From Actinomycetes bacterium (GTDB lineage: Bacteria; Actinomycetota; Actinomycetes; S36-B12; UBA5976): a stretch of 61,360 nucleotides of DNA. Under the pieces are notes generated by a model. The model worked only from the letters and a program-made list of their open reading frames with translations, did not search any database and was not told the origin of the DNA. The stretch spans positions 1 through 61,360 of the forward strand of contig JAKAIC010000001.1 of the NCBI GenBank assembly GCA_021814565.1, given 5' to 3'. The position numbers and the translations under genes were made by a program. This document shows positions 1 to 61,360 of the stretch, piece by piece. Each line of letters begins with the position of its first letter. Positions within the stretch are counted from its first letter, which is position 1.

Positions 1-1
1 T

Positions 2-1009
2 CTGCCACTGATCGCGGACGTCCCCGAGTTGGCGCCCGAGCTGTCCGTGATGATCGACGGCTGGTGCCCGCAGGGTGTAGCCGATGCCATCTGGTCCCCT
101 GTTGCGGATGTCGCGGCGATAGCCATGGCCGCTTATGCGCCTGCATCCACGTCATCGGTCATGAACATCCGCTCAATCGTCGCGGACTACTGCCTGTGGG
201 TGCACGCGCGTCCGGCGCGCTCCGCCTGCGGAGACCTCACCGCCGAGGAGCTGCTGGCCGAGGGGCTGCTGGAACACTACTTCGCTGGCCCAGTGTCTGA
301 GCGTCCGCATGCGACGCAGGGGACTGTCCGCAGCGTGCTGCGGCGCGTGGTACGCAACTTGCGTCCTGGCAAGCGACCGGAGCCCATCGCCTACACGCCG
401 GTGCAGGCGCCCTACAGCGAAGCCGAGTGTGCCTCGTTCGTGCTGCTTGCACGACATCAGCCGACCGTGCACGGGCGCCGAGAACTGTCGTCACTTATCG
501 CACTCGGCCTTGGTGCCGGTCTGAGTGCGGAGGACTCCCGCAAGATTGCGCCCTGCCACATCCACGAGCTGGATCTCGGCGATGGCGTCACGACGTTGGC
601 GATCCGAGTACCCGGTGAAGCACCTCGGGGTCGCGTCGTCATCATGCGCAGCGCCTATGTGCCGCTTTTGCTTGAGGCAGTCCAACTGCACCAGAAGTCA
701 CGGCGCGGCACGACCAAGCCGCTGTACGGCAATAGCCCCGCTCGTCGCAATGGTGCGAGCCACGTCACCGAGCGTGCCGTCACGGCGATCGAGCAGGGCG
801 TGGACATTAGTGCAGCGCGCCTGCGCACGACGTGGCTGGTGGCCTGCCTGTCGTCACCGGTGCCGTTTGGTGCGCTCATGCATGCCGCGGGCCTGAAGTC
901 GCCTCGCACGTTCACGGACCTGCTGCGCTTCTGCCCGGCTCCCGATCCAGTTGCCGTTGAGCGTGCACTCGCCGCAGTGGCCACCACGAAGGTGGTGGTG
1001 CAGCCATGA
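2..1009 (+). CDS. Module copy 1, gene A (5' end outside window): integrase-fold protein that appears catalytically degenerate
   Basis: Frame is open back to nt 2. Aligns by eye to the C-terminal ~335 aa of the ORF at 32413..34194 (PLIADVPELAPEL.MIDGWCPQGV vs PLITPVPALATEL.MVDGWRPQGV; ARLRTTWLVAC; LMHAAGL). Stop overlaps the next start in ATGA (1006-1009). Confidence 0.7.
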   Translation: MPLIADVPELAPELSVMIDGWCPQGVADAIWSPVADVAAIAMAAYAPASTSSVMNIRSIVADYCLWVHARPARSACGDLTAEELLAEGLLEHYFAGPVSERPHATQGTVRSVLRRVVRNLRPGKRPEPIAYTPVQAPYSEAECASFVLLARHQPTVHGRRELSSLIALGLGAGLSAEDSRKIAPCHIHELDLGDGVTTLAIRVPGEAPRGRVVIMRSAYVPLLLEAVQLHQKSRRGTTKPLYGNSPARRNGASHVTERAVTAIEQGVDISAARLRTTWLVACLSSPVPFGALMHAAGLKSPRTFTDLLRFCPAPDPVAVERALAAVATTKVVVQP

Positions 1010-2787
1010 CCGGCCGCCGCGAATTCGAACGCGTCATGGCACAACTCGAAGCGAGCGGTGCTTGCGGCTACATCGAGTCGCTGCTCCGCCCCGATGGCGC
1101 TGGAGGTCGCCCCCGGCAACTCTCGGTGGCGGTGTTCTTGACCGCAGTGGTCTGCGCTGTCGATGAAAAGCAGGGTGCATTGTCATTGGTGCGAGTGCAT
1201 CACCAACTCACACAGGGCCTGGCCCGCAGCTACCGCGTGCAACTAGGCATCACCACTTTGGATGCCGGCGGTACGGACAGGTCCATCAGCCTGCGCCAGG
1301 TGCGTTACATGCTGGAAGCGATCGAAACGAAACTCGCGTTCAGCGAAGGGCGTGTGCCCGACCTTGCAGATGACGATCGCGCAAACCGTGCCGACGCACT
1401 ACAGCGAGTCCTGGACCTCATCGTGGCCGGGAGTATCCCGGACCATCTGCCCGCACCTGAGTCATGGGCACTGGATGGCACCGCCGTCGAATCCTGGGGC
1501 AAGGGTCGTAGACGCGGTCCCGTTGACCCGGATGCTGATCACGCGCAGGACGACGACCTCATGCGAGATGGCACGGCTGTTGCCGTACAGCCGTTGTTTG
1601 ATGTGGATGCGCGCTGGGGGTACCAGACCAAGACGTACGACAACAAGACGAACCTCTGCTACGGCTACCACGTGTTCGGCATGGTCGGGCTGTTGCCTGT
1701 TGGCGCCGACCCAGATTTGCGACCCAAACTCACGGAGCGGATCAGCATCCGGCCCGCGAATGCGAACGCGATCGTAGCGGCGCTCACCATGATCGACTCC
1801 CTCAACGTCGCCAACCGGCATGTGCGGGAACTGCTTTCCGATCGTGAGTTCTCCTACAAGTCCGAGCAGTCCTGGGCGCAACCGCTGCGGCAGCGCGGAG
1901 TGTCCCAGGTCATGGACCTGCACCCGAATGATCGAGGCATCCGCGACTACAACGGCATCGCCATGATGGACGGTGTCCCCTACTGCAGCGCCGCGCTGGC
2001 CACCCGGCCGGACCTGGTGAACATCGCGCGCCCAGAACGCTTCTCGGCGCCGCCGCTCAAGGCCAACGCCTCCGTAGAAGAGCGGGAAGAGCATGATCGC
2101 GTCACCGCGCAGATCGCAGAGTTCAACAGGCTCAAGAGTGAACCCGAGCAGCGCGCGTTCCGTCGCGTCGCTGGCCCGGACGCCGATGGCAATGAGAGAT
2201 ACGAGTGCCCGGCGCAAGCTGGCAAGCTCATCTGCGCCAACTGTCCGTTCTCACTGAACTTCCTCGACGGCGTGCCGGTCGTCGAGAAGCCCCACGCCCT
2301 GCCCGCGTTGCCGGTGCGGCCAGTCCGCCTTGACTCGTCGGCGACGGCAGCTGAGCGTGAGCAGTACCGGCAGGACCTCGACAGATACAACACGCAAGCG
2401 GACTTCCTGCGCTGCTGCCGCCAGCGCACCATCACCATCCCCGGCACCGTGACACCCAAGACGCGCCAGAAGTTGGCGTGGGGCTCTGAGGACTGGCAGG
2501 AGTCCTACAAGCGCCGTACCCACGTGGAAGGCGCTTTCGGAAACTGGAAGAGCCCGAAGACCTCCCGCGTCCAACGCGGCTGGATCTACGTCGTCGGCCT
2601 TGTCAAGACTGGAATCATGATCGCCTGCGTCGCCTTCGCCACAAACATGCGACTGCTCCGCCGCTGGTCAGAACGAACCGGCGACATCACCGACCCACTG
2701 ACGAAGCCGCTACCGGAGTCGCTCGGGTTCGAGGAACTCGATGCCGACGGCAACCTTGACCTAGCTGACGGTCCACCAGGCGCGTAG
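1006..2787 (+). CDS. Module copy 1, gene B: IS4-like DDE transposase with Cys-rich insert
   Basis: 593 aa. Candidate catalytic D in WALDGTAVESWGK and D in LLSDREFSYKSE. Exact Y-x2-R-x3-E-x6-K signature in SYKRRTHVEGAFGNWK. Cys cluster RYECPAQAGKLICANCP. Close paralogue of 34191..35972. Confidence 0.75.
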   Translation: MTGRREFERVMAQLEASGACGYIESLLRPDGAGGRPRQLSVAVFLTAVVCAVDEKQGALSLVRVHHQLTQGLARSYRVQLGITTLDAGGTDRSISLRQVRYMLEAIETKLAFSEGRVPDLADDDRANRADALQRVLDLIVAGSIPDHLPAPESWALDGTAVESWGKGRRRGPVDPDADHAQDDDLMRDGTAVAVQPLFDVDARWGYQTKTYDNKTNLCYGYHVFGMVGLLPVGADPDLRPKLTERISIRPANANAIVAALTMIDSLNVANRHVRELLSDREFSYKSEQSWAQPLRQRGVSQVMDLHPNDRGIRDYNGIAMMDGVPYCSAALATRPDLVNIARPERFSAPPLKANASVEEREEHDRVTAQIAEFNRLKSEPEQRAFRRVAGPDADGNERYECPAQAGKLICANCPFSLNFLDGVPVVEKPHALPALPVRPVRLDSSATAAEREQYRQDLDRYNTQADFLRCCRQRTITIPGTVTPKTRQKLAWGSEDWQESYKRRTHVEGAFGNWKSPKTSRVQRGWIYVVGLVKTGIMIACVAFATNMRLLRRWSERTGDITDPLTKPLPESLGFEELDADGNLDLADGPPGA

Positions 2788-2946
2788 CACCAGTCGCCTG
2801 CAAGATCCCTGAACAGCTCGCAACAGCCCGCAGCCTCCGGCTAGCGGGCGAGCCGGCGTTCACCGGCAGCGCTTGCGTCGACGAACCAACCCCTGCGCGC
2901 GTTGCTCCGGCCCGCACCATCTGTTTCGTGAGGTGCCGCAAACCAC

Positions 2947-2992
2947 GAAACTCCCCGCGAGAACCTCTCAGAGGCTCCCATCGGGGAGTTTC
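2947..2992. repeat. Imperfect hairpin GAAACTCCCCG...CGGGGAGTTTC, duplicated at 36136..36181
   Basis: 11-nt perfect outer stem with a partly palindromic interior (CCTCTCAGAGG). Near-identical copy downstream of module copy 3, next to tRNA-Ser. Confidence 0.7.
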
Positions 2993-3135
2993 GCAACTCC
3001 GAATCCACTACTTTCGTAAGGACCCCTCTGGCGTGGAAATGACAGGCTGATCTGGCTCCGGCAGGACGGCTCGAAGTGGCCCCACTGATCTGCGGTTTCT
3101 GTTTGAGCGCGACGGCTTGATTTGGCCCCACCTGC

Positions 3136-4752
3136 GTGTTCGCATGTTCGTCTGCGGCGAGCTGGGGACAGGCGATGGGACGCAACCGGGTGGAACTGTT
3201 CGACAAGATCCGTACCGATCACGCGACGGGTGAGTACTCGATCCGCGCGTTGGCTGACCTGCATGGCGTGCATCGGCGCACGGTGCGGCAGGCGTTGGAG
3301 TCGTCGATTCCACCACCGCGAAAGACGCCGCAGCGTGCGGCACCCAAGTTGGGGCCGGTGGCCTCGATCGTCGATCAGTGGCTGCGTGATGACCTCACTG
3401 CTCCGCGTAAACAGCGGCATACCGCGCGCCGGATCTGGGAACGGCTCATCGATGAACACGGGTTGGAGGGGCTGTCGTATTCGACGGTCCGTGACCATGT
3501 CGCTAAGCGCCGCCAGGTGATCGCTGCCGAGGCCGGTGCCAGTGCTGAGGTGTTCATCGTGCAGCAGCATCTGCCCGGTGCTGAGGGCGAGGTGGATTTC
3601 GCTGAGCTCTACGCATACATCAACAACATCAAGGAGAAGCTGCACCTGTTCACGTTGCGCTTGTCGTGCTCGGGCAGGGCGGTGCATGTCGCGTTTCGCA
3701 CTGAAGCGTTGGAAGCATTCTGCGAAGGCCACGTGATCGCCTTTGAACGTCTTGGCGGCATGCCGGAACGGATCCGGTACGACAACCTGAAAGTGGCTGT
3801 CAGCAACGTCCTGATGGGTCGCGAGCGGCGTGAAGCAGACCGTTGGATCATGTTCCGCTCCCACTATGGATTCGACGCGTTCTATTGCCGTCCCGGCGTG
3901 GAAGGGGCGCATGAGAAGGGCGGCGTGGAAGGTGAAGGCGGACGATTCCGTCGCCGGCACTGCGTGCCCATCCCGCACGCAGCATCGTTGGAGGAACTCA
4001 ACGCCATGTTCGCTGCCGCAGACGCAGCAGATGATGCCCGCCGCATCGGGCAGCGTCCCCAAACCGTGGGCCAAATGTTTGCCCTCGAAGCACCCGCGTT
4101 GCGGCCTCTTCCCACCGAACGCTTCGAGACGGGCATCGAGGTGATGACGACAGTGGATCGGCACGCCCGGGTCACGGTCCGCCAAATCCACTACTCCGTG
4201 CCCGCGAAGTTGATCGGCCGCCGCCTGCGGGTGATCGCTCGTGCCAGTGAAATCCTCGTCTTCGACGGCCGGCACGTGGTTGCCCGTCATGAACGTTCCA
4301 CCGCGCGCGGCAGCCAACACCTGCAACTCGACCACTACCTGGAAGTCCTCGCCCGCAAACCCGGTGCCCTGCCCGGTTCGCTGGCGTTGGAACAAGCCCG
4401 CAAGGAAGGGCTGTTCACGGCCACGCATGAAGCGTGGTGGGCTGCAGCACGCGCCGCCCGCGGCGACAGTGACGGCACCCGCGCCTTGATCGATGTGTTG
4501 CTGCTGCACCGGCATCTGCCATCGCACGCAGTGCTTGCTGGCATCCGTGCCGCGCTCACTGTCGGCGCCCACGACCCCGACGTGGTGAGCCTTGAAGCAC
4601 GCCGTGCCGCACGCGGCGAGATGCCAAACGATGAGACAGCGCCTCATGCTTCAGCGGTCGCCCATCTTCCCGTCGATGTTCGCCCGCTGCCCGACACAGC
4701 CCGCTATGACGAACTCCTGACCCACCATCCGAGACGAAAGGTCACCACGTGA
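3136..4752 (+). CDS. istA: IS21-family transposase IstA (N-terminal HTH plus DDE domain)
   Basis: 538-aa ORF. N-terminal HTH (YSIRALADLHGVHRRTVRQAL). Typical size and a 4-nt overlap with istB. True start may be the MGRNRVELF Met at 3175. Confidence 0.8.
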   Translation: MFACSSAASWGQAMGRNRVELFDKIRTDHATGEYSIRALADLHGVHRRTVRQALESSIPPPRKTPQRAAPKLGPVASIVDQWLRDDLTAPRKQRHTARRIWERLIDEHGLEGLSYSTVRDHVAKRRQVIAAEAGASAEVFIVQQHLPGAEGEVDFAELYAYINNIKEKLHLFTLRLSCSGRAVHVAFRTEALEAFCEGHVIAFERLGGMPERIRYDNLKVAVSNVLMGRERREADRWIMFRSHYGFDAFYCRPGVEGAHEKGGVEGEGGRFRRRHCVPIPHAASLEELNAMFAAADAADDARRIGQRPQTVGQMFALEAPALRPLPTERFETGIEVMTTVDRHARVTVRQIHYSVPAKLIGRRLRVIARASEILVFDGRHVVARHERSTARGSQHLQLDHYLEVLARKPGALPGSLALEQARKEGLFTATHEAWWAAARAARGDSDGTRALIDVLLLHRHLPSHAVLAGIRAALTVGAHDPDVVSLEARRAARGEMPNDETAPHASAVAHLPVDVRPLPDTARYDELLTHHPRRKVTT

Positions 4753-5525
4753 GCCGAACAACCAACAGCGCAGATAGTGCCGCCATGACCGTCATCGACC
4801 GCAGCAGCCGCGCCTTGCGGCTGCCCACCATCCGCACCCGTGCCAGCGAAGTGATCGCTGCCGCGACCCGTGAACAGTGGTCCCACGCCCAGTTCCTGGC
4901 CGAGATCCTGGCCAGCGAATGCGACGACCGAGACCTGCGGGCACGAGCACGTCGCGTCGCCGCCGCGGGCTTCCCACGCGCCAAAACATTGGCCGAGTTC
5001 GACACCGACGCCAACCCCCACGTCGAACCCGCACTGCTCGGCACGCTCGCCACTGCCGCTTGGGTGCAAGCCGGGAAACCGTTATGTCTCATTGGTGATT
5101 CCGGCACCGGCAAAAGCCACCTCCTCATCGCCCTCGGCACCGCCGCCGCCGAAGCCGGCCACCGAGTCCGTTACGTGCTCGCCTCACGCCTGGTCAACGA
5201 ACTCGCCGAAGCCGAAAACGAGCGACAACTCACCAGGCTCATCAACCGGTACGGCCGCGTCGATCTGCTCTGCATAGACGAGCTCGGCTACCTGCAACTC
5301 GATCGCCGCGGCGCGGAACTGCTGTTCCAGGTCATGACCGAACGCGAAGAACGAGCCGCCCTCGCCGTGGCCTCCAACGAGCCATTCAGCAACTGGGGCA
5401 ACACCTTCACCGACCCGCGGCTGTGTTCCGCGATCATCGACCGCATCACCTTCAACGGCACCATCATCGAAACCGGCACCACGTCCTACAGGCTCACATC
5501 AACCCGCGCCAACCGCAGCCACTAA
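4749..5525 (+). CDS. istB: IS21-family helper ATPase IstB
   Basis: 258 aa. Walker A GDSGTGKSH and Walker B-like LLCIDELGY. Start overlaps the istA stop. Confidence 0.85.
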   Translation: MSRTTNSADSAAMTVIDRSSRALRLPTIRTRASEVIAAATREQWSHAQFLAEILASECDDRDLRARARRVAAAGFPRAKTLAEFDTDANPHVEPALLGTLATAAWVQAGKPLCLIGDSGTGKSHLLIALGTAAAEAGHRVRYVLASRLVNELAEAENERQLTRLINRYGRVDLLCIDELGYLQLDRRGAELLFQVMTEREERAALAVASNEPFSNWGNTFTDPRLCSAIIDRITFNGTIIETGTTSYRLTSTRANRSH

Positions 5526-5685
5526 CCGACCAGGTGGGGCCACTTCGCGGCGTCCCCGCGGGGCCAAGTCAGATTGACATTTTCACTGGCGGGAGGATCC
5601 TCAAAATGGCCCGTTCAGAGGCGTCTTCGGTGTCCTGTTCGGTCTCAGTCCGGACTTCCCCCATCTCGAAGCTAGTTTTGCCCCC

Positions 5686-6288
5686 ATGGCCGATGTTGAG
5701 TCAGCAGGGTTCTCAATCACACCCGGTGGCAAGGCACCTGCTGCTGCGATCTTGGTGCCCGGTGCACGCTATGACATGGCCGCCCCGTTGTTCGCGAAGC
5801 TCATTGAGGGCCTGAGCGCCGAAGGCCTGGGTTGGGTCGCCATCTCCTGGACCGATTCCGTGCACGGACATGACCTGTCGACCATGTGCCAGCTCGTGGA
5901 CCGTGCCGTCCGAGCCGTTGAGGCACTCGCATCCCAGGACGCCACGATCGTCGCGAAGTCCTTGGGCACGCTCGCTGTTGCGACAGCAGAAGCCCTGCAT
6001 CGGCCGGGAGTGTGGTGGACGCCGATCGTCGGATCGGCAGCCGATCGGGGCGGCTATGGCGCGTACGTCCGTGAGCGTCTGGTCAGGAGGAGCCGCGCCG
6101 ACCTCGTCTTCGGTGGCTCTGCCGACGCGTTGTGGGATCGAACGGCCATTCCCTCGCAGCACCAGACCGTGGAGTTCCCGGGCGCCGATCACGGCCTGGA
6201 GATCGATGGCGACCCAGCGGCAACGGCAGCAATCCACGAAGCGGTCTCTTCTCAGACCCTCGAGTTCATTCGCGGGCACACGCGGTGA
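5686..6288 (+). CDS. Small alpha/beta-hydrolase-like protein
   Basis: 200 aa. Candidate nucleophile elbow-like IVAKSLGT and C-terminal FPGADHGL. Stop overlaps the next start (GTGA). Confidence 0.45.
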   Translation: MADVESAGFSITPGGKAPAAAILVPGARYDMAAPLFAKLIEGLSAEGLGWVAISWTDSVHGHDLSTMCQLVDRAVRAVEALASQDATIVAKSLGTLAVATAEALHRPGVWWTPIVGSAADRGGYGAYVRERLVRRSRADLVFGGSADALWDRTAIPSQHQTVEFPGADHGLEIDGDPAATAAIHEAVSSQTLEFIRGHTR

Positions 6289-7220
6289 GCGTCTCCGACG
6301 CGCCCGACCTCGCGCTGCCTCATGCCGTCCTGGATGCCATCACTCACCACACGGGCGAGGTTGTGCGTGTGACCGCCGCCGAGGCCGGTTTCACGCCGGG
6401 CGTGAAGTATCTGGCGGAGACTGCCGACGGCGGCTTCTACTTCGTCAAGAGTGCACCTTCGGATACCTGGGTGGCCCACGACTACGAGACGGAGGCGCGC
6501 GCTCACCTGTGGCTGCCAGTCACGGCGACCCGGTCGCTGCTGCTGGCCCACCTGACTGTCGGCGACCACCAGACCCTCATCTTCCGCGGGCTGCGAGATC
6601 GCAACCCCGGAGCCAGCGTGTGGGCCGACGAGACCGAGGTTGCTGATGCCCTTCGGGGTCTTGCACGGACCTACTCGGGTATCGACGCGGCAGCACCGGC
6701 TGACCTGCCGAGCAGCGTCACCGATTTCTGGCCCGGGCTGACGTTCTGGCGCGACTGCGCCGCCGGCTTGGCCGTTGCGCCCGAGGGAATCTCGCCGACG
6801 ACTGTGGCGCTGTTCGCCGACCTTGAAGGCCACTGCGTCGCGGTCCTGTCCCGGCCAGAGTGGGCGAGTGAGGTATCGCACGAAGACCTGCGCAGGGATC
6901 AGTTCCTCATCGAAGATGATGGCACGGCAACCGTTATCGACTGGTCCTTTGTGACCCGCACTCCACGGATCGTCGACGCGGTATCCCTTGGAGTCGGAGT
7001 CTGCGTCGCTGGCCTTGATGCCGAGATGGTGCTCGACCCAGCGGGGCCGTTCGACGGCTACGACGCCGATGACATCGACGCGGTTCTGGCTGCACTGGCC
7101 GGGTACTTCTTTCGTGCGACGCTCGTGACGGACGGGAAGCCCGAACGGCTATGCGCCGCGCAACTCGCGCAGGGTCAGGCGTGCGCCATGTGGCTCGGTC
7201 AGCGACGCGCATCGAACTGA
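6285..7220 (+). CDS. Aminoglycoside-phosphotransferase-like (APH/choline kinase fold) protein
   Basis: Brenner-like motif HEDLRRDQFLI followed by VIDWSF. GTG start at 6285 chosen because it overlaps the upstream stop. The tracked ORF start at 6132 would overlap the hydrolase gene. Confidence 0.6.
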   Translation: MSVSDAPDLALPHAVLDAITHHTGEVVRVTAAEAGFTPGVKYLAETADGGFYFVKSAPSDTWVAHDYETEARAHLWLPVTATRSLLLAHLTVGDHQTLIFRGLRDRNPGASVWADETEVADALRGLARTYSGIDAAAPADLPSSVTDFWPGLTFWRDCAAGLAVAPEGISPTTVALFADLEGHCVAVLSRPEWASEVSHEDLRRDQFLIEDDGTATVIDWSFVTRTPRIVDAVSLGVGVCVAGLDAEMVLDPAGPFDGYDADDIDAVLAALAGYFFRATLVTDGKPERLCAAQLAQGQACAMWLGQRRASN

Positions 7221-7490
7221 AGCGCACTCGTGGAAGCAGGAAGCCGGTGCCCCTGCGAGGTGCCGTGAAGCACGCGCGATCCATCGGACATTCAAGCGAG
7301 AGCGTCGCCATCACAAGTTGGCGGCGACGCCATTGCCGCACTGGCAACATGCCGGGAGGGGGAAGCGGTACAGGTTCTGCCGGGTTGAGCAGAAGGACGG
7401 CCCGATGGCCCGCGCAAGAGTCGGTCAACTTGAACTGTGGGTTCACAAGATGTCTCGCAGACATCCGATCGTGGCAGGTGCCCCACCGTG

Positions 7491-8270
7491 TCAGCGGGCC
7501 GTGCCCGTGACTCCGAGCCAGTCCAATGCCGCATCCAGCGAGGGCACCTGCGGCCACTGCCCGTCGCCGTTCACGTGGAGGCGATTGAGCCATACGGCTG
7601 GTAGTCCGGCGGCGGTGGCTCCTGCCACATCGCTGCTGACGACGTCACCAATGTAGGCCGTGACAGTCGGGAGCGTGTCCAGCGCTCGGCACAGAGCCTC
7701 GAACGCACGTGTATCGGGCTTCCCGGCCGGAAGGTCGCTCGATGCCACCACGACATCGACCGCGTCGTACAGACCGATGGCACGCAACTTTGCCTCCTGC
7801 TGTTCGCGCTGGCCGTTGGTGAGCACGCCGATGCGCAGATCGGCACCGCGGAGGGCATCGAGGAATCGGGCGGCGTCGGGGTACGCGGTCCAGGAGGTCT
7901 CGTAGTGGCGCAGGTAGCGCGAGAAGAGCTCGTCCAGGTCGTGTGCCTGCGGATGCTCACCTACGGCGATGAGCGTGTCGTGCACACGTCGTCGACGCTG
8001 CTCCTGGAACGTGATGGCGCCGGTCGTGAAATGGGGGAAGTGCGTGCGCTCAGCTTCCGCCCATGCGGCAGCGGTGACACTCGCGGGCCAGCCGCACTCC
8101 TCGGCCCAACTGCGTGCTGCCGTGTCTGCTGATGCCGCGTGGTCCATCAGCGTTCCGTCCAGGTCCACGCCGACACCTACGAGGTGGGTGGTTCGGACGG
8201 CACTCCGTGTCGGATTCGCGGTCACAGGCTCCATCCTCTCGTCTCGCACAGTGAACAGGCCCGCCAACAC
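7491..8270 (-). CDS. HAD-superfamily hydrolase (subfamily IA-like)
   Basis: Motif I VDLDGTLMD, motif II VLTNG, motif IV YIGDVVSSD. Start uncertain (alternative Met at 8234). Confidence 0.7.
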   Translation of the reverse strand: MLAGLFTVRDERMEPVTANPTRSAVRTTHLVGVGVDLDGTLMDHAASADTAARSWAEECGWPASVTAAAWAEAERTHFPHFTTGAITFQEQRRRRVHDTLIAVGEHPQAHDLDELFSRYLRHYETSWTAYPDAARFLDALRGADLRIGVLTNGQREQQEAKLRAIGLYDAVDVVVASSDLPAGKPDTRAFEALCRALDTLPTVTAYIGDVVSSDVAGATAAGLPAVWLNRLHVNGDGQWPQVPSLDAALDWLGVTGTAR

Positions 8271-8516
8271 GATCGGCCCGCATCGCCCGACCCCGCAGTT
8301 GGACTTCCACCTGAGTGGGGCCGGATCCGTACCGGGTCGGGCCGTGCAGCATCATCGGTCTGGTGGTGTCACGGGACGTACGTCTGCTGACCTGGACGGC
8401 CGATCGGCCATCGGCAAGTGGCAGGTGCGGCCCGTCTGGCCACCTTCGCGCCTCCTAGCGCGCCGCGCGGAACGGCGGACGTTCCCGCGAGGTGCCCGTG
8501 AGGTTCGTGGGCCACA

Positions 8517-9248
8517 ATGAGTGCGAAGGCCGCCCCGCCCCGAGGGTGGCCTTCGTCATTCGCGTGGGTCGTCGAGGCGAGCCGCCGCTCGACGTTTGAT
8601 CGGGGGATCCCGGAGACTTATCCGAGGCAATTCCTTGGCTCGGAGGCCCGAATGGATGTGCGCATGGGGGACGTCCCCACGTGGATCGCAATGTGTGGGG
8701 CGATTGTCGCGGCGTGGCGAGCGAACTCGATCGCAAGGATCGAGGAACAGCGTGACAAGGATTCGGCAAGGCGCGATCGCGAGAGGCAGGCGGTGCAGGT
8801 GTCCGCTTGGGTCGAGGGTTCGACAATGCAGGGCAGCTACGGCCTTGAAGCAACCTGTGTCGTGTGCGTATGCAATCGTTCCGATCAGCCTGTCTATGCG
8901 GTGGACATCACGGTGAAGGACTCAGTGGGCACGTCTCAGCGACATCAGTTGGCCGTGCTCCCGCCGCGCGTGACCGAGCGCTTCCTCATCTCCGAACAGT
9001 TGAGGAACAACGCGATCCTCCACGTCGACATACCTCGCGGGCAGCAGAGGAATGCTTCGTTTGCCCAGGACGATGCAAGGCGCCTAGCTCAGGACCTGCG
9101 CGTTGAGGTGTCGTTCCGCGACGTCAGCAACAACACATGGCGCCGTGGGCTGGACGGGGCGCTTGTCGAAGCGCCTGAGACAACCGCCGCGCGGCCGCGG
9201 CGGTTCTGGTTCACGCGCGCCTGGGGAGCCGGACGCACCGGCTCGTGA
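8517..9248 (+). CDS. Hypothetical protein with one N-terminal TM helix
   Basis: ORF only. A likely shorter start is at MDVRMGDVPTWIAMCGAIVAAW (about nt 8652). No recognisable motif. Confidence 0.35.
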   Translation: MSAKAAPPRGWPSSFAWVVEASRRSTFDRGIPETYPRQFLGSEARMDVRMGDVPTWIAMCGAIVAAWRANSIARIEEQRDKDSARRDRERQAVQVSAWVEGSTMQGSYGLEATCVVCVCNRSDQPVYAVDITVKDSVGTSQRHQLAVLPPRVTERFLISEQLRNNAILHVDIPRGQQRNASFAQDDARRLAQDLRVEVSFRDVSNNTWRRGLDGALVEAPETTAARPRRFWFTRAWGAGRTGS

Positions 9249-9550
9249 CGGAACCTGTGCTTTCTGTGAGGTTCCTACCTGCTCTGCGAGGGGCGCGTCT
9301 GCCAGGCTCGCCGCGAAGGCTGCTGCATCCCCCAGGAGCGGCCTTCGCGGCTTCCCAGAGCACTGACTAGCCGAGAGGTGTTCCTGTCCACAGGTGCACC
9401 GGCCGCGTCATTCGACGACGACACCACGTCCCTGTCGACCGCCGTACGCCGGCTCGCAAGGTAGACAGCGAGGCTTGGCGCAGCGACCGTGCCGAGGCTC
9501 TCGCTTCGCACGGGATCATCTGCAAGGCTGGATCTGGCGGAAGGGATCGC

Positions 9551-11566
9551 TTGTGGGCTACGGGGGTGCAAGTGACGAAGAGGGTTGACGAACAACTACT
9601 GATTGGCCTCGCCATCCTGCAGGTGAACTGGGATGCGAAGGGGAGGAGTCATCTCGACAACTTCGTACCATTTGCTGTTGAGGCGTTGCGCACAAGCGGA
9701 TCGAGTGAGTTCACCTACGCGGAGGTTCGACAGGCGATCCTTGACACGTCGGGATTGAATCTGCCGGTTCAGGTCGTCGGCGCAGTTCTCAAGCGCGCTG
9801 AACTCGCCCGCTTCGGGACTCGTGCGTCGCATGGAACGTTCCGTCTGAATTCGGAAAAGGCGAGTCGGGTCTCATTGGAGGCGCAACGACAGCGCCTGCT
9901 ACGTGAACAGCGCAATCTCGAGGAATCGCTCGCACAGCACGCTAGCAGCGCCTTCGGTGCCGCGTGGTCCTTGGAAGTCGCCAACGCCGCCTTGCTTGCA
10001 TATGTCGATGGCAATGCAGCAGCGCTCCTTGGAACCGCGCTGCGGGGTGACAATGCACCGCGCGGTGAGGTTGACTCGGAGGAACGCGTCATCGTCGCGA
10101 GCTGGATTGAAGGGATCTCACATTCCGATCCCGATCGATTCGAGTACCTGCTGAACATCGTGAAAGGCAGCATGCTTGCTACGGGTCTCCTGTTGCCCCA
10201 TAGCAGCGAGATGGATCGGCCATTCAAGGCAACGACGCTCATTCTCGATACTCCCGTGTTGCTCGGAGCTTTGGGTCACGAGGGCGAAGAGACGCGAGCC
10301 TCAATCGAAGAGATCCTCGCTCTCGCTCGTCGACAAGGGGCGAAGCTCGCCTGTCTCCAGGGAACTTTGGTAGAGGTCCGCTCCGTCCTAACAGCAGCGT
10401 CGATGTCAATCGGTCGCGCCCACTCTCCGTCTACCAAGCCGGTGGACTTGCACTTCGCGCGAACAGGACAGTCGAGAGCCCAAGTCCTAGCCAAGGCTGA
10501 ACGGCTTGATGCGGACCTGAACCGCATTCAGATTGAAGTGCGGGCGAATCCACACTTCGCTGAGTTCGACACCGTGGACGAAGCCGTTCTTGAGCAACTG
10601 CTAGAACGCGCAGTGCACCATGGCCCGGAGCGAAGAGAAGCGCTGTTGCACGACTTGAATGCACTTACGTCCGTTCATAGATTGCGCAGGAACCGAGACG
10701 GCGATCGGCTTGAGAACTGCGGTGCTGTCTTCATCAGTCCGAACACTGGTGTCGTTGCCATTGCTAACGCATTCGAGGGATTCAAGACGCACCGGTGGCC
10801 GATCGCGATGTCTCTGGACTCGCTTGCCACGATGCTCTGGGTCAAGACTCCACTAGCTGCCCCGGATCTGCCTAGGTATCGCCTATTGGCCAACTGCTAC
10901 AGCGCTCTCGAACCTGAACCGGAGCTGTGGGCCCAGTTCTTGCGAGAAATCGACCGGCTGCGATCTGACGACTCGATCACGGATGACGATGTGACTTTCC
11001 TCAGGTACTCGCAAGAGGTCCGACGCGAACTCGCCCAAGGCGCCGTTGCGAAGCGATCTGGCGCTTCGCATGACCTTGTTATCGATGTACTGGCACGAGT
11101 GCAAGGCAAGCTCAGTGAACCAGCCGAAGGTCAACGCGTTGCCGCCGAACAGAAGTTGAGGGAGGTAGAGGCCGTTCATGAGGCTCTAGCGGTGCGGGCC
11201 CAATCGACCGAAACGGATCTCGAGAAGATCACTAGAGAACTCGCGGAGGAGCGCCAGCGTAGGGAGCGTCGGGACAAGCACTCAGAGAGCGTGCTCACCG
11301 ATGTCGCTGGACAAGCAGAACGAGTGGGCAAGTGGGCGGGTTGGGGAATCACGGTCCTCATCGGTGCCAGTTACTTCTGGGCAACAAGGCATACCAGTTG
11401 GCTTGCCCATCTCATAACCTCACTAGCCGTGACTGTCGCGCTGCTTGTCGGGAACCTCCAGGCTCCGGGCAAGGCCGTCGAGCGGTTCATTGCGGACTGG
11501 TTCAAGCGGGTCCGCATCGCACTCCTCAAATTGCCTACCGAGGAAGCGCTGGACACCAGGTTGTAG
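9551..11566 (+). CDS. Large hypothetical protein: N-terminal wHTH-like region, central PIN-like acidic motifs, coiled coil, two C-terminal TM helices
   Basis: 671 aa. TLILDTPVLLGALG, LHDLNALT and VFISPNTG resemble PIN-like Asp motifs. Heptad-rich LREVEAVHEALAVRAQSTETDLEKITRELAEERQRRERRDK. Hydrophobic WAGWGITVLIGASYFW and LITSLAVTVALLVGNL. Confidence 0.5.
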   Translation: MWATGVQVTKRVDEQLLIGLAILQVNWDAKGRSHLDNFVPFAVEALRTSGSSEFTYAEVRQAILDTSGLNLPVQVVGAVLKRAELARFGTRASHGTFRLNSEKASRVSLEAQRQRLLREQRNLEESLAQHASSAFGAAWSLEVANAALLAYVDGNAAALLGTALRGDNAPRGEVDSEERVIVASWIEGISHSDPDRFEYLLNIVKGSMLATGLLLPHSSEMDRPFKATTLILDTPVLLGALGHEGEETRASIEEILALARRQGAKLACLQGTLVEVRSVLTAASMSIGRAHSPSTKPVDLHFARTGQSRAQVLAKAERLDADLNRIQIEVRANPHFAEFDTVDEAVLEQLLERAVHHGPERREALLHDLNALTSVHRLRRNRDGDRLENCGAVFISPNTGVVAIANAFEGFKTHRWPIAMSLDSLATMLWVKTPLAAPDLPRYRLLANCYSALEPEPELWAQFLREIDRLRSDDSITDDDVTFLRYSQEVRRELAQGAVAKRSGASHDLVIDVLARVQGKLSEPAEGQRVAAEQKLREVEAVHEALAVRAQSTETDLEKITRELAEERQRRERRDKHSESVLTDVAGQAERVGKWAGWGITVLIGASYFWATRHTSWLAHLITSLAVTVALLVGNLQAPGKAVERFIADWFKRVRIALLKLPTEEALDTRL

Positions 11567-11684
11567 GGCGTAGAGCCGATTGTCCACAGTGAGATTGAAG
11601 CGTGCCGTTCCGAGTCGCAGCCCGATGGCCGTCCCTAGGGCGGTGACACTGGAACAGGCACGCTGGTGATTGCGCGGGTGACAG

Positions 11685-13451
11685 GTGGCCGGACGCTGGT
11701 CCGGCATGACCACACATACACATACTGGGAATCAGGACCTGCCGGGGACCACGGAGGCCGCTTCGGTGGTCGCTGCTGCGGCTGCCTTGTTGACGAACTT
11801 GCATCAACAGCGCGCGAGTACGGCCCGCGGCAGGCTCATGGAGTTCCTCCGGGATACGACGTCCTCGGGCTGGGATGGGGAGACTCGCCCTGATCTTGTT
11901 GCCCTCCTGACGGAGGCCGCGATCGAGCGCCATGTGCGCGCGCGTGCTGCCGCCGGCGAGGGCAACCGGGGGCTGTCGGATCGGCGTACCGATCTGCGGA
12001 ACATCCGCAGGGCGCTCATCGCTGACCCGAATGACATCCGACGCAAGCCTGCGAAGAGTCACGGCACTCCGGCCGGTAGCGACATGCTGCTGGCGGGGCT
12101 GCTCGCCGGTGCGAATGGCGTCGAAGTACACGCACTAGTCACTGCGCTTCGCGAGCAGGGCCACGTCACCGCGCAGCACATGCGCACGCTGCTGTCGACT
12201 CGACTGCTGCGGCAGCTTCCTGTGAATGCGGTGGTGAGCCAGGTCGGCACTCCTTCGGCGGAGGGGTGCCGTCTCATGAGGGCAATGGCAACCGCCAACG
12301 CCGCGGCATCCGGGAGCGTGATGCGGTCCATGCCACGAACCTCAACCACGGCAGTAACGAAGTCGCGTCGCAAGAGCAACCGCGAGGTCATGCGCGAAGC
12401 AGCCGACAAGGCGAAGGCGGTGACGGTCGAGAAGACGTTGCACGACCTCGCCGCCACAACATGGCCGCAATTGCGTAGCATGCCTACGGCGACGCGCACC
12501 GCAATGATGAAATACCGGCCGCAGGGCGTTCCCGACACCGAATGGATCCTGCTGCGGCCTGCGTTCCTTCGGCTCATGTCGCTGCTGCAGCAGGAGTCCC
12601 CACGCGTTGCACGCAACACGGCCTCGCTGCTCGTGCGATACCTGCGGTGGCGGCTGTCGAACCGGACTCCCGCGGGTGCCCAACCGTTGGCAATGGCGGA
12701 GGTGGGTGTCCGGGAGGACGTCAACACCTGGTTGGCCGTCATGCGTTCTCGAGGGACGCCACCTGCGACCCTCGCGACGATGCGATCGGAGGTTCCCTAT
12801 GTCATCGATGCCCTCCACCCCGATTTGGCACCCGTGCGGCTGCCCTACACCCCGGCGCCGGCGCCCTACAGCGATCGCGAGGTGGCAACGTTCCTCGCGA
12901 TTGCGCGATATCAGCCGACCGAACGCAGTCAGCAGGAGACGACGGCGCTGATCGCGCTCTGTGCTGGTGCCGGCCTCACCCCTGGTGAGGTCACGTCCGT
13001 CACCCCCGCGGACCTTCAGCCGCTGGAAATGGGCGACGGCTTCCGCACCTACCTGGTTCGTGCTGGACGTGGGAGGCAGGAGCGTGTGGTTCCCCTGCGG
13101 TTGGCCTTCGTCGCTCCTCTGGAGGATGCGCTGCGCATTCACAAGGAGCGCAGGCAGGGCACGCGCCCTCTTGTACCGAAGCTGGCTGCGCCGGGTACCC
13201 ACGGCATCGTGGCCAGAGTCGAACTCAGCGATGAGGTGGGACTCGATCTTCAGGCCTACCGGTTGCGCAACACGTGGCTGGTGGCCCAGATGCAGGCATC
13301 GGTTCCGCTGGCCGATCTGCTCCGTGCCGCAGGTCTCGTGAGCGCGCGCCCCCTGACTGACCTGCTGCCACATTGCGCGCCAGCAGAGCCAGCACGCATC
13401 CAGCACCTGCTCGCCGCTGCGACGGTCGTGAAGGCCGGTGAGCACGCATGA
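11685..13451 (+). CDS. Module copy 2, gene A: integrase-fold protein that appears catalytically degenerate
   Basis: 588 aa. C-terminus parallels copies 1 and 3 (YSDREVATFLAIARYQPT, LCAGAGLTPGEV, YRLRNTWLVAQM, LLRAAGL). ATGA overlap with gene B. Start may be the Met at 11706 (MTTHTHT). Confidence 0.65.
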   Translation: MAGRWSGMTTHTHTGNQDLPGTTEAASVVAAAAALLTNLHQQRASTARGRLMEFLRDTTSSGWDGETRPDLVALLTEAAIERHVRARAAAGEGNRGLSDRRTDLRNIRRALIADPNDIRRKPAKSHGTPAGSDMLLAGLLAGANGVEVHALVTALREQGHVTAQHMRTLLSTRLLRQLPVNAVVSQVGTPSAEGCRLMRAMATANAAASGSVMRSMPRTSTTAVTKSRRKSNREVMREAADKAKAVTVEKTLHDLAATTWPQLRSMPTATRTAMMKYRPQGVPDTEWILLRPAFLRLMSLLQQESPRVARNTASLLVRYLRWRLSNRTPAGAQPLAMAEVGVREDVNTWLAVMRSRGTPPATLATMRSEVPYVIDALHPDLAPVRLPYTPAPAPYSDREVATFLAIARYQPTERSQQETTALIALCAGAGLTPGEVTSVTPADLQPLEMGDGFRTYLVRAGRGRQERVVPLRLAFVAPLEDALRIHKERRQGTRPLVPKLAAPGTHGIVARVELSDEVGLDLQAYRLRNTWLVAQMQASVPLADLLRAAGLVSARPLTDLLPHCAPAEPARIQHLLAAATVVKAGEHA

Positions 13452-15346
13452 TCCGTGATTGGGAAATCGAACGTGTGCGACTGCTCGTGGACCGTTCCGG
13501 CGTCGTTCCCCTGGTCGAGGCCGAAATGAGGCGTCGTGGCACTGGCCGTTTGAGCAGCGTGACCCTTCGAGACTGGTTCGTCTGTGAGGTGCTCACCGCC
13601 ATCCACGGCCAGAACCTTCACAGCAGTGAGGTGCGACGCATGTTCACTGACCTCAAGGAGTCAACCCTTGCAGCCCAGTTCCTGGTGGGGACGCGCATCC
13701 CGACTTCCGATGTCTTGGAAGGCGATCGGATCGTCTCCGTGAGCCCGTTCGAGACCCGGCTTCGCACCATGAACGAGCGGCTGTCGTTCCTGCAGAGTTC
13801 CGCCCCGGACATCACACCGGAGGAAGCCATGCGTCGAGAGGCGTTGCAGCAAGAGATCTCGTACCGCCTGTTGCGAGCCACGCGGCCGATCGACCTCCCA
13901 GACACTCGCGCGATGGCGGCGGACAGCACCGCCGTCGAGGCCTGGGGTCAGTTTCGGATCGGCGGCAACGATCCCGACGCCCGTCCGGGGTATCGCACGC
14001 CGAAACTCGGGGAGCGATCGGTCTTCCACGGCCATGCGTACTTCGTGTTCAGTAGCGTGGACCGCGACGGCGTACGTCCCGCGGTTGCCGCGCCACGACT
14101 GTTCGAGCAGCTTGTGGTGCGGCCTGCCAACGTCGAAGGTGGTGTCGGCATTCCGGTGCTGCCCTTCGCGCTGCGAGCAGCAGCCGAAGGCAGACTGCAG
14201 GAGTTGCTGCTCGATAGTGCCTGGTTCAACACATCATTCGAGGACTTCTTCGCGCCGCTGCAGGAGGCGGGCGTGCGCGTCATCATTCCCCCGAAGGCGT
14301 CCATGAAGCGCATCACCGTACGGGCCGATGGAACTCCGATGTTCTTCGCCGTCCCGCTCTGCCCTGGAACTCCGCAGGAGATGATCGACCTTGCCCGCAC
14401 TCTCAAGCAGCCAGCAGCAATGACACTCGAGCCTGGATTCACCGAGCAGGAACTCGACGAACTCGCACGAATGGCCGACCAAGAGCTCGATGCTGCAGAG
14501 CTCGTCCTGCCCGACGATGCGGATCAGGAGATCCATCTGGCGGAGGATGACGAAGAGTATGAGCAACCGGTCGGGTCTACGCCCGACGAGGATTCCGAAC
14601 GGTGGTGGCGCAAGGTTCGCAAACTCTCATGGCCGGAGCGTCGCGAGCACATCAAGCGGCGCAAACACAAGGTCTATGAAGACACTATCCAGTTCATCGA
14701 GGCCTCGGAGAAGGTCAAGGCCTACGCCTTGACCCGCAAGGAGTCCGCGACCGCCGAGAACGGTTGGCAGGAGCGGTGGGAATGCGGGGCGAAGTCCGGA
14801 CTTCTGCGATGCCCGCGAATCCCCGAAAGCATGCTTATCGATCCGGCTGACCGGCCGACGGTCCTGCCCTGTGACACAGGGTTCTGCGCCCAGACGCGGC
14901 CTGCTGACGGACGCGACAAGGACGTCCGAGATGGCACCATTCCCTTGGGCACCCCTGTCTACGTGACGTCTCTCCGATTGGACCGCAACGAGCGACCGAA
15001 GGTGCGCAGCAAGCATTTCCCGGGCACGCTCGCATGGATCAAGGACGTCACCCGACGATCCCGCGTGGAGGGCGACTTCGGCGTCCTCAAGTCACAGTCC
15101 GGTAGCGGCCTTACCAAGGGCTACTTCGCAGTCGGCGGGCAAGCCGCACACGTGATCCTGGGAACCATCGTCCTCGCCGCACGCAACATGAAGAACATCG
15201 AGGCATGGCTGGCGCGCGGTGGCGAGACCGCGGATCCTCTGTATGCACCCGAACCGGTGCTCCAGGGCTTCGGCGAACTCACAGTGGCCCAAGCCGCGCA
15301 AGTGCGGCGCAGCCACCTCGACCGCACTGACCAGCAGGCCGCATGA
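13448..15346 (+). CDS. Module copy 2, gene B: diverged IS4-like DDE transposase
   Basis: 632 aa. MAADSTAVEAWGQ (D), LLLDSAWF (D), RRSRVEGDFGVLK (R-x3-E-x6-K). Acidic insert. Confidence 0.65.
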   Translation: MIRDWEIERVRLLVDRSGVVPLVEAEMRRRGTGRLSSVTLRDWFVCEVLTAIHGQNLHSSEVRRMFTDLKESTLAAQFLVGTRIPTSDVLEGDRIVSVSPFETRLRTMNERLSFLQSSAPDITPEEAMRREALQQEISYRLLRATRPIDLPDTRAMAADSTAVEAWGQFRIGGNDPDARPGYRTPKLGERSVFHGHAYFVFSSVDRDGVRPAVAAPRLFEQLVVRPANVEGGVGIPVLPFALRAAAEGRLQELLLDSAWFNTSFEDFFAPLQEAGVRVIIPPKASMKRITVRADGTPMFFAVPLCPGTPQEMIDLARTLKQPAAMTLEPGFTEQELDELARMADQELDAAELVLPDDADQEIHLAEDDEEYEQPVGSTPDEDSERWWRKVRKLSWPERREHIKRRKHKVYEDTIQFIEASEKVKAYALTRKESATAENGWQERWECGAKSGLLRCPRIPESMLIDPADRPTVLPCDTGFCAQTRPADGRDKDVRDGTIPLGTPVYVTSLRLDRNERPKVRSKHFPGTLAWIKDVTRRSRVEGDFGVLKSQSGSGLTKGYFAVGGQAAHVILGTIVLAARNMKNIEAWLARGGETADPLYAPEPVLQGFGELTVAQAAQVRRSHLDRTDQQAA

Positions 15347-15365
15347 CAGTTGACCTGCAATGCGC

Positions 15366-15393
15366 TGAGGGCCGCCCCGATGGGGCGGCCTCA
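15366..15393 (+). terminator. GC-rich hairpin downstream of B2
   Basis: GGCCGCCCC / GGGGCGGCC 9-bp stem with a 3-nt loop, 20 nt after the stop. No clear U tract. Confidence 0.45.
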
Positions 15394-15926
15394 GCCACAT
15401 TCTGACCGTGCAGGTTCACACGTTCATTTTGAGGATCCTCAGCTCAGAATGGACTTCCATTCTGAGGATCCCCCTGGCAAGTTGTTGACCAAACTCCGGT
15501 TCCCTCACGATTCAGGCCCATTTCTGGGCCTCACGAAGAGGCTTGCACACGAAAACACGATTTTTTGCACACAGGCGCACGAATTCATCCGCTGCGACTT
15601 CCCGGTCCCGCCCCGCAAGCCGATGGCGCTGGCGCGCTCGTGGGATCAGCATTCCCAGCAATCCTCGAACGGAGCCCTCTGACATACGCACTCGCAGGAC
15701 CCGTCTGGATCTGAAAATGTGACGTTCCCATCAGTATCCGCGCCAGCTTCGGCCCAAGTGACGTCAAGGATTGCCCGATGCTCCGGCCCCCATCGACGGA
15801 CCGACGCGTTGGCCGCACCGTACGGCCACTTCGGATTGCACACAGCCTGGTTGCTTCACAGCAATTCGCGCGCACAGTTCGGTATCGGACTCAATGCTGT
15901 GCGGCTACGCTGCGGAGGTGCTCGCC

Positions 15927-16691
15927 ATGACTCGGTCTGGAACTTTCCGCTGGGAATCGGAACTGGTCAAATCGCTTCTCCCGGCGGTCGCGAAAATGAG
16001 TCCAGGGCCACGGGACCTAAGTGTGGTTACAGAAGTGCCATGTCCGTCAGGCGGCATTCCCGACATTGTCGGAGTGCTGCTCGACGCGGCCGCCATCGAA
16101 CGTCGAGAGGCATCTGGTCTGGGCGCCGTCACGAATCCGCATGAAGCGGTGATTCTTTCGCGACTGTCAGAAGGCGAAGCCACTTTGACCGAGTTGGCGA
16201 ATGTCGTCTTCCTATCTCGGGAGCACCTGCGTCGCAGCATTCTTCCTCGATTGATCAGTGCGGGCTGGATAGCGCCGCTTCAGGGCAGAGGCGAATCCGC
16301 CTCAACGATGCTGTTGGTCCAATACGAAGACGTCGCGCAGTGGGTAGTGACCGTGGAGGCGAAACTCACAGACTGGCGTGGAGGCATGAGCCAAGCCCTA
16401 AGGCACGCACCCAGTGCGGATGCTGCATATCTCGCACTCGATGCACGGTTCTCGCGTCGAGTGACCCTGCAAGCTTCGGCTGCGAGCGAACGCGGAGTCG
16501 GGATACTGACAGTCGATGCCTCCACCGGTGCCGTTGAAGAGCGCTCAACACCAGTCCGTTGGCAGACGCAGAACGTCCTTCGCCGCATCCTCGCGGAGCG
16601 TGTTTGGACGCAGCTGCGCTCCGACCATGTACCAGGTCATAACGCGCTGGTGTTCGGGCGTGACTTGGGAGCGCTCGCTCTAGCCGGCTAG
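15927..16691 (+). CDS. PD-(D/E)xK-like nuclease-fold protein with an inserted winged-helix segment
   Basis: GGIPDIVGV ... VTVEAKL (D ... ExK pattern), with wHTH-like LTELANVVFLSREHLRRSILPRLISAGWI in between. GGAGG lies 8 nt upstream of ATG 15927. The stop shares a CTAG palindrome with the convergent gene. Confidence 0.5.
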   Translation: MTRSGTFRWESELVKSLLPAVAKMSPGPRDLSVVTEVPCPSGGIPDIVGVLLDAAAIERREASGLGAVTNPHEAVILSRLSEGEATLTELANVVFLSREHLRRSILPRLISAGWIAPLQGRGESASTMLLVQYEDVAQWVVTVEAKLTDWRGGMSQALRHAPSADAAYLALDARFSRRVTLQASAASERGVGILTVDASTGAVEERSTPVRWQTQNVLRRILAERVWTQLRSDHVPGHNALVFGRDLGALALAG

Positions 16692-18079
16692 CGCAATAGA
16701 GCCAGCCACCTATCAAGGTGCTTTGGCAGGTTGTCACCAGCAAGCGGTGTGGGACCGGACGCAATCTTCTGCACCATGGTTCGCGCATCGTTGACCATGC
16801 GTTGCGCGGCGAGGCGCGGCCTGCGGCTCGCCAGCACGCTCGATAGTGCCGCGGTGGCTATGAGGTAATGCTGGCCAGCTACCTCTTTGTTCCAGCCTGC
16901 CGATGTCGGAGCGCTCAAAGGCAGTCGTCTGCAGAAATCGCAACTGCACAACGCATAGGAAGGCTCCCCCATCATTGTGAGATGTGCAGCATGTTCCACC
17001 GTATGGAGAACGGATGATTCGAAGTATCGGACACGTGGTGGGCGCCAATTCTGCCGAGTCGATCCGAATCGGGGTTGATCCGCGTACGCCTGTTCGCTCC
17101 ACCCGATTCCAGTTGAGAAGCCGGTGGCTCCAATAGCGCTCATCACCCATCCCGTAAGACCCGAGTTCGGGAGAATAAGGTTCTTGCCTTCCAGCGCAGC
17201 GGTCGAACAAAGCTCCTTGTACCCGTCGAGCACCTTGGGGTCGACAAGTTGCCCGAACCTTGGTGCAGTCAACGGCCAGCGAAAGCGCAAGTACCACAGT
17301 GACTCACTGGATTCGACGAGTTCGTGTAGCAGGACGTTGCGAAGAGTCGGGTTGGTGAGCCATACGTGATCGAACGTAAGATTGACAAACATTGGCTCGT
17401 CGGGCGCTTGGCTGCGACTGGCTGATACCCATCTCATTGCATGCTGCATCGCCCTTTGCGGAGCTGCATTGTCCACCCAGCCCGTAGCGGACACGAGGGC
17501 GGTAGCTCCCGCGTTACGTTGGACTCTTAGCACTTCCGTCACCCAGGCCGGATCCGTAGGCGAGTCCTGCGCCGGGGCATTGACGAACCAAGGCGAGCGC
17601 CTCCCGGCGCGAGGTCCAAGCGTCTTCGCATCTGGACACTGCGACCGCTCCGCCCTGAAGAGTTCAGGATCCGCCAACAGAAGCCTGTTCGTTGTGAACT
17701 GGCGAAGGAACTGTGTTCGCGCATCCAATCCGGCATTCAGCAATGGAAGTACCGCCCCGATGCCGACTTGACCTCTCGTCGCACGATCGGCCGCAGGAAG
17801 AGTGTCCGCGAAGTGTTGAGAAAGGCGGGCACCTCGCACGAACAAGACGACAGGTACATCACCATCGAGCTGTTTGCTCAATGACGGCCCACCAGTCCGT
17901 ACCGATTCGTCCGGCGGGGTCGTCACCTCGCCGGTTTCCAAGTTGACAATGCGGCCGTCTTCGAGGATCTCAGTGCGACTTTGGTCTGAGCCAGGACCGG
18001 TTTGTGGCTCGATGTGCTGCTGCGTGGACGCGAGATCCCCGTCCATGGGAACGAGGCGATCAGTCGGGTTGCGCGCCAT
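16688..18079 (-). CDS. Hypothetical protein with a TGT/DpdA-like zinc motif (CxCxxC-x20-H)
   Basis: 463 aa. C-terminal ALCSCDFCRRLPLSAPTSAGWNKEVAGQH. No other motif recognised. Alternative start Met at 18046. Confidence 0.5.
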   Translation of the reverse strand: MARNPTDRLVPMDGDLASTQQHIEPQTGPGSDQSRTEILEDGRIVNLETGEVTTPPDESVRTGGPSLSKQLDGDVPVVLFVRGARLSQHFADTLPAADRATRGQVGIGAVLPLLNAGLDARTQFLRQFTTNRLLLADPELFRAERSQCPDAKTLGPRAGRRSPWFVNAPAQDSPTDPAWVTEVLRVQRNAGATALVSATGWVDNAAPQRAMQHAMRWVSASRSQAPDEPMFVNLTFDHVWLTNPTLRNVLLHELVESSESLWYLRFRWPLTAPRFGQLVDPKVLDGYKELCSTAALEGKNLILPNSGLTGWVMSAIGATGFSTGIGWSEQAYADQPRFGSTRQNWRPPRVRYFESSVLHTVEHAAHLTMMGEPSYALCSCDFCRRLPLSAPTSAGWNKEVAGQHYLIATAALSSVLASRRPRLAAQRMVNDARTMVQKIASGPTPLAGDNLPKHLDRWLALLR

Positions 18080-19022
18080 CTCTCTCTTCCATTTCTCGAA
18101 GTGCCCGGCGGGCGGAACCCCGTTCGTGTGGTTCGAAGCTCAGGAGACGCCATACCAAGACTTGCAGGTGTGCTGGCACCTGAACAGGCATGGCGCGGGG
18201 CCCAGATTCGATTCTCTTGAGGAGCTCCTCTGGGAGCACCTGCGCTTCGGAGGCATCGAGGAAGGGGTGTTCGTGCGCGAGCACGAGGTGCGCCACCGCA
18301 CCCGCGGCCCAGACGTCCGCCTGTTTACGACTGCTCTCTCCACGAAGTTGCTCCGGTGCCATGAACGGCACCGTGCCCTTTAGCGTGGGATAAACGGTCA
18401 GCGTCTCAACGTCCAGTTGCTTCGCTAGACCAAGGTCTAGAAGAACCGGCTGGGACCACGCATCGCGACGAAGAGCGATGTTTGCTGGCTTGATGTCCCG
18501 ATGAACTGTCTCTGTCGCGTGCAGAGCTGCAACGGCGCCGAGCAGGGATCGGACAAAGTGCTCGGCGTCGATCAGGGATGGCCAGTCTCCCGAGTCGAGG
18601 TGCCTAGCGACGTCGCGGCCATCCACGTACTCAAACTCGAGTGCCGGCCTGTCCCCTCTGGACAATGTGACGATTGTGCAATCAAGCAAGCGAACGACAC
18701 GTGGATCGGAGACTCTTCGCAGACCGGCGATCTCTCGATCGAGAATCTGTTGCGGATATGCGGAGTGCAGGATGAACTTCACTGCGCTCACGGAATCATG
18801 TCCGCGTTCGACTCGCCAAGTCTCTCCATAGCTACCTCGGCCAAGAAAGGCCACGGAGGCAGCACCGGTCGCGGCAATGACCTCGGCGGCATCTAGTTCG
18901 GCAATACTTCCGTTCCACGCAGGTGCCGCCGTGTTCCCGGTTGTCAAGTGGTCCTCGTTCCTGCTGACCTCTCGAAATACCAACCTCCGCGCTCTAGATG
19001 GGTCGGACCAGCCGAGAACCAA
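18060..19022 (-). CDS. Soluble Hanks-type Ser/Thr protein kinase
   Basis: GRGSYGETW glycine loop, AVKF lysine, HRDIKPANI catalytic loop, DLGLAK, MAPE. No TM or sensor domain. Confidence 0.85.
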   Translation of the reverse strand: MVLGWSDPSRARRLVFREVSRNEDHLTTGNTAAPAWNGSIAELDAAEVIAATGAASVAFLGRGSYGETWRVERGHDSVSAVKFILHSAYPQQILDREIAGLRRVSDPRVVRLLDCTIVTLSRGDRPALEFEYVDGRDVARHLDSGDWPSLIDAEHFVRSLLGAVAALHATETVHRDIKPANIALRRDAWSQPVLLDLGLAKQLDVETLTVYPTLKGTVPFMAPEQLRGESSRKQADVWAAGAVAHLVLAHEHPFLDASEAQVLPEELLKRIESGPRAMPVQVPAHLQVLVWRLLSFEPHERGSARRALREMEERDGAQPD

Positions 19023-19049
19023 ACTTCTGAGGCGGGTTGATCGACCAAT

Positions 19050-19733
19050 TCACTCATCGCTTCGCAGCTCGTTCGGTTGCGCGATGTCTTCATCGGGAGG
19101 CGCTTGGCCTGGCGCCGGTGGGAGTTGCAGGCCACGAGCGATTCGCCACTGGTAGTAGCGCTCCCTGACGAACTCTTCCGCTTCAGTCCAATTGACGGCA
19201 CGAGGTGCCGTCACCTGCTCCGAGACATTCGACGGGTTTGTGAAGCAAAGTACGTCTACACCGTGTGCCTGTAGCCGCGCAATGTTGCCGGCTGAATCTT
19301 CGACGAAGACGTCGGCTCGCACGGCTGCCTTGTCTTCGATCAGGCAGAGGTCTCGGTACGGAATTCCGTGCAGTTCCAGCCAGCGAATGGTCTGGCTCGC
19401 AGCGGGTTCGTGAAAGTACGGGATAAACAGGCGATGTGTGGCAATCCTGATATGAACGCCCTCTGCGCTCAAGCGGCGTAGCGCTTGCGGCGCACCAGCG
19501 ACCGGCTGCATCTTCGCAAAGAGATCGCGCTGCGTGACCGCAAATCGGTGCAAGCGTCGGTACTGAACCATGTCCAGATCCCATTCAGGGAACCCGTATC
19601 GAGGCGATGGGTGCAACGTCTCTATCGGCTGGCCGGACCACTCGGCGAACACTTCGCGCATGCTTTGCAAGAAGTCTGCGACACAACCGTCGAGATCCAG
19701 TCCAAGAACGAACTTGTCAAACTTGTCGGCCAC
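19050..19733 (-). CDS. 5'(3')-deoxyribonucleotidase-like HAD protein (NT5C family-like)
   Basis: Motif I LDLDGCVADF, IATHR, VFVEDSAGN. GTG start at 19733 preceded by GGAAGGGGG. The tracked ORF extends to 19865. Confidence 0.6.
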   Translation of the reverse strand: MADKFDKFVLGLDLDGCVADFLQSMREVFAEWSGQPIETLHPSPRYGFPEWDLDMVQYRRLHRFAVTQRDLFAKMQPVAGAPQALRRLSAEGVHIRIATHRLFIPYFHEPAASQTIRWLELHGIPYRDLCLIEDKAAVRADVFVEDSAGNIARLQAHGVDVLCFTNPSNVSEQVTAPRAVNWTEAEEFVRERYYQWRIARGLQLPPAPGQAPPDEDIAQPNELRSDE

Positions 19734-19859
19734 ATCGGCCCCCTTCCGATACGACAACGCTAGACCTGCTTCGCAGTGCTTGGGCTGCGTGACGCGTCTG
19801 CGTATGAGCGTGTTGCGCTCATGGTGCGAATGAGACATCCATCTCGGAGGCCGAACCCC

Positions 19860-20006
19860 ATGCAAGACCTATCATTGACAGTAACCGAAGTCCCGTGCGC
19901 TGGGTGCGGGGAGTTGATTCCTGTACAGCACTTCGCGCACGCACGGCATACGGAGTTTGCGCCTAGGTACCACCTCGAATGCGCAATCTCAGAGGCGCAG
20001 AACTGA
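19860..20006 (+). CDS. Possible 48-aa CxxC/His-rich mini-protein
   Basis: MQDLSLTVTEVPCAGCGELIPVQHFAHARHTEFAPRYHLECAISEAQN. GGAGG lies 9 nt upstream of the ATG. No homology evidence. Confidence 0.25.
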   Translation: MQDLSLTVTEVPCAGCGELIPVQHFAHARHTEFAPRYHLECAISEAQN

Positions 20007-20173
20007 GCCTGCTGCTGCTTCGTCCTGGCGGACAGTTCGTCGGCCATCTTGAGCCTGCCCCCAGCCCGCGGGCAGGCTCAAGATCTTCTTCCGAGAATCT
20101 TCAACGAGCGAGTGCAGCGTCTCGGGCGGCGGTAAGTCATAGCAGGCACCCCCGATCCCGACCACAAGCTTGC

Positions 20174-20728
20174 CTACGAGTGGTTCAACGCCTGTTTAGC
20201 TACCCCTGTAGTGCTGTAGCGGAACCTCGCCATTTCAACGGTTACGTCGTAGTCGTTGGCGATCTGTTCGACGCTGGCGCGACGTCGAGCGGCGCTGAGG
20301 AGGAGAGGGCGCGGGAGGAGGAGAGTGCCGCCGAATGCGGTTGCTTCCTCTTCTTCGTCCGGTCTACATGTCCGGAACGGCATGCCATCGAGTTCCTTGA
20401 TCTCAGACAGGTCATGCTTGAGCATCACATGCGAAAGTTCGTGCGCTAGGTCGCTGTTCTGGCGCCCCACGCTTCGCAGCGGGCTGACCACGATGATCTT
20501 GCGATTCTGGATCTCAAACGTTGCGGCGGAAAAGGAGAACGACTGAAGGCGTTCGAGTTCCTCGAGTTCAGACATGGTCACGAGGTCGGCGGCGTCGACG
20601 ATAGCGAGGCCAAGGTGGCGTGCTAACTCGCGTGGGTCGAGACGGTCATGCGGGGCGAGGCCCAGTTCTCTTCGCACTCGCGCCGCTTCACGTTCAGCTT
20701 CCGCCTTGAACCCGCGCCGTAGCGTCAC
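20174..20728 (-). CDS. ImmA/IrrE-family zinc metallopeptidase (CapP-like)
   Basis: 184 aa. HExxH in AHELSHVMLKH. Start overlaps the stop of the upstream XRE gene. Confidence 0.8.
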   Translation of the reverse strand: MTLRRGFKAEAEREAARVRRELGLAPHDRLDPRELARHLGLAIVDAADLVTMSELEELERLQSFSFSAATFEIQNRKIIVVSPLRSVGRQNSDLAHELSHVMLKHDLSEIKELDGMPFRTCRPDEEEEATAFGGTLLLPRPLLLSAARRRASVEQIANDYDVTVEMARFRYSTTGVAKQALNHS

Positions 20729-21225
20729 AATTCCCCAGCGGCGACGCGAGCGGCCAATTTCTCGTGCATCTCGACGAGCAGACTATTGAGGCGATGTGGG
20801 ACGCCCGGGCGGAGGACCGATGCCGCTCGAAGGTGGCAGGCCACCACCTGCCTTTGCGTCGGGGCCTTCGCCAGTCCGTCGTACATGCTTCGGAGGAAAT
20901 CGGCGATCTTCCTTGCCGCCTCAGGTTCGAGCCGCGGGTCTGATGCGAGATGGGCGATTGCCTCGTCGATGGGCGTCACCTCGCGCACAGTGACTGGAGT
21001 GAAGAACTCGCCCGGGGACACCCCAAGCCACGCGCAGAGCAGCGTGAACGACGTGAGGTCTGGTTGAGCGCCGGCTTCAATCCGGGTGAACGTGCTGAAA
21101 CTGACGCCCGCATCTTCGGCCGCCTTACGGAGCGACAACTTCCCTCGACGCTCCCGAAGGAGGGCACCGAGTTGGGCAATATCGAGCCGCTCCACACGGT
21201 CAGGGGCGCTGGAGGCGGAAGTCAC
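20725..21225 (-). CDS. XRE-family helix-turn-helix regulator (CapH-like)
   Basis: LGALLRERRGKLSLRKAAEDAGVSFSTFTRIEAG is a canonical Cro/C1 HTH. Co-operonic with ImmA and divergent from the ubiquitin-like operon. Confidence 0.8.
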   Translation of the reverse strand: MTSASSAPDRVERLDIAQLGALLRERRGKLSLRKAAEDAGVSFSTFTRIEAGAQPDLTSFTLLCAWLGVSPGEFFTPVTVREVTPIDEAIAHLASDPRLEPEAARKIADFLRSMYDGLAKAPTQRQVVACHLRAASVLRPGVPHRLNSLLVEMHEKLAARVAAGEL

Positions 21226-21300
21226 GCTGCCTCCGCACGACTGCTGGACCCGAAATCGACTGGTTCCATGCGCCGGAGTGTAGCGCCGAATTGGCGCTCT

Positions 21301-21324
21301 GGTGACACGACACGACGTGTCACC
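21301..21324. promoter_or_regulatory. Candidate operator: 9-bp inverted repeat GGTGACACG-N6-CGTGTCACC
   Basis: Perfect 9-bp arms in the 175-bp divergent intergenic region between the XRE gene and the Mub gene. Confidence 0.45.
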
Positions 21325-21345
21325 AACTCAGCAATGACGCTTTGC

Positions 21346-21354
21346 TGATACAAT
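21346..21354 (+). promoter_or_regulatory. Candidate extended -10 element TGATACAAT
   Basis: TGn-TACAAT about 47 nt upstream of the Mub ATG. AGGAG lies 6 nt before ATG 21401. Confidence 0.3.
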
Positions 21355-21400
21355 TTCTGTGGTGTCCGAACCGCGGAGCCGAGCCTTTTAGGAGCCACAA

Positions 21401-21643
21401 ATGCATGATGCGAACAATGCTTCACCAATCAACTTCACGATCGACGGTCAGAGTTTCACGACCGACGATGCCACGCAATCACCCGCCTCGCTCTTGGCGT
21501 TCGTGGGGTTCGACACCGCCTCCTACGACCTCATGCAGATGTTGCCCGACGGCAAGCCGCGCAAGTTCCAAGAAGGCCAGACAGTGCACATCGAGAATGG
21601 CGAGGAATTCTTGACGGTGCGCAAGGAAGCGTCGGTGGCCTGA
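21401..21643 (+). CDS. Multiubiquitin (Mub)-type beta-grasp domain protein
   Basis: 80 aa. INFTIDGQSFTTDD...QTVHIENGEEFLTV pattern and its position upstream of Prok-E2 and E1-JAB genes. Stop overlaps the next start. Confidence 0.6.
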   Translation: MHDANNASPINFTIDGQSFTTDDATQSPASLLAFVGFDTASYDLMQMLPDGKPRKFQEGQTVHIENGEEFLTVRKEASVA

Positions 21644-22020
21644 TGAGCGAGCGTCCGCCGCGTGACGGAGTCGATGGCTTCATCGCCGACCTCGCAGACT
21701 TCAACATCGCCGCGTTCATCGATGGACCTGTCGTGCGCTACTCGGTGACACCGATCGATGGGTCTATGAGCGGATCCGCCGTGGAGACCGCCGTGGGAAT
21801 CGTCGAACTCGCTCCGTGGCCCGCTGCACCTCCGCACTGGATCCATCTTCCAGCGCACTTCACGTTTGCGCACACGAACACCCAACCCCAGGGCTCGCTG
21901 CTCGGCTGGCTCTGCCACTCGCGCAACATCACATCGTGGACGCCAAGCGCTCACCCTGGCCGGCAATGGCTTGCGCATGTCCGCACTGTTCTCGGTCAGA
22001 TCACTGGAACGGCGGCCTGA
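21643..22020 (+). CDS. Prokaryotic E2-like protein (Prok-E2_E-like)
   Basis: 125 aa. PPHWIHLP motif and candidate Cys in GWLCHSR. Gene order Mub-E2-JAB/E1. Confidence 0.55.
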   Translation: MSERPPRDGVDGFIADLADFNIAAFIDGPVVRYSVTPIDGSMSGSAVETAVGIVELAPWPAAPPHWIHLPAHFTFAHTNTQPQGSLLGWLCHSRNITSWTPSAHPGRQWLAHVRTVLGQITGTAA

Positions 22021-22021
22021 T

Positions 22022-23494
22022 ATGCGTCACAGCGTTGCCATGTCAGTGCAAGTCGACGCGGCCCTCCGGGAGCACCTTGATCGACCAGATGGTCAAGAGG
22101 ACATCTGTCTTGCGACCTACTCGGTATCCACGGGCCGAACGCGTATTTCCCGCCTCATAACCCAGGTCGAACTCCCCGCGACAGGCGAACGTCGCGTCCA
22201 CGGAAACGCGACGATCACCGGGGACTACGTGCTTCGGGTCGCGGCCGTGGCCGCCGCCCGAGAAGAAGGCCTCGTCATTCTCCATTCACACCCCGGTGGT
22301 CACGGCTGGCAGGAACTCAGCGGCCCCGACCACGACGCCGAGCGTTCCTACTCGCACCTCGTGCAGCGCATCACTGGACTCCCGCTAGTGGGAATGACCT
22401 ACTCGGGTGGCGACCAGGCATGGTCGGCCCGCGAATGGGTCATCGGATCTCCCATCTGGCACGAGAGTGTCCGTGTCGTCGGGAACACACTGCGCATCAC
22501 CTGGAACGACACGCAACGGCGGCCACCGGCAACGACGGTCGAGCAGATCCGCACCGTCTCTGCTTGGGGCGAACAACTGCAGCAGGACATTGCCCGGATG
22601 CGCGTCCTTGTTGTCGGCGTCGGCAGCGTCGGACTCGATGTGGCCATTCGCCTCGCGGCCACCGGCATCCAACACATCGGCGTCATGGACTACGACACTG
22701 TCGAGCCGCTGAACCGTGACCGCATGATCGGAGCAACGCGCAAGGATGCGCGACGCAAGACTCCAAAGGTCGAGGTGGCGGACCGGCTTATGACGACCGC
22801 TGCAACCGCCCGATGCCCTGAGATCGCGCTCCATTACCTCAGCATCTGCTCGCCGGAGGGCTTGGCCACCGCGCTCGACTACGACGTCATCTTCTCCTGC
22901 GTCGACCGTCCGTGGCCTCGGGCAGTCATGAACACCCTTGGCTACTCAGACCTGATCCCTGTCATTGATGGCGGTATCAACATCGACACATTCCCCAACG
23001 GATGCATGCAAGGGGCAAGTTGGCGTGTACAGGCCGTAGCACCCGGTGTCCCTTGTCTGTCGTGCTCCGGGCAGATAAACATGCCGCAGGTTGCCCTAGA
23101 CCGGGCTGGGCTACTCGATGACGCGAACTACATCTCACAAGCCGGCCTCCATTCACCCGCAAGTCAGAATGTCGCGCTGCTCTCCGCAAGTGTGAGCGCT
23201 GCACAGCTCGCGCAATTCGTCACGCTCACTGTCTCGCCAGGCGGTCGCGGTGTGTACTCGCCGCTGCGGTACATCCTTGCGGCGCACCACCAAGAACACC
23301 TCGATGGCATCAGCCAGCCCGGCTGTCGCTTCGAACATCGACCTGGCGAAGGCGACAAGCGGAGCGAATTCGTTAGCAACACCGGTCCTTGGATCGACGC
23401 AATGGCAGCACGCACACGCAAGCGGCGCAACTTCGCGTTGCCGTGCGCACTCGCCCGGTTCGTCGCCAGTGCACGCATCACGGACCGCAAGTAA
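22022..23494 (+). CDS. JAB/JAMM deubiquitinase-like domain fused to ThiF/E1-like adenylation domain
   Basis: EEGLVILHSHPGGHGWQELSGPD (E...HxH...SxxD) followed by Rossmann VLVVGVGSVGLDVA...VMDYDTVEPLNRDR and PCLSCSG. ATG at 22022 lies 2 nt after the E2 stop. Confidence 0.75.
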   Translation: MRHSVAMSVQVDAALREHLDRPDGQEDICLATYSVSTGRTRISRLITQVELPATGERRVHGNATITGDYVLRVAAVAAAREEGLVILHSHPGGHGWQELSGPDHDAERSYSHLVQRITGLPLVGMTYSGGDQAWSAREWVIGSPIWHESVRVVGNTLRITWNDTQRRPPATTVEQIRTVSAWGEQLQQDIARMRVLVVGVGSVGLDVAIRLAATGIQHIGVMDYDTVEPLNRDRMIGATRKDARRKTPKVEVADRLMTTAATARCPEIALHYLSICSPEGLATALDYDVIFSCVDRPWPRAVMNTLGYSDLIPVIDGGINIDTFPNGCMQGASWRVQAVAPGVPCLSCSGQINMPQVALDRAGLLDDANYISQAGLHSPASQNVALLSASVSAAQLAQFVTLTVSPGGRGVYSPLRYILAAHHQEHLDGISQPGCRFEHRPGEGDKRSEFVSNTGPWIDAMAARTRKRRNFALPCALARFVASARITDRK

Positions 23495-23496
23495 TC

Positions 23497-23616
23497 ATGC
23501 GCACGGAAATCGAAGCGAATAATCGAGCTGATCGCAAGTCGCGGGAGCGGCAGCTGAAGTCGATGCAAATGAACAGCTCGACCATTGCACCGCAACCTTC
23601 TGGAGGTCACCCATGA
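23497..23616 (+). CDS. Possible 39-aa mini-ORF wedged between the E1-JAB gene and the next gene
   Basis: ATG lies 2 nt after the E1 stop. Its stop overlaps the next start in ATGA. Peptide MRTEIEANNRADRKSRERQLKSMQMNSSTIAPQPSGGHP. No SD. Confidence 0.25.
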   Translation: MRTEIEANNRADRKSRERQLKSMQMNSSTIAPQPSGGHP

Positions 23617-23855
23617 CGGACGTGTTGGTCGAAATCGGCAACATACTTCTGGAACAATCGAGCAGGCTGCCCCGCGTCATGAAGGACAGCATCGTCGTCG
23701 GGTTTCTACTCCTTGCGGTCATCGCCCCACAGGCGCTACGTCATGTCGTTGACGCCTGGGTGCATCTGGAGACGCAGACGATCATGCATCGCCTGCAACC
23801 GCTGCTTGAGGCGGCCGCCGGCGCGGCCACAACGGCCACTACCACTCACGCTTGA
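23613..23855 (+). CDS. Small single-pass membrane protein
   Basis: 80 aa. GGAGG lies 9 nt upstream of the ATG. Hydrophobic IVVGFLLLAVIAP. Last gene of the same-strand run. Confidence 0.45.
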   Translation: MTDVLVEIGNILLEQSSRLPRVMKDSIVVGFLLLAVIAPQALRHVVDAWVHLETQTIMHRLQPLLEAAAGAATTATTTHA

Positions 23856-24102
23856 GTGAATGCTGCTGACAGCCGGACCGCCAGAATCTTGCGCTCATGT
23901 TCTGCCGCTGCATCCATGCGTTAGTGCTGCAACGACATGGCGACTTGATTGACGTGGTGGGAGGCTACGCGCCCGCACCTTCGAAAGTCTGGCAGGCTCT
24001 GCGTGCGAATTCCTTGGACGCGCGCCATCGAGCCCTCAGCGAGTTTGCTCCTCAGTGTCTTCTGCCGGCATTCGCCCACCAGTCATGCGGCCGCCACGAG
24101 AA

Positions 24103-25338
24103 TCAGTTCTGGCGCAGGACGGTTCCGCTGGGCCCCGCGGTCTCACAGTCGGGACTGGCGCAGTCGACGCCATGGCTGCCGGACAACGCGATCAATATGA
24201 CGCAGACAAGCAGGATGAGACCGCCCACGCTTGCCAAGCTGGCAACTTCGTTGGTGTGCGCAACCATGACCGCGGCGAGCACTGGGCCGACCGGTCCGAT
24301 TGCATACGATCCAAGCGCGTCGATCGCGAAAACGCGGGAAAGCTCTTGCGACGGTATCGATCGTTGAAGCACGGTCACCCACAGGACTCCGAAGACCTCA
24401 ATGCCCGCACCTGTGAGGAGTGCAGCCACTAAGACTTGCGAAATGCTTCCGACCGCGAGCGCAAGTGGCTCGAGGGCGATGAGGCTCGCGTATTGGAGAG
24501 CGCGAAGAAGCGGCTTGGTGGGATCGAGCCTAAGCGCAAGCGCCGCACCGAGCACTGAACCAACCCCGGTTGCAGCCGATACGCTGCCCCACACTTCCGC
24601 CCCGCCAAGGTGCGTCACGGCTTGCATGGGTCCCAGTACGTTGATGCACGCGAGGAATGCAGCGTTGATCAGGGCAAACCCCGCCACCGTTTGCAGCAAC
24701 CATGGTCTAGAGACAACGGCTTTCACGCCTTGCTTTGCTGCTTGTCGCCAAGACTCCTGCGCTTCCGCCACTTGCGGAATCTCGCGCAATCCCATCCGGC
24801 TCACTGCACCAAAAAGGCAACTAACTCCGACAAACGTCAGGATCGCGGAGCCGTAGCGCCCGGCCAACCAAGCTCCCAGGAACGCCCCGCCGATCTGCGC
24901 TACATTGGCGATAATGCGACGGATACTGTTCGCTGACTGAATCTTTGCGGCGTCCACGACTTGCGTGAGAATGCCTTGGCTTGCGGGCAGGTAGAAGCCG
25001 AGCCCAACCCCTCGCAGCGCGGTGAACGCCGCCACCGGAAGTAGCTGCAAAGGTGCCCTCTCGAAAGTGACACTCAAACTGAAGGCTGCCGCTGCCTGCA
25101 TCAAGTCTGCCAGCAGCATCACGTCACGCCTGGACCTACGATCGGCGATCAACCCGCCAAAGACCAGCGCCAGGACCTGCGCCGCCAGGAGCGCTACCGA
25201 CACGACCGCCAGGTCCGCACCGCTGCCACGGGCCGAAAGGATGAGCACCGGCGTTGCTGTCGTCGCGGCGGCGCCAGCCAGCAACGTCGCAGCGTCACTC
25301 GCGCAGAGCCATACGAAGCGTCGACCCAACCGGTTCAT
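24103..25338 (-). CDS. MFS transporter
   Basis: 411 aa with ~12 hydrophobic segments. GGLIADRRSRRD loop motif typical of MFS. Confidence 0.8.
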   Translation of the reverse strand: MNRLGRRFVWLCASDAATLLAGAAATTATPVLILSARGSGADLAVVSVALLAAQVLALVFGGLIADRRSRRDVMLLADLMQAAAAFSLSVTFERAPLQLLPVAAFTALRGVGLGFYLPASQGILTQVVDAAKIQSANSIRRIIANVAQIGGAFLGAWLAGRYGSAILTFVGVSCLFGAVSRMGLREIPQVAEAQESWRQAAKQGVKAVVSRPWLLQTVAGFALINAAFLACINVLGPMQAVTHLGGAEVWGSVSAATGVGSVLGAALALRLDPTKPLLRALQYASLIALEPLALAVGSISQVLVAALLTGAGIEVFGVLWVTVLQRSIPSQELSRVFAIDALGSYAIGPVGPVLAAVMVAHTNEVASLASVGGLILLVCVILIALSGSHGVDCASPDCETAGPSGTVLRQN

Positions 25339-25937
25339 GAAGGTCGGTTGGATGCTCGTTTGCCGCTGCTTGCGGCACTCTTCGCTGCGGACGGTGTCTT
25401 CGAGCTACCGGGATCTGGAGAAGTTTGTACCTCGGCGCTGCTGAACATCATAACCGTCGAACTCACGTGAACAACTCCCGAGGCAGACTTGTCGGTGGCG
25501 GCCTTGTGCAAGCGCTCCAACGCCTTGGCTACCGCTCGAGCGCATTGAATCCATGCGTCCTCGCTCACCCATAGCTCCGCATCGCTGAAGAGGTCCCAAG
25601 AGTCTGGCTTTGCCGCCAACAGGCGGCGACGGACCTCGGCGGAAGCTGCTGCTGCGCTCGAAGGCAGATCGACGGCAGCACCATCAGCGAAGTCGCCCGC
25701 GGTTCGATACAGCCGCTCCTGGCCACCGCGCACGCTGCGCACGTCCACCAACTCGATCAAACCAGCCGCAGCCAATTGACGAACGTGGAAACTGACCGCG
25801 GCCTGAGACTTTCCGAGTTCGCGTCCCAGTTCAGTTGCCGATCTCGGGGCGCCCGTGAGCATGGAAAGGATCCGCAAGCGCACGGGATGCGAGAGCGCAC
25901 GGAGGTGCTGGCGTTCAGCATCATCCACCAAAGACAT
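25335..25937 (-). CDS. ArsR-family winged-helix regulator with C-terminal extension
   Basis: LRALSHPVRLRILSML...ATELGRELGKSQAAVSFHVRQLAAAGLI. 4-nt overlap with the MFS gene. Confidence 0.8.
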   Translation of the reverse strand: MSLVDDAERQHLRALSHPVRLRILSMLTGAPRSATELGRELGKSQAAVSFHVRQLAAAGLIELVDVRSVRGGQERLYRTAGDFADGAAVDLPSSAAAASAEVRRRLLAAKPDSWDLFSDAELWVSEDAWIQCARAVAKALERLHKAATDKSASGVVHVSSTVMMFSSAEVQTSPDPGSSKTPSAAKSAASSGKRASNRPS

Positions 25938-26216
25938 GTTTTGGAGCCTCCCACTGGAGACGCGGACACGTCAAGGAATGCATGTTGCACGCTCTTCGCG
26001 CTGAATCTCTGCGGAGCACCAATCGGTGCACCAGAAGTCTGCACGGCGGGCCCGAGCCCGCCCTACCGAGTGCGTCGCTGCAGCCGCTAGAAGTGCGTGC
26101 GACAGACCCGGGCGAGGCGACCACAAAAGGAGTGCTTGACGGTAGCGTCGGCATGATGCAGCATCCGCACAAGAGTTGCTTTGCAGTTGAGTGCTTGGCG
26201 CAACGGGGGGATTGCA

Positions 26217-27389
26217 GTGGTATCGCTGACTGGCGTTCGAGTACTTCCTGGTCGCTATGGCACCTGGTACACGCGGAACGGCCGTTCGATCTTGATCTCA
26301 GAAGAGGCCGATCCATTCGCTCCCAGCGGCGAAGTGCTCCAGGTGATTTCGGACGCTGGGCTTCTTGACAAGCGCGACAAGCTCTATGGGGCGACGGTCA
26401 TGCTGACATCGCGCTGCAACCTTGCCTGCGCCTACTGCTTTCAAAACGAATCTGGCGGCGAGTCAGGCATCACGAGAATCGATCGGCATGACTTGACGGC
26501 ACGCAACGTAGAGCGTGTCCGAGATTTCGTCGCAGAACAGATGCTGCGGCACGGAAAGTCGGAACTTCACTTGCTGCTGACGGGCGGAGAGCCGCTCATG
26601 AACTATGCAAACTGCCTCGAACTGCTGGACGCGATGGCGCCTCTTGGAGCCGTCCAAGCCGAAATGTTTACAAATGGAGTCTTGCTCAGCAAGGATCGTG
26701 CCGTCGCGCTTTCGCAAGCTGGGCTCACACGCATCCAGGTGTCGTTTGACGGTGCAGGCGACGAACACGATCGGTACCGCAAGACGCCGGCCGGCGTCGG
26801 CTCCTACGCGCGCATCATGCAGAACCTGGTGAACACGCTTGACGCCGCACCGAATCTCAAGGTGACCATGCGCCTAAACATCACCGCTCGCAACGTTCCG
26901 ACGCTTGATCAACTTCTCCTTGCGCTGAGCGAAGTTGCTGCCGGACGGAAGTTGGCCATTCGATTCGGCCTCGTTGATGACATTGGGCTCAACTTCGTCG
27001 ACGCGCCTGATCGAAGCGCAACGACAGCAGAACAAATTCGAGACCTCGCACTAATCGCAATGGAACTTGGCCTGGACGTGGAGCCGATGGCTGCCCCCGG
27101 AGACTGCCTGTTCTGTGGCGTCATCGGAGGCGGTTCCGGGTCTGTCATCAACGCCGACGGAACGCTGTACAGCTGTTGGGAGAGTGTCGGTCGGACCGAA
27201 CTCGCCGTTGGCGATGTGACACGGGGCTATCTAGCCGGCAATGACTTGACCGAACGATGGGTGGACTGCTCATACAACATCGTTGACAGGAACGCGGCTA
27301 CCAAGTCTGCCAGGCAGATCAGTGACGTTGTGGACACGGCGGTTCTTGATCGTTCGTTTGAGCTGCTCAACGTAGGGAGTGCAAGTTGA
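26217..27389 (+). CDS. Radical SAM enzyme with C-terminal auxiliary Cys cluster (SPASM/twitch-like)
   Basis: CNLACAYC (Cx3Cx2C), GGEPL, and C-terminal DCLFCG...GTLYSCWE...VDCS. GTG 26217 is preceded by GGGGGG. The tracked ORF starts at TTG 26181. Confidence 0.8.
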   Translation: MVSLTGVRVLPGRYGTWYTRNGRSILISEEADPFAPSGEVLQVISDAGLLDKRDKLYGATVMLTSRCNLACAYCFQNESGGESGITRIDRHDLTARNVERVRDFVAEQMLRHGKSELHLLLTGGEPLMNYANCLELLDAMAPLGAVQAEMFTNGVLLSKDRAVALSQAGLTRIQVSFDGAGDEHDRYRKTPAGVGSYARIMQNLVNTLDAAPNLKVTMRLNITARNVPTLDQLLLALSEVAAGRKLAIRFGLVDDIGLNFVDAPDRSATTAEQIRDLALIAMELGLDVEPMAAPGDCLFCGVIGGGSGSVINADGTLYSCWESVGRTELAVGDVTRGYLAGNDLTERWVDCSYNIVDRNAATKSARQISDVVDTAVLDRSFELLNVGSAS

Positions 27390-28165
27390 GCGTCACCGAC
27401 TATGGCGTATGGGGGACGCTCAACGACGCGCTCGCTGGGCCTGCAGAACCGGAATTCGTTGAATACTTCAACTCACTTCTGCAGCCGAATGCCCGTGTAT
27501 TCGAGGTGGGCATTGGATCCGGTCGACTGGCATTGCCGCTGGCCAAGTCGGGCTTCAGAGTGTCGGGCATCGACACCAGTCAGCGCATGCTGCAACTCCT
27601 CGCCGAAAACGACCCCGATCAACTCATTAGTTATTCCACGGGAGACATCACAGAAGACCGGAACTTCGGCCGCTTCGATGCCGTATTGCTTGCCTACAAC
27701 GTCCTCTCGATGCTACCAAACAGAGAAGCGCAAGAGCGCGGCCTGCGCAACGCCTGCAGGCACTTGGCATCCAACGGCTTCCTCATCATCGAGAACGTGA
27801 CTCCGCACGCCATCACCTCCCAGTTGAATGAACGACGCCAAGCGATTGGCGTTCAATTTCACGACGATGAACTCTGGCTGAACCTGAGCCGCTATTACCC
27901 GGAAGAGCAGCGCTACAAAGCGCGATTCCTCGCCCTCGAGACCGGCGGCTTCGTCGAGCGTTCTGGCGATCTCACCCTCATCGAAGCAACGACAGTTTGC
28001 GACCTTGTCACGAGTCAAGGCCTGGACCTCATTCGCCAAGCGGACAGTTGGGCGGGGCATCAATTCTCCAACGACAGCGCCAGTTACATCCTGACCTTCC
28101 AGCGATGCGCCGATGCCACAGGCGGCAGTAAGAAGCCGGCTCCTACTTCGCGACAGGGGAGGTGA
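27386..28165 (+). CDS. Class I SAM-dependent methyltransferase
   Basis: VFEVGIGSGRLALPLA (motif I), GIDTS, AVLLAYNV. Start overlaps the rSAM stop. Confidence 0.8.
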   Translation: MSVTDYGVWGTLNDALAGPAEPEFVEYFNSLLQPNARVFEVGIGSGRLALPLAKSGFRVSGIDTSQRMLQLLAENDPDQLISYSTGDITEDRNFGRFDAVLLAYNVLSMLPNREAQERGLRNACRHLASNGFLIIENVTPHAITSQLNERRQAIGVQFHDDELWLNLSRYYPEEQRYKARFLALETGGFVERSGDLTLIEATTVCDLVTSQGLDLIRQADSWAGHQFSNDSASYILTFQRCADATGGSKKPAPTSRQGR

Positions 28166-28170
28166 ATCAA

Positions 28171-28227
28171 ATGGTGAAGGCAATTCTCATTCAGTCAGAG
28201 CCCATCATCGTGTGCGTCGTGCACTAG
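28171..28227 (+). CDS. Unannotated 18-aa ORF MVKAILIQSEPIIVCVVH (candidate RiPP precursor)
   Basis: GGGGAGG lies 7 nt upstream of the ATG and 5 nt after the methyltransferase stop. Followed 12 nt later by an 11-bp perfect GC hairpin. Too short for the ORF track. Confidence 0.4.
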   Translation: MVKAILIQSEPIIVCVVH

Positions 28228-28239
28228 GGATCTCGCACG

Positions 28240-28269
28240 GGTGGGGGCGCGATCTCAAGCGCCCCCACC
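28240..28269 (+). terminator. Strong GC hairpin GGTGGGGGCGC-N8-GCGCCCCCACC
   Basis: 11-bp perfect stem and 8-nt loop immediately after the 18-aa ORF. Confidence 0.6.
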
Positions 28270-28455
28270 GCGCGCTCGAATTCCTGGGACGCCCTTGAGA
28301 TGTGTAGACCCACCGTTCGACGAGATTCCTCTCCGCGACGAGCCGACCCGGATCGGCCCGGCAGGGCAACTCGTGCGGACGTTGTTGGACGGAACCGAAC
28401 TCCACCCAGACGTGCCTGATCAAGTCGACCAAGCACATGAGACAGACGGAGACTT

Positions 28456-29133
28456 ATGAAGACATCAAGACCTGCGTTACTGAGCGCGCTCGCCCTCACC
28501 GCACTAGTGATTGCCACCGGCGGATTCACGAGTGGCGCCACCGCAACTGAGCGATTGGCCACTTCGGCAGGGGGATCCACGGCAGCCAGCGGTTCGAGGC
28601 CTGTGTACGTTGTAGCCATTCATGGGCCGGGCGTTGTGCACCAGGCCGACGGCACCGCCTTCTACCCGACAGGCAAGTTAGCGGCGGGGACGATCATGGT
28701 TATCCCAAATGAGGACGGCACGCTTCCCGGCGGGATGTCAATCTCAGAAATTGCGCGTCGAGCCAACAGTTCTACAACAATGGCGGCTGCGTCATCATGC
28801 CTCGGCGGAACGTATCTGACCACACTGAACACATGGACGAGTGTCCAAACGGCAACGAATTGTGTCGTCATCGGATCGTCCACGGGCACAGTGAGCTACT
28901 GGTTCGGGATTGCCCCCGGAACCAACGGGTCAGCTTTAGGCCAAGGTCTTGGGTACTACCAGGGCTACAACGGATCGACATTCGGCATTTGGGCGAAGTG
29001 GTACGGACTTGGCATGGCTTCCGATGGTTTGCCGGGAGGCGCAACATTGCCATGGGTGAACGTTGCGGCGAACCCAAAGTTCATGGCAATGGGTATGTCA
29101 ATCGTCCCGGCAATGGGCAACTGGGGCGTGTAG
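28456..29133 (+). CDS. Secreted protein of unknown function
   Basis: 225 aa. Signal peptide MKTSRPALLSALALTALVIATGGFTSGATA. Gly/Thr/Ser-rich mature part. Confidence 0.6.
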   Translation: MKTSRPALLSALALTALVIATGGFTSGATATERLATSAGGSTAASGSRPVYVVAIHGPGVVHQADGTAFYPTGKLAAGTIMVIPNEDGTLPGGMSISEIARRANSSTTMAAASSCLGGTYLTTLNTWTSVQTATNCVVIGSSTGTVSYWFGIAPGTNGSALGQGLGYYQGYNGSTFGIWAKWYGLGMASDGLPGGATLPWVNVAANPKFMAMGMSIVPAMGNWGV

Positions 29134-29273
29134 AGCGCAGCGGCGTGGCGGGCTCGCTGATCCATCGGCTGGCCCGTCACGTCTCGCCTGCTCGTTCATT
29201 GCTCGCTGACCGGTTGATTGCGCAGCCAGCGCAGCTGAGCACAATACTTTCGACTGGACCGAGGGGCGTGTAC

Positions 29274-29777
29274 GTGTTGAGGAGACTGAGACAGCATTCA
29301 TGTTCGCAGAACGTCCTTGGGCCTGCCTCGATTCTATTGGCGCTGGCGCTCACTTCCGGCTGCGGGACTGTTCAGAAGTCGGCGTCGCCAAACGAAATGA
29401 CGGCGCTACGCTTGGTGGTAGCTGAATGCTCGACCATAAGCAGCGCGAGCAGTGAACTTGCGACGGATGTTGGACTCCCCGAGGCAATCGAACGTGATCG
29501 GCGACTTCGGCAGTTTGCTGCCTCGCTGAATTCCGCTTCAGCCACGGTGAAGATGGTGGAGCAGAGGATGCCCGCTGGTGTAGCCAGGAGCAACGTCGAA
29601 GCTGTGGCGGGGGCACTCAAGCGGTTTTCGAGTCGCACGGCCTCGTACGTCGATGCTGTGCCGGCGGCAACAACTCAAACCGACCCCCGCACGCTCCATG
29701 CGTTTGCAGAGCTACTCTCAGCAAACGCAGAGTTCGCAACCGCGTGCGCCCGCCTGGTGGATCCGCGCATCAAGTAG
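29274..29777 (+). CDS. Putative lipoprotein
   Basis: Lipobox LALTSGC after a basic n-region. GAGGGG lies 7 nt upstream of GTG 29274. The upstream part of tracked ORF 28797..29777 overlaps the previous gene out of frame. Confidence 0.5.
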   Translation: MLRRLRQHSCSQNVLGPASILLALALTSGCGTVQKSASPNEMTALRLVVAECSTISSASSELATDVGLPEAIERDRRLRQFAASLNSASATVKMVEQRMPAGVARSNVEAVAGALKRFSSRTASYVDAVPAATTQTDPRTLHAFAELLSANAEFATACARLVDPRIK

Positions 29778-30055
29778 ATCGACCGTGGTCGAGGCGTCAC
29801 GCCGATCGCCGCGGAAAACGGCTTCAGGCATGAATCCCACGGGCTCGGACCATTCCTGGCGGAGATGACTTCGACCCTCTTCGCGACCGACTCTTCGAGC
29901 GGCCACAGATTCTGATTGTGATGGAGCGCCTTGCAACCGCTCCCGCGATGTTGAGGAGCAGAGTCCGAGAATCTGAGTAGCAGTCACTCGTCGGCCACGC
30001 GGCCGCGACTCTCGGAACACCAATCGATTTCGACTAGCTGCGAAGCAGACGGCTT

Positions 30056-30481
30056 CTAGTCGATAAAGCCATCGACATTGGTCGGCTTGTCGCTCAGGCG
30101 AACTCGCGACTTGTTCCACAGCAACCTGCGAAGAAGTGCGTCGTCGGCGGCGGCGCGCGATAGGACCATCCACACCGCTAACGAGCCAATATCCATTTTC
30201 ATGATGCGGTCGCGCCAAACAAGGTACGCCTGGGGTTGAATCATGCAGTAGAGGCTGACGACGATGGTGCCACACATGAGCAACTGAATCGTCGTAAAGG
30301 TCCAAAACCCCATCGCGCGCACCGAGGAGGATCTTCTCGCGCCGAAGGCGCGCTTGTTCGGCAAGTCAGCGAATTTGGCACGTGCCTTGGCCGCCCGAAT
30401 CAGCAAGGAACTCCCGATCGTCAAAGCGATAGACAGGGTGGCCGACATAGTAAGGAAGGACTGATCGCCTGCAGTCATCAT
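30056..30481 (-). CDS. Small integral membrane protein
   Basis: Start at MMTAGDQSF with GGGGGA 5 nt upstream. Three or four hydrophobic segments. Confidence 0.45.
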   Translation of the reverse strand: MMTAGDQSFLTMSATLSIALTIGSSLLIRAAKARAKFADLPNKRAFGARRSSSVRAMGFWTFTTIQLLMCGTIVVSLYCMIQPQAYLVWRDRIMKMDIGSLAVWMVLSRAAADDALLRRLLWNKSRVRLSDKPTNVDGFID

Positions 30482-30761
30482 GCGAATCCCCCATTGAGTA
30501 TGACGGCAGGTTAGGCGCACCGCGGTACTTAGTCGAGCACCGCCAACAGCAGCCAAAAGAAGACCTGCAGCATGCCACCAAATATCACTCCGAACAGCGG
30601 CGCACCGCCTGGATCCGCCTGCCAATCGGCTCGTCCGAGTATTGCGTACAGAATGAAGAACACCGTGTAGCCGACTGAGATCACCAAGCCACGGCGTCCG
30701 CGGCGATCTGGATATTCGAAGATGGGGTGGGACTGACCCGAGTTCGGTTGACTCCTAACAT

Positions 30762-31079
30762 GTGGGGCTGCGGCCCTGCTGGAAGGAGCCCAAGATGCCG
30801 AGGGCGTATCCGCAAGAGTTCAAGGACGATGTCGTTCGGATCGTGCTTTCCGGCGAGGTAACGATGGCGCAGGCGGCACGCGATTTCGGAGTGTCCGAGA
30901 CGTGCGTGTCGAACTGGGTTCGCAAGGCCCAGGTCGAAGCCGGGCAGCGGCCTGGCGTGACGGCCAAGGAGTCGACGGAGCTGAAGGAGGCGCGCAAGCG
31001 GATCCGGATCCTGGAGCAGGAAAACGAGATCCTGCGGAGGGCGGCGATCTATCTGGGTCGGGGAACGCTCCCAAAATGA
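30762..31079 (+). CDS. IS3-family OrfA (HTH plus leucine zipper)
   Basis: MPRAYPQEFKDDVVRIV...AARDFGVSETCVSNWVRK...ELKEARKRIRILEQENEILRRA. Confidence 0.85.
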   Translation: MGLRPCWKEPKMPRAYPQEFKDDVVRIVLSGEVTMAQAARDFGVSETCVSNWVRKAQVEAGQRPGVTAKESTELKEARKRIRILEQENEILRRAAIYLGRGTLPK

Positions 31080-31942
31080 TCTACCCCTTGGTGACGGAGC
31101 TGGCTGCCAAGGGGATCCCGATCGCCCGGTCGTGCAAGGTGTTGGGCTTCTCCAAGCAGGCGTTCTATGCGTGGAAGGCGGCGCCGGTGAGTCAGCGCGA
31201 TTGGGATGACGCGCACCTCATCAACGCCGCCCGCGATGTCCATGCCGACGATCCGACGTTCGGTTACCGGTTCATCCATGACGAACTCGAACTCACCCAC
31301 GGGCACTCGGTGGGACGTAACCGCATCCACCGGTTGTGTCGGCAGGAAGGTCTCGGCTCGGTCATCGTCAAGGGCCGCGGCAAGGGCAAGCGTCCAGGCC
31401 CTGCCGTGCATGACGATCTCGTGCAACGCCAGTTCGGTGCCGAACGCATCGACCGGCTTTGGTACGTCGACATCAGCGAGCACCCGACCTTCGAGGGCAA
31501 GCTGTATCTGTGCGCCATCAAGGACGCAGCATCCGCGCGGATCGTGGGCTATTCCATGGATTCCCGTATGACTGCCGATCTCGCCTGCAATGCGCTGCGT
31601 CACGCGATCCTGCGACGGCGACCCATCGGCACCATCGTCCACTCGGACCGTGGCAGCCAGTTCGGTGCCAAGAAGTTCCGCACCATCCTCACCGAACACG
31701 GGCTTCGCGGCTCCATGGGACGTGTCGGTGCGGCAGGCGACAACGCGGCCATGGAATCGTTCTTCGCGCTGCTGCAAAAGAACGTCCTCAACCGCCGCCA
31801 ATGGCAGACCCGAGACCAATTGCGGATGGCGATCTGCACCTGGATCGAACGCGACTACCACCGTCGCCGCCGGCAGGCTGGCCTGGGACGACTCACCCCC
31901 GTCGAATACGAGACAATCACCACCGCAGCATTAGCTGCCTAG
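31076..31942 (+). CDS. IS3-family OrfB (DDE integrase core), probably made as an OrfAB fusion
   Basis: WYVDISEH (D), HSDRGSQF (D), DNAAMESFF (E). The frame is open from 30902. Slippery C CCA AAA at 31070..31076. Confidence 0.85.
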   Translation: MIYPLVTELAAKGIPIARSCKVLGFSKQAFYAWKAAPVSQRDWDDAHLINAARDVHADDPTFGYRFIHDELELTHGHSVGRNRIHRLCRQEGLGSVIVKGRGKGKRPGPAVHDDLVQRQFGAERIDRLWYVDISEHPTFEGKLYLCAIKDAASARIVGYSMDSRMTADLACNALRHAILRRRPIGTIVHSDRGSQFGAKKFRTILTEHGLRGSMGRVGAAGDNAAMESFFALLQKNVLNRRQWQTRDQLRMAICTWIERDYHRRRRQAGLGRLTPVEYETITTAALAA

Positions 31943-32412
31943 CCACGAAGAACCCGAGTCAACGAAACTCGGGCCAGTCCCGGTTGTACCTCCGATTGAA
32001 TCGACGCCACCACACTGAGTCTGCGATTTTCGAATCATTGATGCGCATGCCGGTACCCACGTCCTCACCTTCCGCAGTAGATACCTGCCGGAGGGTCCGG
32101 CACTCTCAGGAATCGTCAAGCAGCTCGCGCTCGACGATGCTGGGCCGGCAAGCGCTAGCGGTGTGATGGACCAGAACGTCTCTCAGTGACCGTTTCGCTC
32201 GCGTAGGGCGAACTAGATACTTGGCGATCTGGCACAACTTGGCAGCGCAAGCTCTACCGAAGCAATCACACTGACATGGGCCTGCCACTCGGGCGCTGGG
32301 TCGCACCGCCAATGCATTGCGCAGCACTCGCACGGGCCGGCGCTGCGTTCGGACCGGCAGGTGAAGCCCGTGACCGATTGAACGAGAGTCGTAGGGACCG
32401 GCCCGCTGGCGA

Positions 32413-34194
32413 TTGCGCTATCGCCGTTATGCCGGACCAGTCCCCGGCATGGTGACACCCACACACACAGAGATCACGGTCCGTGTACGCCGCTTCACGC
32501 CCAGCCGCCTGGATGCTCCCGCGTGGGCTGCTGCCCGCGATGCGGCGGTTGAGGCGGTGCTCGCTGCGAACCCGCCGACGCTGCTGGAAGCCGACTACTA
32601 CTGCACGCACTTGACGTTGTTTCTGGCGAGTCTCTCGACTGGGGTATGGGACCGGGTCAGTGAACCTGACATAGCGCAGCTGCTGACTTCGACGGCAATC
32701 GACGTGTTCACCTCCGAGACAGGCATGCCTGGCAAGTCCAAGTACACGCGGAAGACGGCGCGCACGAGGCTTCGCCAGTTGCAGCGGGCCGCGCTCGATC
32801 GAACGAAGGCACCGAGCCGCCCGCGGGCGACGTCGAGGAAGGCTTCCCGGTTCTGGATGCGGGTGACGGGTCTGGCGCCATTCACGGCACTGGCGGAGGC
32901 ATACCGCACGGCCGGTGGCTCTCTGCACATCACTTCGTGGATGGAGATTGCCGAATCGTTGACCACGGATTTGCGCACGATGTCCCCTGCGGCGAATGCG
33001 ACGACGCCCCCGGTGGGCACGCTCCGCGGTGTCCAAATGGGTGCCGAGGCGCTTCGTGAGGTCAAGGCCCCGCAGGGGGTGAGGCTGATGGCAACGCAAC
33101 CGACATCATCGACAACTGTAGCCAAGCCAATGTCGCGAGCCGCGGCACTCCGAATGGCTCGGGCAGCGCAAACGGCCGTGGCTGCACCACTGATCACACC
33201 CGTGCCGGCACTGGCTACCGAGCTGCAAACCATGGTGGATGGCTGGCGCCCGCAAGGCGTGTCCGAGCAGGTGTGGGCGCCGGTGGAGGCAGCCGCAGCG
33301 ACCGCGATGGCGGCGTATGCGCCGACATCGCAGTCCTCGCTCATGAACATCCGTTCCGTGATCGCGGACTATTGCCTATGGGTGCACGACCACCAGACAC
33401 ACGCTGCGGGAGCAGACCTGACGCTCGAGGCGCTGGTCGCGGCAGGTGTCCTCGAGGCGTACTTCGCCGGACCACTCACCGTGCGTCCGGATGCGACGCA
33501 GGCCACGGCACGCAGTGTGCTGCGCCGAGTAGTGCGGAAACTCGCCCCGCAGACCGCGCCGACACCGATCAGCTATCAGCCGGTGCAACCCCCATACAGT
33601 GACGCTGAATGCGCATCGTTCGTGCTCCTGGCACGCAATCAGCCGACTGCACACATGCGCCGCGAACTGTCCGCCATGATCGCGCTCGGCCTAGGTGCCG
33701 GGTTGGCGGCGGAGGACTCGCGGCTGATTGCACCGTGGCATGTGCGGGAACTCGACCTCGGTGACAGCGCGCCCGCGCTGGCGGTGCTGGTGCCTGGTGA
33801 GGCACCGCGTGGCCGCCTCGTGGTGGTGCGCCGTGAGTATGAGCCGCTGCTGCGGGAAGTACTCGCCCTACACAAGCAGGCACGCCGCAGCTCCAGCACC
33901 CCGCTGTATGGGGTGAACCCGAAGCGTCGTAACGGTGCGAACCGGGTCACGGAGAAGGCGGTCACCGCCACCGGTCAAGGCGTCGACGTGAGTGCCGCAC
34001 GTTTGCGCACCACGTGGCTGGTGGCGTGCATGTCGTCACCGGTGCCGTTCGGTGCCCTGCTCCACGCCTCCGGCCTGCGGACTCCGCGTACCTTGACCGA
34101 TCTGCTGCCGTTCTGTCCCGCACCCGATCCGCTGGCGGTTGCGTTGGCGCTGCAGGTCGCGGGCGGAGCCTCGAATGCGCAGGTTGCATCATGA
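32413..34194 (+). CDS. Module copy 3, gene A: integrase-fold protein that appears catalytically degenerate
   Basis: 593-aa ORF. Likely start is the Met at 32449 (MVTPTHTEI). C-terminal half nearly collinear with copy 1. Confidence 0.7.
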   Translation: MRYRRYAGPVPGMVTPTHTEITVRVRRFTPSRLDAPAWAAARDAAVEAVLAANPPTLLEADYYCTHLTLFLASLSTGVWDRVSEPDIAQLLTSTAIDVFTSETGMPGKSKYTRKTARTRLRQLQRAALDRTKAPSRPRATSRKASRFWMRVTGLAPFTALAEAYRTAGGSLHITSWMEIAESLTTDLRTMSPAANATTPPVGTLRGVQMGAEALREVKAPQGVRLMATQPTSSTTVAKPMSRAAALRMARAAQTAVAAPLITPVPALATELQTMVDGWRPQGVSEQVWAPVEAAAATAMAAYAPTSQSSLMNIRSVIADYCLWVHDHQTHAAGADLTLEALVAAGVLEAYFAGPLTVRPDATQATARSVLRRVVRKLAPQTAPTPISYQPVQPPYSDAECASFVLLARNQPTAHMRRELSAMIALGLGAGLAAEDSRLIAPWHVRELDLGDSAPALAVLVPGEAPRGRLVVVRREYEPLLREVLALHKQARRSSSTPLYGVNPKRRNGANRVTEKAVTATGQGVDVSAARLRTTWLVACMSSPVPFGALLHASGLRTPRTLTDLLPFCPAPDPLAVALALQVAGGASNAQVAS

Positions 34195-35972
34195 GGCGCA
34201 GCGAGTTCGGCCGCATCCTCGATCGCGTCCAAGCCGGTGGCGTCACGACGTATGTGGAAGGACTACTGCGTCCCGAGGGCAAGGGTGGGCGTCCGCGCCA
34301 GTTGACCGTTGCCGTGTTCTTGACGGCCGTCATTTGCGCGGTCGATGAGAAGGAAGGCAAGTTGTCGCTGACGAACGTGCACGACTTGCTCATCAACGGT
34401 CTTGCACGCTCATACCGCATCGTGCTGGGCATCACCTGGACGGATGATGCCGGCAATGATTGCTCAGTCACACAACGGCAGGTCCGCTACTTGCTGGAGG
34501 CGATCGAGCTCAAGCTCGCGCACACGCAGGGTCGTGCAGCGGACCTGACCGACGAAGACCGAGTCACCCGTGCCGCCGCCCTGCAGAACGTGCTGGACCT
34601 GCTCGTGCAGTCGAGCTTGCCCTCGCACCTTGCCGCTCCCGGCATCTACGCCTTGGATGGAACGGGTCTGGCGTCTTGGGGTAAGGGCCGCAAGCGCACC
34701 CCTGTCGACCCGAATGCGGACCACGCTGAAGACGATGACTTGACCATCAACGATGACAATGCCGAAACCGCACTGCACAAGCGGCTTGATCCGGACGCGC
34801 AGTGGGGTTATCAGACGAAGACGTATGACAACAAGACGAACTACTGCTTCGGCTACCACGCGTTCGCCATGGTCGGTCTAGACCCGGTCGGAGTTGACCC
34901 GGATATTCGACCCAAGCTCATTGAAGGCATCGCGTTGCGGCCGGCCAACGCCAACGCCATCGACCCGGCACTCACGCTCATCGACTCACTGATCGCTGCG
35001 GGACGTCCCGTCAACGAGTTGCTGTCGGACCGTGAGTTCTCCTACAAGTCTGAAGAATCGTGGGCCGGTCCGCTGCTCGATCGCAAGGTCGCACAGGTCA
35101 TGGACATCCACAGCAAAGGCCGTGGCGTCCGTGACTTCAACGGTGTCGCGATGATCGATGGCACCCCGCACTGCCGCGCCGTACTCGGTGACCGCGACGA
35201 CCTCATCATCATTGCGCGACCAGCGAACCTGTCGGCCGGCACGTTGAAGGCCAACGCCACCGATGAGGAACGCGAGGAGCACGCCACACGTGTGCGGGAA
35301 CTGGCCGAGTTCCGTGCCAAGATCGCGCAGCGGGAAGTCGCTGCGTTCCGACGTGTCTCCAGCGCGGACGAGAATGGCGACGAGCGTTGGGAATGCCCCG
35401 CCCAGGCCGGCAAAGTGATCTGCGCCAACTGCCCACTGTCCTTGGGCTACCCCAAGGACCGCCCCGTCGTTGCCGAACCGCACCAAGTGCCCGCGCTGCC
35501 ACCGCGCCCCACGCCGCCGGCAAAGCGCACCAAGCATGCCGTCGAGCAGCACCGGCAGGCACTCAAGGCGTACGAGAAGCAGGCTGATGTCTTGCGCTGC
35601 TGCCGTCAACGCACCATCACGATTCCCGGCAATGTCACACCCAAGCAGCGGCAACGCCTGTACTGGGGTTCGGATGCCTGGATCGAATCCTTCGCGCGCC
35701 GCACCCATGTCGAAGGCGTCTTCGGCAACATGAAGAGCACGAAGGGCGCGAACCTCAAGCGCGGCTGGATCTACGTCGTCGGCATCGTCAAGACGAGCAT
35801 CATGCTCGCCTGCGTCGCCTTCGCCACGAACTTGCGCCTGCTGCGCTCTTGGTCCGAACGCACCGGCGATGTGACCGACCCACTGTGCCAACCGCTACCA
35901 CCGTCGTTGGGCTTCGAAGAACTCGACGCCGACGGCAACCCCGACCTGGCCGTCGCGCCACCAGAGCAGTAA
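34191..35972 (+). CDS. Module copy 3, gene B: IS4-like DDE transposase
   Basis: Start placed at the ATGA overlap (MRRSEFGRILDRVQAGG), by analogy with copies 1 and 2. YALDGTGLASWGK, LLSDREFSYKSE, FARRTHVEGVFGNMK, RWECPAQAGKVICANCP. Confidence 0.75.
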   Translation: MRRSEFGRILDRVQAGGVTTYVEGLLRPEGKGGRPRQLTVAVFLTAVICAVDEKEGKLSLTNVHDLLINGLARSYRIVLGITWTDDAGNDCSVTQRQVRYLLEAIELKLAHTQGRAADLTDEDRVTRAAALQNVLDLLVQSSLPSHLAAPGIYALDGTGLASWGKGRKRTPVDPNADHAEDDDLTINDDNAETALHKRLDPDAQWGYQTKTYDNKTNYCFGYHAFAMVGLDPVGVDPDIRPKLIEGIALRPANANAIDPALTLIDSLIAAGRPVNELLSDREFSYKSEESWAGPLLDRKVAQVMDIHSKGRGVRDFNGVAMIDGTPHCRAVLGDRDDLIIIARPANLSAGTLKANATDEEREEHATRVRELAEFRAKIAQREVAAFRRVSSADENGDERWECPAQAGKVICANCPLSLGYPKDRPVVAEPHQVPALPPRPTPPAKRTKHAVEQHRQALKAYEKQADVLRCCRQRTITIPGNVTPKQRQRLYWGSDAWIESFARRTHVEGVFGNMKSTKGANLKRGWIYVVGIVKTSIMLACVAFATNLRLLRSWSERTGDVTDPLCQPLPPSLGFEELDADGNPDLAVAPPEQ

Positions 35973-36135
35973 CTGGACAAACCCAAGCAAGTACAACTGA
36001 ACGCAACCGTTCGCCCGCAGCCACAAGGCTCGCGGGCTTAGCGGCGTTCAACCCAACGCCGCGTCGATAGCGGATACATGTGGCATCGGAACTGCCAGGG
36101 CAGCACAATCCGTGAAATGACGGCCCGCAAAGCAC

Positions 36136-36181
36136 GAAACTCCCCGCGAGAACCCCTCAGGGGCTCCCATCGGGGAGTTTC
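36136..36181. repeat. Second copy of the GAAACTCCCCG...CGGGGAGTTTC hairpin; likely also the terminator of tRNA-Ser(CGA) on the minus strand
   Basis: Near-identical to 2947..2992. Lies 36 nt beyond the tRNA 3' end. Confidence 0.65.
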
Positions 36182-36216
36182 GTAAGCAGTTGCTCCCTAG
36201 TTTCGGAAACAACCCC

Positions 36217-36306
36217 TGGCGGTGACGGTGGGATTTGAACCCACGGTGAGCTTTCACCCACACACGCTTTCGAGGCGTGCTCCTTAGGCCACTCGGACAC
36301 ATCACC
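36217..36306 (-). tRNA. tRNA-Ser (anticodon CGA), CCA encoded
   Basis: Reverse complement folds as acceptor GGTGATG/CGTCACC, anticodon stem CACGC/GCGTG with loop CTCGAAA, a long variable arm, and T-arm GTGGG-TTCAAAT-CCCAC. Confidence 0.9.
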
Positions 36307-36352
36307 GCGGCGAACAATAGCGGAGGAGGCTGCAGCCGAAGAATCCGCTGCC

Positions 36353-36907
36353 TCAGAGCTGGGGGCAGCCCTTGCCGACCGCCTGTGCCGAAGGAATGGC
36401 GAGGATGACTTGGACCTGCGCATCGGGCGCCAGCTGCCCGAAGGCCTCACCCAGGACGAGGTCTATGGAGGCGTCCCCGGGCTTCTTCGTCGGATCATGC
36501 TTGAGCAGGGTCCCGGGGGCGTAGGCCGCCACTCGCTCCGCCGCTGCACGGCTGCCGCTGCCGTAGCGGATCTCGCCGATGCCCCGGATGTTGTCCTTGG
36601 ATGAGCCCACGATGCCTCCCTTGAAGCCCCGGGTCTTGAGGTCAATGGCGGTAATAGCGGCTAAGCCCACACGTTTCGTCGAGTTGTAGACGTTCACCGT
36701 GATCTGCGATGGCTTGGGCAGCACCTTGGCGGGGATGACCGACACGTACCGGCAGCCGGTTGTGGGATCCACCGCCTTGGCCCCCGGCTTCACCAGCCAC
36801 GCCAGACCGAAGCCGATGAGGAAGACGACGAGGAATGGGATTACGGCCCGCAGGCGATTGTTCCGTTCGACGCGGCGCTGGCGGGAACTCAATATCGGCC
36901 GCGACAT
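36353..36907 (-). CDS. LytR_C-domain membrane-anchored protein
   Basis: Start at MSRPILSSRQRR. TM helix AVIPFLVVFLIGFGLAWLV. ITVNVYNSTKRVGLAA...LKTRGF is typical of the LytR C-terminal domain. The longer tracked ORF would run through a tRNA gene. Confidence 0.7.
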   Translation of the reverse strand: MSRPILSSRQRRVERNNRLRAVIPFLVVFLIGFGLAWLVKPGAKAVDPTTGCRYVSVIPAKVLPKPSQITVNVYNSTKRVGLAAITAIDLKTRGFKGGIVGSSKDNIRGIGEIRYGSGSRAAAERVAAYAPGTLLKHDPTKKPGDASIDLVLGEAFGQLAPDAQVQVILAIPSAQAVGKGCPQL

Positions 36908-36958
36908 GTAAGACACGGCGACCTCCACTGGCTCCAACACGGTCCCGGCGGACCGCAG

Positions 36959-37046
36959 TGGCGGAGGATGCGGGATTCGAACCCGCGAGGCGTTTCCACC
37001 AACACGCTTTCCAAGCGTGCGCACTAGGCCACTATGCGAATCCTCC
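36959..37046 (-). tRNA. tRNA-Ser (anticodon GGA), CCA encoded
   Basis: Acceptor GGAGGAT/ATCCTCC, anticodon loop TTGGAAA, long variable arm, T-arm GCGGG-TTCGAAT-CCCGC. Confidence 0.9.
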
Positions 37047-37127
37047 GCGGCGAAGGTTACTGGGCCGGGCGTTGACGCCGAAATCCTGCGCCGGGCGGCC
37101 AAGCCGGTGTGCCGCCTACAATTGCGC

Positions 37128-37220
37128 CAGCCCCCCATGCGGTGGCAACACGCCCAATCCCCCCAGGGCCGGAAGGCAGCAAGGGTAAGCGTGCTCTGGC
37201 AGGTGCATGGGGGGCCCTTT
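37128..37220 (+). ncRNA. ffs: Signal recognition particle RNA (small/4.5S type)
   Basis: Closing helix CCCCCCATGC (37131..37140) pairs with GCATGGGGGG (37205..37214). Apical CCAGGGCC-GGAA-GGCAGCAAGGG matches the conserved SRP domain IV with its GGAA tetraloop. Position between tRNA-Ser and dnaX is typical. Ends are approximate. Confidence 0.8.
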
Positions 37221-37283
37221 CCGTCGCTCCACGCGCCACGGCAGGAAGTGCCGCTGTCGGCCCCGACGACTACCCTCGGGCAC

Positions 37284-39188
37284 ATGTCGCTCGCCCTGTA
37301 CCGCACCTACCGTCCAGGGCGGTTCGCTGACCTCATTGGTCAGGATCACGTCACCGTGCCGCTGATGCGCGCGCTCACCGCCAATCGTGCCCACCACGCT
37401 TACCTCTTCTCCGGGCCCCGCGGCTGTGGCAAGACCTCGAGCGCCCGCATCCTGGCCCGCTCCCTGAACTGCGAGCAGGGCCCCACTGCGGATCCATGTG
37501 GTGTGTGCCAAAGCTGTATCGAATTGGCACCCAACGGTCCCGGGTCCATCGACGTCATCGAACTCGACGCCGCCAGCAACCGTGGCATCGACCAGGCACG
37601 GGAGCTGCGTGAAAAGGCCGTGTACGCGCCTGCCGCATCGCGCTTCAAGATATACATCATCGACGAAGCACACCAGCTCACCACCGAAGCCGCGAATGCA
37701 CTGCTGAAGCTGGTGGAGGAGCCGCCGGAACACCTGCGCTTCGTGTTCGCAACAACCGAGCCAGACAAGCTGCTCGGCACCATCCGCTCACGCACACATC
37801 ACTATCCCTTCCGGCTGGTGCCGGCCAAGTTGCTCGTCGAGAACCTGGCCATGATCTGCGCCAAGGAAGGGGTTGCCGCCGATCCGGCAGCGCTTGCTCT
37901 GGTCGCGCGTGCAAGTGGTGGCAGCGTTCGCGACGCACAGTCCATCCTGGGCCAGCTGGTCGGCGGCGCCGGCGACGACGGCGTCACCTACACCGATGCG
38001 CTCTCGCAGCTGGGCTTCACCAGCGATCGACTGCTCGACGCGGTGCTCGACGCGCTCGGTACGGGTTCCGGCGCAGCCCTCTTCAACGTCATCGACGACG
38101 TCGTAACCGGCGGCCACGATCCGCGTCGCTTCGTCACAGACCTGTTGGAGCGCCTTCGCGATCTCATCATCCTGTCCGCGGCGCCGGAAGCTGCCGAGCA
38201 TGGGCTTATCGATGCCCCCGAAGATCGCTTCATGGTGCTCCGGGCGCAGGCGGAGACCCTTGGATTGCCAACGCTTTCCCGCGCTGCGGATACGGTGAGC
38301 GACGGCCTGAGCGCGTTGCGCGGTGCCACCGCGCCACGTCTGCAACTGGAGCTGCTCGCGGCCCGGCTGCTGCTGCCTTCCGGCGAAGCAGGAGTCGGCG
38401 CATTGGCCGCGCGTCTTGACGTCATGGAACGTCGGCTGTCTGCGCTCCCCGTGCATTCTGCCTCGGTTGCCCTCCCGGAGGCCTCGGAACCAGTTGCCGC
38501 GTCTGCACCGGCGCATGTGCCCGCGTCCAGCAAACCGCGCAAACTCTCGGATCTCGCACCCTCCAAGGCCGTGCAGTCCGCGGTGGATGCTGATCCGGTG
38601 CTGGCCGAACTGGCCGCCCCACTCCAGTCGGCGTCGGTCCCGGAGGCAGCTGGTCCAAAGGCGAACGTCGCGGCGGTGCCCGTCGATCTGGACTCAATCC
38701 GCACCTTGTGGCCCGCCGTGCTGGAGAGCGTGAAGGCCATTCCGGCTGGTGGTCGCACGGCCTGGACGGTCTTCGCCGATTCCGCGCCCAAGGGTGTGAA
38801 CGGCGATGAACTCGTCGTTGCCCTGCCTCAGCAGGGTTCATTCACCGTGGCCCGTTCCCGCAATCTCGACGCCGTGCTGGCCACGGCTGTGCAACAGGTG
38901 GTGCGCCGTGCCCTGCGCATCGACCTGGTACTCGATCAGGGAGCCAGGACCACCACACCCGCGCCCGCAGAGGCGCCTTCGGACAGCACCTCCACGCCGC
39001 CCCGCGCTGCCAAGGGGGCGCGGGCCCGTGCCATGGCGGCGGTAGCGGCCGAAGCGCCGGCGCCGGATGCCGTTCCCGACACTCCCTCCGTCGATGATGA
39101 AGACGCTGAGGACGTGTTGCGTGGCATCGAATTGGCCAAGCAGGCGCTGGGCGGCGTGGTCATTGCCGAAGTCGATGCGGACTCGTGA
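37284..39188 (+). CDS. dnaX: DNA polymerase III subunit gamma/tau
   Basis: [23 protein letters not shown], Walker [10 protein letters not shown], zinc module CGVCQSC, DEAHQL. Low-complexity Ala/Pro-rich C-terminal half. Confidence 0.95.
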
Positions 39189-39781
39189 TGTACGAGGGCA
39201 TCGTTCAGGACCTCATCGATGAGCTTGGCCGTCTGCCGGGTATCGGCCCCAAGAGCGCCCAGCGCTTGGCCTTCCACATCTTGCAGGCCGACCCCACTGA
39301 CGTGCACCGGCTCTCGCAACTGCTAGCCGAGGTGAAGGAGCGCGTGCGCTTCTGCAGCGAGTGCGGCAACGTCAGCGAGACCGAGGTGTGCCGCATCTGC
39401 CGTGACCCGCGTCGCGATCAGACGTCGATCTGCGTCGTGGAGGAGCCCAAGGACGTGCTGGCCATCGAACGCACCCGTGAGTTCCGTGGGAAGTACCACG
39501 TGCTGGGTGGGGCCATCAATCCCATCGACGGAGTGGGCCCAGACGATCTCCGCATCCGCGAACTGCTGCCGAGACTCAGTGACGGCACGGTCAAGGAGAT
39601 CATCATCGCCACCGACCCCAACCTCGAAGGTGAGGCCACGGCCACCTACCTGGCCCGGCTGCTAGGCCCCATGGGCCTCACGGTGAGTCGGCTAGCCAGC
39701 GGCCTGCCGGTGGGCGGAGACCTGGAATATGCCGACGAAGTGACCCTGGGTCGGGCCTTCGCTGGTCGCCGCACGGTCTGA
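39188..39781 (+). CDS. recR: Recombination protein RecR
   Basis: [24 protein letters not shown], zinc finger [16 protein letters not shown], Toprim [10 protein letters not shown]. The ATG overlaps the dnaX stop by 1 nt. Confidence 0.95.
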
Positions 39782-39889
39782 ATCTGGAGGGAAATCTCAA
39801 ATACTGGGCATTTTCCGTGTCTCATTATGTGGACATGCCTGAAAGCGGCGATTTCACCGTGCCACCATTTCCCTGCTCGAGGAAGGGGA

Positions 39890-42216
<2,327 letters not shown>

Positions 42217-42225
42217 CGCACTCCT

Positions 42226-42275
42226 GATCCGGTGTGAGCAGAGCGGCCGCGAGTTGCTGGTGCTCACACCGGATC
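42226..42275 (+). terminator. Hairpin with 15-bp perfect stem after asd
   Basis: GATCCGGTGTGAGCA ... TGCTCACACCGGATC with a 20-nt loop, 10 nt after the stop. Confidence 0.6.
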
Positions 42276-42311
42276 ATTGCGTTGGGCTGATGTCGCTGCT
42301 TCGATCGGTAC

Positions 42312-42674
42312 ATGCTCACCGTTGAATGCGTCACCATCGACTGCCACAATCCCGCACTGCTCGCGGATTTCTGGGCCGAACTTCTGGATTGGGAGATCGC
42401 ACAGCAGTCGGAGAGCGAGGCCGTACTCCAGCCGCGCAATCGTGAACTGGTGCTCTCCCAGGTGCTGCTCTTCCTCAAGGCACCCGACGACAAACTGACG
42501 AAGAATCGCCTGCACCTCGACCTACGCCCGGACAATCAGGCGGTGGAAGTGGCCCGTGCGGAAGCGCTCGGTGCCAAGCGGATCGAGATAGGACAGAGTG
42601 CCGATCCAGCCACCACCTGGGTGGTCATGGCTGACCCCGAGGGCAATGAGTTCTGCATCCTCCGCAGCCTCTGA
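42312..42674 (+). CDS. VOC/glyoxalase-like domain protein
   Basis: 120 aa. VTIDCHNPALLADFWAELLDW ... HLDL ... MADPEGNEFCI. Confidence 0.7.
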   Translation: MLTVECVTIDCHNPALLADFWAELLDWEIAQQSESEAVLQPRNRELVLSQVLLFLKAPDDKLTKNRLHLDLRPDNQAVEVARAEALGAKRIEIGQSADPATTWVVMADPEGNEFCILRSL

Positions 42675-44630
42675 TCAGCGCCGGGCACCGATCTGACCCG
42701 CCAGCAACTCGGGGTCCGCGCTGGGCAGTGAACAGGTGCTGTGCCGGCACACCATGGCCGTTCCCCGGGGACCGTCAGCGCTGCGCAGTACGACGGCACC
42801 GGGGGCGGTGGCCCGGAAGGCCAAGGCGGTGAGCTCAGGCGATGTGGGCAGGTGCAGGGTGATCTCCGCCGGCCCGTCCAGCAGGGCGCTGCACGCCGCC
42901 AGTGCCCAGCCCGCTGCCCGAGGCGTGCTGGTGGCGATCCGGGCCAGGGGAGCCAGCGCCCGGAGTGCCTGCCCACGATGTGTGGCCGATCCTGTGAGCG
43001 CGCTGTAGGTGAGCAAGGCGTGGGCCGCTGCTGACCAGCCTGAGGGTTCGGCGTTATCGCCCCATTCGCGGGGTCGCACAAGCAGGGTGGCACCGTCGGC
43101 GGGCGTGGTGTGGAAGCCGGCGTCTGCCGCCCGGAAGCGCTCGAGCACGGCGTCGAGCAGTTGCCCGGTGCGCGTGATCCACTCGCTGCGGCTGGTCACT
43201 TGGGCCAACGCCAACAGCCCCTCGGCAACATCGGCATAGTCGTTGAGTACACCCGGGCTGGATCCGGCCACACCGTGGATGGAGGTGCGCAACAACTGTG
43301 TGTCCGGCCGCAGGTGCACGCGCATCAGCAGTTCCGCAGCCTCTGCCGCCGCCGTGATCCACGCGGGTTCCTCGAAGAGTGCCCCGCATTCGGCCAGGGC
43401 CGCGATGGCCAGACCGTTCCAAGCCGCCACCACCTTGTCATCTCGGCCGGGACTCACCCGCCGCGCTCGAGCCGCCAACAGGCGCTCGCGGATGCTCCGC
43501 CAACGATCCCAATCCTCGGGATCGCGCAGCATGCGCAGTGTCGAATACTCGTGCTCGAAGCTGCCCGGCATCGACACGGACAGCAGTTGCTGTGCCCATT
43601 CGGCATCCTCCACGCCCAGCTCCTCGACCAGCTGCGCGGCGGACCACACGTAGAAGCGACCCTCAACGCCTTCGCTGTCGGCGTCGAAGGACGCGGCAAA
43701 GGCTCCCTCTTCGGTGCGCATGTGCTGCAACAGGAAGGACGCGGTGTCGCGTACCACCCGCTCCGCCAGCGGCGAGGCCGTCAAACGCCACCAGTGCGCG
43801 TAGACGCGGAGGAGCAAGGCATTGTCGTAGAGCATCTTCTCGAAGTGCGGAACCACCCACGCAGCATCCACGGAGTAGCGGGCGAAGCCGCCGCCCAATT
43901 GGTCGTACAGGCCGCCACGAGCCATGGCCTCGAGCGTGCTCTCTGCCATGGCCAAGGCCTGCCGATTGCCGGTACGCGCGGCCTCACGCAACAGGAACTC
44001 CAGGAGCATGGATGGCGGGAACTTGGGAGCGCCAGCGAAGCCGCCACGGGCATCATCGAACTGCCGTGAAAGCTGCTCCACGGCAGCGTCGAGAACTGAC
44101 TGGTTGATCTCGATACCCTCAAGCTCGACACCGGCGTTCAGGCGCAGGGCCTCGGAGAGTCGCGCGGCTGCACCGGAGATGTCGTCGCGCCGCTCCGACC
44201 AGGCCTCGCTGATGGCACGCAGTAGCTGGGGGAGCGAAGGCGAGCCCTGACGTGGCTCGGGCGGGAAGTAGGTGCCGGCGTAGAAGGGACGGGCCTGGTG
44301 ATCCAGGAACACCGTCATCGGCCAGCCGCCGCTTCCGGTGAGTGCCAGCGTGGCGTCCATGTAGATGGCGTCGAGGTCCGGCCGCTCCTCACGGTCAACC
44401 TTGATGCTGACGAACTGCTCGTTCATCTGAGCGGCGATCTGCTCATTCTCGAACGACTCATGGGCCATCACATGGCACCAGTGGCAACTCGAGTAGCCGA
44501 TGGAGAGCAGCACCGGCACATCACGTCGACGTGCCTCCGCGAAGGCCTCGTCGCCCCACTCGTACCAGGCGACGGGATTGTCCTTGTGCTGCAACAGGTA
44601 TGGCGAGGTGGCAGTGGCCAGGCGATTCAT
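42675..44630 (-). CDS. Thioredoxin-domain protein of the DUF255/YyaL type
   Basis: Start at [48 protein letters not shown]. Long alpha/alpha-toroid-like C-terminus. The upstream 72 codons of the tracked ORF were rejected. Confidence 0.85.
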
Positions 44631-44679
44631 TGGGCGGCCTCCCTCTGGGGCTTGATGGCGATGGTGTGCCGCAGGCCCG

Positions 44680-45180
44680 CTACATGCCGGAACGCAATGC
44701 CCGGATGGCGTCCAGCGCCTGATCGGCCTGGTCGACCGTGAGCACGAAACTGCTGCCATTGCTGAGTTCCAGTCGCAGACCCTCCCCAGCGCGGAGTACG
44801 ACAGCCTGCGCGCGCCGAAGCGGCAGGATGCGGTAGCCCCAACCACCCCACTGCAGGGGATGCACGGTGAGGTACTCCACCGAGATCACACGGCTCCAGG
44901 GGATGCGGCGAACCGGCCAACCGGGGCCAAAGCGCACGCGCAGCTCCGTGGCGTCGATCTCCACGGCCAAGCGGGACGACCAGATTGCCGCGACGACACC
45001 CAGCACCAACACCAGCACCGGCCCCAGCCAGCCAAGACCTTGCAGCTTCTTGCCCGGCTCGACGGTGAGGGCGTTGGCCATGACGATCAGGCCGAAGATC
45101 AGCGCGAAAATCGCCAGTAGGACACCGGCCAGTACCTGTGATCTGGCGCTGCCACGCCACAGCAGTTTCCCGCTCATCAC
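44680..45180 (-). CDS. Membrane protein with two TM helices and a PH-like C-terminal domain
   Basis: 166 aa. [18 protein letters not shown] and [17 protein letters not shown]. No catalytic motif. Confidence 0.55.
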
Positions 45181-45641
45181 GCACCGAGCGCGGCCCGCAC
45201 GGCAGCCGCCACGGCGGCGCCGTCGGCCCGGCCCGCAACCTGCGGTTGTAGCAGCTTCATGACGGCTCCCATGGCCTTCATGCCTTCCGCACCGGCTCCC
45301 TTGACCTCCGCGAGCGCGGCGTCGATGAGCTCCTGCAATTCCTCTGCGGACAACTGCGCAGGCAGGTAGCGCTCGAGCACCTTGAGTTCTGCCGCCTCCT
45401 TGTCGGCCAGATCGTGACGATTGGCAGCAGTGAAGGCCTCGATCGATTCACGACGCTTCTTGCCCTCGCGGGTGATGACGGTGAGTTCCTCGGCTTCCGT
45501 GAGTGTGCGAGCAGTCTTGCCGGCCACTTCCTCGTTCATGATGGCGGCAAGCGCCATGCGGATGGTGCTGCTCGCCAACTCGTCACGCGCTCTGATGGCT
45601 GCGGTGAGATCGTGCTGCAACTGTTCCTTCAAGGTGGTCAT
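45177..45641 (-). CDS. GatB/YqeY-domain protein
   Basis: MTTLKEQLQHDLTAAIRARDE...ITREGKKRRESIEAF...ELKVLERYLP. Only the last 154 codons of the 433-aa tracked ORF. Confidence 0.8.
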   Translation of the reverse strand: MTTLKEQLQHDLTAAIRARDELASSTIRMALAAIMNEEVAGKTARTLTEAEELTVITREGKKRRESIEAFTAANRHDLADKEAAELKVLERYLPAQLSAEELQELIDAALAEVKGAGAEGMKAMGAVMKLLQPQVAGRADGAAVAAAVRAALGA

Positions 45642-45698
45642 ACAGCAATCCTGCCATCCGGCGATGGCTTCAGCTCTGGAGCGTGTTTGGATGTGCCC

Positions 45699-46571
45699 AT
45701 GAATCCCCTTGCCGCACTTGGTCTGGTGGCGCTCGGTGGCCTGGCCTACAGCGCGGGGTATGAGGTACGGGCCTTCCGCGTGCGGCAGCTGACGGTGCCG
45801 GTGTTGCCGGCCGGCGCTCGGCCGGTGCGGATCCTGCACATCTCGGACATGCATCTCACACCACGCCAGAAGCGCAAGCAGGCGTGGCTGCGCACACTGG
45901 GCGAGCTGGGCGCGGATTTCACCATTGTCACCGGTGACTTCTGGGCCAGCGCGAAGGCCCTGCCGGCACTCTTGCACGCTCTCGAGCCGCAGCTGCGTGG
46001 GCCAGGGGCCTTCGTTTTCGGCAGTAATGACTACTACGGCCCGCGCCCCAAGAATCCTGCGCGCTACCTGGGCAGGGACCGGGGCAGGCGCATCCATGGC
46101 GAGGAATTGCCGTGGCAGGACCTGCGCCATGCTCTCACCAGCGCCGGCTGGTTCGATCTGACGCAGCGTCGCGTGCGGTCCGACATCAACGGCAACAGCG
46201 TGGAACTGCGTGGGGTGGACGACCCGCACCTGCAGCGTGATGACTACGCGCTCGTGGCCGGTCCGCGAGCACCTGTTGACGTGGCGCTGGGCGTCACACA
46301 CGCCCCGTACCTGCGGATTCTCGACGCCATGGAGGAGGACGGCGTTGATCTGATACTGAGTGGTCACACGCACGGCGGTCAGCTGTGCCTGCCGGGTGTG
46401 GGTGCGCTGGTGACCAATTGCGACCTCGATCGTCGCCGCGCCAAGGGCCTGCACCGTCACCGGCGGTCCTGGTTGCACGTGAGCGCCGGCGTCGGCACCA
46501 ATCCCTTTACGCCCGTGCGATTTGCCTGCAACCCTGAAGCCACGCTGCTTACATTGGTGCCACGTGCCTGA
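45699..46571 (+). CDS. Membrane-anchored metallophosphoesterase
   Basis: Start at [40 protein letters not shown]. Confidence 0.8.
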
Positions 46572-46631
46572 TCGGCGATTTCAGGGCTTCTGACGCATCG
46601 CATAGGATGCGCTGGCTGGTGGTGACACCGG

Positions 46632-46708
<77 letters not shown>

Positions 46709-47074
46709 AATGCAGGTTCGCCTGCGCGCAAGGCCCCCGCAGAAATGCGGGGGTTTTGGTGCATATCGGACACGATCCGTTGCCGGCGGCCTGACTTTCT
46801 CGGCCGTTTCTCGGTCCTTTCTCGGCGGTTCGCCCAAGTTTCTCGGCATTCCGGAGCGCACGCCTGGGAACGTATTCACACGAATCCCCCAGCGTTGCCG
46901 GGCGCTATTCCCAGGCGTCAAGCCCTTCCTTGGCAACGCATATTGGCGATCGACACCGCGGAATGTCACCGGCCGGTCGCCAGGCATAGGAAGCGAGACC
47001 GCACGGATTCACATTCATTCCTGGCCGAGCGCCGGTTCGCGAGGGCTCTGACGGGCGAGATATTCGGGGTGCCG

Positions 47075-47548
47075 ATGTCGCAGTACGTCAATGTCCTGCG
47101 ACCCGAAAGGCCGGCAACCATGCCCATGCCCCCCGCACTCGATACTCCATTCCGTACCCCGAGCGGCCTGCTCGACCCCCAGGCTTTCGTGCCCATCGCC
47201 ACCGCTGCCGAACTCTGTGACTGCAGCCCTGACACTTTTCGTAAGCGCCGCAAGAAGGGCAAGCTTCGCCTGACCACGCTCCCGGATGATGGCTCGTCAC
47301 GGCTATACATCCGCATCGAGGACCTCGCCGGCATCGGGAGGTTGACAGCTGCCGATCTTGAGCCAGTTCGGTTGCCGCATGAGCCCGCTGGCGCCCTCGG
47401 GACCTCGGAACTCAGCCAAGAGCTGGTCCAGCTTCGTGCGGAACGTGAGCGGCTGACGCTCGAACTCGAACTGAAAGATGAACTGCTGGCGGCTCGTAAC
47501 GAGCTCATCCACGTGCTCAAGGCCGCGCAACGGCGGGTGGCAGCATGA
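47075..47548 (+). CDS. Excisionase/MerR-like HTH protein with coiled-coil tail
   Basis: VPIATAAELCDCSPDTFRKRRKKGKLRLT...YIRIEDL (Xis-type HTH). C-terminal heptads. Stop overlaps the integrase start. Confidence 0.55.
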   Translation: MSQYVNVLRPERPATMPMPPALDTPFRTPSGLLDPQAFVPIATAAELCDCSPDTFRKRRKKGKLRLTTLPDDGSSRLYIRIEDLAGIGRLTAADLEPVRLPHEPAGALGTSELSQELVQLRAERERLTLELELKDELLAARNELIHVLKAAQRRVAA

Positions 47549-49575
47549 GGACCGGACGGCCGGCAGGCTCGGGAATCAAGCAAACAGCACGCGGCTGGAG
47601 TGTCCAGGTTCCGGCGTGCACCGGGTCCAAGGCGCGCAAGCAGTGGACGTTCGCAACACGCCAAGCGGCCGTCGCGAGGCTGGCTGAGGCCCGCCAAATC
47701 TTGGCCGCGGGCGGCTCCGTGAAGGACCTTCCCGCGACGGTGGTTGTGGCCTCCAAGGCCCCTTCGACTCGGTCCTCGTCGTCCAGGCCAACGCATACAG
47801 GTGGGCCTACGCCGAAGATCCAGCTCAAGGCTGACTTCCGCGAGGTCGCGGCCGACGCCATGGACAGCCGCTACAACCGCCTGCGCAAGGGAAGCCCGGG
47901 GACGCGTGATCGCGCGATCTCGGACATTCGCATCCACATCCAGCCGTGGATGGATCGGATGGGCTTCCGCAGCGGTGAGGACCTCACCTACGACGCTTGC
48001 GAGGACCTCATGACTGCCTGGGCTTACGGGTCCAGCACCAGCAGCGACGCTCGGAGCGGCAAGCGGGGCCGTGGGCGGCCGACGAACGGCAAGGGCTGCG
48101 CCGCAGGAACGTTGCGCATGCGTCGGCGCACGCTGATCGCAGTCTTGGAGCACGGCGCCGCGCGCTACGGATGGAAGCTGCCCTTCGATACTGCGCAGAT
48201 CCCGATTCCGTCCATCGAGGCGTCACCGGCCCGCACACTGCTGACGCTGTCCGATTGCCGTCGGATCGCCCGGCACCTGCACCCAGTGCACCAACTGGTG
48301 TTGTGGCTCGTGCGCATCCTCGGTCTGCGCTTGGGTGAGGCGTTCGGAGTGCTCCTGTCCGACGTGGAACTCATCGGGGATCGTGGGACCATCCACATCA
48401 GTAAGCAAGGCGGTCAGATCTACCAGGTGCGCAACGCGGACGGTACTGAGGCCAGGGTGACCTCGAAGCTGCAACTCAAGACGCGCGATAGCGAACGCAC
48501 GCTCGTGTTGCCGCATCACTTGGCTTCGTTCTTCCGGAACTACCTTGAGGTCTTCCATCCGTTCCACGCGATGCCAGGGCACGAGCACGACCGCCTCGTT
48601 CGGGGGCTGCGGCACAACGACACGGGCGGCGTACAGGCCTTCCAGAGCGCGTTCAGGCGCGCCGCAGAAGCGGAACGCATCTCAATCGGTCGATCGGATG
48701 CGGGCATCGAGAAGTCGATCCGGCCGACGCCGAAGGATGGGCGCGCGGGAGCGTTCACCGACCTACAGATCCAGGACGCCGACCCGGTGTGGTCACGTCG
48801 CGCGGCGGGGCATCGCGCGGGCGCCGACGTGCATGCCGTGCACTACCTTCGCGACGATCCGCGGAACGCGCCCATGCAGGCCATCGCGAAAGCGTGGGAG
48901 ACCGGCATTGACTCAGAGATTCCGGGCAGCCTTTGCGTGCCCACGAGCAAGTCGTGCACGACGCGTATGCAGCCAGCACTCTGGGCTGAACGTGTGCATA
49001 TCGACAGCACGCTCGTTGCCATGCGCTGGCTGGTACCGGCAGGCGAGGGCGATGGCGAGACGATCTCGACCGCGGAGGCTGCGCAAATCCTGCAGGTTGA
49101 ACCCAAGCGCGTCCGCAAGCTCATCGACACCAACGAACTCGAGGCAAAACGATCCGCCGGAAAGCGCGCGGAGCACCGCGTTGACCTGGCCTCGGTGCTG
49201 GAACTCCGGCAGATGCAACTCTCGCATTCGACCCTCAGCCGCGCTGCGAAGGCCATCGGCATCTCACGCAAGCGTGCGTGGGTATTGGTCGGCCGCCTGC
49301 AACTCAAGGTCGTTCAGCGGGCCCCAGGAGCGACGGTGTACCTGCCGCCGGTAAGTGTGAAGGTGCTGAAAGAACACGTGGCGCACGAGCGTGCAATCAA
49401 GCTCCGCTCCGTCACGTTCGCGGAGGCTGCCGAGAAGTTGGATCTGGGCTCACTCCTCGTGGAGGACCTTGTCAGTCAGGGGCTCCTTGAAGTGGACCCG
49501 GAAATTGGTCCGCAGAACGCTCGGATGATCACGCGCAAGTCACTGGAGCGCTGCCACATGAAGTTGCGTAGCTGA
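47545..49575 (+). CDS. Tyrosine-type integrase with a long C-terminal extension holding three Xis-like HTH modules
   Basis: LGLRLGEAFG (Arg I), LKTRDSERTLVLP, GHRAGADVHAVHYL (His/Tyr region). Lies directly downstream of tRNA-Pro. Confidence 0.7.
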   Translation: MRTGRPAGSGIKQTARGWSVQVPACTGSKARKQWTFATRQAAVARLAEARQILAAGGSVKDLPATVVVASKAPSTRSSSSRPTHTGGPTPKIQLKADFREVAADAMDSRYNRLRKGSPGTRDRAISDIRIHIQPWMDRMGFRSGEDLTYDACEDLMTAWAYGSSTSSDARSGKRGRGRPTNGKGCAAGTLRMRRRTLIAVLEHGAARYGWKLPFDTAQIPIPSIEASPARTLLTLSDCRRIARHLHPVHQLVLWLVRILGLRLGEAFGVLLSDVELIGDRGTIHISKQGGQIYQVRNADGTEARVTSKLQLKTRDSERTLVLPHHLASFFRNYLEVFHPFHAMPGHEHDRLVRGLRHNDTGGVQAFQSAFRRAAEAERISIGRSDAGIEKSIRPTPKDGRAGAFTDLQIQDADPVWSRRAAGHRAGADVHAVHYLRDDPRNAPMQAIAKAWETGIDSEIPGSLCVPTSKSCTTRMQPALWAERVHIDSTLVAMRWLVPAGEGDGETISTAEAAQILQVEPKRVRKLIDTNELEAKRSAGKRAEHRVDLASVLELRQMQLSHSTLSRAAKAIGISRKRAWVLVGRLQLKVVQRAPGATVYLPPVSVKVLKEHVAHERAIKLRSVTFAEAAEKLDLGSLLVEDLVSQGLLEVDPEIGPQNARMITRKSLERCHMKLRS

Positions 49576-49587
49576 CAGCGCGTAGCT

Positions 49588-51162
49588 CTAGACGCCCTGC
49601 TGTGCGCCGGCCTTCCTTGAGGCCGGCGCACAGCCGCGCGTCTTGCGAGGGGCACGCTTCGGGACGCCGGCCTGCTCAATGACGGCGTACACGTCGTGGT
49701 GGTCGCGAAGGCCGTTAACGCGTGCGATTTCGCGAACGTTGTGGCCGTCCCTGTACTGGTCGATCACGGAGTGGCGTTGCTCCGGAGTGAGTGCTTCGAG
49801 GCGGTCCTTTCGTGAAGCGTGGGTGCGCTTTGATGTGCTGGCGGCAACCTCGGGTGCAGCAGACAGCAACTGCACGCCTGCAGCTGCCCAGAGGCTGGGG
49901 AAGGCCACGTATTGGTCGTAGGGCTCTGCTGGCCACAGCGTGCCATCGCCGTCTGCGCGACATCGAAGACATACGTAGCCCGCGGGTTCATCGATGACCA
50001 GCCGTGCTCGTGTGGTGCCGCCGCAACTGGGACAAGCGCGTAGGCGCATGCTGCCCGGGAGAATCGCCCACTCGTGGGCGATGTTTGGCCAGTTGTGTCG
50101 CCGGAGCTCGCGACCGAGCGCGCCGCTGGTGATCAAAGTGCCGTCACCGATGCACCCGATCAAGGCGTCCGTCTCAAGCCTAGAACGTCTGTGCAGCCAC
50201 GTGCAGCGGGCATGAGTCCGGTTGCGCTTTAGGGTCCTACGTGCAGCGTCGATGAGGCCGGGCGCCAGCTTGGAATCAGCAACAGTGCATGTCGTGGCCA
50301 CCGTCGCGCCGGAGTCCTTGGTGGGCAGCAGAGATAGGTAGGCGCGCAGAAGTAGTGGATCGCGCACCGTCACCACCCACGCATCCCGCGATGCGAGGCC
50401 CAATTCTGCGGCCAGGAGATGGGTCCTGGCCTGCGCTTTGCCTCGTTCAAGCCCATCGTCGGCGCGGACGGTCGTGCGCTGTGGGACGCCAGCGCGCAGT
50501 TGCTGGGCGAGTCGTTCGATGCCGGCCGGGTTCGGAGAGGTCTCGTGCTGGCCTTCGAAAGTGATCCTCACGCGGTCGGAGCCGATGCCCAGAATGAGAG
50601 CTCCTTGCCAAGTCACTGTGGCGGGTTCGACGCCCGGTTCGCTCTGCGTGAAGGACAGCTTGTCTATGGCGTGGCGCAGGAACCGTCGCGCGACGTTGGA
50701 GTGAGGGTTGCGCAGTTCGCTTACGAGTTGGAGTACCGATGCGAGTTGCCCGGCCTCCTGTGTCTGAACATTGGCTCGCTTCAGCACTTCGACCGATGTT
50801 TCCAGGCGACGCAGTTCGGCCGTCGCGCGTTCGAACTCCCGCTGCAGGGCCTCTGCCTTCTCGCCGAGTTGGCGCAGGAAATTGTCCGGCAGCCCGCCGC
50901 GCGCCACGGCGTCGATGAGGTTCTGCTCATGCTCCTTGAGCATGGTCAGACGCGAGACGGCGGTCTGCATTTCAGCTTGCGCCGCAAGCAAGTCCGGGCT
51001 GAGTCCGTCGCTTGAGGAGAGCAAAGCCAGGTGGCCGTCGCGAAACGCGCGGGCGACGCCCTGGGCAATGGAGCGGTTCAGCACGCTGCTCTCAATGCTG
51101 AACCGCAGCTGCTCCCCGTCTTCGGTCTCGAGGCGATACCGCATGGCACAGGCGGCACTCAT
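49588..51162 (-). CDS. Coiled-coil / zinc-ribbon / C-terminal HTH protein (resembles the C-terminal modules of large serine recombinases)
   Basis: LKEHEQNLIDAV...AEALQREFERATAELRRLE (coiled coil), CPSCGG...YVCLRC (zinc ribbon), LTPEQRHSVIDQYRDGHNVREIARVNGL (HTH). Confidence 0.5.
   Translation of the reverse strand: MSAACAMRYRLETEDGEQLRFSIESSVLNRSIAQGVARAFRDGHLALLSSSDGLSPDLLAAQAEMQTAVSRLTMLKEHEQNLIDAVARGGLPDNFLRQLGEKAEALQREFERATAELRRLETSVEVLKRANVQTQEAGQLASVLQLVSELRNPHSNVARRFLRHAIDKLSFTQSEPGVEPATVTWQGALILGIGSDRVRITFEGQHETSPNPAGIERLAQQLRAGVPQRTTVRADDGLERGKAQARTHLLAAELGLASRDAWVVTVRDPLLLRAYLSLLPTKDSGATVATTCTVADSKLAPGLIDAARRTLKRNRTHARCTWLHRRSRLETDALIGCIGDGTLITSGALGRELRRHNWPNIAHEWAILPGSMRLRACPSCGGTTRARLVIDEPAGYVCLRCRADGDGTLWPAEPYDQYVAFPSLWAAAGVQLLSAAPEVAASTSKRTHASRKDRLEALTPEQRHSVIDQYRDGHNVREIARVNGLRDHHDVYAVIEQAGVPKRAPRKTRGCAPASRKAGAQQGV
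49599..49634. terminator. 14-bp perfect hairpin between convergent genes
   Basis: GCTGTGCGCCGGCC-N8-GGCCGGCGCACAGC. Overlaps the last codons of the minus-strand ORF. Confidence 0.5.
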
Positions 51163-52475
51163 GGCAGGTCCAATGTCGGTTTGCAGTGACAGGTGGCGCT
51201 CATCATCGCGAGCTTCGCGGTCTTGCCGGCTATCTCGACGGTGATGCCGGCGAGTGAGGACCGCGCGCGATGCGACGCCGCGCGCTCACTGCGTTCCACC
51301 ATGGTGTGGAGTTTGGCAAGCACCGCCGGCTCGGCCCATCCGCCTGGTGGCATGCATCCTGCAACCGTCACGTCATAGCCGCTGGCTCGAAGGTTGAGGA
51401 CGCCCGTTTCGTACAGGTCGAGACGAGAGAGCAACGAACTGCGAATGTTGCCGGCAACGGTCGGATCCATGCGTTCGAGCTGCGTGAGGTAGGACGTGCC
51501 TCGACCGTTTCGGCGCTGGAACTGTTCCGTGGTGAAGCCTCGCGCCATGAGCACAGCGCCGACGGTCTCAGCCATGAGCCCGTCGGCGTATGCGGCAAGC
51601 GCCCAGCGCACACAATCCACCTGATCCGCCACGTTGCCCGATGCGTCGAGAATCGGCACTGCGACGGTGAACAGTTCGTTAGAACTCGGTCGCCACTGTG
51701 CGGCATCCAGGTAGCCGATCGCCGGGCCCTGGCCACCACGCTGGTCTCGAAGGCGGGCATGCGCCAACCCCGCGGGCAGAGGGTTCGGGTACGCATAGAC
51801 GAAGCGTCCCAATGACATGCTGGTTGAGGTGCGCTTGGCCATGGTAGCCCGAGACCGAGTGGTGAGGTCCTCCGCTTGAATGCGTGACTGCCGACCACTG
51901 AAGAAGATGTCGATGTCCCAGCCCGGATACCGTGGCTTGATGCCAGAATTGCCGGCACCTAGCCAGCATTCAGCACCGTTCGCGGAATTGCGATCGATGG
52001 TCCTGACGATCTGGCCAAGGCCGAGCTCATCTCGCCCGAAGCGATCCAGCATCTTGGCCCAGACGAGGCAGGGCTTGTCATTCTGGATCCAGGTCTGAAG
52101 TCGCTTGAGCACGGGTTGCACGCTGTCATCGTCGGTCTTGGTTCCTGACCCTGAACAGACGGAGAGCATGACGGAGCCGTCGGGGGAGGTCCAATCGAAG
52201 AACGTCCACCTTCCCGTTCCCGCAACGAGGATGTCCGTGGAGCCTGCCAGCGCGTCTTGGATCTCCTCCTCGCTCGGGATCAGCTGGCGCACGTCGATGA
52301 TTTGCTGTTGCGCCAACGAAGCGACCGCCATCACCGCGTCCTGCGCAGCCTGTTGCCGTGCGCGCTTTCCACTCTGTGCCGATGCGCGGGCGCTGACGGA
52401 AATTCGGGCACCAGCTGCGAAGCGTGCGGCGACGCCTGGGTGGCAGCCGGGCATTGTGGATAGTCGGGTTGTCAT
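51159..52475 (-). CDS. Serine-recombinase-like protein (degenerate resolvase-type N-terminus)
   Basis: ARISVSARAS, LVWAKMLDRFGRDE (compare LDRLxR), FVYAYPNPLPAG. Start at MTTRLSTM preceded by GAGGAAGGGA. 4-nt overlap with the downstream gene. Confidence 0.4.
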   Translation of the reverse strand: MTTRLSTMPGCHPGVAARFAAGARISVSARASAQSGKRARQQAAQDAVMAVASLAQQQIIDVRQLIPSEEEIQDALAGSTDILVAGTGRWTFFDWTSPDGSVMLSVCSGSGTKTDDDSVQPVLKRLQTWIQNDKPCLVWAKMLDRFGRDELGLGQIVRTIDRNSANGAECWLGAGNSGIKPRYPGWDIDIFFSGRQSRIQAEDLTTRSRATMAKRTSTSMSLGRFVYAYPNPLPAGLAHARLRDQRGGQGPAIGYLDAAQWRPSSNELFTVAVPILDASGNVADQVDCVRWALAAYADGLMAETVGAVLMARGFTTEQFQRRNGRGTSYLTQLERMDPTVAGNIRSSLLSRLDLYETGVLNLRASGYDVTVAGCMPPGGWAEPAVLAKLHTMVERSERAASHRARSSLAGITVEIAGKTAKLAMMSATCHCKPTLDLP

Positions 52476-52880
52476 CGTGAACTCATCCCTTCCTCGTTGG
52501 ATTTCCTTGATCTTGGGCGATCGTTGGCCTGTTGGGCGTGGTGGACGTCCGAATGCGACGACGCCCTGCATGGCACCACGCAGACGTGCATCGCATTCGG
52601 AACGATCCATTTCACCGAGCGTTCCAACGTGGCATCTATCGGCATCTTGACCCGCCAACTGCCACGGCCAGATGCATCCGACGCGCATTCCGTGGATGCT
52701 GATTGCCGCGGATATGCGGCCTAGGAGCGCCACTATTGCCGGGGCACCCAACGTGGAGCCGAACGCCCTCAAGTTGGCGTTGCCACAAACGGTTGAGCGG
52801 CTGGCCGCGTCAAATGCCGCTTTCACTCCTGAGCGCTGCGACGCGCACGGGGCGGAGTGGCACGGGCCGATAGTGCGCAA

Positions 52881-53396
52881 ATGACGACCACCTCTGATGG
52901 ATCATGCTTCGTCCGGCGGGACTCGTGGCTGCTTCGCGATGCGCTGGATGCTGGGCTTGAGTCCGTCTGCCTGCAGGTTCTCCAAGCGGGACTCACCATC
53001 GGGTTCCTTGCGGCCGTTGGCTCCGAGGATCACTCCGAGTTCCTCATTAGCTCACTCACATCCATGTGGCCCAAAGTCCCGGTCGTTCGCCTTCCGCGAC
53101 AGTCAGGCGGCCTAGCACTGGAGCGGCCGCGTATGTGGACCAGCGAGGTCTGCCATGCCCTGATCGCAGGTCTGGAGTCCGATTGCGGTTGTCTGCTGCT
53201 CGCCGGGCCAGGCGTCGATGCCGTCGACACCTATCTCAGTGGTTACGTCGAAGAGAACCCCTACCTCGGTGAGTCGCGCTCCTATGCCGCAGCGCTGCTT
53301 CGGAAGCGCGTCCATGCGCTCATCGACGTGGAACGCATCTGGGCACCTGCAGAAGTGGCGTGGTATAGCCGGGCGCGCCAGCGAACGTCACACTGA
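52881..53396 (+). CDS. Hypothetical protein
   Basis: ORF with ATG at 52881. No motif recognised. Confidence 0.35.
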   Translation: MTTTSDGSCFVRRDSWLLRDALDAGLESVCLQVLQAGLTIGFLAAVGSEDHSEFLISSLTSMWPKVPVVRLPRQSGGLALERPRMWTSEVCHALIAGLESDCGCLLLAGPGVDAVDTYLSGYVEENPYLGESRSYAAALLRKRVHALIDVERIWAPAEVAWYSRARQRTSH

Positions 53397-53423
53397 TTTG
53401 AATGGGCTCGTACGCTCGGCGCT

Positions 53424-53786
53424 ATGCCTGATGCCAAAGACCCAGCTCTGCAATACCTGCTCACTAAACTGGAGATGGCCGAGCTGTCAGTTGCGCTCGA
53501 CGCCACAGAGCAGGAATACGTAGGTCGAGTTGCTGACGGTCTGGTAGACGAGATACGTCACGCTCAACGCGTCTTTCGCAACCTGGTGCCAGGCCATGCC
53601 CTGACGCAGGAAGACTGCGCACGGTTGGAACAGATGACGGCCGACATGACTGAGATCATTCGGACGGATACCCAAGAGCGGTCAAACAACTCCTCGACGT
53701 TCATGGAGGGTTCTGAAGCTGCGCAGCTCGCGGTCGATGCGTGGCGCAAGACACTACGTCGGATCTACCGACAGGCGGGCCTCTAG
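53424..53786 (+). CDS. Hypothetical helical protein
   Basis: 120-aa ORF. No motif recognised. Confidence 0.35.
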   Translation: MPDAKDPALQYLLTKLEMAELSVALDATEQEYVGRVADGLVDEIRHAQRVFRNLVPGHALTQEDCARLEQMTADMTEIIRTDTQERSNNSSTFMEGSEAAQLAVDAWRKTLRRIYRQAGL

Positions 53787-54023
53787 TCCCATGACAAGTT
53801 CGATCGCTCCCTGGTGACGGGTGCCCTTGAAATCAGCCCACGAGAGGTGTTTCACAAGGCTCGCAAACGTCGTTCCGCCCCTCCGGTCGATCGGCAATAG
53901 GGGTCCAAACGGCAATGTAATGCCGGCGCATTGGTGACTACCCGCTTCACGCGTGTCACGAGCGCGAGCGCGGTGTCCGCGGACCGGCATGGTCGTCGGC
54001 GTTTATCGGGCCGAGCCGATGAT

Positions 54024-54123
54024 TGTCAGAACCATAACGAAAGCGTTACTATTTTGACAGATCGGGCCTTCTGGGGGCGCCTTGCCTGTCAAAACGACAA
54101 CGAATCCGTTATGGTTCTGACAG
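54024..54123. promoter_or_regulatory. Two 37-nt inverted-repeat operators upstream of abiEi
   Basis: TGTCAGAACCATAACGAAAGCGTTACTATTTTGACAG (54024..54060) and CTGTCAAAACGACAACGAATCCGTTATGGTTCTGACAG (54086..54123). 30 of 37 positions match in inverse orientation. AGGAGG and GTG 54134 follow. Confidence 0.65.
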
Positions 54124-54133
54124 GAGGTGTGCT

Positions 54134-54694
54134 GTGACCATTCGAACCGCACTCTGGGACGTGGCGATGCACCAGCATGGCTACTTCACGCTCGAAGACG
54201 CCCGCGACCTTGGATTCGACGAGGTCGCCGTGCGCATGATGGCGACCCGTAACAGACTGGAACGCGTCGCCCGAGGTGTCTACCAGTTCCCCCAAATGCC
54301 GGCCAGCGAGGTCGATCCGTACGCACTGGCCGTGCTCTGGACCGGCGTGCCCGAGGCCGCCTTAAGCCATGAGACGGCCCTCGCGGTACGAGGTTACGGG
54401 GACATCAACCCCGACCGGATCCACATGACGGTGGGCGCGCACCGGCGGATCCGCCGCACACCCACCGGACCTTATGAACTGCACTACGAAGACCTGACAC
54501 CGCACAGCATCGGATGGTGGCAGGACGTGCGGACGGTGACCGCGGCAACGGCGGTGCGCCAGTGTATTGACGCGGGAACGCCTGGGTACCTCATGCGACA
54601 GGCCATCGACGTAGCGCGAGATGACGGACAACTCACCACCGCAGAGGCAGCCGAGCTCATGAAGCAACTCGACATGCGGTACGCGAATGCCTGA
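54134..54694 (+). CDS. abiEi: Type IV toxin-antitoxin antitoxin AbiEi
   Basis: HGYFTLEDARDLGFDEVAVRMMATRNRLERVARGVYQF is the typical AbiEi N-terminal wHTH. Overlaps the toxin gene by 8 nt. Confidence 0.8.
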   Translation: MTIRTALWDVAMHQHGYFTLEDARDLGFDEVAVRMMATRNRLERVARGVYQFPQMPASEVDPYALAVLWTGVPEAALSHETALAVRGYGDINPDRIHMTVGAHRRIRRTPTGPYELHYEDLTPHSIGWWQDVRTVTAATAVRQCIDAGTPGYLMRQAIDVARDDGQLTTAEAAELMKQLDMRYANA

Positions 54695-55634
54695 ACCAGT
54701 GGCCCGATCCACCGATCCACGCGCCCTCGATCAACTCGCAGAACGCGGAAAGGCACCCAACAGCAAGAGTGTGCTGGACAACTGGGTGAACCGGGCGCAG
54801 GCGACGACCGGCATCGAGGTTGGGCGCTTGTCCCATCTCATCGCATCCACGGTGGCAGTGGCGGTCTTGCAGCAAGCCGTCGATGAGAGCGGACTTCCAC
54901 TGTTCCTGCTCAAAGGTGGGACCTACCTGCAGTACCGACTCCCTAGCGGTAGCCGCGCCACCAAAGACGTAGACGGTCTGGTCCGAGGCGACCTCGAAAC
55001 GTTCCTTGAAGCGCTAGACGAGGTACTGGCGCTGGATTGGGGTGTCATCTCGCTGCAACGCACCGCCGCCGAGACCATTGCAGTGCCCGGCAAGATCCTG
55101 AAACCCCGACGCTTCCAGTTGAAGCTCGCGATCCGAGGCGTCGTCTGGCGGAGTATCAAAGTCGAAATATCGCCTGATGAAGCAGGGGCTGGCGACCTCA
55201 GCGAGATGCTGCGGCCGGTACAACTGAAACACTTCGGCATCCCTACGCCAGATCAGCTTTTCGGCATCGCCGTGCAGTACCAAATCGCCCAGAAGTTCCA
55301 CGCCTGTACTGACCCGCACGACCCGCCTCAATATCGCAACGAACGTGCCCGTGACCTCCCGGACCTGCTGCTGCTCAAAGACCTGACGGAAACGGAAGGC
55401 GCTCCAAGCCTCAACGAACTTCGAGCAGCATGCGAAGCAGTATTTGCTGCCCGGGCCACAGAGGCGGCAGAGCTGGGCCGTGACGCCCGGACGTGGCCCC
55501 CGCAAGTGACGGCATATGCAGGCTGGGAGAGCGACTACCAGGCAGCCGCGAGCGAGGCCGGTATTGGACACTCGCTGGACGACGCTGTGGACGAACTCAA
55601 TGGGTGGATATTCGTCATTGCCAACGTCGGCTGA
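54687..55634 (+). CDS. abiEii: AbiEii/AbiGii-family nucleotidyltransferase toxin
   Basis: LLKGGTYLQYRL...RATKDVDGLV (NTase G-x-n-DxD region). Size 315 aa. Confidence 0.8.
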   Translation: MPEPVARSTDPRALDQLAERGKAPNSKSVLDNWVNRAQATTGIEVGRLSHLIASTVAVAVLQQAVDESGLPLFLLKGGTYLQYRLPSGSRATKDVDGLVRGDLETFLEALDEVLALDWGVISLQRTAAETIAVPGKILKPRRFQLKLAIRGVVWRSIKVEISPDEAGAGDLSEMLRPVQLKHFGIPTPDQLFGIAVQYQIAQKFHACTDPHDPPQYRNERARDLPDLLLLKDLTETEGAPSLNELRAACEAVFAARATEAAELGRDARTWPPQVTAYAGWESDYQAAASEAGIGHSLDDAVDELNGWIFVIANVG

Positions 55635-55715
55635 GTGCACGCCCGCCACGCCCGTGATCAGAGTGCACCACGAACGAACAGCGCCCGCACGTGATGCGAA
55701 TATGGTGCGCGACGG

Positions 55716-55910
55716 TTACGGCACCAAGCAGGCGCCCATCGCATTCGAATCCGGTTGCACCCGCACGGTCGTTGAGACGGTCCAGTCGTCGGGCGTTTCG
55801 GTGCCGTCAAAGATGGCGAGAATGACCTGTTCCGCGTCATGCCCTGCGAGCGGCGCGCCATCAGGATCCATCATGCGAATCTGCACAGTCAGCGCTGAAG
55901 TAGTTTCCAT
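55716..55910 (-). CDS. Possible 64-aa hypothetical protein
   Basis: ORF starting METTSALTVQIRMMDPDG. No support beyond the ORF. Confidence 0.25.
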   Translation of the reverse strand: METTSALTVQIRMMDPDGAPLAGHDAEQVILAIFDGTETPDDWTVSTTVRVQPDSNAMGACLVP

Positions 55911-56791
55911 GGCTGACACATCGGCACGGCCTTCCCTTGGGACGCGTGTCAGTGAGCAGTTGGTGCGCACGCACGCGAGGTGGCAATTCGCAGGGTCCAG
56001 ACGGCTTTCCGGGCGCAGTGGGCTATTGAATGGTCTTGATCGTCGGTTGGTCGACTCGACTGATGTGACAGAGACAGAGACTTCGGCGTGACATTGTGCG
56101 TGTCACACCGAAGTCACATGTGACACCGCACCGCCGTGTGTCGGAGCGAAGTCTCGCGAGGATGCGACAACAGGGGGCATCCGCTTGAAGCGACTTCGAA
56201 GTTCCGCGCGGCGTTGCGGCCGCGGTCGCAACCTCGTCATCAAGGCCGCAACCTCACCACTCTGAGCCCGGCTATCGGCGGCGACATGCTCGGCGCAGTG
56301 GCGGGCAACGCTGGGCCAGCCGCCCATTGGGTTCCGCTGATCCCGAAAGTCGCCAAGGGCGTCGACCGGCGGCCTTCGACCGTCCGCCTCTGGCAGCGAC
56401 GCGGCACGGTCCGCGCCCCGTCGACGGATGTCTGCGGAGCTTTTCGATGGGGGTGGTCATCGAGTGCAGGGCACAGGACACGCGGTGTCCCATGTCCGCG
56501 ACGAGCAGTGACGAGCCGAGCACCACGTGGGTCTTCGCTCGGGAATGCGGCCGATGGCGTGCGGCCCACCGCCATAGCAACAGCCCACGCAACACGCGTG
56601 GCTGCGCTCCTGCTCCGACGAGGATCCGCGATCGTCACGCCTCGACCCAGACCATCGGCTACGCGGCGATGCCGCGCATTTGCGCGGGCGGGCGACGCTG
56701 GCTTTGCGGGTGCAGTACCGACGCACCTTTCGTGGCCGCGCCGGTTGGCGCCGGAGACGAGCCGACTACGGGGAGATGGCATCCTTGAAGC

Positions 56792-57499
56792 ATGAGCGAT
56801 CTCATCGATACGACGGAGATGTTCCTGAAGGCGATCTACGAGTTGAATGAAGTGGGTGCGCCCGCCATGCGCGCGCGACTCGCGGAGCGACTCGACCAGG
56901 CGGTCCCGACCGTCTCCCAGACCATCGCCCGCATGGAGCGTGAGGGTCTGGTGTCATTGGATGAGGATCGCCATGTGGTGCTCACCGCGCTGGGCGCGTT
57001 GCGTGCGACGTCGGTGCTGCGCAAGCACCGTATGGCCGAGCGACTGCTGCACGACGTGCTCAATCTGGAGTGGGCCAAATGCCACGACGAGGCCTGCCGC
57101 TGGGAGCACGTGATCACCGATGAGGCGGAACTGCTCATCGCCCGTTTGCTGCCGACCCTGGCTGCCGATCCGTACGGCAACCCCATTCCCGGCCTGGAAC
57201 TCCTGGGGCTGGCGCGTGCATCGAAGACGGCTGCGAAGGTGGCATTGTCCGACGCGGTGAGCGCGGATGAAGCCGAGTTCCAGTTGGCGTCCATCGGTGA
57301 AGTCGCGCAGGCGCGGCCACAGTTCCTGTGCACGTTGGCAGACGCGGGCATCGGCATCGGCTCCACGATCACAGTGCATCGCACCGCTGGTGTCTTGACG
57401 ATGGCTGGCGCCGCGGCGGGGGCGCGAGTGGAACTCGATCGGCATTTGGCCGAGCAGATCTTCGTCGTGGCCGGCAAGCACCGACGCCGGGCCGGGTGA
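56792..57499 (+). CDS. ideR: Iron-dependent repressor, DtxR/IdeR family
   Basis: DTTEMFLKAIYEL...VSQTIARMEREGLV...LRKHRMAERLL...HDEACRWEHV plus an SH3-like C-terminal domain. Confidence 0.9.
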   Translation: MSDLIDTTEMFLKAIYELNEVGAPAMRARLAERLDQAVPTVSQTIARMEREGLVSLDEDRHVVLTALGALRATSVLRKHRMAERLLHDVLNLEWAKCHDEACRWEHVITDEAELLIARLLPTLAADPYGNPIPGLELLGLARASKTAAKVALSDAVSADEAEFQLASIGEVAQARPQFLCTLADAGIGIGSTITVHRTAGVLTMAGAAAGARVELDRHLAEQIFVVAGKHRRRAG

Positions 57500-57539
57500 A
57501 GCAAGCGCGGTCGATTTGACGACACACAGCTCCATCTAG

Positions 57540-57558
57540 TTAGGTAAGCCTTACCTTA
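57540..57558. promoter_or_regulatory. IdeR/DtxR iron box
   Basis: TTAGGTAAGCCTTACCTTA versus the DtxR/IdeR consensus TTAGGTTAGCCTAACCTAA (16/19). Core AGGTAAG-C-CTTACCT is palindromic. Lies 20 nt upstream of the FTR1 start. Confidence 0.75.
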
Positions 57559-57577
57559 CTGACTTGATGGAGACTGC

Positions 57578-58399
57578 ATGTTCGCCAACTTCCTGATCGG
57601 ACTACGCGAAGGCCTGGAGGCCACGCTGCTGGTGAGCATCCTGCTCGCCTACCTGGTGAAGACCGGCCGCACCGACGCCCGTCGGGCGCTGTGGACGGGT
57701 GTGGTGCTCGCCGCAGGATTGAGCCTTGGCTTCGCCGCCCTGCTCACCTTCGGCATCTCCGATCTCTCCGAGGAGGCGCAGGAGGCCGTCGGTGGCGCCC
57801 TGTCGGTGATCGCCGTGGGATTCGTCACCTGGATGGTGTTCTGGATGAAACGCACGGCGCGCGACCTCCGCAGCAGCCTGCATGGGCAACTCGACACCGC
57901 CTTCGGCGTCGGCAATCGCGCCATCGCCGTGGTGGCCTTCCTGGCGGTAGCCCGCGAAGGCCTGGAGACCGCACTGTTCATTTGGGCCTCCATCCGCTCG
58001 GCCGGTTCGGGTGCGGCACCTTCGTCTGGCGCCGCCCTTGGCCTGGCCGCCGCGGTGATCCTCGGATGGGGCTTCTATCGCGGGGCCGTGAACCTGGACC
58101 TGCGCAAGTTCTTCACTTGGACCGGAGCCGCCCTCGTGGTGGTGGCGGCCGGAGTGCTCGCCAATGCGGTCCTCGACCTGCAAGCCGCCGGAGTCCTGCC
58201 CTGGCCCAACAGCCTGGCATTCGACGCCTCCGCCATCCTGCCCCTGGAGAGCTGGTACGGCTCGCTCGTCAAGGGCATCTTCAACATCTCAGCGACACCG
58301 TCCTGGCTGGCAGTCGCATCCTGGTTCGCCTACCTCGTACCCGTGATGGCCATGTTCCTGCGCGCACCATCGCCGGCCCGCGTCGACGCCAGGCACTGA
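57578..58399 (+). CDS. FTR1/EfeU-family high-affinity iron permease
   Basis: Two REGLE motifs (GLREGLEATL and VAREGLETAL) and seven hydrophobic segments. Confidence 0.85.
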   Translation: MFANFLIGLREGLEATLLVSILLAYLVKTGRTDARRALWTGVVLAAGLSLGFAALLTFGISDLSEEAQEAVGGALSVIAVGFVTWMVFWMKRTARDLRSSLHGQLDTAFGVGNRAIAVVAFLAVAREGLETALFIWASIRSAGSGAAPSSGAALGLAAAVILGWGFYRGAVNLDLRKFFTWTGAALVVVAAGVLANAVLDLQAAGVLPWPNSLAFDASAILPLESWYGSLVKGIFNISATPSWLAVASWFAYLVPVMAMFLRAPSPARVDARH

Positions 58400-58590
58400 G
58401 GTTCTGGGCTCTTGGCTGTCGGCCGCGTCGACGACGTTCCGGCGTCGACGCTTGTTCCGAAGACTGTCGGCAGCCGATCAGGGGTTCGCGCGTCAAGGCC
58501 CAAGTAGGCATCGGCGACCCTCGTCACATGAGTTGTCAGCGGGCCCTGATCGAGCATGCCAAGTCTGACCAGCAGGCATTATTCAGGCGG

Positions 58591-59706
58591 CTAGTGCTCG
58601 GATTGGATCGGTAGGGTCAATGTGAAGGTGGCACCCTGTGCCAGACCTTCCGACGACACGGTTAGTGAGCCGCCATGGGCGTGCGCGATCTCCCTCGCGA
58701 TGGTGAGACCAACCCCGGACCCTTTCGACCGCCTGGTGGCGCCAGGTGCGCGGTAGAAGCGCTCGAACACCCGCGTGAGATCCTCGGCGTTCAGGCCGAC
58801 ACCGTTGTCCTGTACGCGAATCGTGGCGTTCTGGGCATCGTGTTGGATGTCGATCGTGACGCTTCCTCCAGGCGGGGTGGCCACGAGTGCATTGCCGAGA
58901 AGGTTCGTCACCACTTGCGTGATGCGATCGGGGTCCACGGATGCTCGCACGGCAGGTGTGGTGCCGACCACCAGTCGAACTTGCCCGTCGTCGAACTGGG
59001 GCGCCAGTCTCGTGGCTGCCGCGCGTACGAGGGCCACGAGGTCCGTCGGCCCGAGCTTCAGGTCGAAGCGTTGCTCCTGTGCGCGCGAAAGCGCCGATAG
59101 GTCATCGGCCAACCGTTGCAACCGTCGGAGCTCGGCTGTAAGCGCATCCAGCGTTGCTGGATCGGGCGAGAAGACGCCATCGATCATGCCTTCCACGTAA
59201 CCATCCAGTGTTGTCAATGGCGTGCGCATCTCGTGTGCCACGTCACCCAGAAGTCTCGTGCGACGCTGTTCCGTCGCTGCCAAGTTCGCGGCGAGGGTGT
59301 TCACATCGGCCGCGAGTGCCGCCATCTCGGGTTCGCGGGGTAGCGGCACGCGCCACAGGTACTCGCCGTCCGCTATGCGCCGCGTCGCCTGCCGAACCGC
59401 GGTCAGCGGTTGCATCAGCCGCCGCGTCACCAGCAGGGCTGCTCCTCCCGCGATGAGCAGTGCCACTGCCATTCCGATGAGGAGGGCCCCGTTGAGTGAG
59501 GACGTGTAGGCGGCGCGCACGCTCTGTGCATTGGCGCTGCCGCCCATCATTGACCAGTCACCGCTCGTCATGCCCGCCATCATCGACATCTGCGCTTCGA
59601 ACAGACGTGGGGCGAGCAGGCGCGTGGTTGCGAACGCCGTCGCCGCACCAGCGATGACTACGGCTACGTATGAGAGATAGAGACGTGCCGGCAGTCGGAG
59701 GGTCAT
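58591..59706 (-). CDS. Sensor histidine kinase (two TM helices, HAMP, HisKA, HATPase)
   Basis: HEMRTPLT H-box, NLLGNAL N-box, DNGVGL, GSGVGLTI. Short Met-rich extracytoplasmic loop. Confidence 0.9.
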   Translation of the reverse strand: MTLRLPARLYLSYVAVVIAGAATAFATTRLLAPRLFEAQMSMMAGMTSGDWSMMGGSANAQSVRAAYTSSLNGALLIGMAVALLIAGGAALLVTRRLMQPLTAVRQATRRIADGEYLWRVPLPREPEMAALAADVNTLAANLAATEQRRTRLLGDVAHEMRTPLTTLDGYVEGMIDGVFSPDPATLDALTAELRRLQRLADDLSALSRAQEQRFDLKLGPTDLVALVRAAATRLAPQFDDGQVRLVVGTTPAVRASVDPDRITQVVTNLLGNALVATPPGGSVTIDIQHDAQNATIRVQDNGVGLNAEDLTRVFERFYRAPGATRRSKGSGVGLTIAREIAHAHGGSLTVSSEGLAQGATFTLTLPIQSEH

Positions 59707-60389
59707 GAGGGGGTACCAGTGAACCGGTAGCCGACGCCGCGTACCGTGGCGATGAAAAGCGGGTTGTTGGCGTCGTCGCCAAGTTGACCGCGCAGATTGC
59801 GAATGTGGACGTCCACGACGCGATCATCCCCGTAGAAATCGAATCCCCACACTTGCTGCAACAGTTGCTGCCGGGAGAAGACACGGCCTGGCGAACTGGC
59901 CAGAGCAACCAGGAGTTCGAACTCGAGCGCGCTGAGTTCGGTGGGTGCGCCGCGAACCTCAAGCGTGTGCGCATCGAGGTCAATCGTGAGGTTCGTGAAG
60001 TGCATTTGGTTGTGGTGTTCTGCGACCGCCCGCTGCCGGCGCAGGATTGTGCGGACTCGTGCCACTACTTCGCGTGGGCTGAATGGCTTGGTGATGTAGT
60101 CATCGGCTCCCACGCCAAGGCCGACGAGCTTGTCCACTTCCTCGGCCTTTGCGGTGACCAGGATGACGAACACGTCGCTGAAGGTGCGCAACTGTCGGAG
60201 CGTCTCCAGTCCGTCCGTGCCCGGCATCATCACATCGAGGAGTACAAGGTCTGGCTCAGACTGGCGAACCGCCTGCACTGCGGAGGCGCCTGAATCAGCT
60301 TCGGTGACCGCGAAGCCGTCCGCTTCGAGGTAGCCACGCAACACGGCACGGATGCTCGGCTCGTCGTCGACGACCAGGACGCTGCGCAT
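59703..60389 (-). CDS. OmpR/PhoB-family response regulator
   Basis: VLVVDDEPSI, LLDVMMPGTDG, KPF, and a C-terminal winged helix (VRGVGYRF). Confidence 0.9.
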   Translation of the reverse strand: MRSVLVVDDEPSIRAVLRGYLEADGFAVTEADSGASAVQAVRQSEPDLVLLDVMMPGTDGLETLRQLRTFSDVFVILVTAKAEEVDKLVGLGVGADDYITKPFSPREVVARVRTILRRQRAVAEHHNQMHFTNLTIDLDAHTLEVRGAPTELSALEFELLVALASSPGRVFSRQQLLQQVWGFDFYGDDRVVDVHIRNLRGQLGDDANNPLFIATVRGVGYRFTGTPS

Positions 60390-60463
60390 TCACCCTCCAA
60401 ATCGATCAGTGCCGGCAAGGGTGTGGGGCGTCTGCTGGTTCAGGCGCCCCACACCCGTCTTGC

Positions 60464-61024
60464 TCAGTATGAGTTACCCCAGTTGCCGCCCATCATGCCG
60501 CGGAATCCGGAGCCGTTTGTGCCAGAAGCGTGCTTCGCATTGAGCATGACGGTAACGGAGGCGCGCATGTGCGCGAGCATGCTGGACCTCTGCGAGGCGG
60601 TCAGCGAGCCTCCGTCAAGGTACTGCTGCATGCCGCGCAACATGATGTCCTTCAATCCGCTGACACTCTTGCCCTGGCTGGCCGCAATGTCGGCGAGGGA
60701 GGATCCGCTACGAAGCTGTGTCAGCAGATCAGCGGTGGGCAGGCCCAGGTAGTCAGCCACCGATGTCATCATGGCGCCACCATTGAGGCCGCCCATCATG
60801 CCCAGGCCGTATCCGTTGCCGGTGCCGCCCATCATGCCGAGGCCGTATCCGTTACCGGTGCCGCCCATCATGCCGAAACCGGTTCGTGAGCCACCCATCA
60901 TGGTGCCCCACGGGTTGTTCGATGAGCTGGTGGCGGCGATGGCGACGCCAGTGCCGGCCGCGAGGACGCCGGCCGTGGCGAGTGCCGCCATGGTGCGCAG
61001 TGCAGCCTTGCGATTCATGTTCAT
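60464..61024 (-). CDS. Secreted Met/Gly-repeat protein
   Basis: Signal peptide MNMNRKAALRTMAALATAGVLAAGTGVAIA, then MMGG-containing repeats (GFGMMGGTGNGYGLGMMGGTGNGYGLGMMGG) and a C-terminal RGMMGGNWG. Confidence 0.7.
   Translation of the reverse strand: MNMNRKAALRTMAALATAGVLAAGTGVAIAATSSSNNPWGTMMGGSRTGFGMMGGTGNGYGLGMMGGTGNGYGLGMMGGLNGGAMMTSVADYLGLPTADLLTQLRSGSSLADIAASQGKSVSGLKDIMLRGMQQYLDGGSLTASQRSSMLAHMRASVTVMLNAKHASGTNGSGFRGMMGGNWGNSY
60791..60905 (-). repeat. 36-bp tandem repeat (two full units plus a degenerate third) encoding GTGNGYGLGMMG
   Basis: 60791..60826 and 60827..60862 differ at 3 positions by eye. A third, degenerate unit follows. Confidence 0.8.
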
Positions 61025-61148
61025 GAGGTCCTGCCTTCGTTGGTCGTGAACTCGATGTCCTCACTGTCGTCCGCTGGTGTGAAGCGTCGAGGTTCGCGGT
61101 TGTGAAGGTCCCATGAAGATCGGCGCGACATGGCGCTGGAAACGTCAT

Positions 61149-61176
61149 GAGGCCCCCGCGGGGCGGCGGGGGCCTC
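61149..61176. terminator. GC hairpin GAGGCCCCCGC-N6-GCGGGGGCCTC
   Basis: 11-bp stem lying between the Met/Gly-repeat gene (60464..61024, -) and the stop of the partial minus-strand CDS at the window edge. Confidence 0.5.
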
Positions 61177-61231
61177 AAGAGCGGCAGCGACGTTCGAGCA
61201 CCTGGTGCGTGGTGCTCGAACGTCGACCGCT

Positions 61232-61360
61232 TCAGCCTGCCAGCACGGAGGTCACCTTTGCCAGCAGGTCCTTGGGTTCCAGCCACATCGACGGGTATTC
61301 GCCGTACCAGCGCTTGATGCCGCTGCTGTCGATGGCGACGAAGCTGTGGCCCGGGAGGCC
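61232..61360 (-). CDS. 3' end of a thioredoxin-fold (TlpA/redoxin-like) gene, truncated by the window edge
   Basis: Reverse translation gives GLPGHSFVAIDSSGIKRWYGEYPSMWLEPKDLLAKVTSVLAG-stop. GxPxxFxIDxxGxI is typical of redoxin C-termini. Confidence 0.4.
   Translation of the reverse strand, partial: GLPGHSFVAIDSSGIKRWYGEYPSMWLEPKDLLAKVTSVLAG

Follow-up and report, generated by a model that had tools for sequence, protein, structure and literature searches.

The locus described here raised the question of whether a radical SAM (rSAM) enzyme, a methyltransferase and an 18-codon open reading frame (ORF), facing a regulator and a transporter gene, form a biosynthetic unit for a ribosomally made modified peptide (RiPP), as an earlier note on this DNA had proposed. 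The analysis covered the whole stretch of 61,360 nucleotides, referred to as the window. Within it, an MFS transporter gene and an ArsR-type regulator gene on the minus strand were found to face the rSAM gene, the methyltransferase gene, the 18-codon ORF and a hairpin on the plus strand (Table 1), and all elements listed earlier were recovered with small corrections. The RiPP reading was supported by retention of the short ORF in related loci, by the grouping of the rSAM with peptide maturases and by the presence of its relatives in RiPP clusters, and the five-gene cluster is probably a compact operon for such a peptide. We found no published description of this widespread actinobacterial family.

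Table 1. Positions of the cluster features within the window
Feature	Position	Strand	Size	Evidence or remark
MFS transporter, putative exporter or immunity pump	24103-25338	-	411 aa	PF07690 (E 3e-22), MFS_3
ArsR/SmtB-fold winged-helix regulator	25335-25937	-	200 aa	PF12840 (HTH_20, E 6e-16), PF01022 (HTH_5, E 3e-11)
Divergent intergenic region, presumed promoter/operator	25938-26216	.	279 bp	Between regulator and rSAM
rSAM peptide-maturase-like enzyme	26217-27389	+	390 aa	GTG start backed by homologues and gene callers
Class I SAM-dependent methyltransferase	27386-28165	+	259 aa	PF13649, PF08241
Shine-Dalgarno GGAGG of the small ORF	28158-28162	+		Within last methyltransferase codons, read from sequence
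18-codon gene, putative precursor peptide MVKAILIQSEPIIVCVVH	28171-28227	+	18 codons	Conserved in homologous loci
GC-rich hairpin, terminator-like, without T-tract	~28238-28272	+		Closes operon
Secreted protein	28456-29133		225 aa	3' of operon

The 18-codon gene is a conserved partner of the enzyme pair

The 18-codon gene was found to code for a conserved peptide that accompanies the rSAM and the methyltransferase. The earlier note had made its proposal depend on homologous pairs retaining a short ORF, and such an ORF was present in 8/8 related loci whose sequence runs beyond the methyltransferase, with rSAMs 44 to 66% identical to that of the window. In each of the eight it was exactly 18 codons long, with a GGAGG-type site upstream and a hairpin (-24 to -39 kcal/mol) downstream. 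Residues K3, P11, C15 and V17 were invariant, three to four synonymous codons each were used for P11, V17 and A4, and the N-terminal half of the peptide was conserved at the protein level. Pairwise differences at codon positions 1, 2 and 3 were 0.34, 0.17 and 0.50, the third position being the most variable, and nucleotide identity was 0.685 within the ORF compared to ∼0.3 in the flanks. Fixed length, invariant residues, synonymous turnover, conservation exceeding that of the flanks, and the ribosome binding site and hairpin on either side therefore indicate that the ORF is a real gene. The peptides of the close-clade loci ended in CGVH, CGVR or CVVH, the last residue being variable (H or R in the close clade and N, Y, K or Q in relatives). 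An 18-residue precursor in a cluster with no protease is unusual.

The 65-nt stretch containing the window hairpin folded at -39.2 kcal/mol (z = -3.99), and 0/200 shuffled sequences were as stable. The "strong terminator" described previously after the small ORF was therefore confirmed as a strong hairpin but not as a structure with a T-run, and because the T-tract is missing it escaped a scan for consensus terminators.

The enzymes and their relatives

The longest ORF for the rSAM enzyme spans 26181 to 27389, with the GTG at 26217 as the preferred start. The protein contains the motif RCNLACAYCFQ (PF04055, E 2e-14), and its conserved cysteines are C67/C71/C74 and C297/C300/C320/C351, with the spacing C300-X14-G315-X4-C320. 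It consists of a short N-terminal β-sheet domain, the radical SAM core and a twitch-like C terminus with one auxiliary cluster. In the AF2 model (pLDDT 87.8), the N-terminal domain is predicted to comprise three strands and one helix, which is not a canonical RRE. The C-terminal cysteines had been likened to the auxiliary cluster of SPASM/twitch enzymes; the twitch-like part of this description held, with a single cluster, but the CX2CX5CX3C half of SPASM was absent. It is possible that the auxiliary cluster takes all four C-terminal cysteines as ligands, in which case an open site for a substrate Cys would be hypothetical.

The best NCBIfam matches of the rSAM were CefB with 104 bits, geopeptide with 92 and both PapB and TIGR04463 with 91, all far below their cut-offs, and no curated cut-off was reached with the NCBIfam models. 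Each of these four is a maturase whose name refers to Cys-rich or Cys-cross-linked peptides. A PDB profile search ranked CteB first (E 3e-20), and the Foldseek top ranks for the model were CteB, anSME, ChlB and SkfB, with an identity to maturases in the structural alignments of only 14 to 18%. The profile matches and the predicted fold place the rSAM among peptide-modifying SPASM/twitch enzymes, and by sequence comparison it is closest to the Cys-peptide thioether maturases CteB, CefB and PapB. The family placement that the earlier note had proposed as a check thus fell with peptide maturases (CefB, geopeptide, PapB, TIGR04463, CteB and SkfB) rather than with non-peptide enzymes. Since no curated threshold was reached, the enzyme could instead catalyse epimerisation, C-C cross-linking or, as in mycofactocin, a reaction at the C terminus.

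The methyltransferase gene was confirmed to overlap the rSAM stop codon by 4 nt (TTGA) and is translationally coupled to the rSAM gene. Members of the close clade come from no more than a few assemblies and metagenome contigs. Ten of its loci were available, nine as DNA and one contig as a gene list only; in 10/10 the methyltransferase lay directly 3' of the rSAM (47 to 72% identity). Its best NCBIfam match was the daptide methyltransferase (66 bits against a cut-off of 175), and its best PDB matches were CcbJ (1.4e-11), YunM (5.9e-11) and CypM, the N-terminal methyltransferase of cypemycin (2.7e-6). By sequence, it resembles these peptide/amine N-methyltransferases.

The wider rSAM family is likewise linked to small Cys-containing peptides. 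More distant relatives of the rSAM occur at more than 500 places in species-representative genomes, nearly all of the 80 examined being from actinomycetes, and relatives with 31 to 40% identity were found in RiPP-type clusters. One cluster type has the order precursor-rSAM-MFS-S9 peptidase-glycosyltransferase and another peptide-rSAM-MFS-B12 rSAM-DUF5825, and an MFS gene adjoins many of these rSAMs. The same five parts as in the window were found in the cultured Catellatospora sp. KI3, arranged as HTH_20-MFS-MT facing MKIEIFETTERVVCGINL-rSAM. While the peptide gene is located downstream of the methyltransferase in the close clade, it is upstream of the rSAM in the distant relatives, where a stringent peptide motif was detected upstream on the same strand in 32/88 loci and on the opposite strand in 0/88. 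The distant precursors and the window peptide share a common plan, namely a β-strand-like motif of five residues, then ∼7 linker residues and Φ-Cys-Gly/Val-Val/Ile, and in the alignment of short peptides including relatives, Cys was the sole invariant residue. In long precursors of distant relatives, the motif was internal and repeated.

Regulator, transporter and genomic setting

The MFS and regulator genes share 4 nt (ATGA), in agreement with the co-operonic pair divergent from the rSAM operon that had been proposed. The TIGR00900 H+ antiporter model matched the transporter with 120 bits, below its cut-off. The "ArsR" label was appropriate with respect to the ArsR/SmtB fold (HTH_20/HTH_5) but not to metal binding, as the metal-binding Cys motif is absent from the regulator, which has a single Cys; NF033788 reached 50.8 bits against a cut-off of 55. 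The HTH_20 domain is accompanied by a C-terminal extension of ∼120 aa. In every close-clade locus, and also in four further loci (L010, L011, L017 and L180), a homologue of the regulator was encoded divergently to the rSAM gene. The intergenic region contained one imperfect inverted repeat (26038-26051/26056-26069); neither a sigma-70 consensus promoter nor an Rfam match was found in it, nor a conserved small ORF across loci.

Across the nine DNA loci and the gene-list contig, the invariable core was the regulator facing rSAM-methyltransferase-peptide, with different surrounding genes each time. The MFS gene was beside the regulator in 6/10 close-clade loci and missing from 4/10. The earlier description of the surroundings as an accessory island was borne out: GC was 0.58 to 0.63 over ∼16 to 32 kb versus 0.64 to 0.68 in the core region, and positions 1 to 36 kb were filled with transposases, defence-like genes and orphan genes, the stretch ending at tRNA-Ser genes adjoining dnaX-recR-ask-asd. 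The window also carries a multiubiquitin/JAMM-E1 operon with an HTH/M78 pair.

Proposed pathway, related systems and alternative readings

By analogy with characterized systems, we infer thioether formation, a methylation site and export. Peptide residues ∼3 to 7 (K-A-I-L-I), with alternating hydrophobic residues, may act as a minimal leader by pairing with the small domain of three strands at the N terminus of the rSAM. The invariant Cys15, which follows after ∼7 residues, would thereby be positioned at the active site and the auxiliary cluster. Hydrogen abstraction by the rSAM would follow and would most likely yield a sacti- or ranthipeptide-type thioether from Cys15 to a nearby carbon, and the methyltransferase would methylate an amine, either at the N terminus or at Lys3, which is invariant. 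In loci with an MFS gene, the pump would export the product, and the ArsR-fold regulator may control both divergent operons. Since no protease gene is encoded in the cluster, the modified 18-mer may be the product in its full length.

CteB/SCIFF, PapB, CefB and SkfB, the best sequence and fold matches of the window rSAM, share with it a C-terminal auxiliary Fe-S domain, a small N-terminal peptide-binding-type domain and a short candidate substrate, encoded alongside, with an essential-looking Cys. Apart from the low structural-alignment identity and model scores, the window enzyme differs from ranthipeptide and sactipeptide maturases in its truncated N-terminal domain and in its C terminus, where one four-Cys cluster motif, closer to the SkfB twitch domain, takes the place of the seven-Cys SPASM. 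The precursor has 18 residues with only one Cys, and the thioether is putative. The linaridin N-terminal methyltransferases CypM and YunM, together with CcbJ and the daptide methyltransferase, are likewise class I SAM enzymes for amine methylation of peptides or amino-acid-derived products, but the similarity is limited to E-values of 1e-11 to 1e-6 and the sub-threshold daptide score, the partner enzymes of linaridins and daptides are absent from the window, and the methyl acceptor here is putative.

Clavusporin (mpc) clusters contain an MFS, an S9 peptidase, a short hydrophobic precursor, the B12 rSAM MpcB and the DUF5825 protein MpcC, the latter two being the C-methylating pair, and as described they have no rSAM of the window family (bioRxiv 10.1101/2024.01.23.576971). 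Both systems occur in actinobacteria, combine a very short precursor rich in Val and Ile with an MFS, and have methylation as a tailoring step. In some of the distant relatives, the rSAM gene directly adjoins an MpcB/MpcC-like pair. The window itself, however, has neither B12 rSAM nor DUF5825, a class I enzyme being present for methylation.

Comparison with mycofactocin leads to a different reading, which we consider unlikely: the same genes would make a mycofactocin/PQQ-like cofactor or a very small metabolite, the rSAM modifying the C-terminal Cys-Val/Gly-Val-His/Arg and a host peptidase freeing a small fragment that is methylated here and glycosylated in relatives, with no need for an exported bioactive peptide. 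Both systems have an rSAM maturase and a small precursor with C-terminal Cys-Gly-Val-X, with glycosyl- or methyltransferase tailoring in related clusters. MftA ends in CGVY, which the close-clade C termini resemble, as does ICGVY in the peptides of two relatives (L051 and L111). While the S9 peptidase and glycosyltransferase of relatives parallel MftE and MftF, and four close relatives do without the MFS, the MftC model gave the window rSAM only 47.9 bits against a cut-off of 265, ranking below Cys-peptide maturases, and mftB/D/E/F-like genes were absent from the window, as was the C-terminal Tyr from its peptide. Moreover, the last residue varies whereas the whole N-terminal half is conserved, the internal, repeated motif of long precursors does not fit a C-terminal reaction, and the MFS (a putative exporter) is common across the family.

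It is very unlikely that the substrate of the rSAM and methyltransferase is a small molecule other than a peptide, such as an organoarsenical or a nucleotide, and that the 18-codon gene encodes a small protein unrelated to them. In arsinothricin-type clusters (arsQML), an rSAM, a methyltransferase and a permease are under ArsR control, a logic that the window genes fit superficially, and rSAM function is not readable from sequence alone. Nevertheless, the regulator has no arsenic or metal motif and scored below the metalloregulator cut-off, the nearest rSAM families and folds are peptide maturases, the peptide accompanies the rSAM despite the changed gene order, and peptidases and known RiPP tailoring pairs occur in the clusters of relatives.

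The defence-gene surroundings also suggested an anti-phage module with a viperin-like rSAM making a modified nucleotide, a reading that we regard as highly improbable. Close-clade modules adjoin CBASS (L090), SIR2 (L007) and MNT/HepT (L091), as the window module does the multiubiquitin/JAMM-E1 operon, and PADLOC pVip models matched at 51 bits, but this match was confined to the generic core of radical SAM enzymes, the system as a whole fitted none of the PADLOC models, and viperins ranked far below peptide maturases in the structure search. Such a role would also leave the conserved Cys peptide and the natural-product-type clusters of relatives unexplained, and defence and secondary-metabolite cargo are mixed in accessory islands.

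Compared with the RiPP reading, there is only a slight chance that the rSAM matures the neighbouring 225-aa secreted protein in the manner of an anSME, or that the 18-codon ORF merely serves as leader peptide or attenuator to the genes behind it: this protein is also 3' of the operon in L007 (64% identity), anSME was among the top structural neighbours and an ORF followed by a hairpin is attenuator-like, but the protein is absent from 7/9 close-clade loci, each with other downstream genes, the anSME model gave 58 bits against a cut-off of 349, and the amino-acid sequence of the peptide is conserved with synonymous codon turnover, homologous peptides being encoded upstream of the rSAM in distant relatives.

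The peptide gene and its conserved neighbors

ORFs were read over 21 to 31.5 kb of the window and then scanned with Pfam and NCBIfam. All genes that the earlier note had listed for the cluster were present, with an MFS transporter and an ArsR-type regulator facing a radical SAM (rSAM) gene, a methyltransferase (MT) gene, an 18-codon ORF, and a hairpin (see the table). The GTG start of the rSAM gene was the one chosen by gene callers and is backed by the N-termini of homologues, and the GGAGG site of the 18-codon ORF sits within the last codons of the MT gene. The "strong terminator" reported after this ORF was found to be a strong hairpin but one without a T-run, and it was missed by the consensus terminator scan for that reason. 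A consensus promoter scan of the cluster found no promoter. Rfam gave nothing credible over 23000-30000, with a chance SECIS as the sole match (E 0.22), and a riboswitch or other RNA element at the cluster was ruled out on this basis.

Features of the cluster and of the surrounding accessory segments, with positions in the window
Feature	Position	Strand	Remarks
Mu-type transposase	3136-4752		rve + Mu-transpos_C_2
Ser/Thr protein kinase	18060-19022	-	adjoins NT5C-type gene
NT5C-type deoxyribonucleotidase	19050-19865	-	
M78 peptidase	20174-20728	-	
HTH_31 protein	20725-21225	-	weak capH match
Multi_ubiq-like 80-aa protein	21401-21643		facing M78/HTH_31 pair
125-aa protein	21643-22020		after Multi_ubiq-like gene
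JAMM motif (HSHPGGHGWQELSGPDHD) fused to ThiF/E1 domain	about 22022-23494		
Further 80-aa ORF	23613-23855		after JAMM-E1 gene
MFS transporter	24103-25338	-	ATGA overlap with regulator gene
ArsR-fold regulator, 200 aa	25335-25937	-	HTH_20/HTH_5
Gap between divergent regulator and rSAM genes			279 bp
Radical SAM protein	GTG start 26217; longest ORF from 26181	+	stop overlaps MT gene by TTGA
Class I methyltransferase	27386-28165	+	TTGA overlap with rSAM stop
18-codon ORF MVKAILIQSEPIIVCVVH	28171-28227	+	begins five bases past MT stop
GC-rich hairpin	about 28238-28272		after 18-codon ORF; -39.2 kcal/mol, z = -4.0
225-aa orphan protein	28456-29133		
IS3-family element	30762-31942		two overlapping frames: HTH_Tnp_1 30762-31079; rve 30902/31076-31942
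Two tRNA-Ser genes	36217-36306 and 36959-37046		then dnaX, recR, ask, asd (region 36217-42216)
tRNA-Pro	46632-46708		precedes second accessory segment (region 46632-55634)

With a word-indexed protein search, only about 21 members of the rSAM family were found; 14 of them (44 to 100% identity) made up a close clade, represented in a few assemblies and in contigs from metagenomes. DNA was compared for nine distinct close-clade loci, while a tenth contig was available as a gene list only. All nine, and the tenth contig as well, had an rSAM gene overlapping the MT gene and, divergent from this pair, an ArsR-type gene. The 18-codon ORF followed the MT gene in each of the eight loci reaching past it, so that the short ORF predicted to be kept beside homologous rSAM-MT pairs was indeed kept. 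The eight peptides are MVKAILIQSEPIIVCVVH, MIKTILIESEPIIVCVVH, MVKAIVITEEPVIVCVVH, MVKAVIQRKKPVLVCGVH, MIKAVIRRKKPVILCGVR, VVKAVIRRKKPVILCGVR (from a GTG start), MIKAIIRRNKPLIICGVH, and MIKAIVVRRKPVIVCGVH. Among the matches listed from a metagenome scan for more close-clade loci, only distant relatives were seen.

The mean pairwise nucleotide identity of the eight ORFs was 0.685, compared to 0.29 to 0.34 in equal-sized flanks, and differences at codon positions 1, 2, and 3 were 0.34, 0.17, and 0.50, respectively. The invariant residues Pro11 and Val17 were each encoded by three synonymous codons and Ala4 by four; Cys15 was invariant in all eight peptides, and the place of the stop codon was constant. 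A GGAGG-type ribosome-binding site preceded every ORF, and a hairpin (-24 to -39 kcal/mol) came after each. Judged by these comparisons, the 18-codon ORF is a real, conserved protein-coding gene. It was absent from the gene calls returned for related contigs and is flagged here as an annotation gap. No second copy was found elsewhere in the window.

The genes past the hairpin were different in every close-clade locus, and the ORF therefore does not serve as leader to a gene downstream. The MFS gene was kept in 6/10 close-clade loci and a 225-aa secreted protein downstream in only 2/9; therefore, the constant core is the regulator facing rSAM, MT, and peptide. A precursor in the intergenic region between regulator and rSAM was rejected, no small ORF being conserved there across the loci. 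In position and in evolution, the peptide gene is tied to an rSAM resembling peptide maturases and to a methyltransferase, and its product is a candidate for the adjacent Cys-containing precursor expected of sactipeptide and ranthipeptide RiPPs. Action of the rSAM and MT on a nonpeptide substrate was considered beside the RiPP reading.

Relationships of the enzymes and the regulator

The rSAM motif C67-NLA-C71-AY-C74 (CX3CX2C) was invariant among 19 family members, and PF04055 matched the window protein with 54.6 bits (cut-off, 29.5), which together place it, by sequence, in the radical SAM superfamily. The only conserved C-terminal cysteines were C297, C300, C320, and C351. A SPASM domain (PF13186/TIGR04085) has seven cysteines in the order CX9-15GX4C ... 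CX2CX5CX3C ... C and two auxiliary clusters, while in a twitch domain the SPASM is shortened to one auxiliary cluster (CX9-15GX4C and additional Cys ligands). C300-X14-G315-X4-C320 matches the SPASM/twitch motif in its first half, but the CX2CX5CX3C block was absent and PF13186 gave no match for the window rSAM or any close relative, which ruled out a full SPASM-domain enzyme. This combination points to a twitch-like rSAM, probably with one auxiliary cluster; the cysteine pattern fits twitch, SkfB and MoaA were among the structural and profile matches, and the NCBIfam twitch model NF033640 scored 55 bits (cut-off, 170). Of the SPASM/twitch-type auxiliary Cys cluster described in the earlier note, the four conserved, twitch-like cysteines stood, while the full seven-Cys SPASM did not.

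The best NCBIfam matches were CefB (104 bits; cut-off, 600), geopeptide (92 bits), PapB (91 bits; cut-off, 340), and TIGR04463 (91 bits), which, going by the model names, are maturases of Cys-rich or Cys-cross-linked peptides. None of these four came near its cut-off, and the SCIFF model gave 64 bits (cut-off, 425). The rSAM is related to characterized thioether-forming families but belongs to no curated one. When the family profile was compared with solved structures, CteB ranked first (E 3e-20), followed by ChlB, TigE (8vpo), MoaA, SkfB, and anSME. Foldseek with the AlphaFold model (pLDDT 87.8, pTM 0.87) placed CteB, anSME, ChlB, and SkfB highest. Ahead of the barrel, this model shows three strands (8-11, 16-20, and 23-27) and one helix (38-46); a canonical RiPP recognition element consists of three strands and three helices, and no PqqD or RRE Pfam match was found in the rSAM.

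The expectation that the enzyme would not classify with anaerobic sulfatase maturases was borne out by HMM, with TIGR03942 at 58.4 bits (cut-off, 349) and peptide maturases scoring best. That identity was rejected on this score and on the lack of a sulfatase gene in the cluster. Viperin (pVip) membership was also rejected, the PADLOC match of 51 bits covering the generic core only, as was viperin identity by fold, with viperin structures ranking 25 or lower behind peptide maturases. One close-clade rSAM (L178 2896-4578, protein P0009) was called at 560 aa, ∼170 residues of which form an N-terminal extension; the extension region is overlapped by a second ArsR-like reading frame, and the call is probably a wrong start rather than a fusion.

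The MT had CcbJ, YunM, and CypM as its best PDB matches, the latter two at only E 1e-6 to 1e-11, and a daptide methyltransferase model as its best NCBIfam match. CcbJ, YunM, CypM, and the daptide enzyme are amine N-methyltransferases, mostly peptide acting. The similarity supports a putative function like theirs, although the daptide model gave 66 bits (cut-off, 175) and no linaridin or daptide partner genes were found in the cluster, so that membership of the curated families is not indicated.

The regulator carries HTH_5 and HTH_20 domains and has a single Cys in its 200 aa, outside the HTH. ArsR/SmtB metal-sensing repressors combine a winged helix with a metal- or metalloid-binding Cys/His motif. 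With one Cys and a score of 50.8 bits for the metalloregulator model NF033788, just under its cut-off of 55, arsenic or metal sensing was rejected; the earlier note's ArsR assignment was retained for the fold, but not for membership of the metal sensors.

Wider family and putative chemistry

A pattern scan of species-representative genomes gave more than 526 rSAM relatives, of which the best 80 (31 to 39% identity) were nearly all from Streptomyces, Kitasatospora, Micromonosporaceae, and other actinomycetes. A profile search over 1.84 billion representatives gave 1444 matches at E ≤ 1e-30; about 135 representatives (clusters at 50% identity) lay above roughly 190 bits, followed by a drop in score, and were scored as family members.

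Small ORFs upstream of distant-relative rSAM genes were of two recurring types, namely short peptides and long multi-core precursors. The short peptides, of 18 to 29 residues, include MKIEIFETTERVVCGINL of Catellatospora sp. KI3, a metagenome peptide MKVEIYTTESRVVCGINL, MGNMEIDVYEMEDEARDVCGVKG of Frigoribacterium, MTRVRIEVLDVEDRVICNVYG, MQIEVFERASEAGAVVCGAYGGR, and MSGITIYVEETDVFCGIQS, which occurs in three tandem copies on Streptomyces viridifaciens plasmid pKVP1. The last three genes (L180 5444-5771, CP090840.1) are identical, unannotated, and 19 codons long, each having a GGGGAGGGG ribosome-binding site of its own, and lie within the 569 bp that separate the rSAM homologue from an HTH-MFS-glycosyltransferase operon. 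When the short peptides were aligned with the window clade, Cys was the sole invariant residue. The common layout is an alternating hydrophobic five-residue motif (e.g., K-A-I-L-I, K-I-E-I-F, or E-V-V-A-H), a linker of ∼7 residues, Φ-Cys-Gly/Val-Val/Ile, and 1 to 4 more residues. A stringent motif was found upstream of the rSAM gene on the same strand in 32/88 loci and on the reverse strand in 0/88.

In the long precursors, sequences such as ...PEVVAHSASSVAWCGVHQE... are repeated two or three times, with variants WCVVNSG, WCVINTG, and ICGVYDK. On a Streptomyces sp. NBC_00184 plasmid (L179 5604-5867) and at loci L052, L054, L056, L058-L062, L064, L065, L073, L079, and L082, the repeat, two or three per precursor, reads ...E-V-[VI]-A-H-(7-9 aa)-W-C-[GV]-[VI]-[HN].... 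The precursors there lie upstream of rSAM-MFS-S9 prolyl oligopeptidase (-glycosyltransferase) genes, often together with a second rSAM and genes for a P450 and a SARP/NB-ARC regulator. The group looks like a multi-core RiPP family, for which no description was found.

The gene sets in the relatives are typical of RiPP clusters. One set is precursor-rSAM-MFS-S9 prolyl oligopeptidase-glycosyltransferase, accompanied by P450 and SARP regulator genes; in another, three peptide genes and rSAM face HTH-MFS-glycosyltransferase; a third is peptide-rSAM-MFS-B12 rSAM-DUF5825. Catellatospora sp. KI3, with HTH_20-MFS-methyltransferase facing the peptide gene and rSAM, has the same five parts as the window in another arrangement. 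In the hybrid type (L094 7549-13068, L016, and L019), peptides such as MKAMRIEVFDSAVTAGGSVCYGYCVLFGG precede an rSAM homologue, MFS, a B12-binding rSAM of 640 aa, and DUF5825. A B12 rSAM and DUF5825 pair C-methylates clavusporins (bioRxiv 10.1101/2024.01.23.576971); the hybrid type shares this pair with the clavusporin clusters but is without their S9 peptidase. The clavusporin system, reached via DUF5825, was set aside as a neighboring but different system, and so was the MftC-like sactisynthase StsB, whose model gave 38 bits on the L019 rSAM against a cut-off of 625.

No model in NCBIfam (release 20) reached its cut-off for the window rSAM, three distant relatives, or any peptide. NCBI annotation of the relatives gives the rSAM as "radical SAM protein" and the long precursor as "hypothetical protein." In a full-text library that covers only part of the subscription literature, searches for the peptide sequences and for matching rSAM/S9/Streptomyces cluster descriptions returned nothing relevant. 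The window cluster is probably an rSAM-dependent RiPP cluster, with putative chemistry. It represents a candidate RiPP family with no curated model or paper found and more than 500 matches in species-representative genomes. An 18-residue substrate with one rSAM and one MT makes a three-gene set suited to the study of chemistry and minimal leader recognition, and Catellatospora sp. KI3 and S. viridifaciens DSM 40239 (pKVP1) are cultured carriers of the same peptide layout for product discovery.

In the proposed pathway, the small N-terminal sheet of the rSAM would bind the β-strand-like N-terminal motif of the peptide, a putative minimal leader, and the enzyme would act at or beside Cys15. If the cluster is a RiPP cluster, a thioether would be the most parsimonious guess, since all of the nearest rSAM families perform Cys thioether chemistry, and we give it about an even chance. 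The MT may N-methylate the peptide N-terminus or the invariant Lys3, the MFS protein may export the product, and the regulator may govern the divergent promoters.

A broader reading, which we consider possible but unlikely, is that the window cluster is the smallest version of an extensive actinobacterial RiPP class yet to be described, with a twitch-type rSAM and precursors built of a five-residue β-strand motif, a ∼7-residue linker, and Φ-Cys-Gly/Val-Val/Ile; the reaction at Cys-X-Val would perhaps be a cross-link or a C-terminal transformation new to RiPPs, or lead to a mycofactocin-like small metabolite. The 18-residue precursors would then be among the shortest known for rSAM-dependent RiPP pathways. 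A mycofactocin-like C-terminal reaction was considered in its own right, given the CGVH/CGVY resemblance. However, the MftC equivalog model TIGR03962 gave the rSAM only 47.9 bits against a cut-off of 265, the cluster has no mftB/D/E/F neighbors, and the close-clade peptides end in Val-His or Val-Arg rather than the Val-Tyr of the mycofactocin precursor.

The accessory island

The cluster sits in an accessory stretch of lower GC, at about 1 to 36 kb of the window. Alongside orphan genes, this stretch contains Mu-type and IS3-family transposase genes, the kinase and NT5C nucleotidase genes, the HTH/M78 pair, and the multiubiquitin-JAMM/E1 operon, and its end is marked by tRNA-Ser genes next to dnaX-recR-ask-asd, a core order like that of Mycobacteriales genomes. 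The earlier note's "accessory island" was supported by the mobile and orphan gene content, the lower GC, and this boundary. No close copy of the island was found in the plasmid collection. In related assemblies, another Mu-type transposase gene starts ∼0.5 kb past the IS3 element.

The genes at 20174-23855 form a ubiquitin-like conjugation operon of a kind linked to phage defense, and the kinase-NT5C pair may be another defense-like pair. In the close clade, the module adjoins CBASS genes (SAVED/TIR, SMODS, ThiF, and JAB) at L090 358-4891, a SIR2_2 protein at L007 121-1308, and an MNT/HepT pair at L091 4150-4997. The regulator-rSAM-MT-peptide module seems to travel in defense-type variable islands. 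A defense role for the cluster itself was therefore considered from its CBASS, SIR2, MNT/HepT, and multiubiquitin-E1 neighbors, but PADLOC gave generic rSAM, methyltransferase, and HTH matches only.

The orphan 225-aa protein has a signal-peptide-like N-terminus, is rich in Gly, Ala, and Thr, and matched nothing in Pfam, NCBIfam, or PADLOC. A search of 5.8 billion proteins turned up only 6 homologues. Its gene lies right after the peptide hairpin in L007, the 58%-identity locus, but the other seven close-clade loci do not have it at this place. Maturation of this neighbor by the rSAM was considered and rejected, as the family is an orphan one of 6 members with the sporadic retention already described.

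In the second accessory segment lie a gene for an HTH_17 protein and, at 54687-55634, one for an AbiEii toxin. A "tRNA-Gly" of 89 nt called by ARAGORN at 13908-13996 is located within a 632-aa ORF and is likely to be spurious.

Follow-up and report, generated by a model that had tools for sequence, protein, structure and literature searches.

An 18-codon gene conserved behind a radical SAM enzyme and a methyltransferase as the probable precursor of a minimal modified-peptide system in actinobacteria

We suggest that a short open reading frame (ORF) of 18 codons, at positions 28171-28227 of the 61,360-nucleotide stretch of DNA analysed here (the window), is a translated gene that encodes a ribosomal precursor peptide, and that this peptide is modified by the radical SAM (rSAM) enzyme and the methyltransferase encoded directly upstream. 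The ORF would then be the third cistron of an operon with the order rSAM, methyltransferase, peptide, and the three genes would make up a minimal RiPP system. Taken as a whole, we consider this explanation probable. Comparison of related loci indicates that the ORF is a real gene, conserved as protein-coding sequence, and the gene is strictly linked to this rSAM-methyltransferase pair. For the chemistry, we propose by analogy with known systems a cross-link through Cys15 within the C-terminal tetrapeptide, followed by N-methylation. Most likely, the window system forms a minor branch, so far uncharacterised, within a large family of modified peptides in actinobacteria. The features are collected in Table 1.

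Table 1. Features of the rSAM-methyltransferase-peptide locus and its neighbours in the window
Feature	Positions	Strand	Basis
MFS transporter, 411 aa, candidate exporter	24103..25338	-	Pfam MFS_1 3e-22
ArsR/HTH_20-type regulator, 200 aa, divergent from the rSAM operon	25335..25937	-	Pfam HTH_20 6e-16, HTH_5 3e-11
Putative conserved promoter/operator	26120..26186	+	CCACAAA half-site, -35 TTGACG (26136-26141), 17-nt spacer, CAGCAT (26159-26164), CACAA-N7-TTTG
Radical SAM peptide maturase (predicted), 390 aa, GTG start	26217..27389	+	Pfam Radical_SAM 2e-14
Class I SAM methyltransferase, 259 aa, TTG start	27386..28165	+	Pfam Methyltransf_25/11/12/23
Shine-Dalgarno sequence GGGGAGG, inside GGAGGTGA	28156..28162	+	Read directly; GGAGGTGA also holds the methyltransferase stop
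18-codon ORF MVKAILIQSEPIIVCVVH*, proposed precursor peptide	28171..28227	+	Kept in 10 distinct loci, coding-type substitutions
GC-rich hairpin, probable U-tract-less terminator or mRNA-stabilising stem	28238..28272	+	Folding energy

Direct reading of the window gives an ATG at 28171-28173, the translation MVKAILIQSEPIIVCVVH and a TAG stop ending at 28227. The initial annotation had placed a strong Shine-Dalgarno sequence ahead of this frame; GGGGAGG is indeed present, at 28156-28162 and thus one base off the 28157-28163 given at the time, and the methyltransferase TGA (28163-28165) abuts it within GGAGGTGA. Between the last G of GGAGG and the ATG lie eight bases, and the ribosome-binding site is the strongest in the operon. 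An alternative in-frame GTG at 28162 would give a 21-aa version, but because this GTG falls within the Shine-Dalgarno sequence and is out of frame at other loci (L081), we take the ATG at 28171 as the start. The earlier description of the peptide holds for the window copy: it is hydrophobic, it has a lone Cys near the C-terminus (position 15 of 18), and four of its 18 codons end in A or T (GCA, ATT, ATT and TCA). Residues 1-11 would form the recognition or leader part and residues 12-18 (IIVCVVH) the core. By the window alone, the ORF is weak evidence and does not rise beyond chance; GGAGG followed after 4-9 nucleotides by ATG or GTG occurs 37 times on its two strands, mostly within genes. No gene is called at this position in any public record examined, and NCBIfam and Pfam scans of the peptide, in extended forms of 21-22 aa, returned no family.

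The comparison between loci carries the argument. An ORF follows the rSAM-methyltransferase pair directly in 10 of the 10 distinct loci with sequence available at that place (rSAM identity 66-44%), and it is 18 codons long in every one of them, so the loss of the ORF behind orthologous clusters, which the initial annotation had named as grounds for giving up the idea, is not what we find. The peptides share the motif M-[VI]-[KI]-[AT]-[IV]-[ILV]-x3-[EK]-P-[ILV]3-C-[GV]-[VT]-[HR], in which Pro11 and Cys15 never change. Residue 17 is beta-branched throughout, and the peptide always stops exactly three residues past the Cys; the ends are CVVH, CGVH, CGVR or CGTR, with His18 replaced by Arg in three loci and Tyr found nowhere in the peptides. 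Divergence at codon positions 1, 2 and 3 is 0.33, 0.17 and 0.46 (order 3 > 1 > 2), the amino-acid substitutions are conservative, and the codons of the invariant Pro11 (CCC/CCA/CCG) and of the conserved Gly16 and Val17 vary synonymously. The DNA 3' of the stop is unalignable, with an ungapped identity of about 17-41% that is near random. A GGAGG(T/G)GA-type (GGAGGTGA-type) site lies 3-7 nucleotides ahead of the start codon in all ten loci, also in those where the methyltransferase stop is elsewhere. Thus the ORF is, as is generic for RiPP precursors, short, conserved and genetically linked to maturase genes.

Within the peptide, the invariant Pro11 stands between an N-terminal half that is beta-strand-like and variable in charge and a C-terminal half that is almost fixed. 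In half of the orthologues the sequence is strongly basic (RRKK). Across the ten loci, the charge of residues 7-10 is opposite to that of the N-terminal hairpin of the rSAM enzyme, acidic peptides going with TRNGR and RRKK peptides with DDGxQ, a pairing that is confounded by phylogeny.

The initial annotation had also described a terminator after the ORF. There is a GC-rich stem-loop of 11-13 bp: positions 28240-28250 pair perfectly with 28259-28269 (11 bp, 8-nt loop), two further pairs lie past a bulge, and the free energy is -38.7 kcal/mol (z = -5.6), with none of 200 shuffled sequences folding as well. The stem is followed by GCGCGCTCGAATTCC, in which there is no T-run, and a consensus terminator scan does not call it. 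Because of these two points, the label of terminator is partly supported: the stem-loop stands and the U-tract is missing. The seven loci that were folded have a comparable hairpin of 8-14 bp, GC-rich and 3' of the stop, in sequence that cannot be aligned. At L166 and L167, tRNA genes are suspected right behind the hairpin; the contigs end there, and ARAGORN gave no confirmation.

The rSAM enzyme belongs to the radical SAM superfamily (PF04055 54.6 bits against a cut-off of 29.5, with the CxxxCxxC motif), and its CNLxCxYC is invariant in 21 homologues. It is laid out as a small N-terminal beta-sheet domain plus a twitch-like auxiliary Cys set. In the same 21 homologues, C297, C300 and C351 of the C-terminal part are invariant and C320 nearly so; CX14GX4C is present, the CX2CX5CX3C block is missing, and neither a PF13186 (SPASM) match nor the seven Cys of a SPASM domain are found. 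Such a set fits one auxiliary cluster of the twitch-like kind. The earlier label of a radical SAM/SPASM enzyme therefore survives for the peptide-maturase type of rSAM and not for a full SPASM domain, given four conserved C-terminal Cys and no PF13186 match. The top NCBIfam matches are all RiPP maturases (CefB, geopeptide and PapB at 91-104 bits, and TIGR04463), the SCIFF maturase model is also among them, and none reaches its curated cut-off: the best, CefB, scores 104.2 against 600, PapB 91 against 340 and MftC 47.9 against 265. Distant rSAM relatives likewise stay under the cut-offs of all named maturase families in NCBIfam. The best PDB sequence match is CteB (E 2.4e-20), and PqqE is a distant one (E 1.8e-4). 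In the AF2 model (pLDDT 89), residues 8-46 form three strands and a helix, and the top fold matches are CteB, anSME (second, TM 0.6), ChlB and SkfB, with EpeE far lower (TM about 0.45). By sequence and predicted fold, the enzyme is thus of the peptide-maturase type and most like the thioether-forming CteB.

The TTG start of the methyltransferase overlaps the rSAM stop as TTGA, by 4 nucleotides. The profile of its family matches characterised enzymes over the full length (CcbJ 6e-44 at positions 10-240, YunM 2e-28, CypM 1e-21), and the best Foldseek matches are CcbJ, CypM and YunM (TM 0.76-0.86). Its identity to the CypM, CcbJ, CgnL and daptide enzymes is just 18-26%, and some of its structural neighbours in Foldseek are C-methyltransferases (SeMT, PsmD and SgMT). 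The best NCBIfam match is the daptide methyltransferase NF041820, at 65.9 bits against a cut-off of 175, and the oxidoreductase and aminotransferase partners of a daptide system are missing from the loci. On full-length sequence and fold similarity, the enzyme is assigned to the CcbJ/CypM lineage of amine N-methyltransferases. For this reason, we consider N-methylation more probable than the transfer to carbon or sulfur that had been put forward before. Close relatives number about ten, after which identity falls to 30%, which argues that the methyltransferase is a dedicated partner of this rSAM clade. In this group, the enzymes methylate a free amine late in maturation, and CypM dimethylates free peptide N-termini, those of Met and Ile included, once the leader has been removed (PMC11285071).

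The same arrangement of promoter and operator elements is found 5' of the rSAM gene in 11 of 11 loci examined. A sigma-70 consensus scan does not call it, and we infer its function from the sequence. In the methyltransferase clade, the DNA from the regulator to the rSAM gene was also examined for a second precursor; none is conserved, and the promoter and operator elements are all that is kept there. The HTH_20/HTH_5 regulator adjoins the rSAM gene in every related locus. The MFS gene is syntenic in the window, L081, L082, L085, L166 and L167 and absent from L168, L169, L174, L176 and L258. The genes 3' of the ORF vary by locus (a secreted 225-aa protein, TetR, HTH/nucleotidyltransferase, OMP decarboxylase). 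We rejected the secreted 225-aa protein as a member of the cluster, since it recurs in L082-L084 only. None of the rSAM-methyltransferase-peptide loci encodes a protease.

How could such a system work? We propose that the beta-strand-prone N-terminal half of the peptide (M-V-K-A-I-L-I-x-x-E) docks on the three-stranded N-terminal domain of the rSAM enzyme, much as leaders dock on RRE domains. On this model, peptide residues 2-8 would pair as a strand with the sheet at residues 8-27 of the enzyme, and the CxxH end would be placed between its two clusters. The 5'-deoxyadenosyl radical would then take a hydrogen within the C-terminal C-[GV]-[VT]-[HR] tetrapeptide, and the thiol of Cys15, possibly bound to the single auxiliary cluster, would capture the carbon radical. 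The outcome would be an intramolecular thioether (-2 Da), for which the unbranched beta-carbon of residue 18 (i+3) is the most likely acceptor. The methyltransferase, being of the CcbJ/CypM type, may place one or two methyls (+14 or +28 Da) on a free amine, either the Met1 N-terminus or a new N-terminus arising from a peptidase cut past Pro11. A peptidase encoded elsewhere could cut after Pro11 and leave a 7-residue core, which is speculative because the loci encode no protease. Where the MFS pump is present it could export the product, and the divergent ArsR-type regulator could control the conserved promoter. Since the Cys is invariant, the reading we favor is that radical SAM chemistry centred on the Cys modifies a very short precursor. 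Counting against the proposed model are that no curated rSAM threshold is reached, that the enzyme has one auxiliary Cys set where well-studied ranthi-synthases such as CteB and PapB carry a complete SPASM domain, and that the single-Cys substrate is without the acidic or Asn acceptor of known ranthipeptides.

The C-terminal ends raise another chemistry, that of mycofactocin. The C-G-V-H, C-V-V-H, C-G-V-R and C-G-T-R ends resemble the end of MftA, IDGMCGVY (PMC11162802), where the Val-Tyr core is preceded by Gly (PMC7491314). By a reaction comparable to that of MftC at this Val-Tyr, the C-terminal His or Arg would undergo oxidative decarboxylation by the rSAM enzyme, and its carbon skeleton would be bonded to the beta-carbon of the Val or Thr ahead of it. 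The resulting small lactam could leave as a small molecule or cofactor or stay peptide-bound, and the methyltransferase would then decorate it. The fixed distance of three residues between Cys and stop and the beta-branched position 17 fit this, as does the presence of MftC among the weaker NCBIfam matches. However, the MftC score is well under those of CefB, geopeptide and PapB, His or Arg stands where MftA has its terminal Tyr, and no MftB, MftD, MftE or MftF-type gene flanks the cluster at any locus. Moreover, in the wider family described below the C-G-V-[H/Y] motif is internal and repeated (e.g., WCGVHQE), where C-terminal decarboxylation is impossible, so a chemistry shared by both is unlikely to need a free C-terminus. 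We regard the mycofactocin-like route as unlikely. Quite unlikely in our view is a modification with no cross-link at all, namely L-to-D epimerisation of Ile or Val as by EpeE/YydG, or oxidation of the Cys to formylglycine as by anSME. It would agree with the structural rank of anSME, with the presence of EpeE much further down among the fold matches, with the single auxiliary Cys set and with an aliphatic putative core like the sites in epipeptides, whose aliphatic residues undergo epimerisation. But the anSME target motif C-x-P-x-R is missing from the peptide, CteB and the RiPP maturase models outscore these enzymes, and the sole invariant residue of the core is a Cys, in a family motif centred on Cys-Gly that epimerisation of Ile or Val does not need.

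The ORF could also be real and yet not be a substrate, as a free-standing membrane peptide or toxin or as a translated leader with control over read-through into the genes that follow. Other bacteria have tiny hydrophobic toxins of like size, the window peptide is itself hydrophobic, and a hairpin lies directly 3' of the ORF. The RRKK-type orthologues are not membrane-like, though. As for a leader, the downstream genes differ between loci, so there is no common gene to regulate, and the downstream DNA is unalignable, so no alternative antiterminator pairing is conserved. In addition, the ORF is seen exclusively behind the rSAM-methyltransferase pair, and no C-x-x-H-stop ORF was found in 80 loci of the wider family (L001-L080), which are without this methyltransferase. 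A role apart from the two enzymes is therefore very improbable. That the frame is open by accident, in GC-rich sequence next to a purine-rich gene end, has the smallest probability, close to negligible. The number of Shine-Dalgarno-like sites with a start codon in the window would allow for it, and other frames of the same 57 nucleotides are often open too; against this, length, start and stop register, motif and codon-position pattern are the same in 10 loci despite flanking non-coding DNA that is unalignable, and on these comparative data we consider the chance reading effectively refuted.

To return to the proposed substrate modified at Cys15, the window clade appears to be part of something larger. 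We confirmed 521 rSAM relatives by tblastn in GTDB species genomes. Relatives with 31-39% identity over the full length, present in several hundred actinobacterial species genomes, keep the same four C-terminal Cys. The loci L001-L080 belong to this wider family (Streptomyces, Kitasatospora, Catellatospora and others), which is also seen in Micromonospora. Their precursors are short ORFs preceded by a Shine-Dalgarno sequence, acidic or beta-strand-like, with a C-G-[VI]-[Y/N/H/F] core that recalls the CGVY end of MftA. In 42 of the fetched loci there is also an S9 prolyl oligopeptidase, and the precursors there mostly place a Pro 0-3 residues ahead of the Cys. Further loci bring in a B12-rSAM or DUF6895, and frequently an MFS transporter is a neighbour. 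The precursor gene of the wider family is found upstream of the rSAM gene, often encodes a multi-core peptide and continues past the motif, whereas in the window clade it comes after the enzymes; the CcbJ-like methyltransferase is found in the window clade and not in the wider-family clusters. That no C-x-x-H-stop ORF turned up in the 80 loci agrees with precursors that differ and lie upstream. An HMM of the ten 18-mers, run against 15,988 stop-to-stop segments of the wider family, gave a best E-value of 1.7, which is not significant, with about 11 of the top 45 segments being precursors. Homology between the 18-mers and the upstream precursors is thus suggested. NCBIfam and Pfam scans of nine or ten wider-family precursors returned no family. 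In the searchable full-text literature, whose coverage ends short of subscription journals, we found no description of the wider family and nothing relevant for the peptide motifs or for rSAM together with oligopeptidase in actinobacteria.

A tentative proposal, and one that we would sooner expect to fail than to hold, is that the 18-mer and its relatives form an undescribed class of rSAM-modified peptides, with a four-residue ring or a rearrangement on C-x-[V/I/T]-Z. The hallmark of such a class would be a Cys at i paired with a residue at i+3 that is polar or aromatic and unbranched, and the window clade could be its minimal form: an 18-residue precursor, a recognition domain of about 50 residues, one auxiliary cluster and an added alpha-N-methylation. 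If the CGVY match is meaningful, the mycofactocin precursors and the family of several hundred species could share an ancestral type of substrate.

Among known systems, the SCIFF, ranthipeptide and sactipeptide maturases (CteB, PapB, SkfB and the NxxcB type) come close, with a short Cys-donor peptide beside an rSAM enzyme in which a peptide-binding domain at the N-terminus is combined with an auxiliary Fe-S cluster. However, CteB and PapB have full SPASM domains and the window enzyme a single twitch-like Cys set; its substrate has 18 residues, one Cys and no Asp, Glu or Asn acceptor; and the precursor gene comes after the enzymes, with an N-methyltransferase as partner. MftA and MftC are similar in a very short actinobacterial precursor on which the rSAM enzyme acts at the extreme C-terminus, and in the C-G-V-[aromatic or basic] end. 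The differences from mycofactocin are that the window peptide ends in His or Arg rather than in Val-Tyr, that the rSAM enzyme is not an MftC orthologue, and that a separate MftB chaperone, MftD, MftE and MftF are missing; the flanking genes are limited to those for an ArsR-type regulator, an MFS transporter and a class I methyltransferase, the last of the CcbJ/CypM type in place of the sugar methyltransferase MftM. With CypM (cypemycin, linaridins), CcbJ, CgnL and the daptide methyltransferase there is likeness in fold and full-length profile, yet none of the other enzymes of linaridins or daptides is found in the window loci. PqqA and PqqE offer a precursor far under the usual gene-calling length and an rSAM enzyme acting on a few residues near its C-terminus. 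PqqE joins a Glu and a Tyr of PqqA, whereas the window peptide family has no Tyr and has Glu or Lys at position 10, and PqqD, PqqB and PqqC partners are missing. The aromatic-X-X motif of triceptides is likewise not found, since the only aromatic-type residue, His18, is the last one and is Arg in three loci.

An 18-residue precursor would rank among the shortest known for rSAM-dependent peptides. The SPECO workflow for co-occurring short ORFs has a floor of 20 residues (PMC11002830), and as no gene caller annotates the ORF in the records examined, genome-mining pipelines would score the enzyme pair as lacking a substrate. With the substrate known, the system is directly testable with two enzymes and one peptide of synthetic size, and it could show what a twitch-type rSAM enzyme does with a lone Cys. 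The C-G-[VI]-[H/Y/N] core gives an entry to homologous clusters in several hundred actinobacterial species, and the resemblance to the end of the mycofactocin precursor raises an evolutionary and mechanistic link that can be tested.

As for distribution, a scan of JGI metagenome contigs with the rSAM alignment gave no close relative (best 40% identity), and viral contigs held generic rSAM proteins alone (at most 32% identity), with no sign of phage carriage. PADLOC made no defence-system assignment and returned generic similarities: a viperin-like rSAM core, a mad2 methyltransferase domain and a Csa3 HTH. The clusters occupy variable islands that adjoin ubiquitin-like/E1-JAB, SMODS, SIR2 and HEPN/MNT genes. 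With such islands around them and a dedicated ArsR-type repressor in control, the clusters may make a molecule for conflict or signalling and not a classical antibiotic.

We assign the 18-mer system, as a probable member, to the radical SAM (rSAM)-dependent RiPPs, outside every named class tested, because each of those classes fails in at least one defining feature. Direct reading of positions 27900-28500 confirms the 18-codon frame of the initial annotation, ATG(28171) GTG AAG GCA ATT CTC ATT CAG TCA GAG CCC ATC ATC GTG TGC GTC GTG CAC TAG(28227), which encodes MVKAILIQSEPIIVCVVH. Its strong ribosome-binding site, GGGGAGG, is present as described, though at 28156-28162, one base to the left of the 28157-28163 originally given, and is followed immediately by the methyltransferase stop TGA (28163-28165), within GGAGGTGA. 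Downstream is a hairpin with a perfect 11-bp stem (28240-28250/28259-28269), a loop of 8 nt and a folding energy of -38.7 kcal/mol (z = -5.6; RNAfold, against 200 shuffles). The stem of the proposed terminator stands, but no T-run lies 3' of it and a consensus terminator scan makes no call there. An Rfam search at the small ORF gives no match. Taken alone, such a frame is weak evidence, since GGAGG with an ATG or GTG 4-9 nt further on occurs 37 times in 61 kb, mostly within genes. The rSAM stop and the methyltransferase start overlap as TTGA, with the small ORF next and the hairpin after it. From this order, the three genes appear to form a single operon with translational coupling, closed by the hairpin.

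Features of the rSAM operon and its surroundings in the window
Feature	Position	Strand	Remark
463-aa protein	16688-18079	-	upstream of island; no Pfam match
Ser/Thr protein kinase	18060-19022	-	upstream of island
NT5C-family deoxynucleotidase	19050-19865	-	upstream of island
ImmA/IrrE-type M78 peptidase	20174-20728	-	adjoins plus-strand E1/JAB-like operon
HTH partner of M78 peptidase	20725-21225	-	
80-aa protein	21401-21643	+	weak Multi_ubiq match
125-aa protein	21643-22020	+	
ThiF/E1 protein	22022-23494	+	N-terminal JAB-like HSHPxxxxxxxSxxD motif
Another 80-aa protein	23613-23855	+	
MFS transporter	24103-25338	-	
ArsR/HTH_20 regulator	25335-25937	-	
Promoter/operator	26120-26186		CCACAAA - TTGACGGT - N15 - CAGCAT - CACAA-N7-TTTG; upstream of rSAM gene; kept in 11/11 loci
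Radical SAM protein	26217-27389	+	390 aa; GTG start
Class I methyltransferase	27386-28165	+	TTG start
Small ORF	28171-28227	+	after methyltransferase, then hairpin
225-aa protein	28456-29133		after hairpin; N-terminal signal-like hydrophobic segment; no Pfam/NCBIfam match
IS3-type transposase	30795-31942		HTH_Tnp_1 frame (94 aa) overlapped by a second frame with rve integrase core
ORF	34014-35972		weak DDE_Tnp_1_6 match
tRNA genes	36220-36306, 36962-37046	-	both on this strand
Small SRP RNA	37127-37221	+	then dnaX

Close relatives of the rSAM are few, only about 20 (34-66% identity) among 5.8 billion proteins searched. The comparison covered the contigs of nine of these proteins, plus a contig that carries a relative of the methyltransferase. 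The initial annotation had named retention of the ORF downstream of orthologous clusters as the decisive test, and an 18-codon ORF strictly accompanies the enzyme pair in 10/10 distinct loci that reach past the methyltransferase. Besides the window peptide, these are MIKTILIESEPIIVCVVH (L081), MVKAIVITEEPVIVCVVH (L082), MVIAVLRRSEPIIVCGVH (L166), MIKAIIRRNKPLIICGVH (L167), MVKAVIQRKKPVLVCGVH (L168), MIKAIVVRRKPVIVCGVH (L176), MIKAVIRRKKPVILCGVR (L169) and, with GTG starts, (M)VKAVIRRKKPVILCGVR (L174) and (M)IKAVIRRKKPVILCGTR (L258); the sequence of an eleventh locus, L085, ends after ATGGTCAA. All ten share the same length, start register and stop. They keep Pro11 and Cys15 without exception, with Val or Thr at position 17 and His or Arg at position 18. 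Codon choice varies synonymously (CCC, CCA or CCG for the invariant Pro; GGA, GGC or GGG for Gly16), and the pairwise divergence averages 0.33/0.17/0.46 over codon positions 1/2/3. Every start is preceded by a GGAGG(T/G)GA-type site, also in loci whose methyltransferase stop lies 40-60 nt further 5'. The 54 nt 3' of the stop are 17-41% identical without gaps, which is near random, and despite this a GC-rich hairpin follows in 7/7 loci folded. From the codon-position pattern, the synonymous changes, the constant length and register and the diverged flank, we infer that the small ORF is a protein-coding gene under purifying selection and not an RNA element; a chance frame is excluded. It is missing from every public gene call examined, and is genuinely hidden from annotation. 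Three MAGs (GCA_027393445.1, GCA_027393395.1 and GCA_027393355.1) represent this uncultured bacterium, which probably belongs to the Actinomycetota, judging by its GC content and by the taxa of the homologues.

An ArsR-type regulator is divergent from the enzyme pair in every locus fetched, and an MFS pump is found in six (window, L081, L082, L085, L166 and L167). In L174, a second copy of the promoter/operator (~6430-6510) precedes a trio of genes for small proteins (172, 115 and 100 aa) that lie downstream of the peptide. Thus, the regulator may control more than the peptide operon.

The description of the enzyme as radical SAM/SPASM holds in part. The motif CNLxCxYC is invariant, and peptide maturases make up all of the top NCBIfam matches (CefB, 104 bits; geopeptide, 92; PapB, 91; TIGR04463, 91). 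The alignment lacks the CX2CX5CX3C block that marks a full SPASM domain, and Pfam SPASM does not match. SCIFF maturase (64 bits) and MftC (48) score lower, and the protein is far under the cut-offs of all these models. Only four Cys are conserved in the C-terminal part (C297, C300 and C351 invariant, C320 in at least 90% of sequences), and C300-X14-G-X4-C320 fits a twitch/SPASM beta-hairpin. The thioether-forming CteB is the best solved structure by sequence (E 2.4e-20) and also the best fold match to the AF2 model (pLDDT 89); anSME, the cyclophane synthase ChlB, SkfB and TigE come next. In this model, residues 8-46 form three beta-strands and a helix, which may be a miniature leader-binding (RRE-type) domain, as in such enzymes. 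In L176/L177 the rSAM gene (2896-4578) is called as 560 aa with a 170-residue N-terminal extension; since this aligns with no other member, it probably reflects a start called too far upstream and not a gene fusion.

The methyltransferase has only about ten close relatives before identity falls to 30%. Its profile matches the celesticetin N-methyltransferase CcbJ over the whole length (E 6e-44), YunM (E 2e-28) and CypM, which methylates the N-terminus of cypemycin (E 1e-21), and its AF2 model (pLDDT 88) superposes on all three with TM 0.76-0.86. Further fold neighbors are mostly amine N-methyltransferases (CgnL, TylM1, CalS10, KedS8, NmbA, GNMT), with a few C-methyltransferases. [quoted passage not shown] Thus, putative amine N-methylation is the best-supported role, in place of the C- or S-methylation suggested initially.

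We propose that recognition of the 18-mer would involve pairing of its beta-strand-prone residues 2-8 with the sheet at the rSAM N-terminus. Charge lends this weak support: residues 7-10 are opposite in net charge to the rSAM hairpin that follows the conserved Trp (-1, -2, -2 to +2, +1, +2, and +4, +4, +4, +3 to -2, -2, -2, -1), a comparison confounded by the shared ancestry of the loci. The radical reaction would take place in the C-terminal tetrapeptide, and Cys15 would be its constant partner. By analogy to the chemistry of CteB, PapB and NxxcB, we favor a thioether linking Cys15 with residue 18. The residue at +3 after Cys nearly always has an unbranched beta-methylene, so a link to the beta-carbon would suit. 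One or two methyl groups would then come from the CypM/CcbJ-like enzyme and sit on a free amine, that of Met1 or, if the peptide is cleaved behind Pro11, that of residue 12. Where present, the MFS pump would export the product, and the ArsR-type protein would regulate the operon via the conserved promoter/operator.

Other readings of the peptide fit less well. MftA ends in IDGMCGVY (PMC11162802), and MftC decarboxylates its terminal Tyr and joins Tyr to Val (PMC7491314). The 18-mers end in CGVH, CVVH, CGVR or CGTR, always exactly three residues after Cys and with a beta-branched penultimate residue. However, the rSAM scores weakly against the MftC model, the MftB/D/E/F genes are absent and the same motif is internal and repeated in precursors of the wider family, so that mycofactocin-like processing seems quite unlikely. 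We consider epimerization or Cys oxidation by the rSAM very unlikely. It is extremely improbable that the ORF encodes a stand-alone small protein or a regulatory leader, since the basic 18-mer variants do not fit this and downstream genes are not conserved.

In a wider family, tblastn confirmed 521 rSAM relatives in one-per-species genomes. We kept the best 80 of the 521 (L001-L080, 31-39% identity), almost all from actinobacteria (Streptomyces, Kitasatospora, Catellatospora, Micromonospora, Nonomuraea and others). Save for two weak domain matches (L001 and L014, 25-26% identity), the methyltransferase is missing from these loci, and none contains a C-x-x-H-stop ORF. In many of them a short ORF, preceded by an SD site, lies 50-250 nt 5' of the rSAM, for example MKIEIFETTERVVCGINL (also 18 aa), MEIDVYEMEDEARDVCGVKG and MQIEVFERASEAGAVVCGAYGGR. 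Others encode multi-core precursors such as ...EVVAHSEEGEDTPWCGVHQEQNA, including repeats of EVVAHSEEGEDTP-WCGVHQE. Among 55 Cys in 38 hand-collected candidate precursors, +1 is Gly in 29/55, +2 is Val or Ile in 29/55 and +3 is Tyr, Asn, Phe, His, Lys, Gln, Arg, Trp or Met in 41/55; the consensus, C-G-[VI]-[Y/N/H/F], agrees with the terminus of the window-clade peptides, C-[GV]-[VT]-[HR]. Searched with an HMM built from the ten 18-mers, 15,988 wider-family segments give a best E of 1.7, which is not significant, although about 11 of the top 45 segments are wider-family precursors. Homology is thus suggested, not proven. An S9 prolyl oligopeptidase is added in 42 fetched loci, whose precursors usually have Pro 0-3 residues before Cys; by analogy, Pro11 is a possible leader/core junction. 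Loci of the methyltransferase clade encode no peptidase genes. Other additions are a B12-rSAM (L013), DUF6895 with MFS (L077) and a 486-aa methyltransferase-domain protein (L014); L044 (~4700-4865) and L026 (6161-8257) are example sites of these clusters.

As far as the searchable literature shows, this wider family appears uncharacterized. Pfam and NCBIfam have no models for the 18-mer, the wider-family precursors or, at family level, the rSAM. No description of the peptide motifs or of the gene combination was found in the open full-text literature, and an earlier description in subscription journals, outside this scope, is possible. The SPECO short-ORF co-occurrence workflow takes ORFs of 20-100 residues (PMC11002830), so an 18-residue gene would be missed.

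The genes at 20174-23855 look like a bacterial ubiquitination-like (E1/JAB) conflict system. SMODS, ThiF and JAB adjoin the same rSAM cluster in L085, and SIR2_2 (L082) and an MNT/HEPN pair (L168) lie nearby. Thus, the cluster tends to sit in variable, defense-island-like regions. The 225-aa protein recurs only in L082-L084 (64% identity) and is therefore probably outside the conserved module. The variable island may plausibly give way to the core chromosome at the tRNA genes and SRP RNA (36220-37221), after which dnaX follows. The transposase stretch of a sister MAG (L171) contains an additional insertion, a Mu-type transposase/IstB pair, which indicates a region in flux.
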